Origin: Naegleria gruberi
Taxonomy: Eukaryota
DNA: 64,000 nt
Reading direction: 5' to 3' (one strand)
Assembly: GCA_000004985.1 (NCBI GenBank)
Contig: GG738928.1
Under the pieces are notes generated by a model that was given only the letters and a program-made list of their open reading frames with translations, had not been told where the DNA came from and did not search any database. Below are positions 1 to 64,000 of the stretch, piece by piece. The translations under genes were made by a program, and so were the position numbers. Within the stretch, counting starts at the first letter, position 1. Every line of letters begins with the position of its first letter.

Positions 1-1192
1 AATTCTGGAGTTTATAATTAAGGTAAGGCATTTAAAAATTCAAAACATCACCATCAATTTTATCTTTAAATAGTGGATTAAATTCAGAATTGATGATTGG
101 AATTCAGCAATGTTTGATTTCCTTCATCATATAACAAAAGAATGTTTTGAATTGAAAGGATTCAAATCACTGACAGATTCTTGCATCTCACTTATTGATC
201 TTGCTCAACAATACCAAAAAGATAGCGAAACGGAATTTGAAATCAATAGGATTTTTGTGGAAATAATAGACTCTTTCAGATTGGAACAAGTTCAAAATGA
301 AAATGAAGAATATCACTCAGAGCTTAGAGACAAGAGATTGGAAACACCAGTTGACTTGATGAACGATCACAGGAAATTTGCTGCTCCAAAACCAATAATT
401 CCTATGAGCATATTCAACGACAATTTTAGTTGGTATGAATTAGATAAGATTGAAATTGCAAGGCAATTATCCCTCCGTGACTATGATTACTTTAAAGAAA
501 TTGATCCCAATGAATATTTTGAATGGATCAGACATGATAACAATCATAGTGGAAGAAGTGCTTGTAAAGCTATTATAGAAATGAAAATGATTGGCAGTTT
601 GACAATCTCCATGCTCGTGTTTTCAATTCTCAGTCAAGTAAATATCAAGGAGAGAAAAGAACTTCTTTGTAAGGTTATTGATTTGAGCTTGGAATTATTC
701 AATTTGAACAACTTTTTTGGAGTGGATTATGTGTTGCAAGCTCTACAGCATTCATCTGTGAAGAGATTGGAGCACACTTGGAAAGAAATTGATAGGAAAA
801 AGATTCAACAATATGAAAAGCTGTGCTATGATATGGAACACGATTATAGGAAAATTACAATACAGCTCGCAAGAAATAATGCAATCCTCATTCCAGTGTT
901 TATGGAACATTTCAAGGATATTCGATCTGTGGATGAAGCGTTCGAGAATGTCATTCAGGACGAGCAGGGAAATCAACTCATTCATTGGAAGAAAGTATCA
1001 TTCCTCTATTCAACCATTATTGAACCACTCTCATACAAATGTTATCCACCCTTACTCTTTCAAAAAGTTTTTCAAATCCAACAAATTCTTAAACGAGAAT
1101 ACATCCAAAACTTTAACTTTTCCTTTGAATTATTCATGAAAGATAGTTATGCAAGAGAAGGTTCTTCAACTCCAAGAAAGGATATTTTATAA
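1..1192 (+). CDS. RasGEF (Cdc25-homology) protein, 5'-partial (gene begins upstream of window); exons <1..22 and 74..1192, intron 23..73
   Basis: Frame of ORF 110..1192 stays open back to 74, which follows an AG (72-73). A GTAAGG donor sits at 23. The phase-0 join gives ...ILEFIIK/WIKFRIDDWNSAMFDF..., which looks like the end of a REM/RasGEF_N segment. Catalytic-domain motifs: IEIARQLSLRDYDYFKEIDPNEYF, NNFFGVDYVLQALQHSSVKRLEHTW, LIPVFMEHFKDIRSVDE, IHWKKVSFLYSTI. Confidence 0.8.
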
Positions 1193-1225
1193 AAGTCAAT
1201 CTATAACAATATGCCACTCAGCTCT

Positions 1226-2451
1226 TTACATGAAGGCCATCACCAACACTGTAGCACAAGTAACAACCAATAAGGAAATGATACTGTGGAGAGATTCATT
1301 ACCGTTAGCTCTAGCACTTGTGGCAGTGGTAGTATTCTTATTATTAATAGTACTGGTGGTTGGGGTGTTTCCTCCATTGTTGTTGTTATTACAGACATAG
1401 TTAGGAGTATAAATTAATTGAGTGGATTGACCATTGCATGAATCAGTGGCAGTTGTCCAATCCCTCATAATCTTTCCAGCTCTTCGAACCATTTCAAATG
1501 CAGTGCCTGGAACTTTCTTCAATTGATTCAAATCATCACTGTCCCATTTATCATTTGGTTCTCCAGTAATGAAATAACTGGATCCTTGATCAGCAAAAAT
1601 CATTCCATACTTTTTCAATGCTTTCAAAATGATCAATGATTGACCAGTGTAAGTTGATAAATCAAAAGAAGCTTTCAATCTGAATCTAGCTCCATAAGGA
1701 AGATAGGATGCATCTTTGGTTGAACCATAATGTTTGGCAGGTGGAATATAAGCTCTCTGAGCAGTTGGGAGTGTGAAACGAACTGCATGAGTGATATTAC
1801 CAGCAGCAACTTCAGAATATCTCACCAAACCAGGGAAAATTGGCAATCCAGCTGCATCAGCTGAAGTGATTGACAATTCATTTGGATAACGGAACATACT
1901 GGCATTTCTCATATTTAAATCAAATTTAGCATTGGATCCACATGTCCAAGAATCACTTCCTGCAACAGAGGCAAACATTTCATAGAGAATACAATTATCT
2001 GTATCAACTACAATAACATGTCTATATATTGAAATTCATTTAACATTTCAATAAATAGATATACTACTTACGAATCTGTTGGGCCTTCAACCTTACTATT
2101 CAATGGAATTGGTGCTGATGTGAAATCTGATTCGTCTGGAGCACCATCAGCAGAGAATTTAATTGGAACCTTAGCAACAGAATTGCCCTTAACAATATTC
2201 CAAGGAATACCTGCACTAACTGTTTGTGTTCCATCAAAATATGGACCACTGAAATCTGCCTTCAAATTACCTGAATATTTGGCAATGTAACATGAACTCA
2301 TATAGTCGACTGGGTCATTGGAAATCTCACGATTCCATTCGTCATCTGGTGGAAAGATGTTGCAATTGCCAACCTTTGGTGGATTACATGCATGGGTAAC
2401 ACTAGTAGCCAGTGTGAGAACTAGCATCACACAAATTACTTGTTTAAACAT
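1226..2451 (-). CDS. Secreted, probably GPI-anchored protein of unassigned family; exons 2097..2451 and 1226..1998, intron 1999..2096
   Basis: True ATG at 2449-2451 (the track start at 2469 is TTG) gives the signal peptide MFKQVICVMLVLTLATSVTHA. The only in-frame splice is GTAAGG (G at 2096) to ACAG (acceptor 1999-2000), giving ...APIPLNNNCILYEMFASVAG.... The C-terminus is an N/T-rich linker plus a hydrophobic tail (SLLVVTCATVLVMAFM), which resembles a GPI signal. Confidence 0.65.
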
Positions 2452-2469
2452 TTTTTTCTTCTCTAACAA

Positions 2470-2536
2470 GATCTATTAATGAATGACAGATCTGGTTATT
2501 CATAAACTTGATCTATTAATGAATGACAGATCTGGT
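2470..2536. repeat. 27-bp perfect direct repeat x2 (40-bp period) in the 5' region of the secreted-protein gene
   Basis: GATCTATTAATGAATGACAGATCTGGT occurs at 2470..2496 and identically at 2510..2536. Each copy carries two AGATCT sites. The pair lies 19-85 nt upstream of the minus-strand ATG at 2451. Confidence 0.85.
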
Positions 2537-3392
2537 CAGATTATTTCCATGAACTTTGAAAGTTGAAAAGAGATCTCCCATAAAATTTAATGATATTGCT
2601 AGGTTATCAGATGAAGAATGTAAGAACTGTTTAGATGTTGTTTCAAAAGGCTACTAGATTAACAATACTACCAAATTGAGGAGAACAAGATCATAGTTAA
2701 TGCCCAACAGGAGTAATTTGCTACTGATAATATGATGTTTAAAAGATGATGAAAGGATTCCTTCGGATTGTCTAAAATACAACAAAATCGCCAGGCTGTT
2801 TGCATAACAATATTTTCTTCAACATGGTGCCGAGTAGATGTGTAGGCTATTTTTTTTCTTAATAATTAAGAAAAAAATTATTTCTGGTTGGTTTAAAATA
2901 TAAAAATGTAACGGTAAATTTTGGAGCGTTCAACACTACAAATCAATCATCTTACTAACTTGAACTTCAATCCATTCAAGGTTCATCAATATCAATCTCT
3001 TTGATTTTCCTCAATGAACAAGGAATATCAAATTTGCGCCAAGAAACAAAACCCTTTACTGTGTCTTTCCCTTCTTCTCTAGCGTTGAACCTGCAGAACT
3101 CGCGTCCAAAAATAGCGCCCTACGAAAAATCGAAGAACAACACGAAAAGAATCAAGTGCAATGAAACGTTGAGCGGCAAATGACGATAATCCATTTAATA
3201 GTAGAAAAAAAGAAAACAACATCAAAGCCTCTCTTTCCTCATCGTTACGTACACACAAACGTTTGCGCTCGCAGCGAAATCAAATTCTCTCTTCTCAATC
3301 ATTTTTTTTTTACAGTGCTACACAACCTTCTACAAGTTCTAGGCTTGTTCCAAACAATAATTTATTAAAACCTTCTTCCAACACACAACAAA

Positions 3393-4640
3393 ATGAATGA
3401 TAATCAAATCATGATGAATTTCCAAGTTGAAGAGTTTTCAAAGAGCTTGCAAACTTTCAATAATTGTCCTGATAATGAAGATTATTCTAATAGTTTCTTA
3501 TCAATATTTTTGGGAAGTGAAACAAGAGATCAAATTATTCAAGAAATTTTGAAACATGTCAGAGTGAAAGTTGAATGTTTACCAACTGGTTTTCAAGAAA
3601 ATCAATTCTTCTCACCAGCACAGACAAAATACTCTTGTTATGTGAACGATCAAATCAGAATATCAGTTAATTTTGATGACAAATATTTAGATTCTCTTTC
3701 ACAAGGACAAAATGTTTGCGATTCAAGTAATTCACCTAATTATTTCTGTTCCATGTTAATGGAAAAGTGTAATATTCAACTTGTTTCCTTCGTTGAAGGA
3801 ACAAACTTCGAGAATACAGTCACCGAGTTGACTACAGAACTATCCAAGCTGGGAATGAATAGTGATAGCAATCAAAGAGTTGTTACTTTCCATATTCCAA
3901 GACCTCTTCAGAAAAGAGGAAAGAAAAAGGAAAGAGCCAGTTCTGTTTCAAAAAAGATTGGGTTTATTCAAGTCATCCACTCTGATTCCAAGAAGATTGT
4001 CTGTAGATCTGATAATATTTGGATACGGTCAAAATCTAGAGAGGAAATGGAAACAAAGAAAAGAAGAGCTAACAATACCCTTTCTAAAAAGGTTAAAAAG
4101 AGAAAGATCAAATCAGATAATGATGAGAATCAAGATTCTAACAAACCAGACTCTACTAAACCAGATCTTTCCAAACCATCCCTCCAAGCACCTGCTCCAG
4201 CTCCAACAACCTCCAAACCAGCTCAAGAAATTCCAGATCTCAAACCTAAACTTGAATTCCCTTTCCTTCCAGTCATGCCAACTTACTTACCTAACTTTAT
4301 GAATCCTAACCTTCTTTCAATGATTCCAGTCAATCCATGTTGTAGTCTAATTCCTGTGCAGACATATTTTGATCCTTCCCTTTCCAATCAATTCTCCACC
4401 ACTGTAAATTATTTCTGCCAAGCTAATGCTGATATTCTTGAATTAACACAACCAAACACAGATGAATTTGATTTTGATTTCGATTTTGAAAAGGGTGAGG
4501 AGCTGAAAAGTCCTCTTTCTGATATTTCATCAAAGCAATGTGAAATCAATGATAATTTATGGGGAGAGGTTTCTCCTCTTTCAGATTCAATTTTTGGTGC
4601 TGAAGATGATGTCTTTGGAGCTAACATATTTGAATTTTAA
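3393..4640 (+). CDS. Hypothetical protein, probably nuclear (basic NLS-like clusters, acidic C-terminus)
   Basis: Single 415-codon ORF from ATG 3393. Basic clusters: PLQKRGKKKERASSVSKK and ETKKRRANNTLSKKVKKRKIK. A P/S/K-rich linker is followed by the acidic tail DEFDFDFDFEKGEE. No family recognised. Confidence 0.6.
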   Translation: MNDNQIMMNFQVEEFSKSLQTFNNCPDNEDYSNSFLSIFLGSETRDQIIQEILKHVRVKVECLPTGFQENQFFSPAQTKYSCYVNDQIRISVNFDDKYLDSLSQGQNVCDSSNSPNYFCSMLMEKCNIQLVSFVEGTNFENTVTELTTELSKLGMNSDSNQRVVTFHIPRPLQKRGKKKERASSVSKKIGFIQVIHSDSKKIVCRSDNIWIRSKSREEMETKKRRANNTLSKKVKKRKIKSDNDENQDSNKPDSTKPDLSKPSLQAPAPAPTTSKPAQEIPDLKPKLEFPFLPVMPTYLPNFMNPNLLSMIPVNPCCSLIPVQTYFDPSLSNQFSTTVNYFCQANADILELTQPNTDEFDFDFDFEKGEELKSPLSDISSKQCEINDNLWGEVSPLSDSIFGAEDDVFGANIFEF

Positions 4641-4969
4641 TATTTACAAATTATTTATTTTCAATATTACAAAAACTGATAATCAATATCTGCGTTTTGA
4701 GAATAAAAATTAGATAGGATGCTTCACGCAAACAGAAGTCAGTGAAAAATGAGAGAACGTGTTTTTTCAAGAGAATTGAATAATTTTTCAGTTTTATTTG
4801 AAAACTATTAAGATTGGAGAAATCAAAAAAAACAAGAAAACGCTCTCAAATATGATAACCACCAAGATTTCAAATCTTAAAGCCAAAAAAAATAGCAATT
4901 ATCAAGAAAATTCCTACAGAAATAAAAAAAATCATATTCTTCGTTCCAATCTTTGAGTAACCTGGTAAT

Positions 4970-7828
4970 TCAATCTTCATTAATTCCAAATTGAAAGTCT
5001 TTTGAGGAACTATCTTTTGGTAGTGTGTCGAANNNNNNNNNNNNNNNNNNNNNNNNNNNNNNNNNNNNNNNNNNNNNNNNNNTTGAATATCTGAATAGGT
5101 TTGATAAAAATGTAGTATCACATGGACAACCACTGAGATTCAACTCATCCAGTGTCTGGAAGTACATGTACATAATATTAGAAAAAATTTTAGGAAATTC
5201 AATATTTGAAAGATCCAATGTTTTCAAACATGCAAATTCCTGTAAAAATGTTCTAAACGAATCACTGTAAATTGGATTGATATCTGTACTCATATCACCT
5301 GTTATATTGTTCAATTTGACATTCTCAATGGAAGGGGAATAACTCAATGAATGAGCAATTGAAAAAAGAGCAGGTGGTGACTTGTTTCCAGTGAATTTGA
5401 ATGTCTTCAGATTCTTCTTAGCTAGTAAGCTATCTCCAATTCTTTGTGTCCCTCTTTCTCCAATATCACAATGAGAAAGATCTAAATAGGTTAGATTAGG
5501 GCAGTTTTTCAATTTTTTCAAAAAATCGGCAAGATATGAGACACCGTTATCCCCAATCTTGTTGTTGCTAAAGTCTAATATTTTCAATGATGGAAAGTTA
5601 ATATAGAATGAAGAGAGATCTGATCCTGTAATCTTTGAATCATGAAATATCAAGCTCTCTATTAATGCTCTTCTAGAATAATCACTCTTAATAGAATAAA
5701 AGAATGTCTCAAAGTCTGCTCCTTTATCCTTTTCCTGATACTCGATATTCCAATGTTTGAGAATTATTGTACTAATTGGAAGGGATGATAATATTTTCGT
5801 CAAAACATCTTGGCAACCATTGAACCAACAAGTCTCCAAACATTTGCATTTAGAATATCTGCTAATCATTCCAGAAAGGAGAATGAAATTATTTCTTTCA
5901 GCCATTTCACGAAGAGTTCTGCTCATCGACTTTTGTAAATATAATTGCATCCATGCGTCTTTCATCTCCTTTAAATAGTAAGGAAGTTTTGAAATTCTCC
6001 ATTTTGAATTGCAAGCAATTTTCCATTCTTGTTCTGATGTAAGTTTTGGCAAATCTTCTAGAACTATGTGTTTTCTAAAATTTGTTGGAGGTTTTCCATG
6101 GTAGCCTTTTTGTAAACTACTCTGAATGCAGGATTTGAGTAGTTCAATAACACTATCATGAGTTTCAAATACATGGAGAGATGACATTTCATTCAGTAAC
6201 TTGAAGAAGGTTTTAAAGTCATTCATCTTTTCAATTTGGTTCAATTTTTCTATGAACGAATCTATGGATTGATAAGGCAATATTCCACAATTTTCATTCA
6301 TAAATTTAGAAATACTTTCAATAGAGTTAAAATCGGAAAAGATCTGGATAAAGTAAATGTGTAATGTGAGTTCTTTCAACCTCTTTCTGATACTTTTGAA
6401 AGAATAGGACACTCTGTCGTCATCAGTTACTTCAGCACATTGAAAATCTGCAATTTCCTTGTAGCTCTTCAAAATATTCTTAACATATCTTGTCAAGAAT
6501 TCTCTAACATAGATATCATACAAATCTTTCCAATCAAATTTTGAAAATGGAATTAGCATTACAAAGTTTAACAAATCTCCAACTTTTTCTTTTGATCTTT
6601 CTTCACTTCTAATAAAGGAATCAATAGAGCTATTAATCAATTCACTAATCTCTGGAATTTCCTTAATCGCCTCGATCATCAATCTGAAAAATCTCAAGCA
6701 AGCCATAAATGCATTGGTGGTCTTTTCTCTCTGATCAACCATTTGAAGCAAACAATTAGACATCAATCGAGGAAGAATTTCAATAACTTGTTCTGGTGAA
6801 AAATCTATCTTTTTCGAATGGGAACTGGACAAATTAGCTAATGAAGATTTGGTAACGTGAAGAACCTTCTTGATATGAATTTCATCATTTGTTTCTGTAA
6901 GGATTGGTATCCAGTGTGTAAATGAAGTTTTCTCTCTTGACATTCCTCTCACATTATAATTCATGAACGCTCTCAATGAAAGAATATCCAGAGAGCAATA
7001 TATAGAACATATTTCCAATGATTTTGCGTTTCTCTTTTTACAGTTAATTCCATAGCCAACAAGATCACTTGTTTTGGTAAAGAAGCAAACTGAATCTGAG
7101 TTGGCTAACACTTTCTCAACTTTACAATTCATTCTTTTGAAACCATCATCTTCCTCTCTAGATACAAATGGAGGAGAAGGTAAATGATTAGAATGGCCAA
7201 CTTTTCTATTAACATATGCTTTGGCATGTGACATTGACCATTCCTGAGCTGACAAGTATTCTTCCTTTTTTTCCTCAAAAGTCTTTGGATCCTGAATATT
7301 TGACAATACTCTAGTCACATCTGCTCCATCATATAAAAACGTTTGCAACTGCATCAAGATTGAATGAACAGAATAAATTGGTTTCCACTCCTCAAGAAAA
7401 TCCAAACAAATCCTATCAGAATCGACCACATTAGGATGTTCCATCCTCGTACACAATCGAATAGTGGGCGCCTCCATTGGATAATTCTCACTAAACTTGA
7501 TCACTGCATGAAAAACCACACCATCATACATGGTATCTGAATTTCCTCGAATATTTACGTGCCACATCATGAAATCCCTCTCATCATCCACCTGAAAATT
7601 CATCTCCCGATAAATATTCATTATTTTCAAATTATCGAGAGCCTTCTTCTTCTTGATCGGAGCTGGACATGCACTCACATGACTCAGTGGATTTTCTTGA
7701 ATGTATTTAAATTCGGAATATAATCTTTTCAAGGCTAAAATTGGAGAAGTTTTACAATGTTTGTAACTATTCGGATCTGAATTTGCTTTCGAACGTGCAT
7801 TGGGCTTGATCTTTTGGTGTTGAGACAT
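4970..7828 (-). CDS. Ubiquitin-conjugating (UBC/E2) domain protein with C-terminal RNI-type leucine-rich repeats; 3' end crosses the gap
   Basis: ATG at 7826-7828. The N-terminal UBC fold includes LKRLYSEFKYIQENP, MMWHVNIRG and YDGVVFHAVIKFSENYPMEAPTIRLCTRMEHPNVVDSDRICLDFLEEWKPIYSVHSILMQLQTFL, with the HPN motif and catalytic Cys present. The C-terminal ~230 aa are LRRs (LKILDFSNNKIGDNGVSYLADFLKKLKNCPNLTYLDLSHCDIGERGTQRIGDSL...). The last ~50 codons run through the N gap, so the stop at 4970 is unreliable. Confidence 0.75.
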   Translation of the reverse strand: MSQHQKIKPNARSKANSDPNSYKHCKTSPILALKRLYSEFKYIQENPLSHVSACPAPIKKKKALDNLKIMNIYREMNFQVDDERDFMMWHVNIRGNSDTMYDGVVFHAVIKFSENYPMEAPTIRLCTRMEHPNVVDSDRICLDFLEEWKPIYSVHSILMQLQTFLYDGADVTRVLSNIQDPKTFEEKKEEYLSAQEWSMSHAKAYVNRKVGHSNHLPSPPFVSREEDDGFKRMNCKVEKVLANSDSVCFFTKTSDLVGYGINCKKRNAKSLEICSIYCSLDILSLRAFMNYNVRGMSREKTSFTHWIPILTETNDEIHIKKVLHVTKSSLANLSSSHSKKIDFSPEQVIEILPRLMSNCLLQMVDQREKTTNAFMACLRFFRLMIEAIKEIPEISELINSSIDSFIRSEERSKEKVGDLLNFVMLIPFSKFDWKDLYDIYVREFLTRYVKNILKSYKEIADFQCAEVTDDDRVSYSFKSIRKRLKELTLHIYFIQIFSDFNSIESISKFMNENCGILPYQSIDSFIEKLNQIEKMNDFKTFFKLLNEMSSLHVFETHDSVIELLKSCIQSSLQKGYHGKPPTNFRKHIVLEDLPKLTSEQEWKIACNSKWRISKLPYYLKEMKDAWMQLYLQKSMSRTLREMAERNNFILLSGMISRYSKCKCLETCWFNGCQDVLTKILSSLPISTIILKHWNIEYQEKDKGADFETFFYSIKSDYSRRALIESLIFHDSKITGSDLSSFYINFPSLKILDFSNNKIGDNGVSYLADFLKKLKNCPNLTYLDLSHCDIGERGTQRIGDSLLAKKNLKTFKFTGNKSPPALFSIAHSLSYSPSIENVKLNNITGDMSTDINPIYSDSFRTFLQEFACLKTLDLSNIEFPKIFSNIMYMYFQTLDELNLSGCPCDTTFLSNLFRYSXXXXXXXXXXXXXXXXXFDTLPKDSSSKDFQFGINED
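5033..5082. other. Assembly gap (50 N)
   Basis: Run of exactly 50 n characters, inside the 3' end of the E2-LRR gene. Confidence 0.99.
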
Positions 7829-8190
7829 TTTTTTGAATGTTTTTAGCGGAAATTAAGATTTTTGAAAATTTTATAAATTGAGTTGAACTTTGAAATATAA
7901 TTGAAATGATTTTAATGGAATTTCCATCTTTACAAAAAGACACGAAAATATTGAGACGTTGGAGAGTGTCACTGTGGGTCATGATCGATGAAATTTGAAA
8001 TGGAATCTTCAAATTGTAATGTTTAAAGAGAGATGGTTTCACTAGTGAATTTTGATTTACTCTTTTTTTTCAATCTTGTTTTTTAATATTTCTGAATTTT
8101 AGGTTAAAATGAGTTTTGGCGGGAAAATAAAGATTATTCACTTGAAACTTTGTAAAATAATTTAATGTACCTTGGAAATTATTTGAAACA

Positions 8191-8901
8191 TTATTTGGAA
8201 AGACCATCTTTGAGGAGTTTTTCCATCTTTTCGTCAAATTCTTTTTGAAGTTTATCCTTGTCTTGTTGTTCTTTTCTGGTAGAAACATATCCATTGACTC
8301 CTTCACGAATTATAACTTCAGTTTCTAATAGAATAGTTTCGTCTTGTTTCACAAATTTAGATTTGAATTGAATGGAGCTTCTGTTATTTTGCAAAACATT
8401 TTCTTCAATATTTTCAAAAATCAGAATTGATTCGAATAAAGCATTTCCATTTTCATTTCTAATAATCAACTTGACATTTTTACATTCAATATTCGAAATG
8501 ATAGATAAATCCGAACAAAAACTCTTTAAAAATTCTTCATTATTAACATTTTCATCAGAAATGTTAAAAATAATTTCACAATCCTGCACAGCATCCAATT
8601 GTAAAGTGTTAATTTTGTGTGAACAATTTGATTCCAGCAAAATTTTGCTAGATTTACATTTCATCACTTCTACAAATCCTGTTGTGATGGAATTTACATT
8701 AAAAGTAATAGTAGAATCATTATTAGAATCTAGAATAATCTTCATGCATCGGGTTCCAGTTAATTTAATATTGGAATTTGTGCTGTTGGAAACATAGAGA
8801 AGATCATTTGATTGGAAGGAAGTTTCTTCTACTGTTGTATTGTTGTGAGTGATAAATTGTTGAGTTCTTCTAGCAAATGGTGATTGAGGAATAAATGTCA
8901 T
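8191..8901 (-). CDS. Possible C-CAP/cofactor C-like (TBCC/RP2-type beta-helix) domain protein
   Basis: 236-codon ORF from ATG 8899-8901. Short beta-strand repeats typical of the CARP/cofactor-C beta-helix: CMKIILDSNNDSTITFNVNSITTGFVEVMKCKSSKILLESNCSHKINTLQLDAVQDCEIIFN. The C-terminus is a charged helix. Assignment is by pattern only. Confidence 0.45.
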   Translation of the reverse strand: MTFIPQSPFARRTQQFITHNNTTVEETSFQSNDLLYVSNSTNSNIKLTGTRCMKIILDSNNDSTITFNVNSITTGFVEVMKCKSSKILLESNCSHKINTLQLDAVQDCEIIFNISDENVNNEEFLKSFCSDLSIISNIECKNVKLIIRNENGNALFESILIFENIEENVLQNNRSSIQFKSKFVKQDETILLETEVIIREGVNGYVSTRKEQQDKDKLQKEFDEKMEKLLKDGLSK

Positions 8902-9088
8902 TTTTTTTTAACTGCTCGAAAGTTGACAGCTTTAATGACAAGTTTATTTTCTATTTAAAATCAATTGATTTCCTCAAGTTAAATGAAGGATTTGTCACTA
9001 AATCATACTTTTCATTCAAAGGTAAAATGAACAAATAGATTTGCCGACTAATTTGGAAGTAATAGCGTCTTAGTTTTTACTCATAGTT

Positions 9089-9167
9089 GACAAGCGCATA
9101 GCTCAGTCGGGAGAGCAGCAGACCCATAAGCTGCAGGTCAGAGGTTCAATTCCTCTTGTTGTTTGTC
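9089..9167 (+). tRNA. tRNA-like gene with CAU anticodon and aberrant acceptor stem (possible pseudogene or tRNA-derived element)
   Basis: Pol III A box TAGCTCAGTCGGGAGAGC and B box GGTTCAATTCC are present. D arm is GCTC/GAGC, anticodon loop CCCATAA, T arm AGAGG/CCTCT, with a T-run at 9168..9171. The canonical 7-bp acceptor (9092-9098 with 9157-9163) has G:G and C:T mismatches, and 31:39 is A:G. The flanks instead form a 10-bp helix with one bulged T (9089-9098 with 9157-9167). Confidence 0.45.
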
Positions 9168-9349
9168 TTTTCTCAATCTAGTTCTTCGATCTTTCAATAA
9201 ACATAAAGGGAATTTTGCAACTAAAGATTAAACTCCAATTAAAGGAAAAACAACGCTGGTTTACTAATAATTCTAACAAAATGATTTATTTAACATTCCA
9301 ATATGTTAGGATTCAGAATCAATTTCATAATAACAATCCTTGTCTCTTC

Positions 9350-12300
9350 TTAAATCAATTTCGAATCATTCAACAAATTTTCTCTGGTTTTACCAGAATT
9401 TTCATAAAAAACAAACTCATCTGTTGTAGTAAATCTGGAAAAGGTATCATTCAAGTTGATAATAATCTGATCTTGTAGTGAGCTGATTGATTGTTGCAAT
9501 TTTTCATGGAATGCTTCTGGTATTTCCTTTTCATTCTTTGATTTCATTTCTTGATTGTTCTTGGCAGAGTTGACCAATTCACTAAGTGATTTTCTCATTT
9601 GTTTGAATTCGTTTCTAGTTTCGGATGGAATGTTAACTTCCTTAATGGAGCCACTTTCAATATAATTGGTAAATAATTCTTCAATCAATGAATTCACAGA
9701 GTCAATTCTGTCATTTGCTTTGATTAACTCTTGGAGTTGTTTCAGTTCCAAATATAAATGCAAGTTTTCTAATGAATATTCCTTTTTACAGAATGATTCG
9801 AATAGTTTCAGACCTTCTCTATTCGATAGTAATTGTTCCAATTCATCCTTTTCTTCATTACTCGATTGGTTTCTAAAATTCTTTTGTTTGATGAAATGAA
9901 CTAATCTCACAATAAGTGCAAATCCTCCAAATACCAACAAGTAACTAAACAAGTACAATATTTCAAATAGCAATGAAATTGAATCGTTCACTCTTGAATT
10001 TACATCACCTCTCTTGTAACTCAAACCTGACAATCCAATAATTTGTGAAATTACCAAAAATGTAAAGCAAACAATAAATAAAATCATTTCCACTCTAAAG
10101 TATAATGGAGTATCGAGTTGAATGAACCAATCATAAGCTCTCTTGATTGGAACTTTTGCCATTTTCTTGGCAGTTTCCTTATCAAACTTTTGTAAAGCTT
10201 CCTTGTTAAACGAAAGTGAACTATTTGATAAATTACTTGTTGATTTTTCATTACTATCCACAAGCATTTCAGATTCATTTCTAGAATTCAAAAGTGACAT
10301 GATCACATCTAACAAAATCAATGCACATATAAGAAATCCCAATGATAAAATCATAATTGTAAACGAAATTGAAACAATGTAAGAATATTCGATTCCTGTA
10401 ATGACACTCGTTCTCACAAGAATTACCCACAACGTCCAATACATTAGGTTCACGGTCATAAAGATTCCCATGATGGAAATCATTGCTCTTGTGGAGAGGA
10501 AAATTCTAATCACTCTCAAAATTTTGTCTCCCTTTTGGTACAATTGACTAGTTCTATCATTTTGGTTCAATGAGAATTTAATGGATAATCTATGATAGAA
10601 ATATTTGAGAATGTGAAATCTTGATGTCTGATACAAGTATGAAAACATTGCTGTCAAAGTCAAAGTGTTTACAATAATTGTAATAACATTCGAAACAATA
10701 TTCGATGCCAAATTACCATTTTCCAATTGAATCACCGTCGACTCTGTCAATCCCTCACTCTTCAATGATAATATCAACCCATTTCTAGTAGTATCCAACA
10801 AAATACTCCTCTGAACTATCAGAAATAGTCCACTTTCCACCACCAATGCAAACATTCCAATAAACGGAGTTACAAATCGACTCGCCAATGGTTGAGATTT
10901 TCGCATCACAATCAAGGCAACGAGAATTGAACTCGACAAGATGAAAAATAAAACACCAAATGAAATTTGTGCAATGTACAATTCGGATAATTGTTCGGCA
11001 GCCCTTAATGAATCAGTTGCGGTGTTATTAAGGGAGTTTTCGATAAAGGCAGCGAAGAGTGTGGTGTGCGTACATTTACAAATTAAATCTCCGTTTGATT
11101 GTAAAGTGGAAAGCGAGCAGCCGCTGGAATCCCATTGTAAAGTTGTTTCATTCCAGAATTTACAAGTGATTTGAGATGAATTGAGAGAATTGATTGTTTG
11201 ATTCAATATTGTAAAGTTAATTGAAATTGGTTGAGTCAATTCTGAAAGTGGTAATGTTTTACCTCCTAAATAAAGAGTGAAATCTTTAGAGTTGGTCAAT
11301 TGAGTTTGATTTGAAGTAAATAGAGGATTAGTATAGGTTATGAGTGATAATCCAACTTCCTTATTGTAGCCATCGTATTTTGTTAGAATGTAATCCGAAT
11401 CTAAACTAATGTCGGAGAATTTTTCTAATTTAGTGCTGTTAGAATTCTTAATAAATGTTGAAACTGTTACATTAATCAAATCTGATGAATAAACTGTGGA
11501 AATAATAGATTCGGATAATAATTTGACCGATTGCTGCAATAATAGAACAGATGTCAATTGAGTACAAGTATTCGAAACATTTGAGAAACCAAAAGAAAGT
11601 AAATTACTTGCACTTGTCAAGGTTGTTTGTAAATCAGAATCTGAAATTCTTTGCTTTGTAACGTAGCCAAGAGTTTCCTTTTCTTTTTTGTAAATTTCAT
11701 TAACTTGATTCAAATAATTTCCTAATTTGTCATTAATTGCTGTAGCAACCTCATTGGAAGAAGCTGATAAAGTAATTTGTTTCAGATTTTCCAAAGCAGT
11801 GGACGGATTGGAAATGTCAATTGTCATCTTATTGACAGACTCTACAAGTACTGAACTAGTTACTTCCTTTCTCAATTTTAAACTTGTATCATATGGAAAT
11901 ACAGTTGCAATACTACCCATTCTTGCTTTCAAAACTTCTGAAGAATCGTCCAAATTTGCACTAATCGAAACTGAACTAATCGATTGAGAATATTCAGTCC
12001 CCAACGCATCCAAACAAATTACAAACAATTCCAAACTTTGACTTGTAGCCAAACTTGTTTCATTCAAATAGGGAAGATACACAGAATCTCTTCCACTTGT
12101 CAAAAATTCTGAAATTCTAATCATTGAATTCTTAAATTTAAATCCAAAAGCAAATTTGAGAGGAGAAAGAAACAATCGACTCGCATTCGAATCTGTAAAA
12201 TTCCAAGCACCTACAACTTCCTCAATAATAAAACTTGTTTTCAGTGCAACACCTGACAATGGTTGAATATTAACAATTGCCATTGGATTTCGAATTGGTG

Positions 12301-14187
12301 GTGCGACGAGAATTACTTGTTGTGAAATGGCGATGATTTGATCCTTAATTGGCTTAATAAGGAGTGTGAAGGTGAGATTTCCAGAGGATTGGATGGTTGG
12401 TTGGATTTTGATGGAAATGATGGGATTGAAGGTCAATGTGAATAAGTTGGCGTTGTTTTTTGGTTTCGTCAAGATTCCAATAACATTTTCATCTGCTGAA
12501 ATAACTTCAGAACCAAACATGAATGAATATTTCAATGAAATGGTACAATTTGCAGTAGCACACTCATCCCTTGTTAATTTCAAATCTGAACTAGTTCTCA
12601 ATTCAACGCTCACAATATTGAAATCAACATTGTTTTTCACACCATTCACAAGTACTTGTGGAATTCCAATAGCATTCAGTGATCTTTCCACTAAAAGTGA
12701 ACAATCTATACCTAAATATCCTCCAGTACAAGTACAAAAGTCAGGTTGTAGACAATTGCCATTTCCAGAACAAACATTCGGTGAATTAGCCGAAACTCCA
12801 AAACAAATTGGAATGAAACAATTAGGTCCAGTATATCCAGGTGAACAAGTACAATTATTTGAAGAAGCACAAATACCATTTCCTGAACAAACTCTATTAT
12901 CATTTGCAGCAATTCCAAAACAACCAATCGAGCCACAATTATTTCCATAAAAACCTGGTTGACATTGACACTTGTTCATTTCAATGCATTCACCCCTTCC
13001 TGAGCAAACACTGCTACTGTTAGTACTCTCAATTCCAAAACACCAATTTGTAACACACATTGTTTTGAACTCATTCAAATAATAACCACTTTCACATGAT
13101 GGAGTTAGTGATCTAATTCTCTTTTTCAAAAATTCTGAAATATAAATTACACCACTTGTCTCATTAAATACTAAACCTCTTGCATCACTCACTGAACTAT
13201 CCAGAGCATCAGTGTTTTCATATGAAGTTGTGCTATTTCCAGCAATCATTGTAAGAGTTCCATTCTTGTCAATTCTGAAAATTCTTCCCTTATATGTTTC
13301 TGTTACAAAGACAGTTTCGTCCTTGGTAACGAATAAAGCACCACCTCCAATTGGGGAACCAGTGAATGCTAGTGTTGAAATATATCCAGTTTCGTTTATC
13401 ACTCTAACACCTTTCGTATCTGATAGGAAAATCTTTCCATTCCTAACAAAAATATCAAAAGGAGACTGAAGAATAGCACTAGTAGCTAGAACACCCTCTC
13501 CAGAATACGAAGAATCCAAATCACTTCCTGCTATTAATGAAATTATTCCATTCTTGACTAATCTAACTCTCGACTTGTCTATCAGGTAAAATTCATTCTC
13601 TGAAATTGCAAAGATTGAATTTGGACCTTTCAGAGCACTAAAAGCAGATCCATTTTCAGTGAAGGAAGACAAGGAGAAATCAGAATAGTTTCCAGCAACT
13701 GTGGAGACGAAACTATTCGGCCAATCACGAAGAGAAAGTTTTCTGACAATTCTATGTATTCTAATGATTAAAGATAATGATGAAATTGTTATATTGTGAT
13801 ATTGTGTGAAAATGTCATGTTATTAGCTTACCTGTCAACGTAAAAGAGGGTGTCATTGAAAATACTCGAGTCAGCCACAGTTGACATACAAATAGTGTTC
13901 TGATTACCATCAGGAGTGTATATTGAAGTGTTGTTTCCAATCTTGTTAGGAGAAAAACTTTCACTTTCCAATGAAAAGATTCGAATAGTACGGTTTAAAC
14001 CATCAGAAACGATTAGTTCGTTGTTGTATAAGGAAATTCCATACATTCCAATATCTGGTGTAGAAATTGGACCAATAGTCTTGATAATGTATTTAACACT
14101 AGCTTGTTTTTGTTCTTGTCCATCAACAGCCACAAACAGTAACAACACAATTGACAACAACAACCATGTATGACAGTTGACTTTCAT
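9350..14187 (-). CDS. Adhesion-GPCR-like receptor: signal peptide, NHL-type propeller, 3 EGF repeats, stalk, GPS motif, 7TM, C-terminal RGS domain; exons 13832..14187 and 9350..13742, intron 13743..13831
   Basis: ATG at 14185-14187 gives the signal peptide MKVNCHTWLLLSIVLLLFVAVDG. GTAAG donor (G at 13831) and AG acceptor (13743-13744) join in frame as ...LFYVDR/KLSLRDWPNSF.... EGF repeats: CSGRGECIEMNKCQCQPGFYGNNC, CSGNGICASSNNCTCSPGYTGPNC, CSGNGNCLQPDFCTCTGGYLGIDC. GPS motif: CKFWNETTLQWDSSGCSLSTLQSNGDLICKCTHTTLFAAF (~11043..11172). Seven hydrophobic helices span ~9900..11000. RGS domain: LKLFESFCKKEYSLENLHLYLELKQL...FTNYIESGSIKEVNIPSETRNEF (~9480..9850). Confidence 0.85.
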
Positions 14188-15035
14188 TTCAATATTTTTT
14201 TTGCAAAGTCTAGAGCTGTTGGATTTTCTTTGGTTATAAGCTGCGAGACTTTTCCTGCCAAGGGTGGAAAGGAACTAACAGGAACCTTTCGAATAGATTG
14301 CAACATATTATTTGATTCTTGGAAACAGAATACCTGACTGGTTTCCGTTCTAGGAAGATTATAACTGCAAGGTAATTTCCAGTTGCCCCCACACACGGGT
14401 CGACTAATAATTTCTGATTCATGTTTTAGAATGAATCCGTGTTTTCTCAAAGTATTAGAAATAGTTTTGTATGTAGGAGAACATTGTTTTCTTGCAAGAA
14501 GTGATGTGAAATTTTATTGGATTTTGAAAGTTTTGCAGATTGTTACTCCGTTCTTTTTAATTTACTCATCAAACACCACAACATGAAATTCATATATTAA
14601 TAACAATGTTATGCCAACACTTTAAATAGTTTGAAAGTTTGAAATATTCGAAACATCAAAAAAAGATGTTATCAAGATCAACTACTCCAATTACTAGAAG
14701 TATAATTAAAGCTTCTTCAACAGCTCCCATTGTCAACTTTATCAAGAGACTATCCTCAATGGACAAAAAGGAAAATGGACTAAACCAATTCCTCACAACC
14801 TTTCATTCACTAACACTAACAGTGGATCATCCACATTCAGATCCTATCACAATTATTCAATGCCAGATTATATGGTAAAGGAAATATCGAACTGAGACAA
14901 CAAAACAATGATGCTGCAAACTCTTTTGGTTTCTACTCTTTCAAAAACAATAATCAGCTTGCTCTATTTATACAGTTTAGTAGTGTTAGATACAAAGCAA
15001 CTATTTCCTGTAAGATTGAATTTAAGGCTAAAATT

Positions 15036-15108
15036 TGCCGACACCAGGGATCGAACCAGGGACCTTAAGATCTTCAGTCTTACGCTCTCCCAACTGAGCT
15101 ATGTCGGC
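15036..15108 (-). tRNA. tRNA-Phe (GAA)
   Basis: The reverse complement GCCGACATAGCTCAGTTGGGAGAGCGTAAGACTGAAGATCTTAAGGTCCCTGGTTCGATCCCTGGTGTCGGCA folds as a canonical cloverleaf. It has a perfect 7-bp acceptor GCCGACA/TGTCGGC, anticodon stem TAAGA/TCTTA with loop CTGAAGA, T-loop GGTTCGATCC and discriminator A. Confidence 0.95.
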
Positions 15109-15359
15109 TTCTTATTAAGAAATAAACCTCGTCATAATTCCTTAACTTCACAACAAATAAAATCTACTGAATGTGTATTGAAAGTTCACTTTTCCTGATT
15201 TTATTTTGAAAGTGTGTGTTTGGTAGAGAAAGGTCGTCTCTTCTTCAAATTTTCGTTGAAGATACCTGTTTTTTTCCAAAGTACCAATCATGTCATATCA
15301 GTATGGATGTCCAAGGTCGTACAAGTCAAAAATTAGCCAAAGCCAAGGCGTCTCCGATC

Positions 15360-16463
15360 CTATTGCAAAGAACAATTCTGTTTTTTTGAGGCAAAACTAG
15401 TGTGAAATCTGAAAGCCATGGCAGATCTGTAAACTTCATCAAAGACTGATTTGAGCCCCTCTTGTGTTAAGCTTGAACAGTAACCTATTTTTACGAGATG
15501 TGGAAAGCTATGAAGTTTTCTTTCCAGAGTATGTTGTCCTACTAGTGAAAAGGTATCCAAATCCTTTCCTGTTATTATAATATGAATTGGAATAAGGGGA
15601 AAAGTCATGGCAAGTTTTCTCAAATTCTGAAGAATACGTTTCTCAAATAATTGTTCATCATTCACAAAATTATTCAGTTCTGTACATTTACAAGTAAAAG
15701 CCACAACATTGAAAGGTTGCTTGATAACTTCTTGAACAATCTTCTCATTTGATAGAGACATGCACTGCATTGTGCACATTATCATACATCCATCAATCAT
15801 AATATTTGCTTCAAACAATGACTCCTTTTCCATCATACCCTCTTCTGCGAAGAAATTAGTACAATAAGTACAGAGTAAACTTGATTTTCCACTTTTAGGA
15901 AGCCCTACAATTCCAATATTCAGCCGTAAAGGTGTTGATATTGAACTACCCGCTCGTCCCAAGACAACATAAGGTGATTTACCATCATATTTTGGTAGAG
16001 AACTTTCTAATAATTCTCTTTCAAAATTAATCATTTCTCTAAAGATGTGAAATATTGTCTTGACAGAGTTTAATCTCAGCCCTAACAATTCTAATTGGTA
16101 AATGATAAAAGTCTTGTTCTCTTCCAAACTATTCTCTTTCAATTCTTCAAATTTCGGTAAATTCCTATATAATTGCAATAACTTTCTGTATTGATTTACA
16201 TCTACAATCCAATTAGACTTTGATCCTTCCTCTAAAATCATTCCTTCAATACAATTTACTACTCTCCTATAAATTTCCATTCTGCTCTTCATCAATTCCA
16301 TTCCGAAACGATTTAAAATTTCATCAACTTGTTCTTCATCTCTCAGAGAAACTGAGAGAAAATAAAGTAAATAATACCGATCAGCATAGCCCAGAAATTT
16401 AATGATCTCATTGAAACAATCATGTTGCTCTGAATACAACTGAGCAAGGAGGCAACTCGACAT
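15360..16463 (-). CDS. Ras-superfamily-like GTPase-domain protein with N-terminal extension and CaaX-type C-terminus (probably a pseudo-GTPase)
   Basis: ATG at 16461-16463. P-loop IGIVGLPKSGKSSLL, G4-like IIITGKDLD, G5-like YCSSLT, C-terminal CSLQ stop. No DxxG switch II is recognisable. A ~190-aa non-GTPase region precedes the domain. Confidence 0.6.
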   Translation of the reverse strand: MSSCLLAQLYSEQHDCFNEIIKFLGYADRYYLLYFLSVSLRDEEQVDEILNRFGMELMKSRMEIYRRVVNCIEGMILEEGSKSNWIVDVNQYRKLLQLYRNLPKFEELKENSLEENKTFIIYQLELLGLRLNSVKTIFHIFREMINFERELLESSLPKYDGKSPYVVLGRAGSSISTPLRLNIGIVGLPKSGKSSLLCTYCTNFFAEEGMMEKESLFEANIMIDGCMIMCTMQCMSLSNEKIVQEVIKQPFNVVAFTCKCTELNNFVNDEQLFEKRILQNLRKLAMTFPLIPIHIIITGKDLDTFSLVGQHTLERKLHSFPHLVKIGYCSSLTQEGLKSVFDEVYRSAMAFRFHTSFASKKQNCSLQ

Positions 16464-16838
16464 TTTTTAAAAGGCTTGCATATTTATATTTATTTTATTA
16501 TTTTGTGGTTTTATAAATATCATCCACATGGTGTAAGAACTTTTGCCACCAATTACGTACTTGACTTTAGACATTTTAGGTTATTTTTGCCTGTTTTTCT
16601 GAAAAACAGATTTTGTAATGATGGCTGATTTCTGACGGTTCTGCCACTACAGATCTGCCATCCTTTTTTTCTTACAGAGCTTTCCACCAAATTCTTAATA
16701 AACTAACTTTTAGCCTTAAGCAAACTAATTTTCAAGAATAAACTCAATAAACAATAAAACCATCCACTACGGAGCCAACCTCCAATAGAATTAAATTAGA
16801 ATCTCGAGATATTTGGTAATAATCAAAATATTTGCGAT

Positions 16839-19800
16839 ATGGCAAATCCAGCCAAATTAAAAAAAATGCGAACTTTATTATCTTTCGTAATCTTGCTCTA
16901 TTTATTCACTATTGTGGTCACAGGTGAGGTGAAATCCATTCAGCAACAACAGCAACGAGAATCCTCATTCACTTTCTTCCTGGATTCTTATCAAGGAACG
17001 GAAACAAATGTTTCATGTCTTGATGAATCCATTCCATGTGTTTACATGTCTCAAGTTATAGACTCGGCACGATCAATATTACAGCTGGGAAACAATTCCT
17101 CAACATTATCTTTAGAGATGAATATTCTAGTAAGAGGAGAAGTAATTGACTGCGATATTCTAATTGACTTTACTAATTTTACATCAAATTTTAAATTGAA
17201 TATTGTTGGGTGGGATGATGACGACTATTTCCTATCATCATGTTATCCTTTTCTACATGTAAATAGTAAAATAGATGAGTTGACCATTGTAAAGGGGTAT
17301 TCAATTCGAATAATAATTGTATTTAATTATGAAATGAAGAATTTATCCATTTCTAAATGTAAAGGAAGTCTTACTATTCAAACTTCAATTGAAAATGCAA
17401 ACATCTTGGAAAGCGAATTTAATTCATTAGAAATTACAAGTCAGATTCAAAATCTTGTTATACTAAACGATTCGATTACTTACTTACAAGGAAATTTGAA
17501 AGCTAAACAAGTGAAAATGGAAACTATTAATATTTCCAATTTTAAATTAGTGGAAATTAAGAATTGTCATTGGAGTTCATTCTCAGGGACAAGTTTATTT
17601 CATGGCGGAGAGAAATTCTCAATTCTTTCAAGTATTATTACAGGCCCAATGATGTTTGAAGTTGTGAGTGTTTTGGAAATAATCAACGTCACTGTTAGCA
17701 GGGTTAATTTTGAGCCAGAGAATGGAAATTTTTTTGGAATAGCCACAGTTGACCAAGTGACAATTGAAAGATGTAATTTTGTGGATAATACTATTGGTGG
17801 AAGTATGATTTCAGTACAACGTTGTAAAAATTTACTTATTGTTAATTGTAAACATTCCAATAATTTATCCAAGTTTATTACAATCCTGTCATCTAGTAGG
17901 AATCGAATTACAATTCAAGATTCTGAATTTTTCAATAATCAGGCAAGTGATGCCTTAATTGTTTTTGATTCCAATTATGTTGTAGATAGCACTATATTAC
18001 TATTAGATAATTGTAATTTTGTGAATAATATTGGAGGATTGACTGGATCCGCTCTGAAAATAACTAAAGCTAATGTTCTCATTTCGAGTTGTAACTTTTC
18101 ATTTAATAAGGCAGGTTATGGAGGAGCTGTCTATATGATAAGTCAACTTTCTACTGTTATCGAATATTCAAATTTCACTAACAATGAAGCAACTCAATCA
18201 GGCGGTGCAATTTATGTGGGAGATGTTTCAAATCTACGACAATGGGAAACAGTAGAAACAATTTGTGATTCTAATAACGCATTGGAAGCTGGAGGATGTT
18301 TATATATGAAAGGTAAATCAAAGATTGATGTGGTGTATAATTTTGCTGGAATCAATAAGGCAATTTGTTATGGTAACAATATTGCTACAGAACTCACAAA
18401 AAAGAAGTTTGAATTTAGACTCAATGGATTCGAATATCAATTGATTACCAATCAGAGTATTCAAATTTATCCAGGAGAATCCCTGGATTTGAGAATTATA
18501 TTATCAGATAGATACAATCAGAAAAGTGTAATGCTTCCTGAAAATCAAATGTCTATGAAAATCAATTCTAATAATTTAGTTTTACAAACACAAGGTTTTA
18601 CAAGCGGAAATGATAGCATACTTTCGAATAATATTCAAATACTTCTTAAAGAATATCAATATGCCAACTTCCATGAAGAAACAACTTTTTCATTCATATT
18701 GAAAGATATCGAACATTCGATTAGAATGAAATTGGTTGATTGTCCACCAGGATATACCATTTCTAAAAATTATGGAAATGTCAAATGTGAATACATTCCA
18801 ATAGAAATCATTCTTCCAGCTGCTATTGTTGGTGCTATTTCCTTAATTATTATATTTGTGACTGTAATTTTGGTGGGAATTTATATTGTTAAAAAACTCA
18901 AAAAATTGAGAAGACAAGAAAGAGCAGAAAAGGAAATTCAAAAGAAATTTATTGATAATTCTTTTGTTTTCAATAATGGCAGCAATGGTTCAGATTTGAG
19001 TGTTCCACTGGTTGAAAAATCTTTCAACTCTGAGGATTCTATTCGATACACTATTCCAATTGCAGAAATTGATATATTATCTAAAATTGGAGAAGGATCT
19101 AACGGATTAGTATATAAAGCAAAGTGGAACAGGACAGATGTTGCCATAAAACAATTGAAAACTTTAGGAGAAGAGGATGATGAAGAGTTTGAAAGAGAAG
19201 CTCTTTTAATGAGCTCATTAAGACATCCGTCAGTTGTTAGTTGCTACGGAGTTTCAATAACCAACGACAGCAAGTATATGGTTGTAAGTACTTACTTTTG
19301 AGAAATAATTTGAATTTATTGTATATTAGGTGGAATACTTGGAAAATGGAAGTCTTGAGAAGGCACTCTACAAGTCTAAAATTGGAAAAGAAAAATTGTC
19401 ATTCGAAACTAAATTGAATATTCTCTTGGATGTTGGAAAGGGTATGACCTATCTCCATTCGATAAGACCTAACAAGATTATTCATAGGTAAGTTTAGTTT
19501 CTATTTACTTTGGAGAGTTAACAATTTTCAGAGATTTGAAACCGGGAAATATTTTGCTTACCAAAAATTTAAATGCCAAAGTGAGTGACTTTGGGCTCAG
19601 TAAGATGGTTTCGAATAATACAGCCACAATGACCACAAATGTTGGAACCTTATTATACATTGTAAGTTTTTCACAATATTCCATTTAACTAATTTAGCAA
19701 TTTCCATCTTTAGGCACCAGTAAGTTTTAACAACAAATTAATCATTGATTTATTATTTAATATTTTAGGAATTATTATCTAATTATCACAAAGGACAAAC

Positions 19801-20161
19801 AACAAAATTGGATGTTTATTCATTTGGACTAATCATGTGGGAAGTTCTATTTGAAATGGTTCCATTTTCCAATGAACTATCTGATGCAACAACACCATTC
19901 TCTATTTTATTACAAGTAACCAATGGATTAAGACCTTCTCTTTCTGTTATGGGAGAACATTTCGAATATATTCAAGAATGGATTGAAGATCACTTTACAA
20001 TGAGAGAAATTCAAAAAATTGGAAAGCAAACCATTGAAAAATGTTTAAAAGATTATATTGAAGTGATGAAACTCTGTTGGTATAAGGAACCAAGCAATAG
20101 ACCAGAATTTATTGAAATTACAGAAAGTTTAGAATTAATTATTGAACAAATAAGGAAATGA
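16839..20161 (+). CDS. Receptor-type TKL Ser/Thr kinase with beta-helix (Pmp-repeat-like) ectodomain; join(16839..19283,19330..19487,19532..19661,19714..19719,19769..20161)
   Basis: All four introns are GTAAGT...AG, 44-52 nt, and all junctions are in frame. The signal/anchor is LLSFVILLYLFTIVVTG. The ~600-aa ectodomain carries GGAVYM, SGGAIYV and AGGCLYM repeats. TM segment: ILPAAIVGAISLIIIFVTVILVGIYIV. Kinase motifs: GEGSNGLVYKA, VAIKQLK, YMV/VEYLENGSL, IIHRDLKPGNILL, VSDFGLS, GTLLYI-AP-ELL, DVYSFGLIMWEVL, CWYKEPSNRPEF. Confidence 0.85.
19714..19719 (+). other. 6-nt microexon (GCACCA, Ala-Pro of the kinase APE motif)
   Basis: The context is ...TTATACATT|GTAAGT..(52 nt)..CTTTAG|GCACCA|GTAAGT..(49 nt)..ATTTTAG|GAATTATTA.... 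Including it restores GTLLYIAPELL. Skipping it deletes the AP of APE. Confidence 0.7.
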
Positions 20162-20276
20162 TGATAATATTTTGACACTCATTCCAATTTTTCCAACATT
20201 CATTGATGGATTATTATCACCCAACTGAACAAGTATTTTAACATTTTCTTCAAGAATAATAAAATTTTGTAATCTT

Positions 20277-20294
20277 GCACCTTGTACAAGGTGC
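20277..20294. repeat. 18-bp perfect palindrome GCACCTTGTACAAGGTGC
   Basis: The sequence is self-complementary when read directly. It lies ~115 nt downstream of the kinase stop codon (20159-20161) and ~270 nt upstream of the eIF4E-1 ATG. Confidence 0.9.
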
Positions 20295-20560
20295 CTAATT
20301 AGCAACATGGATCAAAATCCAAAAATAAAAAATACAAAATAAAACACATTAAAAAAAACCAATAACAAATACCGTAGTAGCCGCATTATCTTTTTTTTTG
20401 CAAATACAACAACAACACTAGCTACGAATTAATCATCAACAATAACAACAACTACCCTAGCAATAATAATAACTACGCGTTAACAAAATCTATCTTTTTC
20501 GGATATGCCTCTCTTCTTGTAAAATATTAAAACTATAATAATTAAACCCTAGAATATATA

Positions 20561-21130
20561 ATGAACCGTATTTCTGAACCTAATCATACATTACATAATA
20601 CATGGACCTTATGGTATCACAGTCCTAGAAGTAAAATTAATGAACAAAATTATAAGGCTTTTTTCACCAAAGTTAAAGCTTTTACTACAATAGAGGATTT
20701 TTGGCGATTATTTAATAATGTTCGTTCACCATCATGTTTACCAATCGGAACAACATATTATTTAATGAAGGATGCTATTAAACCAGAGTGGGAAGATCCA
20801 AATTGTATCAATGGAGGAGAAATGGTTTTTAGTTTTGCTAAAAAATCAAGACAAGAAGCTGATCAATGGTGGTTGTTCTCTTGTATTATGTGTATCGGAG
20901 AAAACTTTATTGGATTGGGAGATCATATTTGTGGATGTACAGTTGCAAACAGAAAGAGTATGATTAGAATTAGTTTTTGGCTTGATACTGATGAGGATGA
21001 ATACGTCAAACGTTTGGAAGACCAATGCAAAGGTGCATTTGACATTCTCAGTGCTGGCTCAACCTTGTTCAAATTCGATTTTCGATCATTTAGAGCCAAT
21101 TTGTCCAAGATATCGAAAGCTGATGATTAA
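20561..21130 (+). CDS. eIF4E: eIF4E-family cap-binding protein, paralog 1 (intronless)
   Basis: NTWTLWYHSPRSKINEQNY...IEDFWRLFNNVRSPSCLPIGTTYYLMKDAIKPEWEDPNCINGGEMVFSF...QWWLFSCIMCIGENF...ICGCTVANRKSMIRISFWLDT. The cap-stacking Trp positions (LW.., PEWED) are conserved. Confidence 0.85.
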   Translation: MNRISEPNHTLHNTWTLWYHSPRSKINEQNYKAFFTKVKAFTTIEDFWRLFNNVRSPSCLPIGTTYYLMKDAIKPEWEDPNCINGGEMVFSFAKKSRQEADQWWLFSCIMCIGENFIGLGDHICGCTVANRKSMIRISFWLDTDEDEYVKRLEDQCKGAFDILSAGSTLFKFDFRSFRANLSKISKADD

Positions 21131-21615
21131 TAAATATTGGCAAATCATCATGGACTATTAAGAATTCAATTTTTATTACTTTCAGAATATCTTACAAGGT
21201 TTTTATGTATTCAACAATATCTCACTTGACAATCACTGTTGTTGTAAGGTTGTGTGAACAATAAGAGACCTGTTTAAAGATTTTTAATAGACATGAGCAT
21301 GAGTAAATGAAGGAACCACCTAAAAGGGAATATTCAAATTAATAACAATACATCTCAATTCCAATTCCAATCACATCTTCTTAATTGTTTTGTAAAATTA
21401 TTTTTCAAAAACATCAAATGATGTAATAATTTTTATTAGGCTTGAAGACAAACTCGAAAATGTAAAATTAAAAATAATTATAAAAAAAAAATAAAAGAGT
21501 AGTAATCTAGACGTACCTCGCACTCTTTTACCTTCATCATCAAGCCTTGTTTTATTTAATAATAATAATACATTATCATCAAGCAACAACAATATTACTA
21601 GAATAGTACGATACT

Positions 21616-22286
21616 ATGAGCAGCGAAAAGAAGGTAATTGATCAAGAAGAAATTGAAAATGACACTGAAGCCGAAGTTAATGAAGAAGTAGCAGAAAGGC
21701 CTATTTTAGAAAATACTTGGACATTATGGTATCATAACCCTCAAGCTAAACTTAACGAGCAAAACTATTCTCACTTTTACAATGAAGTCTATACATTCTC
21801 GGATGTTGAAACATTTTGGAGTGTTTTTAATCACATTAGAGGACCTAGTGAAATATCGACCGGTACAACTTACTTTTTATTGAAGGAAGGTATAAAACCA
21901 GAATGGGAAGATCCAAAATGTATTGGTGGTGGTGAATGGGTTTATAGTTTCCCTAAAAAGCACGTTCCAGCTGATCAATACTGGTTAGATTTAGTGATGT
22001 TTTGTGTAGGAGAGTCATTTACTTATTCGGATAATTTGCTTGGATGTTGTGTTGCCAACAGAAAGAATCAAGTATGTAATATTTAAATAATTAATTTATA
22101 ATAACTTTAATATAGATTCGTATCAATTTGTGGGTAGATACATTGGATGAAACAATAGCAAAGAGATTTGGAGAGCAATTCAAATTTGAAGCCTTAAAAA
22201 TAGGAGCAAATACAAATATCAAAATAGACTTTAAATCTTTCAAAGATCAATTGGACGGTAAAAAGACAGTTTTACAAGTAGTGTAA
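21616..22286 (+). CDS. eIF4E: eIF4E-family cap-binding protein, paralog 2; exons 21616..22071 and 22116..22286, intron 22072..22115
   Basis: NTWTLWYHNPQAKLNEQNY...VETFWSVFNHIRGPSEISTGTTYFLLKEGIKPEWEDPKCIGGGEWVYSF...LLGCCVANRKNQ, then GTATGT..(44 nt)..ATATAG, then IRINLWVDTLDETIAKRFGEQFKFE.... The junction is phase 0 and colinear with paralog 1 (ANRKSMIRISFWLDT). Confidence 0.85.
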
Positions 22287-22414
22287 ATTCCTTTTTAAAA
22301 TGAATTTCAAAACGAACTCGACTGAAAAGGAGCTCATTATCGTTCGATTCAGAAAATCTTAAATAAATAACAAAAAAACAATATAAAATTTATCTAAATT
22401 TAGGTAAATAATAT

Positions 22415-23893
22415 TTATATAGCCTCAATTAAATGATAATTCTTCTTTCCTAATCTCAATACAGCAATTGATCCATTACCTGCCACAAGATCAGCTTCTG
22501 TCATGACATATTTTGGATCTATTTGTCTCTTGTAATTAATGTAAAAACCTCCACTCTTGATCAATTTACCCAATTCAGATTTGGATGGTCCAAGCTTGAG
22601 AGCTAAAGCAATATCTATAATTGGCTTAGATAAAAGATCTTCCTTTGGTACTTGTCCACCAACAGAATCCTTCATTAGTGATGTAATATCTTTCTTTGAT
22701 AAGGTCTTTAAAATTTCAATTGCTTCCTCACTGCTAGCTCCAAATAATAAATTTGTACATTTTTGTACCTTTTCCAATTGTTCCTTTCCGTGAATTTGTG
22801 TTGTTAATTCTTCAGCAAGTCTTTGTTGAGCAATTCTCTTTTCTGGTTGCTGATTGTGTTCTTGTAAGATTTGGTCAATATCTTCCAAGCTAACAAATGT
22901 TAACATTTTCAATAATTTCTCCACATCAGCATCTTGAACTCTGAGGAAATATTGATAAAAATCAAAGACAGAAGTCATTTCAGGATTGAGCCAGACAGCA
23001 TTACCCATAGATTTACCAAATTTAACTCCATCAGCAGTTGTGAGTAAAGGAATTGTCATACCACTGCATACTGATTGACAACTTTCTGGCATGGCTGTTT
23101 GCTTTTTCTTTATGAATTCCAATCCACTTGTAATATTTCCCCATTGATCAGATCCTCCAATTTGAAGTCTTACGTTATTTGAGTTCAATAAATGGAAAAA
23201 ATCATAACTTTGGAAAAGTGAGTAGGAAAATTCAGTAAAAGTCATACCACCATTATCAGCATCAGCATTTTCAACTCTAGATTTAACACTGTCCAATCTT
23301 AACATGTTAGCAATTTGGAAATATTTTCCAACATTTCTCAATAAATCAATCATTTTCATTTCTCCCAACCAATCAGCATTATTGACAACTGTGACATTGT
23401 TCTTAGAGGAGAAGAAAGAATTCATTTCTCTCTTCAATCCTTCAATATTATTATTAATTGTTGATTCATCCAAGAGAGGTCTCTCTGTTTTTCTGCCACT
23501 TGGATCACCAATTCTACCAGTTGCACCACCAACAAGACAATAAATATGAACATTCTTTGGATTAAAAGCCAATTGGAATCTCTTCAAAGTTTGAAGAACA
23601 AGCAAATTGCCAACATGAAGCCCCGAAGCTGTAGGATCAAAACCAGCATAAATACCAATAGACTTGGCCAATTCACTACCACTGTTCATTTCTTGCATTA
23701 AATTATCAAATCCCGAAGTAGCATCATTATAAATTCCTCTCTTTTTTAAATCGGAAATAAATTCATTATTATTTGATGATGAAGTTTGATTAAATCTCCT
23801 TTGAATATTGTTTCCTCCGATTAAATACTTTCTGTTCTTTAAAAAAAGGCCCGAGTCAACAAGGCTTGTTTGACGAAGAAGGCTTCGTTGCAT
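22415..23893 (-). CDS. YARS2: Tyrosyl-tRNA synthetase, bacterial/mitochondrial type
   Basis: HIGH-type motif GFDPTASGLHVGNLLVL and KMSKS-type motif GVKFGKSMGNAVWL. C-terminal S4-like domain: KSELGKLIKSGGFYINYKR. The N-terminus MQRSLLRQTSLVDSGLFLKNRKY resembles a mitochondrial presequence. Confidence 0.92.
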   Translation of the reverse strand: MQRSLLRQTSLVDSGLFLKNRKYLIGGNNIQRRFNQTSSSNNNEFISDLKKRGIYNDATSGFDNLMQEMNSGSELAKSIGIYAGFDPTASGLHVGNLLVLQTLKRFQLAFNPKNVHIYCLVGGATGRIGDPSGRKTERPLLDESTINNNIEGLKREMNSFFSSKNNVTVVNNADWLGEMKMIDLLRNVGKYFQIANMLRLDSVKSRVENADADNGGMTFTEFSYSLFQSYDFFHLLNSNNVRLQIGGSDQWGNITSGLEFIKKKQTAMPESCQSVCSGMTIPLLTTADGVKFGKSMGNAVWLNPEMTSVFDFYQYFLRVQDADVEKLLKMLTFVSLEDIDQILQEHNQQPEKRIAQQRLAEELTTQIHGKEQLEKVQKCTNLLFGASSEEAIEILKTLSKKDITSLMKDSVGGQVPKEDLLSKPIIDIALALKLGPSKSELGKLIKSGGFYINYKRQIDPKYVMTEADLVAGNGSIAVLRLGKKNYHLIEAI

Positions 23894-24074
23894 TTTTTTT
23901 CAAAAATTCAATCAAAATTAATTATCCTAAATTGGATATTTTAAATAATTATTTTCATATGTTTTTAACTATTAAATATTAAGCTAATTTTATTAAATTA
24001 TGAGTATTGAATTAATTCTCGCAGTCAACTTGATATTTAATGTTGTAAAAAATATTTAAAAACATTTAAAAAAA

Positions 24075-24836
24075 ATGACTCGAGTAAAGATTGCAATTCT
24101 CGACGTTTCCGATCACGTCCAACTCTTTGAAGACGATCTATTCAAAAAGTACATGTTCACCGATGATATTTCCGAGTGCACTTCGTATCATGTTGCTAAA
24201 AATCAGTGGCCATCCGAAACTCTAAATTCTCATCAAATTGTTCAATTTATTGTACAAAATTATGATGCTGTATTAATTCCTGGTAGTGAGGATTGTTGTA
24301 TGGATGATTCTCTGTGCTACATTGAAGTTCTATGTAATGTTATTAGAGAATTAATTGATCGGGATTTTCCAATATTTGCTGTTTGCTTTGGTGCACAAGC
24401 AGTTTCGAGAGCCTTGAATGGAAATGATGGAGTTTCCAAGTTGAAGAATTTGAATGAGAAACCAGAGTTTGGAATTGTTTTAATTGATTTTGTGGATGAG
24501 GATGCAAGAGGGAATTTGCTGTTCAGAGGAATTGAGAAGGGTTTCTATTCATCCTCTTCACATTCAGATTGTTTCTTATTGAATGAAAAGTGTGAGCATT
24601 TACTCAAATCAAGACATTGGAAGAATCAAGCTTATCAAGTTAAGGATAAATTAACATTTGGCTTACAATTTCATCCAGAGATGGATCTTGTCACATCAGA
24701 AGAAATATTCAAGACTCTTAAAGATATTCCAGTTCTTTATGATGACAATGAAAAACAGGTAGATATGACTGTTGGTAAAATTATGGCTAAAAACTTTTGT
24801 GAAATGGTTATCAAGCACAAAGAAACAAAATTGTAG
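24075..24836 (+). CDS. Class I glutamine amidotransferase-like protein (GATase1 / GMP-synthase-type domain)
   Basis: Nucleophile elbow PIFAVCFGAQAV and the His/Glu motif FGLQFHPEMD. Size is ~250 aa. It is divergent from TyrRS, with 181 bp between the two start codons. Confidence 0.7.
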   Translation: MTRVKIAILDVSDHVQLFEDDLFKKYMFTDDISECTSYHVAKNQWPSETLNSHQIVQFIVQNYDAVLIPGSEDCCMDDSLCYIEVLCNVIRELIDRDFPIFAVCFGAQAVSRALNGNDGVSKLKNLNEKPEFGIVLIDFVDEDARGNLLFRGIEKGFYSSSSHSDCFLLNEKCEHLLKSRHWKNQAYQVKDKLTFGLQFHPEMDLVTSEEIFKTLKDIPVLYDDNEKQVDMTVGKIMAKNFCEMVIKHKETKL

Positions 24837-24916
24837 AGAAATCCAACTGGTCAATTGTAATATTTCATTAATTATTAAAAATATCTTATAAAATTGAAGA
24901 TTTTCTCTATTTAATA

Positions 24917-26371
24917 TTAATAGCCAACATAGGATGGAGTGTGAACGGTGAATTTGGCATTATGGAAATCTCTCTTCAATAAGCTATCGCTACTGATGGA
25001 GTAAATAAAGTGAGTAAGGAATTGAGTAGTGGGATAGATTGCATTGGTTGAGAAGAGAATAATATCATCCTTTTCAGATTTGAAATTATTGGTGTAGTTT
25101 CCATAATATTGTCCAAGGAAATGAGAGTCAAATGATGGAGAGAATGCTTCTAATTCATAGTAGGTGTAATCATCATACCTCTCCCTGCTGGAATTGATGA
25201 ATATTCTAGTGTCTGCTGAGATACCTAATTTCAGTGAGTGGTTATGGAGTTTGACAACCTGAGATTCACTACCATCCAGTTGAGCAAGCGGAACAGTTGA
25301 GTTATCTTTGTAATCTTGATATACAACATATCCATCAATAGCATCAATTTTTGCTTCATTTAACTCAACTCGAATGTTTTCCATTTTGACAAAAAAGTAT
25401 AAAAACCCAGATTTTGGAATTTGATAATTAATCAATGAACCAAGTTCAGAGCAGTCAAGTTGACCAACAAATACATATCCTTTTCTCCAAATAGCTGATT
25501 TGTTTGTCGTATTTGGAGAACCTCCAATCTTTGTTTTAGAGCCATCATTTGGCTTATTGGAATCAAAATAATCTGGATACAAATTGTAGGATAAGGAAAC
25601 AGCATTATTTAAAATCTCCTCAGAACTATTATCTACAGATTCTGATTTCATAAAACTTGAAATAATTGATTTCTTTGAGTTTAAATGAGGAAATAAATCA
25701 GAAAAGAATTTAGTTTTCCATCCTTTTGATTCATCGTTTCTAATTTGTGAAAGTGTAGAACTGGTTGCATAGGTGAAGAATAATGGATCTTCAATCATTG
25801 TTAAATGATAACAGTATTTCCAAATTTCATCATTTTCAACAATTAAACAATTCCAATATTTGCAGACAATTCTCATCCTCAATAGTTCATTAAAATTTCC
25901 AATAAATTTCAAAATATTTGAGTGAACATCTGGTACCAGAGCTGATAGACTAGCTCCCTCTCTAATAGAGACTTGGGATGAGTCAGTATGTTGATTGAAC
26001 CAATTGTTCACAAGTACCAATGTAATGTTCGAAAAATAACTCGAAACCCCTGGAAGTGAGTTGTTCAACTCTTGATCATTCTTAATTGCACACTCAATTG
26101 CATATTGTCCAATTGAGGAACAGTGAAAAGTAAGTGTGTAATTCAAAGAAAGCTCAAGAATTTCTCCCAACACAAACTTGATAATTCTCTTCAAACAAAC
26201 AGCAAGCACCTTCTCTTGGTTTTCAATTTGATGCTTTAAACTTCCAAAATTGAGTGTAAAATACTTTCCAATAAATCTTTCAACACTCAAACTCTCTGCA
26301 GCATCATCCACCATCACATGTTCAATCTGAAGTAAATTCTTCATTGGAAAGGCAGCCAATTGTCCTTCCAA
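24917..26371 (-). CDS. Histone H2A-like fold + F-box + DUF1963 (YwqG-like) protein; 5' end unresolved
   Basis: H2A-like region: QLAAFPMKNLL...EKVLAVCLKRIIKFVLGEILELSLNYTLTFHCSSIGQYAIECAIKNDQELNNSLPGV. Compare H2A LQFPVGR...[49 protein letters not shown]. F-box: LVPDVHSNILKFIGNFNELLRMRIVCKYWNCLI. DUF1963-like: KIGGSPNTTNKSAIWRKGYVFVGQLDCSELGSLINYQIPKSGFLYFFV. The track start is TTG. The frame is open from 26398, and the first ATG is at 26342-26344. Confidence 0.6.
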   Translation of the reverse strand: MEGQLAAFPMKNLLQIEHVMVDDAAESLSVERFIGKYFTLNFGSLKHQIENQEKVLAVCLKRIIKFVLGEILELSLNYTLTFHCSSIGQYAIECAIKNDQELNNSLPGVSSYFSNITLVLVNNWFNQHTDSSQVSIREGASLSALVPDVHSNILKFIGNFNELLRMRIVCKYWNCLIVENDEIWKYCYHLTMIEDPLFFTYATSSTLSQIRNDESKGWKTKFFSDLFPHLNSKKSIISSFMKSESVDNSSEEILNNAVSLSYNLYPDYFDSNKPNDGSKTKIGGSPNTTNKSAIWRKGYVFVGQLDCSELGSLINYQIPKSGFLYFFVKMENIRVELNEAKIDAIDGYVVYQDYKDNSTVPLAQLDGSESQVVKLHNHSLKLGISADTRIFINSSRERYDDYTYYELEAFSPSFDSHFLGQYYGNYTNNFKSEKDDIILFSTNAIYPTTQFLTHFIYSISSDSLLKRDFHNAKFTVHTPSYVGY

Positions 26372-26697
26372 ATTCTTATACTGGTTTCCGAATGCTCTTT
26401 ACTATCCATCGAATTTTCATCCACAAAACCTTTCAACAATTCCTTGATTGGACCATCAACAGCACTCTTATATTCTTCTTTCATCAAGATATAGGGTTTC
26501 AAATCATCAATTAATTTCCAGAATAAAACCAAACCAATAGAAGCCAAACTTTTATAACCACAACTAGCAATAAAAATCTTCTTTTCCAATTTTGACGCCT
26601 TTTCCTCCAATTGGTCGGCATTGAAATCGATTGGAACAGTGAGAGGGAACCCATATCTATCTAGACGGTGGGCAGTACCCTGTATTCGTTGTTCCAA
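26341..26697 (-). CDS. Open frame immediately upstream of, and overlapping, the H2A-like gene in another frame; probable 5' part of the same gene (frameshift) or a separate small gene
   Basis: 118-codon open frame with no ATG near its 5' end (the track start is TTG). Its stop (26341-26343) overlaps the downstream ATG as ATGA. The two frames are simultaneously open over 26344..26398. Confidence 0.35.
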   Translation of the reverse strand: MEQRIQGTAHRLDRYGFPLTVPIDFNADQLEEKASKLEKKIFIASCGYKSLASIGLVLFWKLIDDLKPYILMKEEYKSAVDGPIKELLKGFVDENSMDSKEHSETSIRIWKDNWLPFQ

Positions 26698-27166
26698 CCA
26701 AATTTTTTTAGAGTCGAGCCAATTTTATAAATATTTTAATATTATTTATTCTTCGGATGATATTTCGTCGCCACTTTATTCATCACTTCCACTTTGTGGA
26801 TTCTGATGCATCATCTTCCTCATATTCTGATCTGCTGGTAGTATCGTCTTGGTAAATTCTTGGAAAGCTTTTGGAGTTTATGGTTGATGGTTGGTATTTC
26901 ATCATCAACAGGATTTCCTCTTTTTGTTGCCAATTTCTTGGTTTCTTTGTTGTTGGAGATTTAGATGTAAGAAGAAGATTCCAGTCAAAGAAACTTCCTG
27001 ATGATGGGTTGTTGTATTAATTTTCTAGCCAACTGCCATGTTGTTCAGTTGCTTCCAAATACCAGCTTGTGATTGGACATTGTGGCCAGTAGACAAAATC
27101 TCTTAATTTTTTTAAATTTTAATTTAACGGTTTTTATCAACCAAATGTCAAAGCAACGGATCTTCT

Positions 27167-27340
27167 GTGGCTCGACTTTGAAATTTTTTTGTCTGACCCG
27201 GCTCGACTTGTAAAAATTTTTGTCTGACCCGGCTTGACTTGTAAATTTTTTAGCCTGACCCGGCTCGACTTCGAAATTTCGCAAGTTCTGCATAAAATGC
27301 CTCTGGCTCGACTTTGAAATTTTTACTCCCTGACCCGGCA
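27167..27340. repeat. Tandem repeat, 31-bp unit with GC-rich core (CTGACCCGGCTCGACTTGTAAAAATTTTTGT), about 5 units, degenerate at the ends
   Basis: TGACCCGG occurs at 27194, 27225, 27256 and 27331. GGCTCGACTT (or GGCTTGACTT) occurs at 27169, 27200, 27231, 27262 and 27305. The three central units have an exact 31-bp period. Confidence 0.85.
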
Positions 27341-27685
27341 TTTTACATCACTGACCACCGTCTATATCAGAGCATTATTTCTTTCCATTTTTTTGTGATT
27401 TTGTTATTGAGCGATTACAAAAACAGTAAAGCCACATGAGAGTGTCATCTAAAGGGTGTAATACACATTAAGAAATATCTACGGTAGAATGTTGTTGAAT
27501 TCTGAAACTGCATTCATTGAAAATCAATGATGTTCTTTAGGAAAGAGTATTACAATATTTATTATTTTGTTTTTTGTAATCCACTCTTCGGTATCTTCTT
27601 TCCATTTAACCATGAAGGAACTTTAAGTTCTTCAAAATTCCACAATTATTGGACGTCTTTATCCGCTCAACAATCACAAAAAAAA

Positions 27686-29541
27686 ATGGCTCAATACTAT
27701 TTACTTCGGGAGCTTGACGATTTGTCCCTAGAGGATTTGCACAAGTCTGTAAAGCCTACAAAAAAAGAGAAGACAAGCAAGGATGATAAACCAAGAAACA
27801 AAGATCAGCCAAGTAATGATGTAATACCACAAAAACTGGTGGTGTTGAACAAGTCTCACCAAATAAAACAACGCAAAGTCTATGAACGAACAAAGAAGGA
27901 GGAGACTCGTTTTATCAAACCTAAACGTAATATTGACCATTATAATGTTGCACCAACCTCACATTTTGAACAGTTGCCGACCGATTGTTTTCTTCATATT
28001 TTTGAATTTATGGAATTGACAGAAATTAAAAGGCTAGCCTACAGAATGAGTCCTTGTATTACTTTACAATTACTAGAGACGGAATCAAATCAGGGTTTTT
28101 ATAGATTATTGTGCCAAGAACAGATGAGAATGGATTTGAATTGTGCTATTGATTCCATAAATGAAAGAGGGAAAGTGAGAGGAAACTCAAGGATACGAAG
28201 ATACAATAGGCGTGTTGAAGATTCATCCAATCGAACAATATTGGGTCCGATTAAGGATTTGAGAGAGAATTTAAGAGTTTGTGTTCTGAAAGCAAAGAGT
28301 TTGTTTCCGTATTGGTTTAATGAGAATTCTGCATTGAATAAGTCAGTTTATGAAGCTGTTAAACATTCTTACTCAATTAATGAAACTCCTGTTTATCATA
28401 ATTTATCAGAACATCATCAGTCCATTTCTGATCAATATAAAGAGAAGGAAGAGAAGGAAGCAGTAGAGAAAACAAATTCATTCCTGGAAAAACTTGAGAA
28501 ACAAGTGGAAAAACAATCGAAAAGACCATCTAAATGGAAGCAAATATGGAATGGATGTTTTCTTCAAAATTTAGTGAACAGTACTATAAATGCAACAGTA
28601 GAATTTGAGAAACGAGCTCAGAAAGATTCACCACTAATTAGTGAATTAGCCAGTTACCTTAAAACAATGAGTGGCTTATTAACTTTGGAAAATACGCAAC
28701 TAAGAAGAAAGATAATGTTTGAAACTTTAACTAGAAGACGAGTACTCACACGTACTGTATTTTTTGCTAAATTAGTTGGAATTTTATACTCGTTTAGAGA
28801 TCAATATCTTCCTGAACAAATAGAACAACAATTTGAAAAATTATTAGATTTTTTCATAGAAGAATCGATTGCTCATGGTGTAGAAACTTGTCCTCTTGTT
28901 GATTGTAAGTTTGTTATTGACTTAATCTAACTTTTTCAGGTTTCATTGAAAATAATTCGCCAATTCACATGATATTAAGATCTGGACATACTCCTTTGAG
29001 TGTCAATATCATCACCAAGCATTGGAAAATTATTAAGCGCACTTCCAGAGATTTCAGATTCTATTTATTTGTAAAATGCATTTGGCAGCTGGTTGACTTT
29101 AAAGTTATACACGCCCTCTTTAAGTTTGGTATTGTTGATTCCTCTATTTTGACACATAACTTTACTAATAGAGGATCTAGATCAGTAGATATTTATTTCA
29201 TGACAACCATCGATAAATGGAATATGAATGATAATCACATTACATACTTTGGAAACATCTTCAACTTGATGGTTACCACTTTGGATGAAAGAGGGACAGA
29301 ACATTACAAAAAGCGTGAAATTAGAAGCCATAGTAGTTTATTTTCATCATCTAATCCAAGTGTTATGCTATTCTTACATAGGATATCACAATACCGTCCA
29401 AGCACTAAAGGAAACGTTGCCGACTTTTTTGCAGAGGCAATTCAAAAGTTGAAGGACAAAGTGATAACCTCATCTTTGGCAGATGATAGACCAACTTTTG
29501 AATATGTGAATTTTGGAAAAAACAAATTTGCCACGCTGTAA
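27686..29541 (+). CDS. F-box-like protein of unknown function; exons 27686..28904 and 28940..29541, intron 28905..28939 (35 nt)
   Basis: F-box-like FEQLPTDCFLHIFEFMELTEIKRLAYRMSP. The intron is GTAAGTTTGTTATTGACTTAATCTAACTTTTTCAG, with a CTAAC branch-like motif. The phase-1 junction is in frame (...CPLVD-C-FIENNSPIHMILRSGH...). The likely ATG is at 27686 (AAAAAAAATGG context, MAQYYLLRELDD). The open frame extends to an ATG at 27527 encoding an implausible F/Y-rich leader. Confidence 0.6.
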
Positions 29542-29732
29542 AATAAATCAACTGTAGATGACAGCAAATCTCAACTGCGTGTATTCAAGGCCTCGCTCAT
29601 TTGTTAGTTCAAATGGTGCATTATCGTAGAATTTTAAAACTATATTAATACCATCGCATCTCCAAATATCTCAACACCTTTGTTTGGTCCCTTAATCATT
29701 GTGTCTGTTCCCCATTTGAAAAGAGATTAAAA

Positions 29733-32010
29733 ATGCCTTTAAATGCATCGAATGTATCCAACAGAAGTAAGGATGATGTGATCATCGAGGATGGGTATAC
29801 AGCATCTTCATCGTTATCGTCATCCTCATTATCGTTATTAAGGGCAGGTGATAGTAAAAGCTGCAGTAGCTGTTCAATAGAAGCAGCAACTCCATGGAAA
29901 CAAGATACATCCTCATCATCAACATCAGATGACTTCATAATTCCTATTCGGAATGGTAGGAGCAACTCTCGCCAATTCATAAAAACACCATCCTTTTCAT
30001 CCCTTTCAACAATAATAGATTCTTCACTTCCATCAACGCCTAAATCATTGCCTTCATCACCATCATCATTACAAAATCATCAAGAAGGAACAGAACCACC
30101 TCTTACTGATACTCTCCTAGTTAAATCGATGAGCGAATGTAAGAATGACATGGAGAGGGGCATGTTGAACATGTTGGCTGATAAGAAGAATCTTCAGAGA
30201 TTGGTCGGAATTCTCTTCATCTTTGCCACTCTACAAAGTGTTCAACAAATGACACTCTATGAAAATTTATTGAATATTGCCTTTTTCCTTGTTCAGTGCC
30301 TTAATAATTATTTAAGACAAACTAATAATGATACAGCTCTCACCTATGAGGAATCATTCAAACATTTGGATAAAAGAGAAATTATAAGAACTGTTTTTTC
30401 AATGGTCATGTACACTTTGAGAATGATGTATCTTCCCAAACACAAGATGATTTTCCTTCCAGTGCTTTTTATTTGGTTTGCAGGAGCTAACAAACTATAT
30501 ATCTACTCTACATTTTGGGGATTACTACCCACTTACTATGCTTCAGTGATGTATATATCGTTGGCTTGCTATTTTGGATTTTATGAATTGTTAGAGAATG
30601 GGTACACTGAGACATTTCTAAATTTAATGATGGATTACTTTATTTTGGTGGCTGTGGTGTGGATGTGGACATATTATCTGGTTAATGTAACTGGATTCTT
30701 GAAACACAAAGTGGACAAACTGAAGGAAACAAGGAAACGTTTGGAAAGTGCTTTGGAAGCACGAAGTAGATTCATTGCACATGTGAGTCATGAATTCCGT
30801 TGTCCAATCATGTCCAGCATTGGGTGTTTAGAATTGTTGAAAGAAACTCCTCTGAATGAGAAACAAAATGATCTCGTAGATACAATAGTTTCATCGAATA
30901 GTGTCATTCTTCTATTGATTGAAGACATTTTACAAATTGTTAAAATTGAACATGAAAGTAAGGGTGCAAAGAAGGAAGATACAAATATTCAACCTTTCAA
31001 TATTTTCGAATCATTGAAATCGCTGAAAGGAATAATTTCTGGTTATGCTTCGAATTTTAAGGTTAAGCTTAATTTGGAAATTGATGAAGGAATTAAGAAC
31101 TTGACAGTTTTATCAAATCCTTCAAAGATCCATCAAATACTTTCTAATTTGCTGACGAATGCAGTGAAAGCATCAAAGAAAGATGATGATGTTTGGCTTA
31201 AATGCAATATTTTGGAAAAGAAAGATGATGAAACTGTAAAGATTAGATTTACTTGTCAAGATTTTGGATGTGGAATTCCTCCTAATTTGTTGGAATCTAT
31301 ATTTGAACCCTTTGTACAATTGCAAAATAATTCACAATCAAAAGTACCTAGCTCTGGGCTAGGATTGACTACAGTATCTCATTTAATCAAGACATTGAAT
31401 GGAACTATTAACGTTGAATCACAGGTTGGAATAGGAAGCTCATTTACAGTTGACTTGGCTTTTAAAATTGTTCCAAACGAGGTAAAATATAAAGTTCAAG
31501 AAAATGTTGTTGTAGAAGAAAAGAGATCGAAACTACACTTGAACGTTCACAAGAATTACTTGAACCTGATGTCACATTTAGAAGAAGGTGAAAAGGAAAT
31601 GGAAGAAACTCCAAAATTCAATTCCAATGTTTTGATAGCTGAAGATAATCCAATCAATAGAAAAGTTATTGTAAAGATGATTAATAGTATGGGAAGTGAA
31701 ACTGATTTTGTTTGTGATGGAAAGGAATTGGTTGAAAAGTTTAATCCAAGCACTCACAAAGTTGTATTTACTGATATGGTAGGTAGCTCAAATTTCGTTT
31801 TTTAAGGTCTAATAACAATAATAGAATATGCCAAATATGAACGGATTAGAAGCAGCCAAGAAATTAAGAGAAAAATTTGGAAATACTTTCAGGATTTATC
31901 TCTTGACAGGAAATGTCACAATTTCATTATCTGATGAAATTGGTGTGTTTGATGGAGTGTTAACTAAACCTTGTTCTAAACAGGATTTGAAAAAATGTTT
32001 GGAAAATTAG
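29733..32010 (+). CDS. Membrane-bound hybrid histidine kinase (about 6 TM + HisKA + HATPase_c + receiver); exons 29733..31778 and 31825..32010, intron 31779..31824
   Basis: H box RSRFIAHVSHEFRCPIMS, N box LSNLLTNAVKAS, G1 QDFGCGIP, G2 SSGLGLTTVSHLIKTLNGTINVES. Receiver: VLIAEDNPINRKVIVKM...KVVFTDM/NMPNMNGLEAAKKLRE...VLTKP. The GTAGGT..TAATAG intron is phase 0 and lies directly after the phospho-acceptor Asp-Met. Confidence 0.9.
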
Positions 32011-32730
32011 AAATTAGGATCCAACCTGTTGCTAAATAGTTTTAGATTTTCACAGTCTGTTTCATCCAATGCTGAACTGTACTACGTAGTCACAATTCGA
32101 CAGCCCTGATATTTCAAACTGATACTAAATGGATGTTTAACATCATGAGATAATTAATATAATAAATAATCCAAATAAAATTGAAATTGAAAAAGTGGAA
32201 TATAATAATAATAATTTAATACTTTATATTAATATTTGTATTGAAGTACACAACTTGTGGACATTATCGAAATCATAAGTAAATCTTCCACTTTCCAAAT
32301 TAAAAGTTGTCTGCTAACTTCTTGAAACCAATCTATTGATGTTAATAGTGACTATAATCAATTACCACAGAACTTTCGTTTACAATTTTCTATGGATTGT
32401 TGTTGATAACATGTTCTATTAATTGGTAAAAAGTTTTGTTGTATGTGATATTTGTAACATTTCAATTATTAATTTTGGACGGGAAGCCTGCCAGGAATAT
32501 GGCGACTATCCCGCTACTTTGACTGTATGAACAGTGAAGGCAAGAGTTCTGGACGAATCTTGTTGTGTTCAAATAACAGGTTGTTGAAGAATTAAACAGG
32601 TTTGATCACCCCCTATTTATTGAACATTCGACATGTTGAATTACTTGATGCAAATTTTGGTTTGATAATTTTAGATCAAATCGAAATTGAAACTTCTGAT
32701 TTTATTTACAATATTATATCGATTTGGTAT

Positions 32731-32964
32731 TTAACAACCTCCTCTCAGTCTCAACACTAAATGCACAGTTGAATCCTTTTGAAGATTGTAATCACTAACT
32801 GTTCTTCCATCTTCCAATTGTTTTCCTGCATAAATCAATCGTTGTTGATCTGATGGAATTCCCTCCTTATCAAATATCTTTTGTTTCAAATGTTCAACAG
32901 TATCATTCGATTCCATTTCAATTGTAATTGTCTTTCCAGTTAGGGTTTTTACAAAAAGTTGCAT
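32731..32964 (-). CDS. Divergent ubiquitin unit (76 aa + terminal Cys)
   Basis: From ATG 32962-32964: [77 protein letters not shown]. All seven Lys and the LRLRGG tail are retained. It differs at 15 of 76 positions from canonical ubiquitin as I remember it. Confidence 0.75.
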
Positions 32965-33165
32965 TCCTCCTCTCAATCTCAATACCAAATGAAGTGTTGA
33001 ATCTTTTTGAATGCTATAATCATTAATAGTTCTTCCATCTTCTAATTGTTTACCTGCAAAGATGAGTCTTTGTTGATCGGATGGAATTCCTTCCTTATCT
33101 TGAACTTTTCTCTTGACATTTTCAATTGAGTCATTATGGAATTTCCCTTGAAAATCTTCAACAAT
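32965..33165 (-). pseudogene. N-terminally truncated ubiquitin unit fused in frame upstream of the complete unit (no ATG, first ~17 residues missing or degenerate)
   Basis: The same frame is open up to the TAA at 33166-33168: [67 protein letters not shown], directly followed by MQLFVK. I found no in-frame start or splice acceptor that would supply [17 protein letters not shown]. Confidence 0.5.
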
Positions 33166-34101
33166 TTAACTGAAACAATTCGAAGTATTTTTAGAAAAGT
33201 GTTCAAGTGTTGCTAACTTTTTTTAAGGACATGTTGAACAACTTTGTTTCACGACGCAAATTGTTGACTTGCTGTTCATTCATTGTAACTGCAACCAGCA
33301 AAAAGCATCAAGAATTATCCTCTATGAATTTTCTTGATAGAAAGTGTTGATTTTCCTTCAAGTTTACTCGAATTGTTCTTTTCAGCATGCATCGTGTGAT
33401 AAACAAGCTAGCACTTTTCGCTTGTGAAATCTATTTCCTGTTGTTCTTGTTCGAAATTAGTGATATTTTAAACTATTACAAACTAACCATACAACCTCAT
33501 TCCCATTTCATCATCAAGTAGTAAAGCGAGTGAAGTTTTTCTTGAATTCCACCATTAAGAACAAGGTAGGAAGGTAATCAATTCGAAGTACATGTTGTTT
33601 CAAATATTGGGGATTGGTTTAATCTGCATGTAAACTCGTATTCAAATCATATATGATGATTGTCCATGTGTACATGTCCACATGAAGTGGTAATTTTTTA
33701 GTCAGTTATCAATTTATTAATCACACAAGTTTCAATGAGTTCCCATTCAATGGATTGAAGCTGATGTGATCATGACGGTTAAAAGAGAATATTGTAAACT
33801 AAATATCCTCCCTATTACAATAATCCCACTTTTGCTGTATCCTATTCGATAGTAAGATGCATTGGAAGAAACTGAGGTGTTACCATTCCTCTTACTGACT
33901 TCTCAATAAGGTTGTTCCACAAATGTTCAACCAATTCAATTCTCAGAAAACCATTGAACTCTATTAAACTCCATTGTAACTGTTGTAATCTTATTCTTTA
34001 AAAATTGCTATAAATTCATATTACCATTCATTCAATCATTAAACAAATCAAAAAACAAATTCAACAGCTGAATAACTCAAAAACTATTAAAATCTTAAGA
34101 A

Positions 34102-34638
34102 ATGACTGAACAAACTCACGAAGAATTATTCAACCAAAACATGTGTGGAAGTGGTTTGGCATTCAAGAAGGTAGTTCGTGAATTATTCAACAATCGAATT
34201 GTTCCTGCTACTAAGAATCTTCAACAAGTCAATCCAAAGATGATCATCTTGTTGGATTGGGCTTCTCTTGCTGCATTGCCAACTGAAACCAAGTACAAGT
34301 ATGGTGATAGATTTGCTGAAGATACCTTGTTGAATAATTGTATCAAATTCTTAACCGAATGTCCAAGATTGAGCAATATGGGTGAAATTGGAAAGGTTTT
34401 CATCAAGGATCCTGATTGTAAGGATGCTTTCATGGGATTGGAAAAGTTGATTTTCAGAGTTGTTCACAATGCTGATAGTAAGGATTCTTCTGGTTTCCTT
34501 GGCTATTCTTACAAGGTTAATGGTTCTGATTTCGTTGTCACTTTGGAATGCAATTTGACTCTTGTTATGAAGGTTGCCAATGAAAGACAAAGTCCATCTG
34601 CTGATTCAGAAGCTAAAAAGTTGATTAATGCTTTCTAA
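34102..34638 (+). CDS. Hypothetical 178-aa protein, no family recognised; strongly biased codon usage
   Basis: Clean ATG-to-TAA ORF. It prefers AAG, TTC, GGT, GCT, GTT and TTG codons, in contrast with neighbouring genes, which suggests high expression. Confidence 0.6.
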   Translation: MTEQTHEELFNQNMCGSGLAFKKVVRELFNNRIVPATKNLQQVNPKMIILLDWASLAALPTETKYKYGDRFAEDTLLNNCIKFLTECPRLSNMGEIGKVFIKDPDCKDAFMGLEKLIFRVVHNADSKDSSGFLGYSYKVNGSDFVVTLECNLTLVMKVANERQSPSADSEAKKLINAF

Positions 34639-34733
34639 TGATTTTTTAAATGGCATTACTTAATGAATCAATATTGATATCAATAAAAACAAGCTTCTTT
34701 GTTGAATTTGTATTAAAGTGTAAAATCTGCAAC

Positions 34734-34856
34734 AAAAGACTACAGCACCACAGGTTCCCAAGTTGTCTCCAACCTCAGCACTGATGTGGCTCGACGATGC
34801 TTAACTTCTCAAATCGGACGGGATGAGGTGCATTCATCGTGATATGGCCGTAGCCA
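34734..34856 (-). rRNA. 5S ribosomal RNA
   Basis: Reverse complement: GGCTACGGCCATATCACGATGAATGCACCTCATCCCGTCCGATTTGAGAAGTTAAGCATCGTCGAGCCACATCAGTGCTGAGGTTGGAGACAACTTGGGAACCTGTGGTGCTGTAGTCTTTT. Helix I is GGCTACGGC/GCTGTAGTC with 2 G:U pairs. Conserved blocks are CGGCCATA, AAGTTAAGC and TGGGAA. A Pol III T4 terminator follows. The core is 34738..34855 (118 nt). Confidence 0.9.
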
Positions 34857-35503
34857 TTCACATCCTTAATATTAAAGTTTATTAATATTGTAAAACGTAT
34901 AATTCTATAATTGGAAATTTCATTCATTTGACTATCAGAAATTATTAACTTCGACATATATTGAATTTGCAATATTATTATCCTAAAAAAGAAAAGAATG
35001 ATAGAAAGTTGTGTAATCTATTTTTAAAACTAGAGTGTTGAAGTCTTAATTTCCATATTGAAACTGTTGGTTAATTTAGAAACCAATAAAACCACAATAA
35101 CAAATACAATTTCTCTTTTCTCCTTTCCAAAACTATATTTTAGAGCTAATTATATTGAGTATTACAAATAGTTACCATTTAATGGAACAACAGACCACTA
35201 AGTCAGTGAATCTCCCTAAGTAACTGGAAGATCCACTTACTACTGGTAAAGTAGTTGGGAATCGAGAGAGAGGATTTCTTAAAAAAGAAGTCAGCTCTCA
35301 ACATATCCCGATAAGATGAACTGTATGTAATTCTTTTGCATATTTTGATAAGGAAATTAAAATTGTCTGACGTAATTTGTACGAAACCTGCAATTTTGAA
35401 ATTCTTCAATAAGATTCCAATTCAAGAGCTGCCACAAAATGAAAAACAACCTGTTGAAAATAAATTTCTCTTTTAAAATCAAATAAAAATTAAGAACTAT
35501 CAT

Positions 35504-35549
35504 ATTTTATTAACACAGCTTCTTATGATAAAGGTTGTGTTAATAAAAT
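35504..35549. repeat. 14-bp perfect inverted repeat (hairpin) with 18-nt loop, ~100-145 nt downstream of the NCBP2 stop
   Basis: ATTTTATTAACACA (35504..35517) and TGTGTTAATAAAAT (35536..35549) are exact reverse complements. Confidence 0.8.
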
Positions 35550-35648
35550 TAGCTTAAACTGCAATAGCTCATAATAAATTAGTAAAAGATTTAATTTGAA
35601 TTATCTTTATGAACTTTAGAGTATAAATTATAGTTTAATAAATTAATC

Positions 35649-36725
35649 TTAGTGTCTTGGACCGTAGTCTCTACTGTCTCTAGGACGAGATTCAAACTCA
35701 TTACGAGATGATCCTTGATTGTTGTTCTTATTTGAATCATTGGTTGTTCTTCCATATGAAGGTCTATCAGAATAATTTCCATAAGATTGATGTCTGTCAT
35801 AATATGCTCCTCCTCTATTGTTGTTGTTATTGTAAGAACGAGGTGGTGGAATTTCAATTTGATTTGAATTATCAGACACTCTACCATAAGAAGATGTTGG
35901 ACCATAATAGGATGAAGAATTATTTCTTGAATCAACTCTTCCATAGTGAGGTGAATTATTTTGTGGAGGAGGGTAAGGTTGATATCTATTATTATTATTG
36001 TTGGAATAGTGATAATCACGAGTTGATCGTGGATTTCTGTATGGTGATGATGGCCTAGAAGATGACGATCCATATCGATCTCGATCATCTCGGAATGGAG
36101 GAGAAGGTGGAGAATAATTATCAGAGTGACGATGATGATCTGATCCATTGTTTCCTCCACGATGATAGTCATTATTATAGGATGATGATCTGCTACTATC
36201 ACGATCATTATCATAAGATCTTCTACCAGACATTGAACCTCCTCCTCTTGGTTCTCTTCCACCTCTTGGTCCTCGTTTCTTTAGCATCTTTATATAATCA
36301 TCTCTCTTCATACCACCATCTTTTCCTCTTCCGTATTGTCTCCCTTCTACGAAACCTGTATCGATGGCAATTTTAAGAGCACGATTATTTAATTTACATC
36401 CTCTACAATATTTAACGCATTCCTCTGCATCGGATCTGTGATAGAACTCAACAAAACAAAATCCACAAGGTGTTAACGTATTTCTATTTAAACCCATTAC
36501 AACTCGCTTAACTTCTCCACATTTTTCAAACAATTCGTATATTTGCTCCTCCTTGGTATAAAAACTTAGATTTTCTACATAGATTGTTGAAGATTGAGAA
36601 AGTGCCCTCTCGAAATCCTCTTCATTTCCGCCCTCATTTACATAGTGTTTTAATAAATATTCATATTCTCTCTTGCTTCCGTGAAAAAATTTTAAAGGAT
36701 GATGAGCTTCGAGAAGATGAGCCAT
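35649..36725 (-). CDS. NCBP2: Nuclear cap-binding protein subunit 2 (CBP20) with long R/G/S/Y/N-rich C-terminal tail
   Basis: [61 protein letters not shown]...[18 protein letters not shown] matches the CBP20 RRM and its flanks. The track start at 36788 is GTG. The first ATG is at 36723-36725 ([10 protein letters not shown]-rich context). Confidence 0.9.
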
Positions 36726-37056
36726 TTTTTTTGTATCTAAATTTTTATTCTTCCCCTTCAACATTAATTCATCGAGCCTTCTTTGCACAAAGGAATATCA
36801 ACACCACAAACATAGCTTAGCATAGCAGACAAAGAGGCTTTGACAGAGTTGTGGATTCTTTGCCATCACCCTTGACTAGACATGGTACAAGAAAACATTT
36901 TGCACAACATTGGAATGCCCTTTGAAATGAATTATCATAACATACACACCATTAATACCTTACTGCCCTCTTATTGTGACAGGTCCATTTATCTATTGTT
37001 TATTGTCACAGCACAGTATGAGGACACAGTAATGAATTAACATCTTCTTTTAAAAA

Positions 37057-40000
37057 ATGCCTCAAGATAGAAGGGCCAACCTCTTGCTCTTGATTATCAC
37101 AGTTATTTTGTGTTTCGCAGCAACGGCCGACTTGTCTAAGGGAATTTTAACGGAGGCAGAATATCAAACCTACATCTCCAATTCATGCCCTTCTAAGCCT
37201 CTCTCCACTGATGCTTGGTACTCTGAGGAAAGTAACTTGATAAATATTATTCTTGCGGGTGATAATTCAAAGCTTCCTCTGATCTACCCTCAGGAGTATT
37301 CGACGAATAACACTATTGTAAGGGATGATATTCTCAATACAACTACAACAAGCAACTCTTCACCAGCAACAACAATATTACAATCAGGAAACAATACAAC
37401 AGTGAACAACTCCTCCTCAACAAGCAACACAACTATTACCATTATTCAAGGGTGGGATGATCTTCTCAAAGTTCTTAATGAGACTTTGAAACCCAACGCT
37501 ACCCTCGCTGATAACTCAACAAGTGGAAATAATAGTTCTCTAGGATCGAATGGTTCAATCATTTTTAATTCCACCAATTCACAAACAACTACTAATGGAA
37601 ATGTACCTCTGTTGAATACTACCCTTAACTCAACCACAAACTCTAGCCCTTCTGTTGGAACAAATACAACAAATACTCAGTTATCCTCCAATACAACCCC
37701 TAGTGTTATTTCGAATAGTACTGGTACAGCTTCGACAATCAATTCCACTAATGCTAACCTGAACACAGTGAATGGAACAAGCGGAAGTACAGAAATTGGT
37801 TCGACCTATGGATCCAACAGCACTTCTGGTCAAGGTAATAGCACAACCACGAACACGCCATTTGGTTCTAACTCTAATTCCATAGGATCAACAATAGTAA
37901 CTAACGGAACTGTTGCAGCCGGTGCAATTTCTAGTTCAACAGTAACCTCAAACGGTGGGTATGTTGGCTCCAATACCTCTGGTTCAATAAGCACAACTTC
38001 AACTGGATCTAATAGCCAAGGATTAGGATCTAGCTCCTCCACAAATGTCTCTGCTAATAATACTGCAACTGTTAGTGGACCTTCAAGTGGATTTAATTCT
38101 ACTTCTGGGGCAACTTCTGGGGCAAACAACGGTTCCGTTACAACAAGTACTGGAACAAATGGTCAATCAACTACTGGAACAAGCTTAGGATCGACCTCCT
38201 CTAATGGTTCAAACAGTGGTTCAACTAATGGAACAAATACAGGTTCCGTTTCCACAAGTACTGGAACAAGTGGTTCCTCTTCAAGTGTTTCAACAAACTC
38301 AGGATCAACAAGCTCTTCTAACTCTGGTTCAACTAATGGAGCAAACACCGGATCAATTGGCGTTTCTAACTCTGGATCTTCTATTGGAACAAATACTGGT
38401 TCTGGTTCAACAATCACTGGAACCAGTTCAGGTTCTTCAACTAGTTCTAACACCAATACAGGAAACAATAATGTCTCCAATTCTGGATTAAATGGTCAAG
38501 GAACAAATTCTACTTCAAGCTCCTCAGCTACTAACATTTCAGGTTCAAATAATACTGGATCAAGTAATCAAGGAAGTAATTCAGGATCCAGTTCTACTGG
38601 AACAAGTAGCACTTCAAGTACTGGATTAAATGGTAGCGTTTCTTCAGGTGGTTCTAACACTGGAACAAATGGAGTATCAAATAATGGATCAGCAACTGGC
38701 ATTGCTCCCAATGTCTCTGGAACAAGTGGTAGTTCCTCTTCAAGTGTTTCAAACACTGTCTCCTCAAACTCAGGTTCGAGTGCTAATAATACTTCAACTG
38801 TTAGTGGACCTTCAGCAGGATCTAATTCTACTTCTGGAACAACTTCTGGAGCAAACAGCGGTTCCGTTACAACAAGTACTGGAACAAACGGTCAATCAAA
38901 TTCTGGAGCTAGCTCAGGATCTACCTCCTCTGGCTCTTCAAGTGGTTCGAACAGTGGTCCTGGCTCTAATACTGGTACAAGTGATACTAATACAGGGTCA
39001 ACAAGCTCTTCTAACTCTGGTTCTTCGAGTGGAGCAAGTACTGGTTCAGGTTCTTCAACAAATTCTAACACTAATCCAGGAAACAACAATGTCTCCAATT
39101 CTGGATTAAATGGTCAAGGAACAAATTCTGCTTTAGGCTCCTCAGCTACTAACATTTCAGGAGCAAGTAATACTGGACAAGTTCTACATCTCAAGCTCTG
39201 GATTAAGTAATTCAGGATCCAGTTCTACTGGATCAAGTAGCACTTCAAGTACTGGATTAAATGGTGGCTCTTCTACAGGTGGTTCTAACACTGGAACAAA
39301 TGGAGTATCAAATAATGGATCAGCAACTGGCATTGCTCCCAATGTCTCTGGAACAAGTGGTAGTTCCTCTTCAAGTGTTTCAAACACTGTCTCCGCAAGC
39401 TCAGGTTCGAGTGCTAATACTTCAACTGTTAGTGGACCTTCAGCAGGATCTAATTCTACTTCTGGAACAACTTCTGGAGCAAACAGCGGTTCCGTTACAA
39501 CAAGTACTGGAACAAACGGTCAATCAAATTCTGGAGCTAGCTCAGGATCTACCTCCTTTGGCTCTTCAAGTGGTTCTACCAATGCTGGACCCAATTCTAG
39601 TAGTAATTCAACGGTCAGTGGTGGTTCTTCAAATGCATCTGGTTTTACAAGTACTGGACCGAATACTCAAGGTGGTTCATTATCTGACTCCTCAAATACT
39701 GGAACTGCTAGCACTCCAAGTGCTGGATTAAGTAGTGGATCTTCTTCAGGTGGTTCTAACACTGGGACAAATGGAGCATCAAATAATGTTTCTGGAACAA
39801 ATGGTGGTTCATCTTCTAGTGTAACAAACAGTGGTTCTGGTTCTAATACTGGTATTAATACTGGAACAATTGGCGTTTCTAACTCTGGATCTTCTATAGG
39901 AACTGGGGTAAATACTGGTGCTGGAGCAAGTTCAGGATCTTCAACAAATTCTAACATCAATACAGGAACCAATAGTGTCTCCAATTCTGGATTAAATGGT

Positions 40001-42713
40001 CAAGGAACAAATTCTACTTCAAGCTCCTCAGCTACTAACATTTCAGGTTCAAGTTATACTGGTACAGGAGGTACTACCTCTTCAAGTTCTGGATTAAGTG
40101 GTGGTTCTTCGTCAGGTAATGCTATTACTGGATCAACAACTGGCAACACTGCAAATGTCTATGGAGGAAATGGTGTTATCAATACAGGATCAACCAGCAC
40201 TGGAGCAAATACTGGTTTACCAAGCACAGGACCTTCAACTACTCAATCACTGGAACAATTGGTGTTATCAATTCAGGATCAACGAGCTCTTCTAACTCTG
40301 GATCTTCGCCTGGAGCAAATACTGGTTCTGGTACAACAATCACTGGAACTAGTTCAGGATCTTCAACAAATTCTAACACTAATACAGGAACCAATAGTGT
40401 ATCAGGTTCAAATACTAGTGGCTCTATCACAAGCCCATCCACTGTATCCACTAGCTCTTCTAACATTGGAACAAATACTGGTTCCGGTTCGAGTAATACT
40501 GGAACTTCTAGTAATGGATCAATTGTTTCAAATAGTGGCTCCACAAGTACTGAAACTACTAGCACCCCAAATACTGGATTAAATGGTGGTTTTTATTCAG
40601 GTGGTTCCAACACTGGAACAAATGGAGTATCAAATAATGAATCAACAACTGGTATCACTACAAATGTTTCTGGAACAATTGGGGGTTCATCTTCTAGTGT
40701 ATCAAATAGTGGTTCTGGTTCTAATACTGGTATTAATACTGGAACAATTGGCGCTTCTAACTCTGGATCTTCTATTGGAACAAATAATGGTTCTGGTTCA
40801 ACAATCACTGGAACCAGTTCAGGATCTTCAACTAGTTCTAACATCAATACAGGAAACAATAATGTCTCCAATTCTGGATTAAATGGTCAAGGAACAAATT
40901 CTACTTCAAGCTCTTCAGCTACTAACATTTCGGGTTCAAGTAATACTGGTACAGGAGGTACTACCTCTTCAAGTTCTGGATTAAGTGGTGGTTCTTCTTC
41001 TGGTGGTTCTAACACTGGAACAACTGAATCAACAATTGGCAACACTGCAAATGTCTATGGAGGAAATGGTGTTATCAATACAGGATCAACCATTTCTGGA
41101 ACAAACACTGGTTTACCAAGCACAGGAGCATCAACTACTTCAACAGGCAATCCTGGTTCTGGTTCAGCAAACACTGGAACCACTTCAAACGGTTCTACCA
41201 ATACAGGTACCACAATTAATAGTGGTTCAGGATCTACCAATACAGGTACCACAATTAATAGTGGTTCAGTATCTGGTTCTTCAACAGGTTTAAACAACTC
41301 TGGTTCTTCAACAAATAACAGTAGCTCAACAATTTCTACCACAACAAACCCAGCCACTTCCAGTGGTTCAGGATCTTCAACAAATTCTAACACTAATACA
41401 GGAAACAATAATGTCTCCAATTCTGGATCAAATGGTCAAGGAACAAATTCTGCTTCAAGCTCTTCAGCTACTAACATTTCAGGTTCAAATACTAGTGGTT
41501 CAAGCTCATCTTCTGGTTCTTCTAACACTGGAGCAAATACTGGATTAACAAGCACAGGACCATCCAATACTCCAACCAATAATGGGGGTTCCTCTAATTC
41601 TGGGTCAAGCTCTAGTGGAACTAGTGGTTCAACTTCAGTTATTTTTGGAGCAACAAGCTCCTCCAATCCTAACTCTGGCTCTAATACTGGTACAAGTGGT
41701 GATACCAATACAGGATCAACGAGCTCTTCTAACTCTGGATCTTCGACTGGGGCAAATACTGCTTCAAGCAATGCTGGATCAGGTACAAACAATGGAAACA
41801 ATGGATCAACAAGTTCAAATAGCAATTCAACAAGTTATAGTGCTCTTGATACTCTTCGTAAAGAAATAGAACGATTAGTTACAGATATTATTGGGCGACC
41901 TGATCCAAACCTGCCAACACCAGATCTTCAAAAAGGAATAGACACACTTAAAAATGACATTCTTGGTGTCAAACCTGCCTCACCGACTACTACTAGTCTA
42001 CCACCAACTCAACAAACTCTAACAGCTCAATTAACAACTCACCAACATCAAACAATAATGTTACAAAACCTTCTAACAATACAAACACAACCACAACCCT
42101 TAACGCCTCAAAAAGCACAACCCCAACAAGGAACTCAACCACTACTTCGACTAGTGTATCAACCACAACAACCGATAGTACTTCCAATGCTATTCAGTCA
42201 AGTAATAGAAACAACAATGCTGGAAGTCCAATCAGATGTAAACAGAAATGTCCTGTTAGGTATGAACAGAAAGTGTGTATAACCAAAAGAAAAACCAGTA
42301 GTTCTTCTTCTGTTGTTGCATCCAATATTGTTGCAGTCATGGCAGAGAACATTGCCACCATTAAGAATGGATCACCTGATGGGTTAATAATTGGTTTATC
42401 TGTTGCAGGAGGTGTGTTAGCAATTCTGTGTTGTACAGGATCGTCTATCATTGGATGTGTTCTGTACGCTAAGAGAAAGAGAAATAATTTCTGGAATCTT
42501 TATGAAGATAAAAATGTCAGAATGCTTATGGAGGGTCACATTGATGAAAGTGCATATGCAGATGTTGAATTAGAGGATGATGAAGAATTTGATCCACTAG
42601 AAGCAAAATCTTCTTACTCTGGCTCTAATGAAGATGATTTCAAGTTTGACGAAGAATCAGAAGAATCTTCAGAATCAGATAAACAAGAAGAAGAAATTGA
42701 ATTTGAATATTAA
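37057..42713 (+). CDS. Giant mucin-like Ser/Thr/Asn/Gly-rich surface protein (signal peptide ... TM + acidic tail); reading frame broken at least 3 times (pseudogene or assembly errors)
   Basis: Signal peptide MPQDRRANLLLLIITVILCFAATA from ATG 37057. The S/T/G/N-coding frame is frame 1 to ~39190, frame 2 to ~40243, frame 1 to ~41995, then frame 0 to the stop at 42713. The last segment holds a Cys motif (CKQKCPVRYEQKVC), the TM helix LIIGLSVAGGVLAILCCTGSSIIGCVLY and an acidic tail. The middle frames have no start codon, so they are absent from the ORF track. A ~90-nt block (GGAAACAATAATGTCTCCAATTCTGGATTAAATGGTCAAGG...) recurs at 38461, 39079, 39965, 40852 and 41401. Confidence 0.6.
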
Positions 42714-42836
42714 AAAACTAGTAATAAATTTAATATCAAATTATATGAGTTTTAATTCCTTAAATCGTTGGAGCGGGATTGAAAGCCATTGAAATAGAAA
42801 CACGAAAACTTCAGCTTGGAAACTAAAAATAAAAAA

Positions 42837-44150
42837 ATGTACAACAATAATAATAATTCATCCTTCTACTCTTCGGGTACAGGATTTGTACCACCAACTC
42901 AGGGTTATTCCTATCAACAACCTCCTCCTATCAATACACAACCTCCTATCAATAATATGAATTCATCTTTTTCCAATCTTCCAAAAACATCCTATTATTC
43001 AGGTACAACAACAACAACAACAGCAGATCAAGCACAAAGAATTAGACAATTACAAGCTGATTCTATAATTAAAAGATTTCATAATGCTAAAATTGTTTCT
43101 ACATTAGATAATAATGTACTTGATGTTCCTATTACATTAAAGAATGGACAACAAATTACTTTCCGTGTTTTAATGCAACAAGCCTTCCCACAACAACCAC
43201 CTCTAATTACTACTCTCTGTACAATTAAACATGCAAATGTTGATTTAAGTGGTTACGTTGTTCATCCACAATTAAGACAATGGACTCAACAATCAAGTCT
43301 TGGAGATGTTTTGACAATAGTTTTTAGAGATTTTATCAACACTCCTCCAAACTATATTTCTGATGAATTACCAAAGAATCATATCACAAAAACAACAGCA
43401 AATATTGGTATGATTACTCCTCCAATCGGATCTACTCCTCCTCCTGGTTTAAATCAAACATCTCCATTGATGTTTAATCAACCTCCAATTAATCAACCTC
43501 CAATGACAAGTTCAACTTATCCTCCAAATAATACAATTCCATCCATGACAAATCCAATGACTAATTCAATGACAAGTACTGTCCCAACAAATACTCAACC
43601 AACTTTCCAAGATTCCTCTTGTATGATTCCTTTACCAAATATTCCAACAAACTTTTCTGAAATTTCTTTACTTGAAGGAGTTGATGCCGTTCAAAAATTA
43701 CTTGATAGTGAAGAATTATTCAAGCAGTTTATTGAAAACTTATCATTTACAAGAGAAGCAAAGAATATTTATCAAGATTTGAGAAATGCCAATATGGATA
43801 TTGCCAAGAGAAGTGTAGAAAAAGATGAACAAATCAATAACACTCTCAAAGAACAAATTACTCAAAAAAAGGCAGAAGTTGACAGACTTTTGGATCAAGT
43901 TCAATTTTTACAAAATAAGCAACAACAACTTTCTCAAAGATATGCACCAACTCAATTATTAATTATGTTAAATGAAAAGATTGATGAAGTTGACAATGAA
44001 AGTGAACAAGTAGGAGATTTGTTCCTTGATAGTCCAACAGCTGAACCACATCAAGTGAAAGAATTTATTGACAAGTATTTGGAAAAGAGAACACTTTATT
44101 ACTTGAGAAGACAAAAACGTGATCGTTTCAAGGATACCTATATTAAATAA
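42837..44150 (+). CDS. VPS37: ESCRT-I subunit VPS37 (Mod(r) domain) with P/Q/N-rich, possibly UEV-like N-terminal region
   Basis: C-terminal Mod(r) pattern: LLDSEELFKQFIENLSF...NANMDIAKRSVEKDEQI...RYAPTQLLIMLNEKIDEVDNESEQVGDLFLDS...VKEFIDKYLEKRTLYYLRRQKRDRF. The track start at 42816 is TTG. The ATG is at 42837. Confidence 0.75.
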   Translation: MYNNNNNSSFYSSGTGFVPPTQGYSYQQPPPINTQPPINNMNSSFSNLPKTSYYSGTTTTTTADQAQRIRQLQADSIIKRFHNAKIVSTLDNNVLDVPITLKNGQQITFRVLMQQAFPQQPPLITTLCTIKHANVDLSGYVVHPQLRQWTQQSSLGDVLTIVFRDFINTPPNYISDELPKNHITKTTANIGMITPPIGSTPPPGLNQTSPLMFNQPPINQPPMTSSTYPPNNTIPSMTNPMTNSMTSTVPTNTQPTFQDSSCMIPLPNIPTNFSEISLLEGVDAVQKLLDSEELFKQFIENLSFTREAKNIYQDLRNANMDIAKRSVEKDEQINNTLKEQITQKKAEVDRLLDQVQFLQNKQQQLSQRYAPTQLLIMLNEKIDEVDNESEQVGDLFLDSPTAEPHQVKEFIDKYLEKRTLYYLRRQKRDRFKDTYIK

Positions 44151-44337
44151 ATTCTAATTTGTATTATTAAATTATTTCAATATTTAAATTTTAAATATTT
44201 TCACAATTTTGATTTTTAACACATCAAATTTGACAGGTGTTGGTTGGCTTTAAATAATACAGGACTAATAATTTATTAATAGGAGGGAAGATAGATTATC
44301 TTTTACAATTGTACAAGATGGAGATTGGGAAATTAAA

Positions 44338-45489
44338 TTAAAGAGTGAATCCAAGATTCTTTTGAATGTCAGCAACATTCCAGAACAAAACTTTGCCGTC
44401 CAAACCAGCGGTAACAAACTTGCTAACCTTACCACCTTCAACCTTGAAAGCTTCAATACAGTTAATAACATTGTGGTGACGAGTTTGTGGAGCATCGCTC
44501 TTTTCAGCATTTTGAGAACCAACAGTTGAAGTAGCTTGGAATTTTAAGAAAGCACTTCTGACACCAACACCTTGAGCCGCACCAGTCTTCTTCATTTCAT
44601 CACAAGATCCCTTCAAAACCCACTTGTTTCCTTCCAAAGCAAAAGCATATGGAGCAAAATCATAACCAGCAGCAACAAAGACCTTGTCGGAAAGGAACAA
44701 ACCACAATAGAATGGTAACTTTTCATGACGAACAACTTGAGATTCAATTGGTTGAGCATCAGCAACAGATTGATCTTGTGAAGCATAATCAACAAATTGA
44801 ACAGTAGAATCGTGTCCAATGAAAGCTAACCATTTACCATTTGGTGAGAATTGAACAGAGTGAACCCATCCCTTTGATGTATATTCAACAAAGACATCAC
44901 CAAACTTTAACTTGTTATCGGCACTTCTCTTACCGTCCACTTCCTTGAGGTATGTATTAAAAGTACGAGCTTTCATGTCACTACTACCAGTAGCTAATGT
45001 GTTAATAGTTGGATGCCAAGCAACAGATTTGATGGTTGATTTGTGTTTCTTAATCATCTTTGAAATGTACCACTTGTTTTCAGCTTCATAGAAACAAACA
45101 GCAATCATCTTGGAAGCACTACCAACAGCAAACTTTTCTTCGTTTGGAGACCACTTACAACAAGTAGCTGCTTTAGTAAGACGAAGTAAAACAAGTGTTG
45201 GATTCCATTTCTTTTCCTTTTCATTATATTCCCATACGTAGGCATTACGATCTTGAGCACAAGATAAAATCTTGTTAGATTTTGGTGCCCAATCAATACC
45301 AGTTACATAGTGGTCATGATCAGTCAATGTATGTTCTCTTTCCCACTTTTCGAAATCTTCACTACCATTAGTCTTATAGATGTGAATTTCACTGTTTCCT
45401 GGCGAGACAGCAACTCTTGATTTATCACCATTCCAAGCCATACAGCTGATAGCTTGAGCGAGGACTTTTTGGGTGTTGAGCAAGGACAT
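44338..45489 (-). CDS. ARPC1: Arp2/3 complex subunit 1 (p41-ARC, WD40)
   Basis: AISCMAWNGDKSRVAVSPGNSEIHIY...HDHYVTGIDWAPKSNKILSCAQDRNAYVWEY...WNPTLVLLRLTKAATCCKWSPNEEKFAVGSASKMIAVCFYEAENKWY...HKSTIKSVAWHPTINTLATGSSDMKARTFNTYLKEVD is colinear with ARPC1A/B as I remember them. Single exon, with expression-type codon bias. Confidence 0.92.
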   Translation of the reverse strand: MSLLNTQKVLAQAISCMAWNGDKSRVAVSPGNSEIHIYKTNGSEDFEKWEREHTLTDHDHYVTGIDWAPKSNKILSCAQDRNAYVWEYNEKEKKWNPTLVLLRLTKAATCCKWSPNEEKFAVGSASKMIAVCFYEAENKWYISKMIKKHKSTIKSVAWHPTINTLATGSSDMKARTFNTYLKEVDGKRSADNKLKFGDVFVEYTSKGWVHSVQFSPNGKWLAFIGHDSTVQFVDYASQDQSVADAQPIESQVVRHEKLPFYCGLFLSDKVFVAAGYDFAPYAFALEGNKWVLKGSCDEMKKTGAAQGVGVRSAFLKFQATSTVGSQNAEKSDAPQTRHHNVINCIEAFKVEGGKVSKFVTAGLDGKVLFWNVADIQKNLGFTL

Positions 45490-45730
45490 TTTTTTTTTTT
45501 AATAAATTATTAAATTATTTAAATTTTTAATCGATGTGATGATGGCTTGATTTTTTCAAAGGCTTTAAAGTTTTGCAAAGAAGGCTTGTGTGATGACGCT
45601 CTGCTTTGCCGATCTAATCAGTGAAATCAATGATTGGAATTTTTTTTGAAAAGTGAATCGTGACGACTTGTTGATTGCTGATGGTAGTAGGATTGATATT
45701 AACAAAATAATGATTCAAATCAGTTTTTTA

Positions 45731-46195
45731 CAGGGTTCTCCACATTCATTTACATTGTGAATGTCAAACAAGAATAGATACGACAATCGACAAACATGAA
45801 AATAATAAATGTGAAACGACTAACCGTTACGAATAAAATTTAAAAAAAACATCATGATGATGTTTATTGTTTGCAACATAACAACACCCTTCCACATTAT
45901 TTTCACATAAACAACCATTAAACCTGATAATGTTTCAAACAATAACATTACAACCTCAAGCTTCCGAAGATATTCAGTATTGGCTGCCAAGACTTACGCT
46001 TGTTTCTATTTGATATCCAAAGCGCAGGTGACAATGTAAACCGATGTGAAAACACACCAATTTAATTAACACTACCGAAACTAATAAATTTAACCCAAAT
46101 TAAGAGTGACAATATGAATGAATCTTTTCTATGTCAATGATGAAAAAAGAAGTTTATTTTATTTCCATTTTCGAATTTCACGTGGAGAACCNCTG
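45731..46195. mobile_element. Non-autonomous hAT-like MITE (465 bp) with CAGGGTTCTCCAC terminal inverted repeats and 8-bp target-site duplication
   Basis: The left end is CAGGGTTCTCCAC at 45731. The right end is GTGGAGAACCNCTG, ending at 46195 (reverse complement CAGNGGTTCTCCAC). Both ends are flanked by GTTTTTTA (45723..45730 and 46196..46203). There is no long ORF inside. An 8-bp TSD and CAG-initiated TIRs are hAT-superfamily hallmarks. Confidence 0.7.
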
Positions 46196-46395
46196 GTTTT
46201 TTAAAAGATGGGGATACAATACAGATGGATCGGTGGCGGTTCTGATTATCAGATCTTAATATTTGTTGTTAACTATTTAGAAACTTTCATCAAATTCTGG
46301 TTAGAATTATAAAGTTCCATGTTCCGAAAACTATTTCTAAGGATTAATTCATCAAACAAGAGTTTCCGATACTTTTATCATTGATTCCAATTATT

Positions 46396-48711
46396 ATGGA
46401 CAAAAGTTTATTCATCTCTTTCATTGAATGTCGATGGACGAAACTAAGGTCAATTCTTGTCTCTACAACCTTTCCAAAAAACAATAGTTATGGAAATATA
46501 GAATTTTCAAAGATGCAAAAAATGCTCACACCTTCTCATTCACTATCACTTCTCCATTTGATGCTCACTAGTTGGTTTCTAACAATCTTGTTATTCTATA
46601 CGAAACCTATCGTCTCATTATCCTCCTCTTCTTCTTCATCTTTTATTCAATACATTTCCAGCAACAAAATTAATGAATTAAATTCCTCTACCATTATTAT
46701 CGGAGCAAATAATTTCATCAATTTATATCTATGGAAAGATTTAGAAATTTATTCGATAGGTCAATTACTTAATTCCACTAATTCTCAGAAAGAATTAAAC
46801 TTTTTTTCATATGACACGAATGGAATTTCAGAAAATGATATGATTAGAATGATTCGAATACTTCAATCTAATAATTTTGCACTCATTCCATCCAAATGGA
46901 AGTTTAAACAAGTTGTCATGCAGAAAAACACCGAATGTCTCTATGGAAGTTTATTCGAAAGGTTTGATATTCTAATTGGGACTGCTGATGAGTTTGCTGA
47001 GAGAGTGAGATTGAGTAGAGGTCATCAACAGAGGAGAAAGAAATCTTTCGAATATTTAAATCCTAATGATTTTTATATCATTCCACTTTTTCCTAGAAAT
47101 TTCTATATTGTTACAATGGAAAATTACAATCATTTGAATTTATTCGAAAGTGAATTTTACAATTATTTCATTTCGAATAGTAGATACAATCAAACAAATT
47201 GTCTAGAAAGTATCAAACATGATTCGTCCATTATCGAACATTTACATGGAATTCTCTATTTCACATCTTTACAAATTGACTGGAGTTTACAATATTTCAA
47301 TATTTCACACATTCCTTACAATAATTCAATAATTTCCAACTTTATATTTTCAAATCTCTTTGAAAGTAATGACTATATTTGGAATTATTCCAAAGTTTCA
47401 CAACACTTGTGGGAATCCACTTGTTATCATTGCACAACCACTTCATGTGTGGCTGAGAATTGGACATGGGGTGATTCATTGGATTTGACAGTTGTGTGTA
47501 GCGGAGTTTTATTCTATGCAATTCTATTAATTTCTGGAGCTTTTAAATCTCCGGTTGTGTATAGAAAATATGGAATTATATTTTTGTCACCATTTCTAAA
47601 TATGGGATTATTTACAGCCTTGTTGAATGCATTTAATAATTCATGTATTTCTCTGGGAACTATATTTTCAAATTATGCTGCTTGTTTGATGAATATTATT
47701 TATATTTGTACTGTTTTGAGATATTTCTATTTAAGGAATTTATATAATTTTGTTAAGAGTTCAAAATATCCATCTTTGTACAAATATTTGGCTGGTGAAA
47801 TGTTTGGATTCTTCTTTACAATTATCATTCCAATGATTTTTACTTTAATATTTCCAATTACTATAATTGTACTTGTTGGCGATTACAATGCTGATTTATT
47901 TAATTTGGCAAATAATTTAATAATTGCAATTTTGGCAGCTGTTTCATGCATTGCTGGATTTTCAACTTTAATTTTTGATGCTATTAAGAATAGAAAGATA
48001 ATTTCCAAATTTGGATTTTCAAGATTTTTCATATTTGAAGATCCTTACTTTTTTAGAATTGACTTGTTATCACTTCCAATAATTTTCTTATTACTTGTTT
48101 TATTGGCAATTATTTTCATGATTGCACCAATTTATGTTCTAATTGTCAGATTCCTAATTGGGATGACATTATATCTCTTATTTGGAACAAGTTTAGTAAT
48201 GTTAATTGTTGAACAGTTGAAATTTAAAACATTTAGAATTAAATCAGCAAATGATGAAGTTATTGACAAGAATCAACAAGAAGATATTACTAAGGAATAT
48301 ATTGAAATGATTAAGGAAAATAAGAATGAAGATTTGTGTCAACTTTTTAAATTATACTGTCAAAAGTCATTGGCATTGGAAAATTTAATGTTGATGGATG
48401 TATTGATTGAAAAAAAGAGAAAATCAACAAGTATTTCAGTAGAGGATATGAAACATATTAAGGAAGAATTTTTAATTTCCTATTCTGCGTATGAAGTTAA
48501 CATTTCCTCACAAGTGAGACAAAATTTCGAACAAAACTTGCAAGATGCTTTATCGAAGAATGAAGCAAAGGTCAACAATGAAATTCTCACAGATTTAATG
48601 GTGGAAATTGAGACAAATATCAAGTCAACATTTATGCGTTTTGCCAAGACAAGTGAATTTTTGGAATGGCAAGAAATTTACTCTTTACAAAAAGAAAGAG
48701 CAGTTTTGTAA
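46396..48711 (+). CDS. 7TM receptor-like protein with C-terminal RGS domain (second 7TM-RGS in window)
   Basis: The track start is TTG. Candidate ATGs are at 46396 and 46513; the latter gives a signal-anchor MQKMLTPSHSLSLLHLMLTSWFLTILLFY. A ~330-aa Cys-containing ectodomain is followed by 7 hydrophobic helices (VVCSGVLFYAILLISGAF ... FLIGMTLYLLFGTSLVMLIV). RGS-like tail: LCQLFKLYCQKSLALENLMLMDVLIEKK...EEFLISYSAYEVNISSQVRQNF...TFMRFAKTSEFLEW. Confidence 0.8.
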   Translation: MDKSLFISFIECRWTKLRSILVSTTFPKNNSYGNIEFSKMQKMLTPSHSLSLLHLMLTSWFLTILLFYTKPIVSLSSSSSSSFIQYISSNKINELNSSTIIIGANNFINLYLWKDLEIYSIGQLLNSTNSQKELNFFSYDTNGISENDMIRMIRILQSNNFALIPSKWKFKQVVMQKNTECLYGSLFERFDILIGTADEFAERVRLSRGHQQRRKKSFEYLNPNDFYIIPLFPRNFYIVTMENYNHLNLFESEFYNYFISNSRYNQTNCLESIKHDSSIIEHLHGILYFTSLQIDWSLQYFNISHIPYNNSIISNFIFSNLFESNDYIWNYSKVSQHLWESTCYHCTTTSCVAENWTWGDSLDLTVVCSGVLFYAILLISGAFKSPVVYRKYGIIFLSPFLNMGLFTALLNAFNNSCISLGTIFSNYAACLMNIIYICTVLRYFYLRNLYNFVKSSKYPSLYKYLAGEMFGFFFTIIIPMIFTLIFPITIIVLVGDYNADLFNLANNLIIAILAAVSCIAGFSTLIFDAIKNRKIISKFGFSRFFIFEDPYFFRIDLLSLPIIFLLLVLLAIIFMIAPIYVLIVRFLIGMTLYLLFGTSLVMLIVEQLKFKTFRIKSANDEVIDKNQQEDITKEYIEMIKENKNEDLCQLFKLYCQKSLALENLMLMDVLIEKKRKSTSISVEDMKHIKEEFLISYSAYEVNISSQVRQNFEQNLQDALSKNEAKVNNEILTDLMVEIETNIKSTFMRFAKTSEFLEWQEIYSLQKERAVL

Positions 48712-48787
48712 ATTTCCATTTCAATTTCCATCAAATTCTTTCACTAGCTTACAATAAATTTCCATTTCAAGTTCATCATAGATTTTA

Positions 48788-50435
48788 TTAGCAAGTAAAA
48801 TAGGAAAAGTTTGGAACTTCCCACAATCCAATAAAATTCTCTTCAAATACTTCTGCTTCCTCTTCATCATCGCTTGAATCATCATCATCACTCATTGCAT
48901 CATTTGAGTACATTCTCTTGTACTTTCGTTCTCCAGTGGAAAATGCAATATAAGGAAGATAGGGATGAAGATTAACAGAATTCACCACCAATTGATTCAT
49001 TGAGGAAGTAGCAGCGAGTTCTACAACTTCTGAACCACTTTTCACCATGTCAAATACTTTAATTTTACCGTCACATGTACCAGCACATGTGAATTGTGTG
49101 AAAATGTCAGTGTCAAAATTAATTTTCTGATTCGTGTTGAAATTCCTTGAAAAATCAAAAATTTTGATTGGTTCGAATAAATTTCTCAAATCCCAACAAA
49201 CAATTTTATCACTCTTTCTAGACGAAACTAGTAAATAATTTCCATCTGATGAAAATTTAACACAATTCACACCAGTTCCATATTCACATTCAATCACATG
49301 TTGAACTGAATCAAGATTTTGATCATAAACTCCAATTGTGTTATTGTAACATCCAGCAACATATATATTTTCCTCAATTGGATTAAAATCAAAACAGGAA
49401 ATAAAACCAGTTTGTCCAAATCTTTTTGTTTTCTTTTTTGATCCACTTCCACGAATTGACTGTTTTTCCATGGTGTGAATTTCTGAATATTCTGATGAAC
49501 TACCAACTTGTGCATCAAATACACAAATTCTCTGATCCAATCCACAATATATTCTAATTATTATTATTATCATTAAAATTCATTAAATTCATTGAATTTT
49601 CAAATAATTTTCCTTAATATTCATCATTCAAAATATTGAAATAAAACTTACTTGTTACCTTGTGATAATTTTCCATTAAAAGAAACTGATATAATATTAT
49701 CAGTTTCTCCCATTTTATCTCTAACCATGAATGAATTTAATAAATTTCCATTAAAAGCATCCCACATATGAACAGGTTGTTTTGAACTCACTGTCAGAAA
49801 ATTACAAAAACTCAAAGAAGAGGAAGACATTAATGGATTCCAACAAAAATCATTAATACATCCACCTTCTTTCACTGATAGACATGGACTCCATTCAATA
49901 TGTGAAAAATTGGCATTTTCACTGAAATTTCTTCCAAGAATTTCTTGTGGTCTTTCAATGATTAATTTCACACATTCGAGTTGACTTACAATTCAAATAA
50001 TCTTACAATATTATCATTACTATTACTTAATAGACATAATCCATCAGGTGACCATTTAATTCCTTTCGTATAAATTGGAATTTCATCTTTGGAAAATCCA
50101 AATTCTCCCTTTTTAGATTTTAACACAACATTTCCTTGATTTTCCAAAGATTTATCAAAATTTAATTTTAAATATGAAATTAATGATGAATTTGTTACTA
50201 CTTCTTCTTTGAGAATTACTTGTTCATTGTCATCATGATGCTGATGATTAATTATTGCTTGTTCAATTTGTTCTTCTTCTTCATGATGATCGGAAGTAAT
50301 ATTCATCATCATCATTATTGGTTGTTGTTGATTTAATTCTTCCGAAATTTTCGAATCTTTTGAATCTTTTTCTGTGGCTTGCATTTCTGCAGTGATGGTG
50401 TTGATAGTTGTGGTTGTGGTTGTATCTTCCATCAT
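48788..50435 (-). CDS. WRAP53: WD40 protein, WRAP53/TCAB1 (telomerase Cajal body protein 1) homolog; exons 49990..50435, 49652..49951 (alternative acceptor gives 49930), 48788..49553
   Basis: Colinear with WRAP53 as I remember it: GIKWSPDGLCLLSNSNDNIVRLFEL; KQPVHMWDAFNGNLLNSFMVRDKMGE; SVSFNGKLSQGNK/IYCGLDQRICVFD; QTGFISCFDFNP; DKIVCWDLRN; TNQKINFDTDIFTQFTCAGTCDGKIKVFD. Donors are GTAAGT at 49989 and 49651, and the junctions are in frame. ATG at 50433-50435 (MMEDTTTT; the track start is TTG). The C-terminus is acidic. Confidence 0.8.
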
Positions 50436-50684
50436 AAAGTCAAAATGCAATCTTTCAATATATTGTACGTTGAAGAGACAATTTTTTTTTAAATTCAAAC
50501 AATTTTTGACCTTTTTCAATTATTATAAAAAATCAATTGAATAAGTGACTTGCTAAATTTGGGTTAAAATTACAATTTATACACTTTAAAATTCATCACC
50601 ATCATTAAGGTACTAAAATAATATTCAAAAATTTAATTCTTCTTCAATCAATTCGAAATATCAAAAAAGCCTAAAACAAAAAAA

Positions 50685-53600
50685 ATGTTCAAAGGTACAC
50701 CTTCAACAAAGGAACAACAACAACAATTGGAAGAATCAGCTGCCAACAAACGTAAACGGTCATCCTTTGATGATGATTCCGATTCTGATTCATCATCTTC
50801 GGATGAAGAAACTTTTGCATCATCATCATTAGCCTTTAATAATCATAATAATTTAATGAATGATGAACAAGTTAATGAACAATCAAAAGCCTCCTCTTCA
50901 TCAATTATTGATAATGATCAGAAAGAAGATGAAGAGAATACAATGAAATTATCGGAATTTAAAAAGACACTTCTCTCTAAATTATCTAAACAATATACAA
51001 CAATTATTACACAGAATGAATTGGATATTCTTGAACAACAACTTCTTTCTAATCCATTTGCATTTTCATCATCAGAATGGGATGAATTAATTGGTCAATA
51101 TCAATATAGATCCTACATTGGACAATTTAATCATCAAATTGATAAAAGAAATACTGATTTACCATCACAATATTCAGTTTTATTAAATAATCAATATATT
51201 AATGTGAATGCATTGGAAAAAACAAGACATTTGAGATGGAAACGATCAGAATTTTTGAAATTAGGAGAAGAATCATGGTTAGATTGGATTAGAGAGGAGG
51301 AATTACATTTTATGGAAGGAAAATACTCAGATCATCAACAACGAGATGTTATTAAATGTATATATGAAAGAGCACTTTTATGGGAAAATTATTCTTGTAA
51401 GTTGTTATATAGTAATTAATTGTTTGATATTTATTCCATTGTTGATTATTCATGTTCTATTAAATAGACAAGACATTAAGAGCTAATTATTGTAAATTCA
51501 TGTTAAAATATTATGAAAGTAATAGTAGTATTATTGATGATAGTTTCAATCTGGTATTTAATTTAGTGGGATATGATGAGGAAATTTGTAATTTATATTT
51601 GAAATATTTAAAGCAATATGAAAAAAATCATTCCAAAATTAGAAATATCTATGCAAACTTGTTAAAACATCCAAATCATCAATCTGTTTTCACAATTTGG
51701 AAGGAATATAATCAATGGGAAAAGAATCCATCAGATGATGAAATGAAAGCCAGATATATTCACGCACTCAAACAAGTTGAAGAGAGAATTTCACTTCAAA
51801 AACAAACACAAGATGAATCTTCATATTTGGAACAAATTAATTTTGAAATGAAAAAGTACAATAATTGTAAAGAATTACTAAAATCAAAGGAATTTAATGA
51901 AATGTCTTTGGAGGATTTGAATGAAATTGGTTCTATTTTAAAGGAGAGAATTACATTACTTTTAAAGAAAGTAGCAAGTGAGAGTAATAATTCTGAAACT
52001 CTATGGAATATGCTATTGAACTTTTTAATAAGTGAAAAGGATGAATTTATTTCAACTAATAATGAAACATTGTCCTCTTCAAATGGAATATTCAATACTA
52101 TTAAGACTTTACATGAAATAATCAAGACAAATTTCAAGTACTTGGATAATAGTCATCTTTCAATTTACTTGCAAAATATTGAACAAGTGGATGATAATTT
52201 ATTGAACGCTCTTCATCTTCACATGACTTGTTGGGTTGCCTTTAAGAATCTTTCATGGAATTCTGAAATGCACAAGTACTTGATACTAAGTTTGGAGATT
52301 TTACATGAATTATCTTCCAGCAAGTTGGAATATTCTTCAAGTTATTTGAAACTTATCAATGATATCATGTTTAACAAATCAATGCATGCTCTCAATTCAT
52401 TTGCCAATGATTTGACATTTAATGATTACTATCAAGTATTCTCAACCTTCTGTTCATGTCTTACTAGACTCAATAGAAAGCTATACTTCAATATCAGTAC
52501 CAGATCGGAACCAAATGAAAATTTAAATTCTGCACTGGTAGAAGTATCACAAGCAGCTGATCAATCATTCCAAACATTCTCCGATTACTTGGATCAATAC
52601 TTTAAAATGGACACATCTCGTGTGCATTATTTTGAACTTCAATATGCTGAATTTTTATTGGAGAATGGACAATCTCAGAGAGCTTTAGAATTCTTTGAAA
52701 ATGTTCTAATGAATAATGAAATATTCAAGAAGGAACTTAGAGCATGGCAAGATTTTATTCAATTCATGGAGAAAATTAATTGGTTTGAAATTAATAATGA
52801 AAATCCACTCGAAACTAAACATGAGAAGATATCAGCTACCTACGATCTTGGAATTCGTTCAATGGATAATCCAAGCACTAAACAAATTCTTGCCAAATTG
52901 TGGTTGTACTATGAAAAGGTCAATTCCAATTCTGTACATTCCATTATTAAGGCTGAAAATATTTTGAAACAATTTAAAGATTCACAAAAGAAAAAGATGA
53001 AGGAAAAATCCAACACTAAGGAAAAGTCAAATATTAAGGAAAAATCCATCATCAAGGAAAAATCAAATGATGATAAGGGAAAGACTGAAAAGAAACCAAA
53101 GGAAGAAAAGAAAACAAAGGTAAAAGAAGATAGACCAAAGAAGAAGGTTAAATTCGCTACTACTGAAGAAGAATTAGTGGAACAAGTACCAAGTGAAAAT
53201 ACCAACATTATCAGCAGTGAAATCTCAAATGTTGAACAACAATTGGATCATGATGTTGAAATGAAAGAATTGGAAAATATCAAATCATCAACAGAAAAAA
53301 CAATGGAAACAAAATCAACAAGTAATGAAACAAATCAACCACAAACAGAACCACCAAAGAAAATCAAGAAGGAATCATCTGATGAAAAGCCTTGTTTAAA
53401 TGTTGTTGTTTGGAATTTACCATTCAGTATGAAAGAACAAGATATACGTGAGCTATTCCAACAACATTCAATTCAAGCAAAGAGAATAACTCTCATCACT
53501 CGTGAGAATGGATCCTCTAAGGGAATGGCATTTGTTGAATTGGAAAGTCATGAAATTATTCAACAAGCCATTGAAAAACTTAATAATTATGGAATTGATA

Positions 53601-53956
53601 AAGAAGGAAATTTACTTAAAGTAGCTCAAGCAGAAACAGCCAAAATGAAAAAATTATTGAAAAAGCAAAAAGATATTACTAATAAGAAGTTTGTACACAA
53701 TTCAACTCCTAAATTACATATTAAGGAATCAGATACAAGACAAAAGAAGCCAAACATGTTTAAACCAAGATCAGTTCCAAAGAGAAATGAAACAATTTCA
53801 TCATCATCATCATCAAGTGGTAATAATAATCAACAAACAGCAAGTGGCAGTGGCAGTGATTCAGTAGTTACTAATAACACTGAAAATCAATCACAACCAT
53901 CAGCTGCTGCAGTGGGTGGTTTGAGTAATGATGATTTTAAAAAGTTTTTAAGATAA
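50685..53956 (+). CDS. SART3: SART3/Prp24-like U4/U6 snRNP recycling factor (HAT repeats + RRM + C-terminal LSm-binding motif); exons 50685..51396 and 51468..53956, intron 51397..51467
   Basis: HAT/TPR-like repeats: WLDWIREEE...IYERALLWENYS/YKTLRANYCKFMLKYYE, LWNMLLNFL, AWQDFIQFME, LWLYYEKV. RRM: LNVVVWNLPFSMKEQDIRELF...SKGMAFVELESHEIIQQAIEKLN. The extreme C-terminus GLSNDDFKKFLR resembles the SART3/Prp24 LSm-interaction motif. The GTAAGT..AAATAG intron has a phase-1 junction in frame. Confidence 0.8.
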
Positions 53957-54179
53957 ACAAGTACTCATTCTTGATCAGTCTATTCTTTAAGCAAATGTTG
54001 TTGTACTTAAATACGAATATTTCCGTAGCCTCGGAAACATTACAAAAAAAAAATAGTCGCACATCATACCCACATTTACTGTACATCATGATGTACATCA
54101 TGAATACACACTTATAATAGTTTCAAGAAGAATAAATGTTGAATGACATTATGAAGGTGATGTTGATCATACTAAAAAA

Positions 54180-55502
54180 ATGGACAAACGACAAAGACAA
54201 GATTTTGAAAATCCTCAATTAATTAATTCGGAAGAGAAAGCAAAAAAGGTTGCAAAAGTCCAACAAGATGTATTTTCAGATGATATTTGTTTTGAAATAA
54301 TTTCAATGCTTGATGATTCGTGGTTTATTTTAAATACTTGTTCATTAATTTCAAAACAATTCTTTAAGGTGATCAAGGAACGTTCAAAACTTGCTATTCA
54401 ATTTCAAAAGAAATTTACAGAGAAACGAGTTAAATTATTCATGAAAAGTCAATTTATGAATAGTATTGTTAAAGTTAAATTTTCTAGTCGGTTGCTTCAA
54501 GCCATAGAAACCCCCAAATTGATAAGTGCAATGAAACAATTAACATCACTTAATATTTATGACAATGGAATTGGTGATGAAGAAATCAAATACATCAGTG
54601 AAATGAAACAATTAACATCACTTAATATTGGTTACAATAGAGTTGGGGATGAAGGAGCCAAATATTTAAGTGAAATGAAACAATTAACATCGCTTAATAT
54701 TGGTTACAATAGAGTTGGTATAGAAGGAGCCAAATATTTAAGTGAAATGGAACAATTAACATCACTTAATATTGGTTACAGTAGAATTGGTATAGAAGGA
54801 GTCAAATACATCAGTGAAATGAAACAATTAACGTCACTTAATATTTCTAAAAATGAAGTTAGCAATGAAGGAGCCAAATATTTAAGTGAAATGAAACAAT
54901 TGAGATTACTTAATATTTATCACAATGAAATTGGTGATGAAGGAGTCAAATATTTAAGTGAAATGAAACAATTAACATCACTTCATATTGGTTACAATAG
55001 AATTGGTCTAGAAGGAGTCAAATTGATAAGTGAAATGGAACAATTGACATCACTTGATATTTCTGAAAATGAAATTAGTGATGAAGGAGCAAAATATTTA
55101 AGTGAAATGGAACAATTAACATCACTTAATATTGATTACAGTAGAATTGGTCTAGAAGGGGTCAAATACATCAGTGAAATGAAGCAATTAACATCACTTA
55201 CTATTGCTTACAATAGAATTGGTATAAAAGGAGCTAAATTGATAAGTGAAATGAAACAATTGAGATTACTTGATATTTCTAACAATGAAATTAGTGATGA
55301 AGGAGCCAAATATCTAAGTGAAATGAAACAATTGATATCACTTTATATTTCTGAAATTGGAATTGGTATAAAAGGAGTCAAATACATCAGTGAAATGAAA
55401 CAATTGAGATTACTTGATATTACTCGCAATAGAATTGGAAAAGAAGGAGCTAAATTGTTAAGTGAAATGAAACAATTGACACCACTCTGTTTGGAATTGT
55501 AA
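54180..55502 (+). CDS. F-box-like + RNI-type leucine-rich repeat protein (about 14 tandem 24-aa LRRs)
   Basis: N-terminal F-box-like segment: DDICFEIISMLDDSWFILNTCSLISKQFFKVIKE. It is followed by ISEMKQLTSLNIGYNRVGDEGAKYL units repeated with an exact 72-bp DNA period (for example AGTGAAATGAAACAA at 54598 and 54670). Confidence 0.85.
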   Translation: MDKRQRQDFENPQLINSEEKAKKVAKVQQDVFSDDICFEIISMLDDSWFILNTCSLISKQFFKVIKERSKLAIQFQKKFTEKRVKLFMKSQFMNSIVKVKFSSRLLQAIETPKLISAMKQLTSLNIYDNGIGDEEIKYISEMKQLTSLNIGYNRVGDEGAKYLSEMKQLTSLNIGYNRVGIEGAKYLSEMEQLTSLNIGYSRIGIEGVKYISEMKQLTSLNISKNEVSNEGAKYLSEMKQLRLLNIYHNEIGDEGVKYLSEMKQLTSLHIGYNRIGLEGVKLISEMEQLTSLDISENEISDEGAKYLSEMEQLTSLNIDYSRIGLEGVKYISEMKQLTSLTIAYNRIGIKGAKLISEMKQLRLLDISNNEISDEGAKYLSEMKQLISLYISEIGIGIKGVKYISEMKQLRLLDITRNRIGKEGAKLLSEMKQLTPLCLEL

Positions 55503-55901
55503 AACAAATAAAACACAAATAAAAGCTTACTGATATTCTTCATCTAAAATTATGAGATAGCAACGATGCTTAGAAATCTTGAATGAACTAGAAAACTCCA
55601 AAGAAGAAACAACAAAATGAGTCTGGTAATACTTGTTTTTCTTTTCTATCGTTCTTTTGATTCAAGTTTGAGTTGAAATCTTCTATTGTTGTATGTGTTT
55701 GGATCAATTTTTGAAAGTGGCAATTCCTAAAAATATAAATAGATGAAGAATTTTGAATGGAATGAAATTGTCTCTTGGTCAATTAAAAAAAAAGAAACCT
55801 ACTGCAATAAATCCTATGATCGTCATGTACATTGATTTATTGAGCCCTCTTGTCTTTTGATAGTTATACAACATTGGCAAGAGGGCATTTGTTACAAAGT
55901 C

Positions 55902-55951
55902 NNNNNNNNNNNNNNNNNNNNNNNNNNNNNNNNNNNNNNNNNNNNNNNNNN
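55902..55951. other. Assembly gap (50 N)
   Basis: Run of 50 n, with a further single n at 55974. Confidence 0.99.
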
Positions 55952-56799
55952 CACCTAAATGGATTAGTAGTTTNTGATATGTTCAATAAAAATCAAACTT
56001 TCTACATTTTTCTTACAATATTAGACTTAATATATGGAATTTGTTAAAAGAAATAATGACTGTTTCAAATAATTGCATTCAATATTAAAATTACAATTGA
56101 AGAAATGTAAAATCACAATAAGACATTCACAATTCAAGCTCACCAACAAGTAACATTGTGAAAGTCAAAGAGAGTTGAGTTACTAATTTCCCTATTTATA
56201 AAGGTGGAAAACAAGGTTTTTAATTGATACTTAGTATCAATTTTGATATAATTTCTCACAAGTTGGAAAATTACAGTTCTATTCATCTATTTTTCTATTT
56301 ATGATACTAATATCCGGGAATGATGTATTTAAATTGTTGTACTGAAATTGGCACATAGGGTAGCTTACAATCGCTTGTAAAACATTCCACTCACTCGCAA
56401 GCAATTAAAACCAAATGAATCACTTCACAACTTTTTCAAAGAAATCAATTCAAATAAGCTCCATAATTTAAAAAACATCTTTCCTATGTGAAATTCTCCT
56501 ACTCCTAGCTCTCATAGGATGAGTTCCAATATTTGGTCAAGTGGTTGTTGTCCTTAGTGAGAAGAAGGTTATTACTAATTTAGTTTATTGGTTATTGAAA
56601 TTGTAATTTAACAATATTAAATATAAATATTATGATCTACTAAATCCACTACAAATACCAATTTTAGAATATAATTTCATTGCTCTAACCAATTATATCC
56701 ACAACCCTTACATATTGAAATAACAAATATAAACACATTTACACACATGTTAAAATAGTTCAATAATAATTTCATCATGAAAAACAATTATAGAACAAA

Positions 56800-57294
56800 T
56801 TATTTATTTTTTTTAAATAATTCTAAAATATTTTTAAAATAATAAAAAATTATTAAAATTAAATTTGGTAATAAAGATAATTTTACAAATATATTATTAT
56901 TATAAACAGTTAAAAATAATAAATTATAAACATATAAATAACTAATTAAAGTAAATAAACCAATAAATAAATTTAAAATAAATTTCTTATTAAAATAAAA
57001 AATATAAAATAATAAAATTAAAATTGAAATTATAAAATAAATAAAACTTTCAAGATGAAATTGTCTAACAAGTATTTTATCCAAACTTGGTAATAATTTT
57101 AAATTCATTGGTAATGGTTTTGTAAAATAAATTCCCAAAGTAAAAAATAAACTTGTAAAAAAGTGTAAAATCATGAATAAATATTCTTTCATTAATATTT
57201 TTGTATTTCCTATTAAAAGATATAAAAATAATGTTAAATATATTAAAATAAATGATGAAAATGTAAATATTGAAAGACTTGTTATGGAAAACAT
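56800..57294 (-). CDS. Small multi-pass membrane protein (164 aa, 4-5 hydrophobic helices), no family recognised
   Basis: ATG at 57292-57294. The frame stays open for 164 codons in sequence of roughly 10-15% GC, where TAA/TAG/TGA should occur about once per 10 codons by a rough base-composition estimate. The protein is F/L/I/Y-rich with K/N loops. Confidence 0.5.
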   Translation of the reverse strand: MFSITSLSIFTFSSFILIYLTLFLYLLIGNTKILMKEYLFMILHFFTSLFFTLGIYFTKPLPMNLKLLPSLDKILVRQFHLESFIYFIISILILLFYIFYFNKKFILNLFIGLFTLISYLYVYNLLFLTVYNNNIFVKLSLLPNLILIIFYYFKNILELFKKNK

Positions 57295-57389
57295 TTTAAA
57301 AGATTATGATAATTATATATTATTAATGATGATGATGGTAATGATGGTATGAATGATATGATAACGATGGTGATGATTGTATTTTAATA

Positions 57390-57575
57390 CTATAATAATT
57401 TAATCAGTGATGAAGTATGATGATTGTATAAATTATCTTTAGAGTCAAAGATGATATGATGTTCCGAATTTTTTTTAATATTATTTTCATCAACAATCAA
57501 ATTTTTCCATTTCATACAACAAACTTGAACCTTAATAATACTACAACAACAACTAGTGGCACAACAATCAAACAT
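57390..57575 (-). CDS. Small Cys-rich ORF (61 aa), speculative
   Basis: ATG at 57573-57575 gives MFDCCATSCCCSIIKVQVCCMKWKN.... It is short, has no recognisable family, and lies 95 nt upstream of the 56800..57294 ORF on the same strand. Confidence 0.25.
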   Translation of the reverse strand: MFDCCATSCCCSIIKVQVCCMKWKNLIVDENNIKKNSEHHIIFDSKDNLYNHHTSSLIKLL

Positions 57576-57707
57576 TCAATTTGTAATTCATTCATATTCT
57601 ATCGATTGATTGATTAATTAATTCATACTATTTTATTATCATTTTACAAATATATACTACTACTACTATATATATATTAACTTGTTTACCATATATTTCC
57701 ATTATAA

Positions 57708-59445
57708 TTAAAGATATTCTTGTAAAATAGATGGTTTAAAACGTATAACAATAACCGAAATATTATCAGTACTACCCTTATCATAGGCTAATTCACGTAA
57801 AGTAATAGAGGCTTGAACAGGATCATTTTCATATCTGACACTTGTTACAACTTCCTCCTCACTAACATAATCCCATAAACCATCACAAGCTACAACAATA
57901 AATTCATCTCTATCAAACATAAAATCCATAACCATTGTACTTGCATCTGATATAATATAGGGATGAAGTGATTTATCACCAATTGCTCTCGTAATTGCTA
58001 AACATGCATTAACACGATTACCATATATAGTACCACCTGCATCTTTAACTCTTCTACGTTCATCAATTTCACTTGGTCTATGATCAACTGTTAATCTAAT
58101 AGGTTCACCACTTCTACATAATACAATTCTAGAATCACCTACATTACCAATATAGGCTATTTTTTCATCTATATATGGTATATATATAATTGAGGCTGTA
58201 CTTCCATCTCTATCATTTCCTTTACATACATTTTCATTAATTTCTAAAAATGTTTCACGTATTAAAAGTGGAATTACTTCACGTTTTGAAAGTGAATGTA
58301 AACAAATTTCATCAATTGATTCTTCTGTTGTTTTTTGTTCTCTTTCTTTATATTTTAAATGTTCTCTCAATTTACATAATAATAAATTACTCTTTTCAAT
58401 AGCTAATTCAATCAATTCTGAATATCTCATTGTATATATTTCTTCTCTTTCTTTTTCATTTAATAATCCATAATAACTTTCTATATTTATATTATTTAAT
58501 ATTGAACTTAAATCATATGAATCATTATATCCATTCTTATGAGAATTATTAGAATTATACATATTATGAGAATGATTCATATTAGAATTATTCATATTAA
58601 CATCTAAATCTTGTAATAATTTCTTAATATCTAAAAATTGTTCATAAATATTTAATTTTTCCTTAAATAAAACATGTAAATGTTCAGAAACATATTTAGA
58701 AGTATTTGAACCAACATGTCCATCACTTGTTATCTAATTGAGCATAATCATGTTGTCTAAATGTTAATTCACATACAAGTGCATCTTCCATTGTTGATCT
58801 TCTTCCTTGTTTTTCAGCATAACCTGATAATAACCAATCATTTTCTAATAATTCAGATTGAATAGGTTCAACACGTTGTTGATTACCTTTGTTTTTTTGT
58901 GCACGTCTATCAGCCTTTCTTTGATTCCTTTGTGAAGCCATTCTTTCTATAGCTTCATAGGTTTGACTACTTGGTGATGATGATTGTAATGTTGTATTAT
59001 TACTACTAATCACTGTTATTGTTTGTGAATGTGTTGTTGTTGTTGGTGATGATGAAGAGGATGAAGAGGATGAAGAGGATGATGAAGTAGATGAAGATGA
59101 TGAGGCTACTGATGATAATGATAGATTTATATTTTTAGGCTTTGTTTTAGGTGAATCATCGGAAATTGTTGGTGAATCAATGAGTGGTGAATCACTATCC
59201 ATTAATGATGATGATGAAGAAGAAGATGAATTAGTATCAATAGTTGTAACTGATGGAGAATCATCAGTAATAATAACATTATTTGGTGATTGATCAAATA
59301 TTTCCTCATTATTATTCTTGTTATTAACTCCTTCCATTATATTAATAATGAGTGGTGATTTTGCATCGGCAGAATCTTCTATCAGTTGATTAAAATTTAA
59401 ATTAATATTATCATTGTTGGGTCCTTTCTTTTTGCTTTCATTCAT
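57708..59445 (-). CDS. PP2C-family (PPM) Ser/Thr phosphatase with long S-rich N-terminal region; exons 58777..59445 and 57708..58733, intron 58734..58776
   Basis: Motifs: GYAEKQGRRSTMEDAL, DGHVGSNTSKYVSEHL, STASIIYI, YIGNVGDSRIVLCRSGEPIRLTVDHRP, ERRRVKDAGGTI, RVNACLAITRAIGDKSLHPYIISD, DEFIVVACDGLWDYVSEEEV, GSTDNISVIVIRF. The two track ORFs are in different frames. A GTATGT..(43 nt)..AATTAG intron joins them in phase 0. Confidence 0.85.
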
Positions 59446-59564
59446 TTTTTTATTTTGAATTTAATTTTTATATTTGATTTATCTCGTTAACACAATTCGA
59501 ACAATTCTAAGTACGACGATGAGCAAATAAGAAAATCATTTTAATAAACAAAAATTGTAAAAAT

Positions 59565-61124
59565 TTACAAAGATTCATAGGCACTACCAGTAGTACTACT
59601 TGTTGGATCGACTGTAGATAATTGGAAGTACTTTCTTGCCAATTGATACCACAAAGCAATGAACATGACAAGATATGAAATCAAGTCAATTGAAAGAGAT
59701 AAACCTTCAATCCATTTAGCTCTATGTGAAACTGGAATAGCAAATGAAATTGAAACAATGAGTGGTAAACTAATGAACCATAAACTATATAATAAACCAA
59801 TAACCTTATAGAATACCTTCTTCAATTTGTTAGTTTCTTCTTGATGAGTCTTGAATAAAACAAAGATAAAGAAAGCCATAGCAGGAATTCTCATAACACT
59901 AATAATAATACCTGGAATAGTATCATAAATATAATCTTCAGTATTAACAACAAATATTAATTCAATTTGAGCCCAAGCATATAAAGCAATATAGAAAACA
60001 CCAAAGAAAATCCAAACACCAACAGTTTGTTTAAAGTAACGAATATATGAAGTAGTAATAGTCCAACCAGAAGCAAGTAAATATAACAAGACTAACATTA
60101 AAAAGTCACCTAATAATTTAAGACCAACTGCCAAATCATCAAAGAATGGAATACCAACACCATCAGCTCCATAAACAAACAAGTGAATCATTTCAACAAC
60201 TCTACCCAACCAATAAACAACTAAACTTGAATAAAAAACTCTAATAATTAAATGGAATGATTTGTGTCTAATCAATTGAACAATTGAAATAATATAAGCA
60301 AATACCATAATTGTATAAAATGGAACAAAAGCAATATGAACTTCAAGAATACCTTGTCTATCCTTAGAGAATTGCTTAGTAAAGAAACCACCTGGATTAG
60401 TCCATTTGAAATCCAATTCAATATATTCTGGACCAGAATCTGTAACTTCTCTTTCACAAGCATCCAAAGCCATATACCATGTGTGAATACTAGCTGATTC
60501 ATCAATCAAAATACTAAATTCAGGATAAGTATCAAGTGGGAATGTTTGTTTAGCAAACTTTCTCAGATGTGTGCAATTAACCTTTCCATTGTTTGAATTA
60601 ATATAATTTTGCAAGGCTGGCCAATAACCAGATTCATCATCATATAACGAAACATAGAGATTTTTAAGAGCAGTTGGATCTTGTTTCTTAATATTATTTC
60701 TATTCAATTGTTATTATTATTATTGTTATGGTGATGATAGTAAAAAGAATTATGGTCGGTGGTAAGTGTTTGATCAAAAGGAATTAGATTTTTTGATGAA
60801 CCGAGATTTATAATCGGATGATGATGATGACGATAATAATTAACATATAAATTCGAATACAGCAGAGCGGAAGGTTAAATGATGAAATAATATTAATAGT
60901 AAACATATTTGTGAGTTTAAATATACTTACAATTGCCAAGTAATATAACCTGGTTCCTTCATACCCATGTTATCAAAAACAAATGAATCCAACCAAATCC
61001 ATTGATGATTCAATGATTGTTTTTCAAAAGTAAAAGTGGTGAGTTTACCTTCAACAACACTATAAATTTGCAACAAAACCACAAGCGCTAAAAACACGCC
61101 AATAATCTTTGAGGCTGGTTTCAT
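59565..61124 (-). CDS. GPR180/TMEM145-like (GpcrRhopsn4-type) 7TM protein; exons 60931..61124 and 59565..60699, intron 60700..60930
   Basis: Signal peptide MKPASKIIGVFLALVVLLQIYSVVEG. GTAAGT donor (G at 60930) and AATAG acceptor, with the phase-2 junction in frame (...GYITWQL/NNIKKQDP...). Luminal-domain motifs: HTWYMALDACE and FSKDRQGILEVHIAF. Seven hydrophobic helices follow. I cannot exclude the related Lung-7TM (GPR107/108) family. Confidence 0.7.
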
Positions 61125-61902
61125 TTTTTTTCTAATTCACAAAGGAGGTCACACAGCAACAACTCCTCACAACAGCGCTGAAACTCACAAGTAAGCGAGA
61201 AATGGAAAGCTTATTTGTTGTTATCATTTCAAACATCAACAATATGACCTTCCGTTTACAAGATCATTTAGGAACAATATCAATGGTACATGCAATATCT
61301 TTCCTAAATGATGATAATAACAAAAGGTGTGAAAATTAAAGAATCTTTTTATCAACCATACGATAGTCGTTGATGGAATATTACAAAAATTTTTGATAAG
61401 GGGCGATATCTTGCATGTTTTGATTCCATTAAGGATACATGGAATGTTCCACATTGTTATTAAAAACAATAATTAACCAAACTTCTCAAAATATTTATAT
61501 TAACCTATATTCCTTGTAGTGTTAACAGATTTTCATTGTAGAAATCAAATAGAAATTGAATGGGGCAAAGATTCTCTCTGTTATAATAATAACTATCAAC
61601 ATCAATAGAGTACAAAACTTCATGAAATCAAATCTCCTCATGTATTCATGTAAAAATTATATATTCTCATCTCTCATAATAGTAATCATAAAGAAATCAT
61701 CTCCTCAATTCAATCATAGTCTACACTCCTCTTAAAGATAAACTTTCCCGCCAAAATCTTGTGTAGGAGTTTGATTAAAAAAAAATCTAAACATCACCTG
61801 CTCTGTTACACGTGACAGTTTTTTAATTACTACCATATCCATGTATGTGTTTTTTAAAGATATCCTATTATTTATACAATCAATATGAATAGATAACACA
61901 AA

Positions 61903-63135
61903 ATGGCTAAAAAGAAGAATAATAATAAGAATAAGAATTCAGCCTCTTCGGCAACAACACCAGTTTCACCAGTGAGTGAAGTCAGTGAGGATAATAGTAT
62001 TGAAGAAACTGTTACATCATCAACAACAATGGAAGAGGAACAAACAGTATCAACAACAACTCAAGAATCTACAATTGATGAAGCCTCCACAATAACTTCT
62101 ACCACTGAACAACAAGAAGAAGAAGAAGCCTCTGATAAAATTCAACAACCTGAAGAAGTAAATTCATCATCTACAACAACAGCCATTGTTACTGAAGGAA
62201 TACCAACAACTAACACTGTTGAAACATCTGATTCTATTACTACTACTAATACTAATACTACTACTATTGATAATAACATTCCAACAAGTAGTACAACAAC
62301 AACAACAATTGAAGAAGAAGAAGAAAAAACAAATCAAAAAAGTGAAGAAGAAATTATAACAGAAGAAATTGAAAAATTAAAAGAAGATTTAACTGATCGT
62401 GTTAAAGTAGTAAGAGAAGAATTAGAATTACAATATGAAATTGAAATTAAAAAATTACAAATTGATCATCAAGAATCTTTAAAAAAACAATTAGATTTAT
62501 ATGAAAATAAGATTAATTCACTTGTTGAAACTCATAAATATGAAATTGAACAATTAAATGCTCAATTAAAACAAAAAGATGAAGAAAATTTAAATGAATT
62601 GGAAAATATTAAATTATTAGAAATTAAATTACAAGATCAATTAAATGAAAATAATTCTAAAGATTTAATAATTAATAATTTAAATAATAATATTGAAAAT
62701 TTAAATAATAATATTAATAATTTAAAAAATGAAATTGAAATTAAAAAATCTGAATTAAAAGAAAAAAATGAAAATTCAAATGAATTAAATGAAACTATTA
62801 AAAAACATTTAGAAAAAATTCAAAATTTAGAAAGAGAAGAATTAAATTCATTACAAAAAATTAATCATTTAAATCAACAATTAAAAACAACAAGTGAAAA
62901 GAATTCTGAATATGAAAATAGAATTTTACAATTAGAAGAAGAATTAAAATCACAAAAAGAAAATGAAACAATTATTTTACATAAATATTATCATCATGCT
63001 TTATTAGCTGTAAAATTAACTTTATCAAATATTAATTTTTCAGTTCCAGATTTGTTAGATGATTGTATTAAAGAACAAGTTAAAGAAGAAGATTTAGATT
63101 CTTGGATTACAAAGAAATTAGAATTACAAAATTAA
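61903..63135 (+). CDS. Coiled-coil protein with S/T/E-rich N-terminal region, no family recognised
   Basis: 410-codon ORF from ATG 61903. Residues ~150-370 show heptad-like K/E/L/N/I repeats (EIEKLKEDLTDRVKVVREELELQYEIEIKKLQIDHQESLKKQLDLYENKINSLVETHKYEIEQLNAQLKQKDEE...). Confidence 0.7.
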   Translation: MAKKKNNNKNKNSASSATTPVSPVSEVSEDNSIEETVTSSTTMEEEQTVSTTTQESTIDEASTITSTTEQQEEEEASDKIQQPEEVNSSSTTTAIVTEGIPTTNTVETSDSITTTNTNTTTIDNNIPTSSTTTTTIEEEEEKTNQKSEEEIITEEIEKLKEDLTDRVKVVREELELQYEIEIKKLQIDHQESLKKQLDLYENKINSLVETHKYEIEQLNAQLKQKDEENLNELENIKLLEIKLQDQLNENNSKDLIINNLNNNIENLNNNINNLKNEIEIKKSELKEKNENSNELNETIKKHLEKIQNLEREELNSLQKINHLNQQLKTTSEKNSEYENRILQLEEELKSQKENETIILHKYYHHALLAVKLTLSNINFSVPDLLDDCIKEQVKEEDLDSWITKKLELQN

Positions 63136-63269
63136 ATATTTTAATATTTATAATTATAAATAAAAAAAAACAATTTAAATTATTAAATCATAATGTGTTT
63201 TAAATTGTTGTTGATGAAGAAGAATATTTCAAAAGTTTAAATTATTATTAAATAAATTATTAATCAATT

Positions 63270-64000
63270 TTATCGTTCATTTATTTGATCATCAGATTCA
63301 TAACCAGATAATTGATTTAATTGATTATTATTATTTGGAAGTATAATTTCATTTAAAATTGTATTTAATTGATATTTTAATTCATCTTTAAATTGTTGTT
63401 GATTTATAATATTTGAATTATTATTTAAATTATTATTTAAATTATTTAATTTAAATTCAATTAAATGATTTAAAATATTTTTTAAAAAAGCATGATCATT
63501 TCCATGTAAAGAAATAAATAAATTATTAAATAATTCTAATAAATTATTATTTAAATCAATATTACTATATATATTAATTAAAGTACGTAACCATAAATCT
63601 AATTCATCTTGAGATGAACAACTCCATTCACTAATTTCACCATTTATAGTTTTAATTTCAAATCTAAATTTTAAATCATTATTTTCATTTTGTAATCTTT
63701 TTATACTTGTTATACTATTTATATCTATTATATTATATTTGGAATTTGAATCATTTCTATAATATAATTTACTTCTTTTAATTTTAACTTTGGTTTTTTG
63801 ATATCCAATTCCATTTTTACGTTTTTTAAATAAATTCCTTTTAAATCATATTTAATTATATTTTCATTTTTTTTAAAATTATTAAAATTATTATTATTTA
63901 AATTATTACTATTTATATTATTATTATTTATATTAATAATTGTATTTCTTGTTTGTTGTAAATTATTATCACTAATAGTTTGTCTATGAGTATTAAATTC
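63270..64000 (-). CDS. PH-domain protein, 5'-partial (runs off window end); apparent 1-nt frameshift in a homopolymer at 63832..63837; absent from the ORF track
   Basis: Read by hand on the minus strand; the stop TAA is at 63270-63272. The frame from ~63838 down reads LFKKRKNGIGYQKTKVKIKRSKLYYRNDSNSKYNIIDINSITSIKRLQNENNDLKFRFEIKTINGEISEWSCSSQDELDLWLRTLINIY (PH-like), followed by an N/Q/L-rich tail. The upstream frame from the window end reads ...NFKKNENIIKYDLKGIYLKN and is offset by one base. One extra A in the A6 run would give KGIYLKKRKNGIGY. Confidence 0.65.

What the first reader, a model, noticed from the sequence alone, without database searches (positions are those of the whole stretch)
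45723..46203. hAT-like MITE with 8-bp target-site duplication between ARPC1 and the 7TM-RGS gene
A 465-bp AT-rich segment is bounded by imperfect terminal inverted repeats: CAGGGTTCTCCAC on the left and CAGNGGTTCTCCAC (reverse complement) on the right. It is flanked on both sides by the identical octamer GTTTTTTA. An 8-bp TSD and CAG-initiated TIRs (compare Ac CAGGGATGAAA) are diagnostic of the hAT superfamily. No transposase ORF is present, so it would be non-autonomous. It is the only mobile-element signature I found in the window.
Basis: partly seen in the sequence, partly recalled or inferred. Interest (0 to 1): 0.55.

Follow-up and report, generated by a model that had tools for sequence, protein, structure and literature searches.

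The report
Small hAT-type transposon insertion in Naegleria
A 465-bp non-coding piece of DNA between two Naegleria gruberi genes has the end structure left by a hAT-type cut-and-paste transposon; this is an ordinary kind of mobile-element insertion, and I could not test whether it belongs to a multi-copy family.

Summary
At 45731-46195 a 465-bp non-coding segment starts with CAGGGTTCTCCAC and ends with the reverse complement of CAGnGGTTCTCCAC. The n at 46192 is a single ambiguous assembly base. The segment is flanked on both sides by exactly GTTTTTTA.

Chance is unlikely. None of 400 dinucleotide shuffles reached its information content. The analytic expectation is 2e-4 to 7e-4 per window and 0.1 to 0.4 per 41-Mb genome.

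The window is Naegleria gruberi. The insertion sits in the divergent promoter region between ARPC1 and a multi-pass membrane protein with a weak RGS domain match.

The structure meets every hAT criterion that can be read from one copy:
- an 8-bp target-site duplication;
- short terminal inverted repeats;
- the 5'-YARNG terminal motif on both ends.

The 14-nt right end also matches the published SPIN/hAT-N1 terminus CAGYGGTTCTCAAC at 12 of its 13 called bases. The element has no coding capacity, no Rfam match and no transposase nearby.

Three things could not be tested because the rest of the N. gruberi genome was unreachable: copy number (needed for the MITE label), an autonomous partner, and an empty site.

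Verdict: a real non-autonomous hAT-type insertion is likely (about 0.75). It is ordinary and of low interest.

The parts
45723..45730 (.). Left copy of the 8-bp target-site duplication, GTTTTTTA
   Evidence: It lies directly against the left terminal repeat. The base before it (A) differs from the base before the right copy (G), so the repeat is exactly 8 bp.
45731..45743 (+). Left terminal inverted repeat, CAGGGTTCTCCAC (13 nt, starts CAGGG = YARNG)
   Evidence: It is the only match in the window at up to 2 mismatches.
45731..46195 (.). Whole element: 465 bp, non-coding, 31.6% GC
   Evidence: No ORF longer than 56 aa. The 56-aa ORF has 0 hits among 1.84e9 representative proteins. No Rfam match at E<=1. 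No second copy of the body in the window. No enrichment of subterminal motifs.
46182..46195 (-). Right terminal inverted repeat. It reads CAGnGGTTCTCCAC on the minus strand (14 nt, ambiguous base at 46192).
   Evidence: It matches the published hAT terminus CAGYGGTTCTCAAC at 12 of 13 called bases (PMC3014272 table 1).
46196..46203 (.). Right copy of the 8-bp target-site duplication, GTTTTTTA
   Evidence: GTTTTTTA occurs 7 times on the + strand of the window, so an adjacent match has a probability of about 1e-4 once the TIR pair is given.
44338..45489 (-). Context: ARPC1 gene. Its ATG is 233 bp from the left TSD.
   Evidence: 81% identical to N. fowleri ARPC1; hits are named Arp2/3 complex subunit 1. 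Distance.
46396..48711 (+). Context: multi-pass membrane protein with a C-terminal RGS-like domain. The first ATG is 192 bp from the right TSD and the annotated start (46522) is 318 bp from it.
   Evidence: 100% identical to NCBI 'predicted protein [Naegleria gruberi]'. RGS match E=2.7e-4, below the Pfam cut-off. Cluster of about 7 hydrophobic segments at residues 360-608.

Best explanation
The segment is a non-autonomous cut-and-paste DNA transposon of the hAT superfamily. It inserted into the about 430-bp divergent promoter region between ARPC1 and the receptor-RGS gene of Naegleria gruberi.

Inferred mechanism, from established knowledge of hAT elements: a hAT transposase encoded elsewhere in the genome bound the 13-14-nt terminal inverted repeats. 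It excised the element from a donor site and integrated it at staggered cuts 8 bp apart in the target ...ATCA|GTTTTTTA|AAAG.... Repair of the two single-stranded gaps produced the two GTTTTTTA copies.

Shown here:
- the TIR/TSD architecture and its non-random nature;
- the YARNG termini;
- the absence of coding capacity;
- the intergenic position.

Inferred only:
- the identity and existence of the transposase source;
- that other copies exist;
- that the intact 8/8 TSD and near-perfect TIRs mean a fairly recent insertion;
- any effect on the two flanking promoters.
For: The TSD and TIR sequences and coordinates were read directly.

Chance is unlikely. None of 400 shuffles reached the observed information content. 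The expectation is at most 7e-4 per window and 0.1-0.4 per genome.

Published hAT criteria are met. These are an 8-bp TSD, TIRs of 5-27 or 10-25 bp, and the terminal motif YARNG (PMC3517528; PMC3942097; PMC3014272). Both ends read CAGGG/CAGnG.

The right end, CAGnGGTTCTCCAC, differs at one called base from the SPIN/hAT-N1 terminus CAGYGGTTCTCAAC.

The element is non-coding and matches no Rfam family. Both ends lie in intergenic DNA, close to genes, as is usual for small non-autonomous elements.

The size and architecture closely parallel the Drosophila hAT MITE Mar: 610 bp, 11-bp TIR CAG(G/A)GGTAGGC, 8-bp TSD.
Against: - Only one copy is visible. No second copy of the TIR or the body occurs in the 64 kb.
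- No hAT transposase was found in the window. None could be sought in the genome.
- hAT elements in Naegleria are not documented in the papers I could search. Only Kolobok and MuDR are mentioned there.
- The TSD is low-complexity and does not fit the nnnTAnnn or NYYTARRN target patterns.
- There is no enrichment of subterminal repeats that would suggest transposase-binding sites.
- The resemblance to SPIN-type termini rests on 14 nt only.
- Real sequence gives more loose TIR/TSD look-alikes than shuffles do.
Confidence: 0.75

Rival explanations
1. It is a non-autonomous element of another cut-and-paste superfamily that can also leave roughly 8-bp duplications, for example P, Mutator-like, Merlin, Zisupton or Novosib. 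It would be mobilised the same way by a different transposase.
For: One copy gives a single TSD length, and the TSD does not fit hAT target consensi. MuDR elements are documented in N. gruberi (PMC3164196), whereas I found no paper documenting hAT there. That other superfamilies make 7-9-bp TSDs is from my own knowledge and was not tested here.
Against: The N. gruberi MuDRF element has 9-bp TSDs. Naegleria Kolobok makes TTAA TSDs with RR/YY termini. Neither fits. The CAG start, the YARNG motif and the near-identity to CAGYGGTTCTCAAC all point to hAT.
Confidence: 0.1
2. It is a chance coincidence: a 13-nt inverted repeat next to a T-rich octamer that happens to recur, in ordinary intergenic DNA with no history of transposition.
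For: The TSD is G+T6+A and occurs 13 times in the window on both strands. About 10% of shuffles contain some TSD8/TIR13 structure. Real sequence yields more loose look-alikes than shuffles; one is a 42.3-bit candidate at 26608-27987 whose right end lies in a probable coding motif. About 0.1-0.4 such structures are expected somewhere in a 41-Mb genome.
Against: None of 400 shuffles reached the observed information content. The expectation is at most 7e-4 for this window. The repeat boundaries coincide exactly: the TIR starts at the first base after the TSD on both sides. The termini also match an independent external criterion (YARNG and the SPIN-type terminus) that played no part in the statistics.
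Confidence: 0.07
3. It is an old, now immobile single-copy relic, or a co-opted piece, of a transposon. It would persist because it contributes promoter or regulatory sequence to ARPC1 and/or the receptor-RGS gene, so it would not be a member of a live MITE family.
For: It lies 233 bp upstream of the ARPC1 ATG and 192-318 bp upstream of the other gene's start. It makes up about half of the divergent intergenic region. No other copy is seen in 64 kb.
Against: The perfect 8/8 TSD and the TIRs intact at every called base argue against great age. There is no conservation evidence: the upstream neighbourhood of ARPC1 is not syntenic in N. fowleri or in the metagenomic relatives. Nothing tested here bears on regulatory function.
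Confidence: 0.08

Closest known systems
Mar, a hAT (Buster-family) MITE of Drosophila willistoni (PMC3517528)
   Same: Small non-coding element (610 bp against 465 bp here). Short TIRs starting with CAG (11 nt, CAG(G/A)GGTAGGC, against 13-14 nt here). 8-bp TSDs. Frequently within or near genes.
   Different: Mar is a demonstrated family of dozens of copies, with a reconstructed transposase and a TSD consensus of nnnTAnnn. Here there is one copy, no partner, and a TSD (GTTTTTTA) that lacks the central TA. The two share no sequence beyond CAG(G)GG.
SPIN / hAT-N1_AC / hAT-N3_AC type hAT elements of tetrapods (PMC3014272, table 1)
   Same: Termini CAGYGGTTCTCAACCT and CAGTGGTTCTCAACCTGTGG against CAGnGGTTCTCCACGT here. 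That is 12 of 13 called bases identical in the first 14. They also share 8-bp TSDs, the YARNG motif, and many short non-autonomous derivatives of 135-800 bp.
   Different: Those families have the TSD pattern NYYTARRN, 16-nt or longer TIRs and thousands of copies in vertebrates. Here the similarity stops after about 14 nt, the host is a heterolobosean amoeba, and the left arm lacks the fourth base. This is a resemblance of termini only. It is not evidence of family membership or of horizontal transfer.
DNA transposons already reported in Naegleria gruberi: MuDRF (PMC3164196) and Kolobok (PMC9587614)
   Same: They are cut-and-paste TIR elements in the same genome. This shows that N. gruberi hosts class II transposons.
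   Different: MuDRF has 9-bp TSDs. Kolobok has TTAA TSDs with 5'-RR/YY-3' termini. The element here has an 8-bp non-TTAA TSD and CAG termini.

Membership tests
hAT superfamily | 8-bp target-site duplication | tested here: met
   GTTTTTTA at 45723-45730 and 46196-46203. It is exactly 8 bp and abuts both TIRs. Criterion from PMC3517528, PMC3942097 and PMC3014272.
hAT superfamily | Short terminal inverted repeats (5-27 bp / 10-25 bp) | tested here: met
   13 nt (left) and 14 nt (right). All called bases are complementary, with one n/indel.
hAT superfamily | Terminal motif 5'-YARNG | tested here: met
   Left CAGGG, right CAGnG. Motif as stated in PMC3014272.
hAT superfamily | Mobilised by a hAT transposase (BED finger, DDE core, hATC dimerisation domain) carried by an autonomous element with the same termini | not testable with these tools
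   None of the 27 window ORFs of at least 180 aa that I scanned against Pfam has a transposase domain. The rest of the N. gruberi genome could not be fetched.
hAT superfamily | Target-site preference of a hAT family (Buster nnnTAnnn; NYYTARRN/NTCTAGAN for SPIN-like; Ac-type nTnnnnAn, the last from my own knowledge) | tested here: inconclusive
   GTTTTTTA lacks the central TA and has T rather than A at position 7. A single insertion cannot define or refute a consensus.
MITE (miniature inverted-repeat transposable element) | Short, no coding capacity, with TIRs and TSD | tested here: met
   465 bp. Longest ORF is 56 aa, with no homologue. TIR and TSD as above.
MITE (miniature inverted-repeat transposable element) | Multiple, often many, copies in the genome, each with its own TSD | not testable with these tools
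   One copy in 64 kb. A metagenome scan for both TIRs returned one unrelated GC-rich contig, which is a chance match. A viral scan returned 0. Genome-wide BLAST was not possible.
MITE (miniature inverted-repeat transposable element) | Located in or near genes; AT-rich interior | tested here: met
   233 bp and 192 bp from the two flanking start codons. GC is 31.6%, which is simply the genomic average and not an enrichment.
Mutator-like (MuDR) elements of N. gruberi | 9-bp (9-11-bp) TSD | tested here: not met
   The TSD is exactly 8 bp. The criterion of a 9-bp TSD for the N. gruberi MuDRF element is from PMC3164196.
Kolobok | TTAA target-site duplication and 5'-RR...YY-3' termini | tested here: not met
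   The TSD is GTTTTTTA and the termini are CA...TG. Criterion from PMC9587614.

The most novel reading that the evidence does not exclude
The element is a recently mobile member of a hAT lineage in Heterolobosea that has not been described in the literature I could search. Its termini are nearly identical to the SPIN/Charlie-type terminus CAGYGGTTCTCAAC of tetrapod hATs. That would imply either very deep conservation of the transposase-terminus recognition code or horizontal movement of this hAT lineage between amoebae and animals. It would also mean N. gruberi carries a currently active hAT system.
Probability: 0.12. Interest if true: 0.4.

Novelty: new member of a known kind. Interest (0 to 1): 0.15.

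Why it matters
It matters little beyond annotation. If confirmed genome-wide, it would add a hAT non-autonomous family to the repeat catalogue of Naegleria gruberi. It would mark a probably recent insertion that roughly doubles the shared promoter region of ARPC1 and a receptor-RGS gene. It would also give a handy presence/absence marker for comparing N. gruberi strains. The SPIN-like terminus is a small curiosity worth one BLAST search. Nothing here challenges current understanding of transposons.

Tried and rejected
1. Other copies in the window. A TIR search at up to 2 mismatches and a word-7 blastn of the body against the masked window found nothing.

2. Reaching the rest of the genome. 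Exact-protein look-ups all returned 'not on record': the ARPC1 ORF, the RGS ORF, the NCBI N. gruberi model P0121 and its paralogue P0122. Genome-wide copy counting was therefore impossible.

3. Empty-site test in relatives.
- N. fowleri (L001, L002) and the metagenomic relatives (L003-L005) share the ARPC1/Mod_r side, but upstream of ARPC1 they carry different genes.
- The closest relative, at 91% ARPC1 identity, is a 1238-bp contig with only 18 bp of upstream sequence.
- The RGS gene has no close orthologue on record.

4. Metagenome scan with both TIRs spaced 420-450 nt. The single hit, L006, is a GC-rich coding-like contig. It has no body similarity, no CTG end and no TSD, so I rejected it as chance. 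A viral-contig scan with the left 18-mer returned 0.

5. Hidden coding or RNA function.
- ORFs are at most 56 aa.
- The 56-aa ORF has 0 hits among 1.84e9 proteins.
- Rfam gives 0 at E<=1, and no tRNA lies there.

6. Subterminal transposase-binding repeats. Shared k-mers between the two 150-nt ends are not enriched (P = 0.17-0.5).

7. Literature.
- The exact TIR string is in no held paper.
- No held paper documents hAT in Naegleria.
- The N. gruberi genome paper and a review of it are not held.

8. A second TIR/TSD candidate at 26608-27987 turned up in a relaxed scan. I judged it probably spurious, because its right end lies in a weak F-box motif of an ORF.

9. I left the third homology search unused. 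A generic hAT transposase query would list only the 120 best hits, and Naegleria proteins would not be expected among them.

Full report
**What is there**

- GTTTTTTA at 45723-45730;
- CAGGGTTCTCCAC at 45731-45743;
- about 440 bp of unremarkable sequence;
- GTGGAGAACCnCTG at 46182-46195;
- GTTTTTTA again at 46196-46203.

The element is 465 bp. The 10-nt core GGTTCTCCAC occurs only at these two places in the 64-kb window, and in opposite orientation. The octamer positions are confirmed. The bases just outside the octamers differ, so the direct repeat is exactly 8 bp and its inner edges coincide with the first base of each inverted repeat.

I have two small corrections:
- The ambiguous base is at 46192. 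It is one of only two isolated n's in the window; the other N's are two 50-N gaps.
- The segment is not especially AT-rich. Its GC is 31.6%, against 28-30% in the flanks and about 32% overall.

**Is it more than chance?**

I scanned the window and dinucleotide-preserving shuffles for any 8-bp direct repeat that directly encloses a 13-nt inverted repeat with at most one edit, for spans of 50-5000 bp. The real window has one such structure, this one.

About 10% of shuffles also have one, but all of those are AT-rich. When hits are scored by information content under the window's base composition, none of 400 shuffles reached the observed 42.8 bits; the best was 41.5.

An analytic estimate gives 1.5e-4 to 6.6e-4 expected per window and 0.1-0.4 per 41-Mb genome. 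If the n is a spurious base call and the TIRs are a perfect 13/13, the estimate falls to 2e-6 per window.

One caution applies. A looser scan (YAR start, at most 1 mismatch in 12 nt, at most 1 mismatch in the TSD) gave 3 hits in the real sequence against 0.18 per shuffle. The best of these is at 26608-27987. Its right end lies inside a weak F-box motif of an ORF, so it is probably spurious. Real DNA is therefore somewhat richer in look-alikes than shuffles. Even so, the structure under review is fully matched at every called base and lies wholly in intergenic DNA.

**Where it is**

The window is Naegleria gruberi. The ORF at 46396-48708 is 100% identical to an NCBI 'predicted protein [Naegleria gruberi]' on a 160,583-bp scaffold.

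The minus-strand ORF at 44338-45489 is ARPC1, 81% identical to the N. fowleri protein.

The plus-strand neighbour has a cluster of about seven hydrophobic segments at residues 360-608. It also has a sub-threshold RGS match at its C-terminus (E=2.7e-4). Its N. gruberi paralogue carries a recorded RGS domain.

The element lies in the divergent region between the two genes. It is 233 bp from the ARPC1 ATG and 192 bp from the first ATG of the other ORF, or 318 bp from that gene's annotated start. Removing the element and one TSD copy would shrink this intergenic region from 906 bp to 433 bp.

**What it is not**

- It encodes nothing. The longest ORF is 56 aa, and that ORF has no relative among 1.84 billion representative proteins.
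- It matches no Rfam family even at E<=1, and no tRNA is there.
- None of the 27 ORFs of at least 180 aa that I scanned against Pfam has a transposase, integrase or reverse-transcriptase domain.
- The two 150-nt ends share no more short motifs than shuffled ends do. There is therefore no visible array of subterminal binding sites.

**What it most likely is**

Published descriptions define hAT elements by three structural features. These are 8-bp TSDs, short TIRs (5-27 bp in PMC3517528, 10-25 bp in PMC3942097) and the terminal motif 5'-YARNG (PMC3014272). All three are met: an 8-bp TSD, TIRs of 13-14 nt, and ends reading CAGGG and CAGnG.

Table 1 of PMC3014272 also lists hAT termini such as:
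- SPIN_AC, CAGYGGTTCTCAACCT;
- hAT-N1_AC, CAGTGGTTCTCAACCTGTGG.

The right end here, CAGnGGTTCTCCAC, is identical to these at 12 of its 13 called bases, and the n falls on the Y position. This suggests the 14-nt right arm may be the original form and the left arm has lost one base, although a base-calling artefact is equally possible. The resemblance played no part in the chance statistics, so it is independent support for a hAT origin. It covers only about 14 nt and is not evidence that the element belongs to the SPIN family.

The closest published analogue in overall architecture is the Drosophila hAT MITE Mar: 610 bp, an 11-nt TIR CAG(G/A)GGTAGGC, and 8-bp TSDs.

**Mechanism**

This is inferred from established hAT biology and was not tested here. 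A transposase supplied in trans recognises the ends, excises the element and integrates it at 8-bp staggered cuts. Gap repair then duplicates GTTTTTTA. The intact TSD and TIRs suggest the insertion is not ancient.

**What could not be tested**

The features that would turn 'hAT-like insertion' into 'member of a hAT MITE family' are other copies, an autonomous partner with the same ends, and an empty site. None could be examined.
- The rest of the N. gruberi genome was unreachable.
- The region upstream of ARPC1 is not syntenic in N. fowleri or in the metagenomic relatives.
- The nearest relative's contig stops 18 bp upstream of the gene.
- A viral scan returned nothing.
- The papers I could search document Kolobok (TTAA TSD) and MuDR (9-bp TSD) in Naegleria, but not hAT. 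Neither fits this element.

The single TSD does not fit the Buster (nnnTAnnn) or NYYTARRN target patterns. For one copy this is uninformative.

**Verdict**

The best explanation is a non-autonomous hAT-type transposon insertion (about 0.75). The rivals are:
- another superfamily that makes roughly 8-bp TSDs (about 0.10);
- an immobile or co-opted relic (about 0.08);
- coincidence (about 0.07).

The 'MITE' label and the word 'diagnostic' go beyond the evidence. This is an ordinary kind of feature, at most a new member of a known kind, and it may already be catalogued in repeat databases I could not consult. One BLAST of the element against the full assembly would settle it.

Noticed in passing
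window 26608-27987: A second, looser TIR/TSD candidate: CAATTGGTCGGC / CAATCGGTCGGC with TTTTCCTC / TTTTCTTC, spanning 1380 bp. It carries more information than any hit in 40 shuffles. However, its right end falls in a weak F-box motif (aa 148-170, E=0.08) of ORF 27527-28930, and its left end falls in a 118-aa ORF. It is probably spurious.
   Followed up: partly
window 27169-27279: A 31-bp tandem repeat, 3.6 copies, 85% matches (consensus GGCTCGACTTGGAAATTTTTTTGTCTGACCC). It lies in the intergenic region upstream of ORF 27527-28930.
   Followed up: no
window 34737-34855 (-): A full-length 5S rRNA gene (100.8 bits) sits alone in a gene-poor 3.8-kb stretch between protein-coding ORFs.
   Followed up: no
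window 9092-9164 (+) and 15036-15108 (-): Two tRNA genes by Rfam. ARAGORN reports only the second one (tRNA-Phe GAA). The first scores 45.8 bits and was missed by ARAGORN.
   Followed up: no
window 9350-13672 (-): A 1440-aa ORF combines EGF/teneurin-like repeats, a GPS (GPCR proteolysis site) motif and a C-terminal RGS domain. It is a second receptor-RGS fusion in the same window, with an adhesion-GPCR-like architecture.
   Followed up: no
window 5033-5082, 55902-55951, 55974: Two 50-N assembly gaps and one more isolated n. The first gap lies inside the 952-aa ORF 4970-7828, so that ORF's apparent continuity across the gap is an artefact of translating N's.
   Followed up: no
window 36000-42000: GC content rises to 38-41% here, against about 30% elsewhere. 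This includes a 3.6-kb stretch (39211-42815) with no ORF of at least 180 aa.
   Followed up: no
L001 4667-5251; L003 592-1389; L004 449-1153: The gene immediately upstream of ARPC1 differs between N. fowleri, two metagenomic Naegleria-like contigs and N. gruberi, while the downstream Mod_r/VPS37-like neighbour is conserved. The ARPC1 upstream boundary therefore looks like a synteny breakpoint in the genus.
   Followed up: partly

What the first reader, a model, noticed from the sequence alone, without database searches (positions are those of the whole stretch)
55902..64000. Abrupt drop in GC and change in codon usage downstream of the second gap
From about 56.6 kb to the window end the sequence is much more AT-rich. 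My hand counts of single 60-nt lines gave 23/60 G+C at 44341, 16/60 at 57721 and 4/60 at 62641. The genes here (PP2C, GPR180-like, coiled-coil, PH) use TTA for Leu and AAA for Lys almost exclusively. Upstream genes (TyrRS, ARPC1, the orphan at 34102) mix in TTG/CTT and AAG. The change begins within ~0.7 kb of a 50-N scaffold gap. It may be natural compositional heterogeneity, or the gap may join contigs that do not belong together.
Basis: seen in the sequence. Interest (0 to 1): 0.5.

Follow-up and report, generated by a model that had tools for sequence, protein, structure and literature searches.

The report
AT-rich gene block in Naegleria gruberi
The AT-rich stretch after the scaffold gap is genuine Naegleria gruberi DNA whose genes have drifted to almost only A/T-ending codons, not a foreign contig, so it is a modest curiosity of genome composition and annotation, although whether the scaffold join itself is correct remains untested.

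Summary
The window is Naegleria gruberi scaffold DNA, shown by exact matches to EFC36627.1 and EFC36596.1.

**Observation.** Four-fold-site GC is 0.077 in six ORFs right of the gap against 0.22 and 0.195 to the left (p=2e-6). PP2C has 0 of 92 C-ending two-fold pyrimidine codons.

**No step at the gap.**
- Bulk GC already falls at about 47 kb.
- GC is 0.29 to the left of the gap and 0.27 to the right.
- Most of the extra drop comes from two coding AT islands, 56.75-57.3 kb and 62.4-64 kb.
- The GPR180-like gene between them is nearly normal.

**Origin.** The right contig is native. PP2C's best relatives are N. fowleri (75%), Willaertia and Acrasis. PH, GPR180 and PP2C keep the same order and strand on an N. 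fowleri contig. The dinucleotide signature matches the left side. The N. fowleri locus is compositionally flat (GC3 0.30-0.375), so the AT shift arose in the N. gruberi lineage.

**Mis-join.** Cross-organism mis-join is refuted. A within-genome mis-join is untested, because N. fowleri collinearity ends between PP2C and the gap.

**Annotation.** Two ORFs here are missing from public protein sets. PP2C and the PH gene each carry a frameshift.

**Verdict.** Low-to-moderate interest.

The parts
46193..55901 (.). Intermediate zone left of the gap. Bulk GC is 28.8%, GC3 is 0.17-0.26, and G/C-ending two-fold codons are reduced (0.173 against 0.281 in 1-46 kb).
55902..55951 (.). 50-N scaffold gap. It lies in a 1.3-kb ORF-free spacer between convergent genes. 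GC is 0.29 on the left flank and 0.27 on the right. The contig ends do not overlap.
55952..56750 (.). ORF-free spacer at the start of the right contig. GC is ordinary at 0.27. It holds a single ambiguous base at 55974.
56800..57294 (-). AT island 1 (56,751-57,300, GC 6-15%). It is a 164-codon open frame for a very hydrophobic F/I/L/Y/N/K-rich protein, with GC1 0.13, GC2 0.17 and GC3 0.06. No family was found. No match was found in the 31 kb of N. fowleri DNA fetched around the PP2C ortholog.
   Evidence: (167 open codons against a simulated maximum of 109)
57708..59445 (-). PP2C phosphatase gene, ortholog of N. fowleri FDP41_006261. GC3 is 0.07-0.12, and the second ORF has 0 of 92 C-ending two-fold pyrimidine codons. 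The reading frame breaks at about 58,725-58,733. There 1 nt replaces the 24 nt that encode 'YESFVGIY' before the DGH motif in N. fowleri.
59565..61124 (-). GPR180/TMEM145-like membrane protein gene: main exon 59565-60707 and signal-peptide exon 60927-61124. It is 70% identical to its N. fowleri neighbour-ortholog. Four-fold sites are AT-rich (GC 0.068, T 0.67), but two-fold codons are ordinary (C 0.26, G 0.22).
61125..61902 (.). Divergent intergenic region between the GPR180-like and coiled-coil genes. GC is 0.29, so it is not AT-enriched.
61903..63135 (+). 410-codon gene with an S/T/E-rich N-terminus followed by an N/K/I/E/L-rich coiled coil.
- GC3 falls from 0.24 in the first 50 codons to 0.00-0.04.
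- The exact sequence is absent from the protein collection, and no near-identical representative was found.
- Its C-terminal 90-130 residues have relatives in Willaertia magna and Heterolobosea sp. BB2.
- It is absent between the PH and GPR180 orthologs in N. fowleri.
62400..64000 (.). AT island 2 (GC 13-17%; the 137-bp spacer 63136-63272 is 9.5%). It is almost all coding and runs off the window end.
63273..64000 (-). 3' part of a PH-domain gene.
- GC3 is 0.03, with 0 of 68 C-ending two-fold codons.
- It is the ortholog of the 853-residue N. fowleri gene just upstream of GPR180 (36% identity, E=5e-22).
- It has a 1-nt frameshift near 63,850.
- No hit was found among 5.8 billion proteins, so it is missing from the public N. 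gruberi protein set.

Best explanation
**What it is.** The sequence right of the second gap is native Naegleria gruberi chromosome. It is a small block, PH gene - (coiled-coil gene) - GPR180-like - PP2C - (small membrane ORF). The order and strand of PH, GPR180 and PP2C are inherited from the common ancestor with N. fowleri.

**What changed.** In the N. gruberi lineage the gene bodies of this block were driven to almost only A/T-ending codons. In the least constrained proteins, amino-acid content also moved towards AT-rich codons (Asn, Lys, Ile, Phe, Tyr).
- very low GC3 in the genes;
- two coding AT islands, 56.75-57.3 kb and 62.4-64 kb onwards.

**Likely cause (inferred).** A locally stronger AT-biased substitution pressure acted on genes with little selection for C/G-ending codons. 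That pressure could be mutation bias or a lack of GC-biased gene conversion in a recombination-poor neighbourhood. The GPR180-like gene kept its C-ending two-fold codons, as if still under codon selection.

**The gap (inferred).** The gap is probably a consequence of the AT-rich DNA, not the cause of the pattern. Extremely AT-rich DNA clones and assembles poorly in Sanger projects, so contigs tend to break next to it.

**Shown:** native origin, collinearity with N. fowleri, the direction of change, and the lack of any step at the gap.
**Inferred:** the cause of the AT pressure and the reason for the gap.
For: **Identity of the window**
- ARPC1 and the TyrRS-like ORF are exact matches to N. gruberi EFC36627.1 and EFC36596.1, on a 160,583-bp contig.
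- The annotated N. gruberi PP2C model on that same contig is 100% identical to the ORF right of the gap.

**Native origin of the right contig**
- PP2C's best non-self hits are N. fowleri 75%, Willaertia 57% and Acrasis 55%.
- The coiled-coil C-terminus has relatives in Willaertia magna and Heterolobosea sp. BB2.
- PH, GPR180 and PP2C lie in the same order and on the same strand on N. fowleri contig VFQX01000051.1.
- Dinucleotide-signature distances from the right contig to left-side 8-kb segments are 55-112. Left-side segments differ from one another by 40-118. Distances to Willaertia are 135-226.

**Lineage-specific AT shift**
- The N. fowleri locus has 500-bp GC of 0.25-0.42.
- GC3 of the N. 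fowleri orthologs is 0.375 (PH), 0.332 (GPR180) and 0.302 (PP2C). In N. gruberi the values are 0.03, 0.20 and 0.07-0.12.
- At conserved residues I counted sites where N. gruberi has an A/T ending and N. fowleri a G/C ending, against the reverse. The counts are 46:5 and 24:3 for PP2C, 17:1 for PH and 48:19 for GPR180.
- Replacements run towards FYMINK residues 49:14 in the PP2C catalytic part.

**No step at the gap**
- GC is 0.292 and 0.268 in the two flanks.
- The change points lie at 47,050 and 62,421.
- Codon bias is already reduced at 46-56 kb (p=0.004).

**The islands are coding**
- Open frames of 167 and 244 codons were found, against simulated maxima of 109 and 121.
Against: - Non-coding DNA inside the block is not uniformly AT-enriched. 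GC is 0.29 for 61125-61902, 0.27 for 55975-56750 and 0.19-0.22 for the short spacers, while GC3 is 0.03-0.12. A purely regional mutation bias should hit spacers at least as hard.
- The pattern is a mosaic at the 1-2 kb scale, with GPR180 in the middle only partly affected.
- Several left-side genes also have low four-fold-site GC. TyrRS is 0.096 and ARPC1 is 0.127. Part of the contrast is therefore ordinary gene-to-gene variation.
- There is no genome-wide GC3 distribution for N. gruberi, no expression data and no recombination data.
- The FYMINK asymmetry has no control from left-side orthologs.
- Cloning bias as the reason for the gap rests on general knowledge, not on data from this assembly.
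- The join itself is unverified.
Confidence: 0.7

Rival explanations
1. Within-genome scaffold mis-join. Both sides are N. gruberi, but the 50-N gap links two loci that are not neighbours. On this reading the compositional contrast reflects two different chromosomal neighbourhoods.
For: - Collinearity with N. fowleri ends between the PP2C 3' end (57.7 kb) and the gap.
- The 19 kb downstream of PP2C in N. fowleri holds an M20 peptidase, BRO1/ALIX, an 876-residue protein, an acetyltransferase, a 773-residue protein and TAF2. None of these matches any ORF in the 56 kb left of the gap.
- The contig ends do not overlap.
- AT islands and C-free two-fold codons occur only on the right contig.
- Both gaps in the window are exactly 50 N, which looks like a placeholder length.
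Against: - GC and the share of G/C-ending two-fold codons start to fall about 9 kb before the gap.
- The two flanks of the gap have the same composition.
- The collinear block is itself interrupted by a lineage-specific gene insertion, which shows that this neighbourhood has been rearranged during evolution. A published synteny comparison left N. gruberi out as too distant from N. fowleri and N. lovaniensis (PMC9928731). A break in collinearity here may therefore mean little.
- Scaffolders place a gap only where mate pairs link two contigs (general knowledge, not checked for this assembly).
Confidence: 0.2
2. Gene-specific relaxation of codon selection. The mutational equilibrium of N. gruberi is extremely AT-rich everywhere. 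Most genes are held at GC3 0.2-0.35 by selection for C/G-ending codons. These few genes are so weakly expressed that they have slid to equilibrium. On this reading there is no regional effect.
For: - The effect is confined to gene bodies, while several spacers stay at 0.19-0.29 GC.
- The GPR180-like gene in the middle keeps C-ending two-fold codons and has the T-rich four-fold pattern also seen in ARPC1.
- Translational selection on codon usage has been reported for Naegleria clarki and Willaertia (PMC11702301).
Against: - Five of six adjacent ORFs are outliers, while none of the 24 long left-side ORFs tabulated is. That argues for clustering.
- The N. fowleri orthologs have ordinary GC3, so the bias is not a conserved property of these genes.
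- Introns and spacers elsewhere in the window are 0.16-0.31 GC, not 0.05.
Confidence: 0.25
3. Decaying genes. PP2C and the PH gene are pseudogenes, since each has a frameshift, and the AT-richness is neutral drift after loss of function.
For: - PP2C lacks the 8 codons before the DGH motif and changes frame there.
- The PH gene needs a 1-nt correction near 63,850.
- The public PP2C model is a truncated 240-residue protein.
Against: - Apart from one lesion each, the frames stay open for 167-341 codons. In the two AT islands (13-16% GC) the open frames of 167 and 244 codons far exceed the simulated maxima of 109 and 121.
- PP2C is still 64-71% identical to its N. fowleri ortholog, similar to the intact GPR180 at 70%.
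- Drift from GC3 0.30 to 0.07 would take far longer than an ORF survives without selection.
- The lesions may be consensus errors in a poorly covered contig. An ambiguous base lies 22 nt from the contig end.
Confidence: 0.08
4. Foreign DNA. The right contig would be a contaminant or chimera from an AT-rich organism such as Dictyostelium or Willaertia. Alternatively it would be a horizontally acquired or giant-virus-derived island.
For: The codon usage and the poly-Asn tracts look Dictyostelium-like to the eye. Willaertia genes have a similar GC3 of 0.03-0.14.
Against: - PP2C is closest to N. fowleri (75%) and is only 57% identical to Willaertia. No dictyostelid appears among the named hits in the 120 listed.
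- The three-gene order is shared with N. fowleri.
- The dinucleotide signature matches the rest of the window and not Willaertia.
- Neither the membrane ORF nor the PH ORF has a relative in viral contigs.
- The contig has no internal N after position 55974, so the Naegleria-type genes and the AT islands are physically continuous.
Confidence: 0.02

Closest known systems
Intragenomic GC3 heterogeneity linked to recombination or GC-biased gene conversion and to codon selection, as described in yeasts, vertebrates and other eukaryotes
   Same: Neighbouring genes share an atypical synonymous-site composition. The change is directional and lineage-specific (46:5, 24:3 and 17:1 A/T-for-G/C endings at conserved residues). 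Amino-acid content follows it.
   Different: The scale here is only a few kb and the pattern is mosaic. Several spacers are not affected. No recombination or expression data exist to tie it to that process.
AT-rich isochore-like blocks made by repeat-induced point mutation in fungi (for example Leptosphaeria maculans)
   Same: Sharp AT-rich patches occur inside a genome of otherwise even composition.
   Different: The patches here are gene-dense with long intact ORFs. They hold no repeats other than the LRR array outside the block. The RIP substrate index stays at 1.19-1.79, where RIP gives values below 1.03.
Short, extremely AT-rich regional centromeres of some protists (Plasmodium, diatoms)
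   Same: There are kb-scale islands of 83-94% A+T in a gene-dense genome. One island runs off the window end next to a break in collinearity.
   Different: Both islands are protein-coding. Centromeric identity cannot be tested by sequence alone.
Contaminant or chimeric scaffolds in draft eukaryote assemblies
   Same: There is a composition and codon-usage contrast near a scaffold gap.
   Different: Homology, gene order and oligonucleotide signature all place the contig in Naegleria.

Membership tests
Cross-organism chimera or contaminant contig | Genes on the suspect side have their closest relatives in a different lineage from the host | tested here: not met
   PP2C is closest to N. fowleri at 75%, then Willaertia and Acrasis. 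The coiled-coil C-terminus has relatives in Willaertia and Heterolobosea sp. BB2. GPR180 and PH have N. fowleri orthologs.
Cross-organism chimera or contaminant contig | Oligonucleotide signature differs from the rest of the scaffold | tested here: not met
   Signature distances to left-side segments are 55-112, within the 40-118 range seen among left-side segments. CpG, GpC and CpA ratios are alike.
Within-genome scaffold mis-join | No read pairs or long reads span the join | not testable with these tools
   No reads were available. No independent contig carries the flanking ORFs. A metagenome scan for the left flank found nothing.
Within-genome scaffold mis-join | Collinearity with a related genome breaks at the join | tested here: inconclusive
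   Collinearity with N. fowleri ends between 57.7 kb and the gap. The block already holds a lineage-specific insertion.
Within-genome scaffold mis-join | Composition changes at the join itself | tested here: not met
   GC is 0.292 to the left and 0.268 to the right of the gap. The change points lie at 47,050 and 62,421.
Horizontally acquired or viral island | Genes lack orthologs at the same position in relatives, or have relatives in the donor lineage or in viruses | tested here: not met
   PH, GPR180 and PP2C are collinear in N. fowleri. No viral-contig relatives were found for the membrane ORF or the PH ORF. The coiled-coil gene is an insertion relative to N. fowleri, but its relatives are heterolobosean. 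The 164-codon membrane ORF has no data either way.
RIP-type AT-rich block | CpA/TpG depletion (substrate index below 1.03) in repeat-rich, gene-poor DNA | tested here: not met
   The index is 1.19-1.79 in all sub-regions. ORFs are dense and intact. No dispersed repeats were found.
AT-rich regional centromere | kb-scale island of extreme A+T | tested here: met
   GC is 6-15% over 0.5 kb and 13-17% over at least 1.6 kb.
AT-rich regional centromere | The island is non-coding and binds the centromeric histone | tested here: not met
   Both islands are coding. Open frames are far longer than chance allows. There is a PH domain and an N. fowleri ortholog. Histone binding is not testable here.
Recombination- or gBGC-linked GC3 heterogeneity | Synonymous-site GC covaries with GC of adjacent non-coding DNA | tested here: inconclusive
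   The spacer 63136-63272 is 9.5% GC. Other spacers are 0.19-0.29, against GC3 of 0.03-0.12.
Recombination- or gBGC-linked GC3 heterogeneity | GC3 correlates with local recombination rate | not testable with these tools
   No genetic map or population data were available.
Expression-linked codon usage variation | The bias is a conserved property of the gene across species and tracks expression | tested here: not met
   The N. fowleri orthologs have ordinary GC3 of 0.30-0.375. Expression was not testable.

The most novel reading that the evidence does not exclude
The block may mark the edge of a specialised chromosomal domain in N. gruberi, for instance a recombination-cold, pericentromeric or chromosome-end neighbourhood. 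The domain would have been created or entered by a lineage-specific rearrangement: the collinearity break next to PP2C and the coiled-coil gene insertion. Inside it, substitution is so AT-biased that conserved genes have lost nearly all G/C-ending codons, and gene finders trained on typical genes miss them. If such domains recur across the genome, they could reveal chromosome architecture in an organism whose centromeres are, to my knowledge, uncharacterised. They could also explain part of the many apparent gene losses inferred for N. gruberi (2,255 orthogroups, PMC12482156).
Probability: 0.15. Interest if true: 0.55.

Novelty: new member of a known kind. Interest (0 to 1): 0.25.

Why it matters
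**Practical value.**
- The finding removes a contamination worry from a reference scaffold.
- It also flags a concrete annotation problem. Inside 8 kb, two real ORFs (coiled-coil and PH-domain) are absent from public protein sets, the PP2C model is truncated, and two genes carry frame breaks that need resequencing.
- Gene finders trained on typical N. gruberi codon usage may miss AT-extreme genes as a rule. If so, gene-content comparisons across Naegleria would be biased.

**Biological value.** A conserved three-gene block is compositionally ordinary in N. fowleri and nearly free of G/C-ending codons in N. gruberi. That makes it a clean local case of lineage-specific compositional drift. It would become interesting if such blocks prove to be clustered landmarks of chromosome structure.

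Tried and rejected
- **Dictyostelid contaminant.** This was my first impression from the sequence. I rejected it on the N. gruberi exact matches and on PP2C's heterolobosean relatives.
- **Synteny with Willaertia magna (L001).** Only PP2C is shared. The whole Willaertia locus is AT-rich (21% GC, GC3 0.03-0.14), so it cannot separate gene-specific from regional effects.
- **Concatenated four-protein query.** I used it to fetch N. fowleri orthologs of genes on both sides of the gap in one search.
- **N. gruberi DNA beyond the window, and independent contigs across the gap.**
  - The N. gruberi proteins and the window ORFs are not on record.
  - The first N. fowleri representative was not on record either.
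  - A metagenome scan for the left flank found nothing.
- **A gene spanning the gap.** There is no ORF in any frame in 55952-56750, so gene continuity gives no test.
- **Overlap of the contig ends.** None above shuffled background.
- **Non-coding RNA or tRNA in the normal-GC spacers.** Only a sub-threshold snoRNA-like hit inside PP2C, and one tRNA-Phe far upstream.
- **Repeats or transposons that might explain the islands.** None apart from the LRR array.
- **Giant-virus origin.** No relatives in viral contigs.
- **RIP-like mutation.** The indices do not fit.
- **Literature.** I found no description of compositional heterogeneity or AT islands in N. gruberi. The 2010 genome paper is not in the library.

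Full report
**What the window is.** Two ORFs left of the gap are exact matches to annotated Naegleria gruberi proteins on a 160,583-bp contig. They are ARPC1 at 44338-45489 (EFC36627.1) and the TyrRS-like ORF at 42837-44150 (EFC36596.1). The annotated N. gruberi PP2C model on that same contig is 100% identical to the ORF right of the gap. The window is therefore part of one N. gruberi scaffold. Published genome-wide GC for Naegleria species is 33-37% (PMC12482156; PMC9928731 lists 35% for N. gruberi).

**Checking the observation.**
- The three 60-nt hand counts are exact. N runs lie at 5033-5082 (50), 46192 (1), 55902-55951 (50) and 55974 (1).
- Bulk GC is 33.5% (1-46191), 28.8% (46193-55901) and 24.5% (55975-64000).
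- A maximum-likelihood change-point scan puts the main break of the whole window at about 47,050. Within 46.2-64 kb the break is at 62,421 (28.0% to 14.6%). A break near 56,571 is marginal.
- The 250-bp profile shows GC of 0.27-0.31 on both sides of the gap as far as 56,750.
  - Then comes an island of 8-15% at 56,751-57,250.
  - GC returns to about 0.29 for 57.75-62.25 kb.
  - A second island of 13-17% runs from 62.4 kb to the window end.
- No 250-bp window in the 55.9 kb left of the gap is below 0.204. To the right, 32 of 156 are below 0.17.

The right contig is therefore truly different. The change lies inside contiguous sequence, not at the join, and a weaker decline starts 9 kb before the gap.

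**Codon usage.**

| Measure | 1-46 kb | 46-56 kb | 56-64 kb |
|---|---|---|---|
| ORFs in the set | 31 | 7 | 6 |
| Mean GC3 | 0.280 | 0.208 | 0.091 |
| Mean four-fold-site GC | 0.222 | 0.195 | 0.077 |

- Mann-Whitney for left against right on four-fold-site GC gives p=2e-6.
- The sharpest discriminator is the share of C-ending codons among two-fold pyrimidine-ending codons. It is 0.11-0.40 in every left-side ORF. It is 0.00-0.08 in five of the six right-side ORFs: PP2C 0/92, PH 0/68, coiled coil 0.04.
- ATC is absent from those five ORFs.
- The GPR180-like gene between them has ordinary two-fold usage (C 0.26, G 0.22). Its four-fold sites are very T-rich, as in ARPC1.
- Some left-side genes also have low four-fold-site GC: TyrRS 0.096 and ARPC1 0.127. 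Part of the contrast is ordinary gene-to-gene variation.
- In the coiled-coil gene GC3 is about zero from codon 100 onwards. The apparent break at 62,421 comes from GC2, that is, from a switch from S/T/E-rich to N/K/I/E/L-rich protein.
- Genes at 46-56 kb already have fewer G/C-ending two-fold codons than genes at 1-46 kb (0.173 against 0.281, p=0.004).

**Are the AT islands coding?** Yes. The open frames in the two islands are 167 and 244 codons long. The maxima in 1000 first-order Markov simulations of the same DNA are 109 and 121. Pfam confirms PP2C, GPR180/TMEM145 and a borderline PH domain. The 800 bp just right of the gap has no ORF in any frame.

**Where the right contig comes from.**
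- The PP2C ORF's best non-self relatives are N. fowleri (75%), Willaertia magna (57%) and Acrasis kona (55%). No dictyostelid appears among the named hits in the 120 listed.
- The coiled-coil gene has only eight weak relatives among 1.8 billion representatives, all through its C-terminal 90-130 residues. The named ones are Willaertia magna and Heterolobosea sp. BB2.
- The N. fowleri PP2C ortholog (FDP41_006261) lies on contig VFQX01000051.1.
- A tblastn of all window ORFs against that locus shows PH gene, GPR180-like gene and PP2C in the same order and on the same strand. Identities are 36%, 70% and 64-71%.
- The coiled-coil gene is absent from the 340-bp PH-GPR180 spacer in N. fowleri.
- Dinucleotide-signature distances from the right contig to left-side 8-kb segments (55-112) fall within the range among left-side segments (40-118). 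They are far below the distances to Willaertia (135-226).

A contaminant, a cross-organism chimera and a horizontally acquired island are therefore excluded for these genes. Viral-contig scans for the membrane ORF and the PH ORF were negative.

**The AT shift is specific to the N. gruberi lineage.**
- The N. fowleri locus is compositionally flat, with 500-bp GC of 0.25-0.42.
- GC3 of its orthologs is ordinary: PH 0.375, GPR180 0.332, PP2C 0.302.
- At residues conserved between the two species, I counted sites where N. gruberi has an A/T-ending codon and N. fowleri a G/C-ending one, against the reverse. The counts are 46:5 and 24:3 in PP2C, 17:1 in the PH gene and 48:19 in GPR180.
- Amino-acid replacements run towards FYMINK residues 49:14 in the PP2C catalytic part and 35:17 in GPR180. 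I had no left-side ortholog pairs to use as a control.
- Willaertia could not help here. Its whole locus is 21% GC, with GC3 of 0.03-0.14.

**Likely mechanism.** The direction of change, its effect on protein composition and its absence from N. fowleri all point to a local, lineage-specific AT-biased substitution pressure. It acted on genes with little codon selection, while GPR180 still retains C-ending two-fold codons. This is an inference.

Several spacers count against a simple regional bias. GC is 0.29 for 61125-61902, 0.27 for 55975-56750 and 0.19-0.22 for two short spacers. All of these are much more GC-rich than the neighbouring synonymous sites, although the spacer 63136-63272 is 9.5%. 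A gene-specific relaxation of codon selection is therefore a serious rival. RIP-like mutation is excluded, since the substrate index is 1.19-1.79, and no repeats are involved.

**The gap and the join.**
- The gap sits in a 1.3-kb ORF-free spacer between convergent genes. No gene crosses it, so gene continuity gives no test.
- The contig ends do not overlap.
- In N. fowleri the 19 kb beyond the PP2C 3' end has no counterpart anywhere in the 56 kb left of the gap. That stretch holds an M20 peptidase, BRO1/ALIX, an 876-residue protein, an acetyltransferase, a 773-residue protein and TAF2.
- Collinearity therefore ends within 1.8 kb of the gap. This fits either a rearrangement or a mis-join. The block already contains one lineage-specific insertion, and a published synteny study left N. 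gruberi out as too distant (PMC9928731).
- Three points favour the join:
  - the flanks have matching composition;
  - the decline begins before the gap;
  - scaffolders generally need mate-pair links to place a gap (general knowledge).
- I could not reach N. gruberi reads or independent contigs.
- My estimate is about 0.2 for a within-genome mis-join.
- The simplest reason for a contig break 0.8 kb from a 6-15% GC island is poor clonability and coverage of such DNA in a Sanger project. This is an inference from general knowledge. It fits the ambiguous base 22 nt from the contig end.

**Annotation and sequence quality.**
- The PH ORF has no hit at all among 5.8 billion proteins.
- The coiled-coil ORF is not in the collection.
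- The public PP2C model is a truncated 240-residue protein.
- PP2C changes frame at about 58,725-58,733. There 1 nt stands in place of the 24 nt that encode 'YESFVGIY' before the DGH motif in N. fowleri.
- The PH gene needs a 1-nt correction near 63,850 to read 'IIKYDLKGNLFKKRKNG', matching the N. fowleri sequence 'IILEGTLYKKRKKA'.
- These lesions may be consensus errors or real. The long open frames argue against old pseudogenes.

**Verdict.** The contamination reading is refuted. Natural heterogeneity is the best-supported reading. The correctness of the join remains open. Interest is low to moderate. It would rise if AT-extreme, under-annotated gene clusters turn out to be recurrent landmarks of N. 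gruberi chromosomes.

Noticed in passing
window 58,725-58,733 (minus strand): The PP2C reading frame breaks here. Compared with the single-exon N. fowleri ortholog, 1 nt replaces the 24 nt that encode 'YESFVGIY', the strand just before the metal-binding DGH motif. This is either a consensus error or deletion artefact, or a real disabling lesion.
   Followed up: partly
window ~63,845-63,860 (minus strand): The PH-domain gene has a 1-nt frameshift. The upstream part ('...NIIKYDLKG') is in another frame from the 191-codon ORF, which has no start codon of its own.
   Followed up: partly
window 61903-63135 (+) and 63273-64000 (-): Two statistically supported ORFs (coiled-coil and PH-domain) are absent from the public protein collections, including the N. 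gruberi set. The PP2C model (P0006) is truncated to 240 residues. Gene finders seem to fail on this AT-extreme codon usage.
   Followed up: partly
window 61903-63135 versus L002 7694-8033: The coiled-coil gene sits between the PH and GPR180-like genes in N. gruberi, on the opposite strand. No such gene is called in the 340-bp spacer at the same place in N. fowleri, and its ORF gave no tblastn match anywhere in the fetched N. fowleri locus. This is a lineage-specific gain or loss inside a conserved block.
   Followed up: partly
window 54,443-55,534 (+): The LRR gene just left of the gap holds 12-13 tandem 72-nt (24-residue) repeats at 70-97% identity, each reading 'SEMKQLTSLNI...'.
   Followed up: no
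window 37,057-42,279 (+): This is the highest-GC stretch of the window (0.40-0.42). It holds a 717-residue secreted S/T/G/N-rich mucin-like ORF with GC2 of 0.65. A second long open frame at 40120-42279 has the same GC2 (its protein was not examined). Amino-acid content alone thus moves bulk GC by 8-10 points in this genome.
   Followed up: no
window 46,192 and ~47,050: A single ambiguous base at 46192 lies close to the strongest bulk-GC change point of the whole window (33.5% to 26.6%). That point falls in the 5' part of a GC-poor RGS-domain membrane protein gene (46381-48711).
   Followed up: no
window 15,036-15,108 (-): A single tRNA-Phe (GAA) gene, the only tRNA in the window.
   Followed up: no
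L001 (Willaertia magna JBEGDK010000032.1, 28188-49660): The Willaertia PP2C locus is 21% GC overall, with 1-kb stretches down to 8-13% and GC3 of 0.03-0.14 in most ORFs. The sister genus of Naegleria thus has genome-wide the composition that N. gruberi shows only in this block.
   Followed up: partly
window 5,033-5,082: The first gap is also exactly 50 N and lies inside a long minus-strand open frame (4973-7852). This suggests that 50 N is a placeholder length in this assembly.
   Followed up: no
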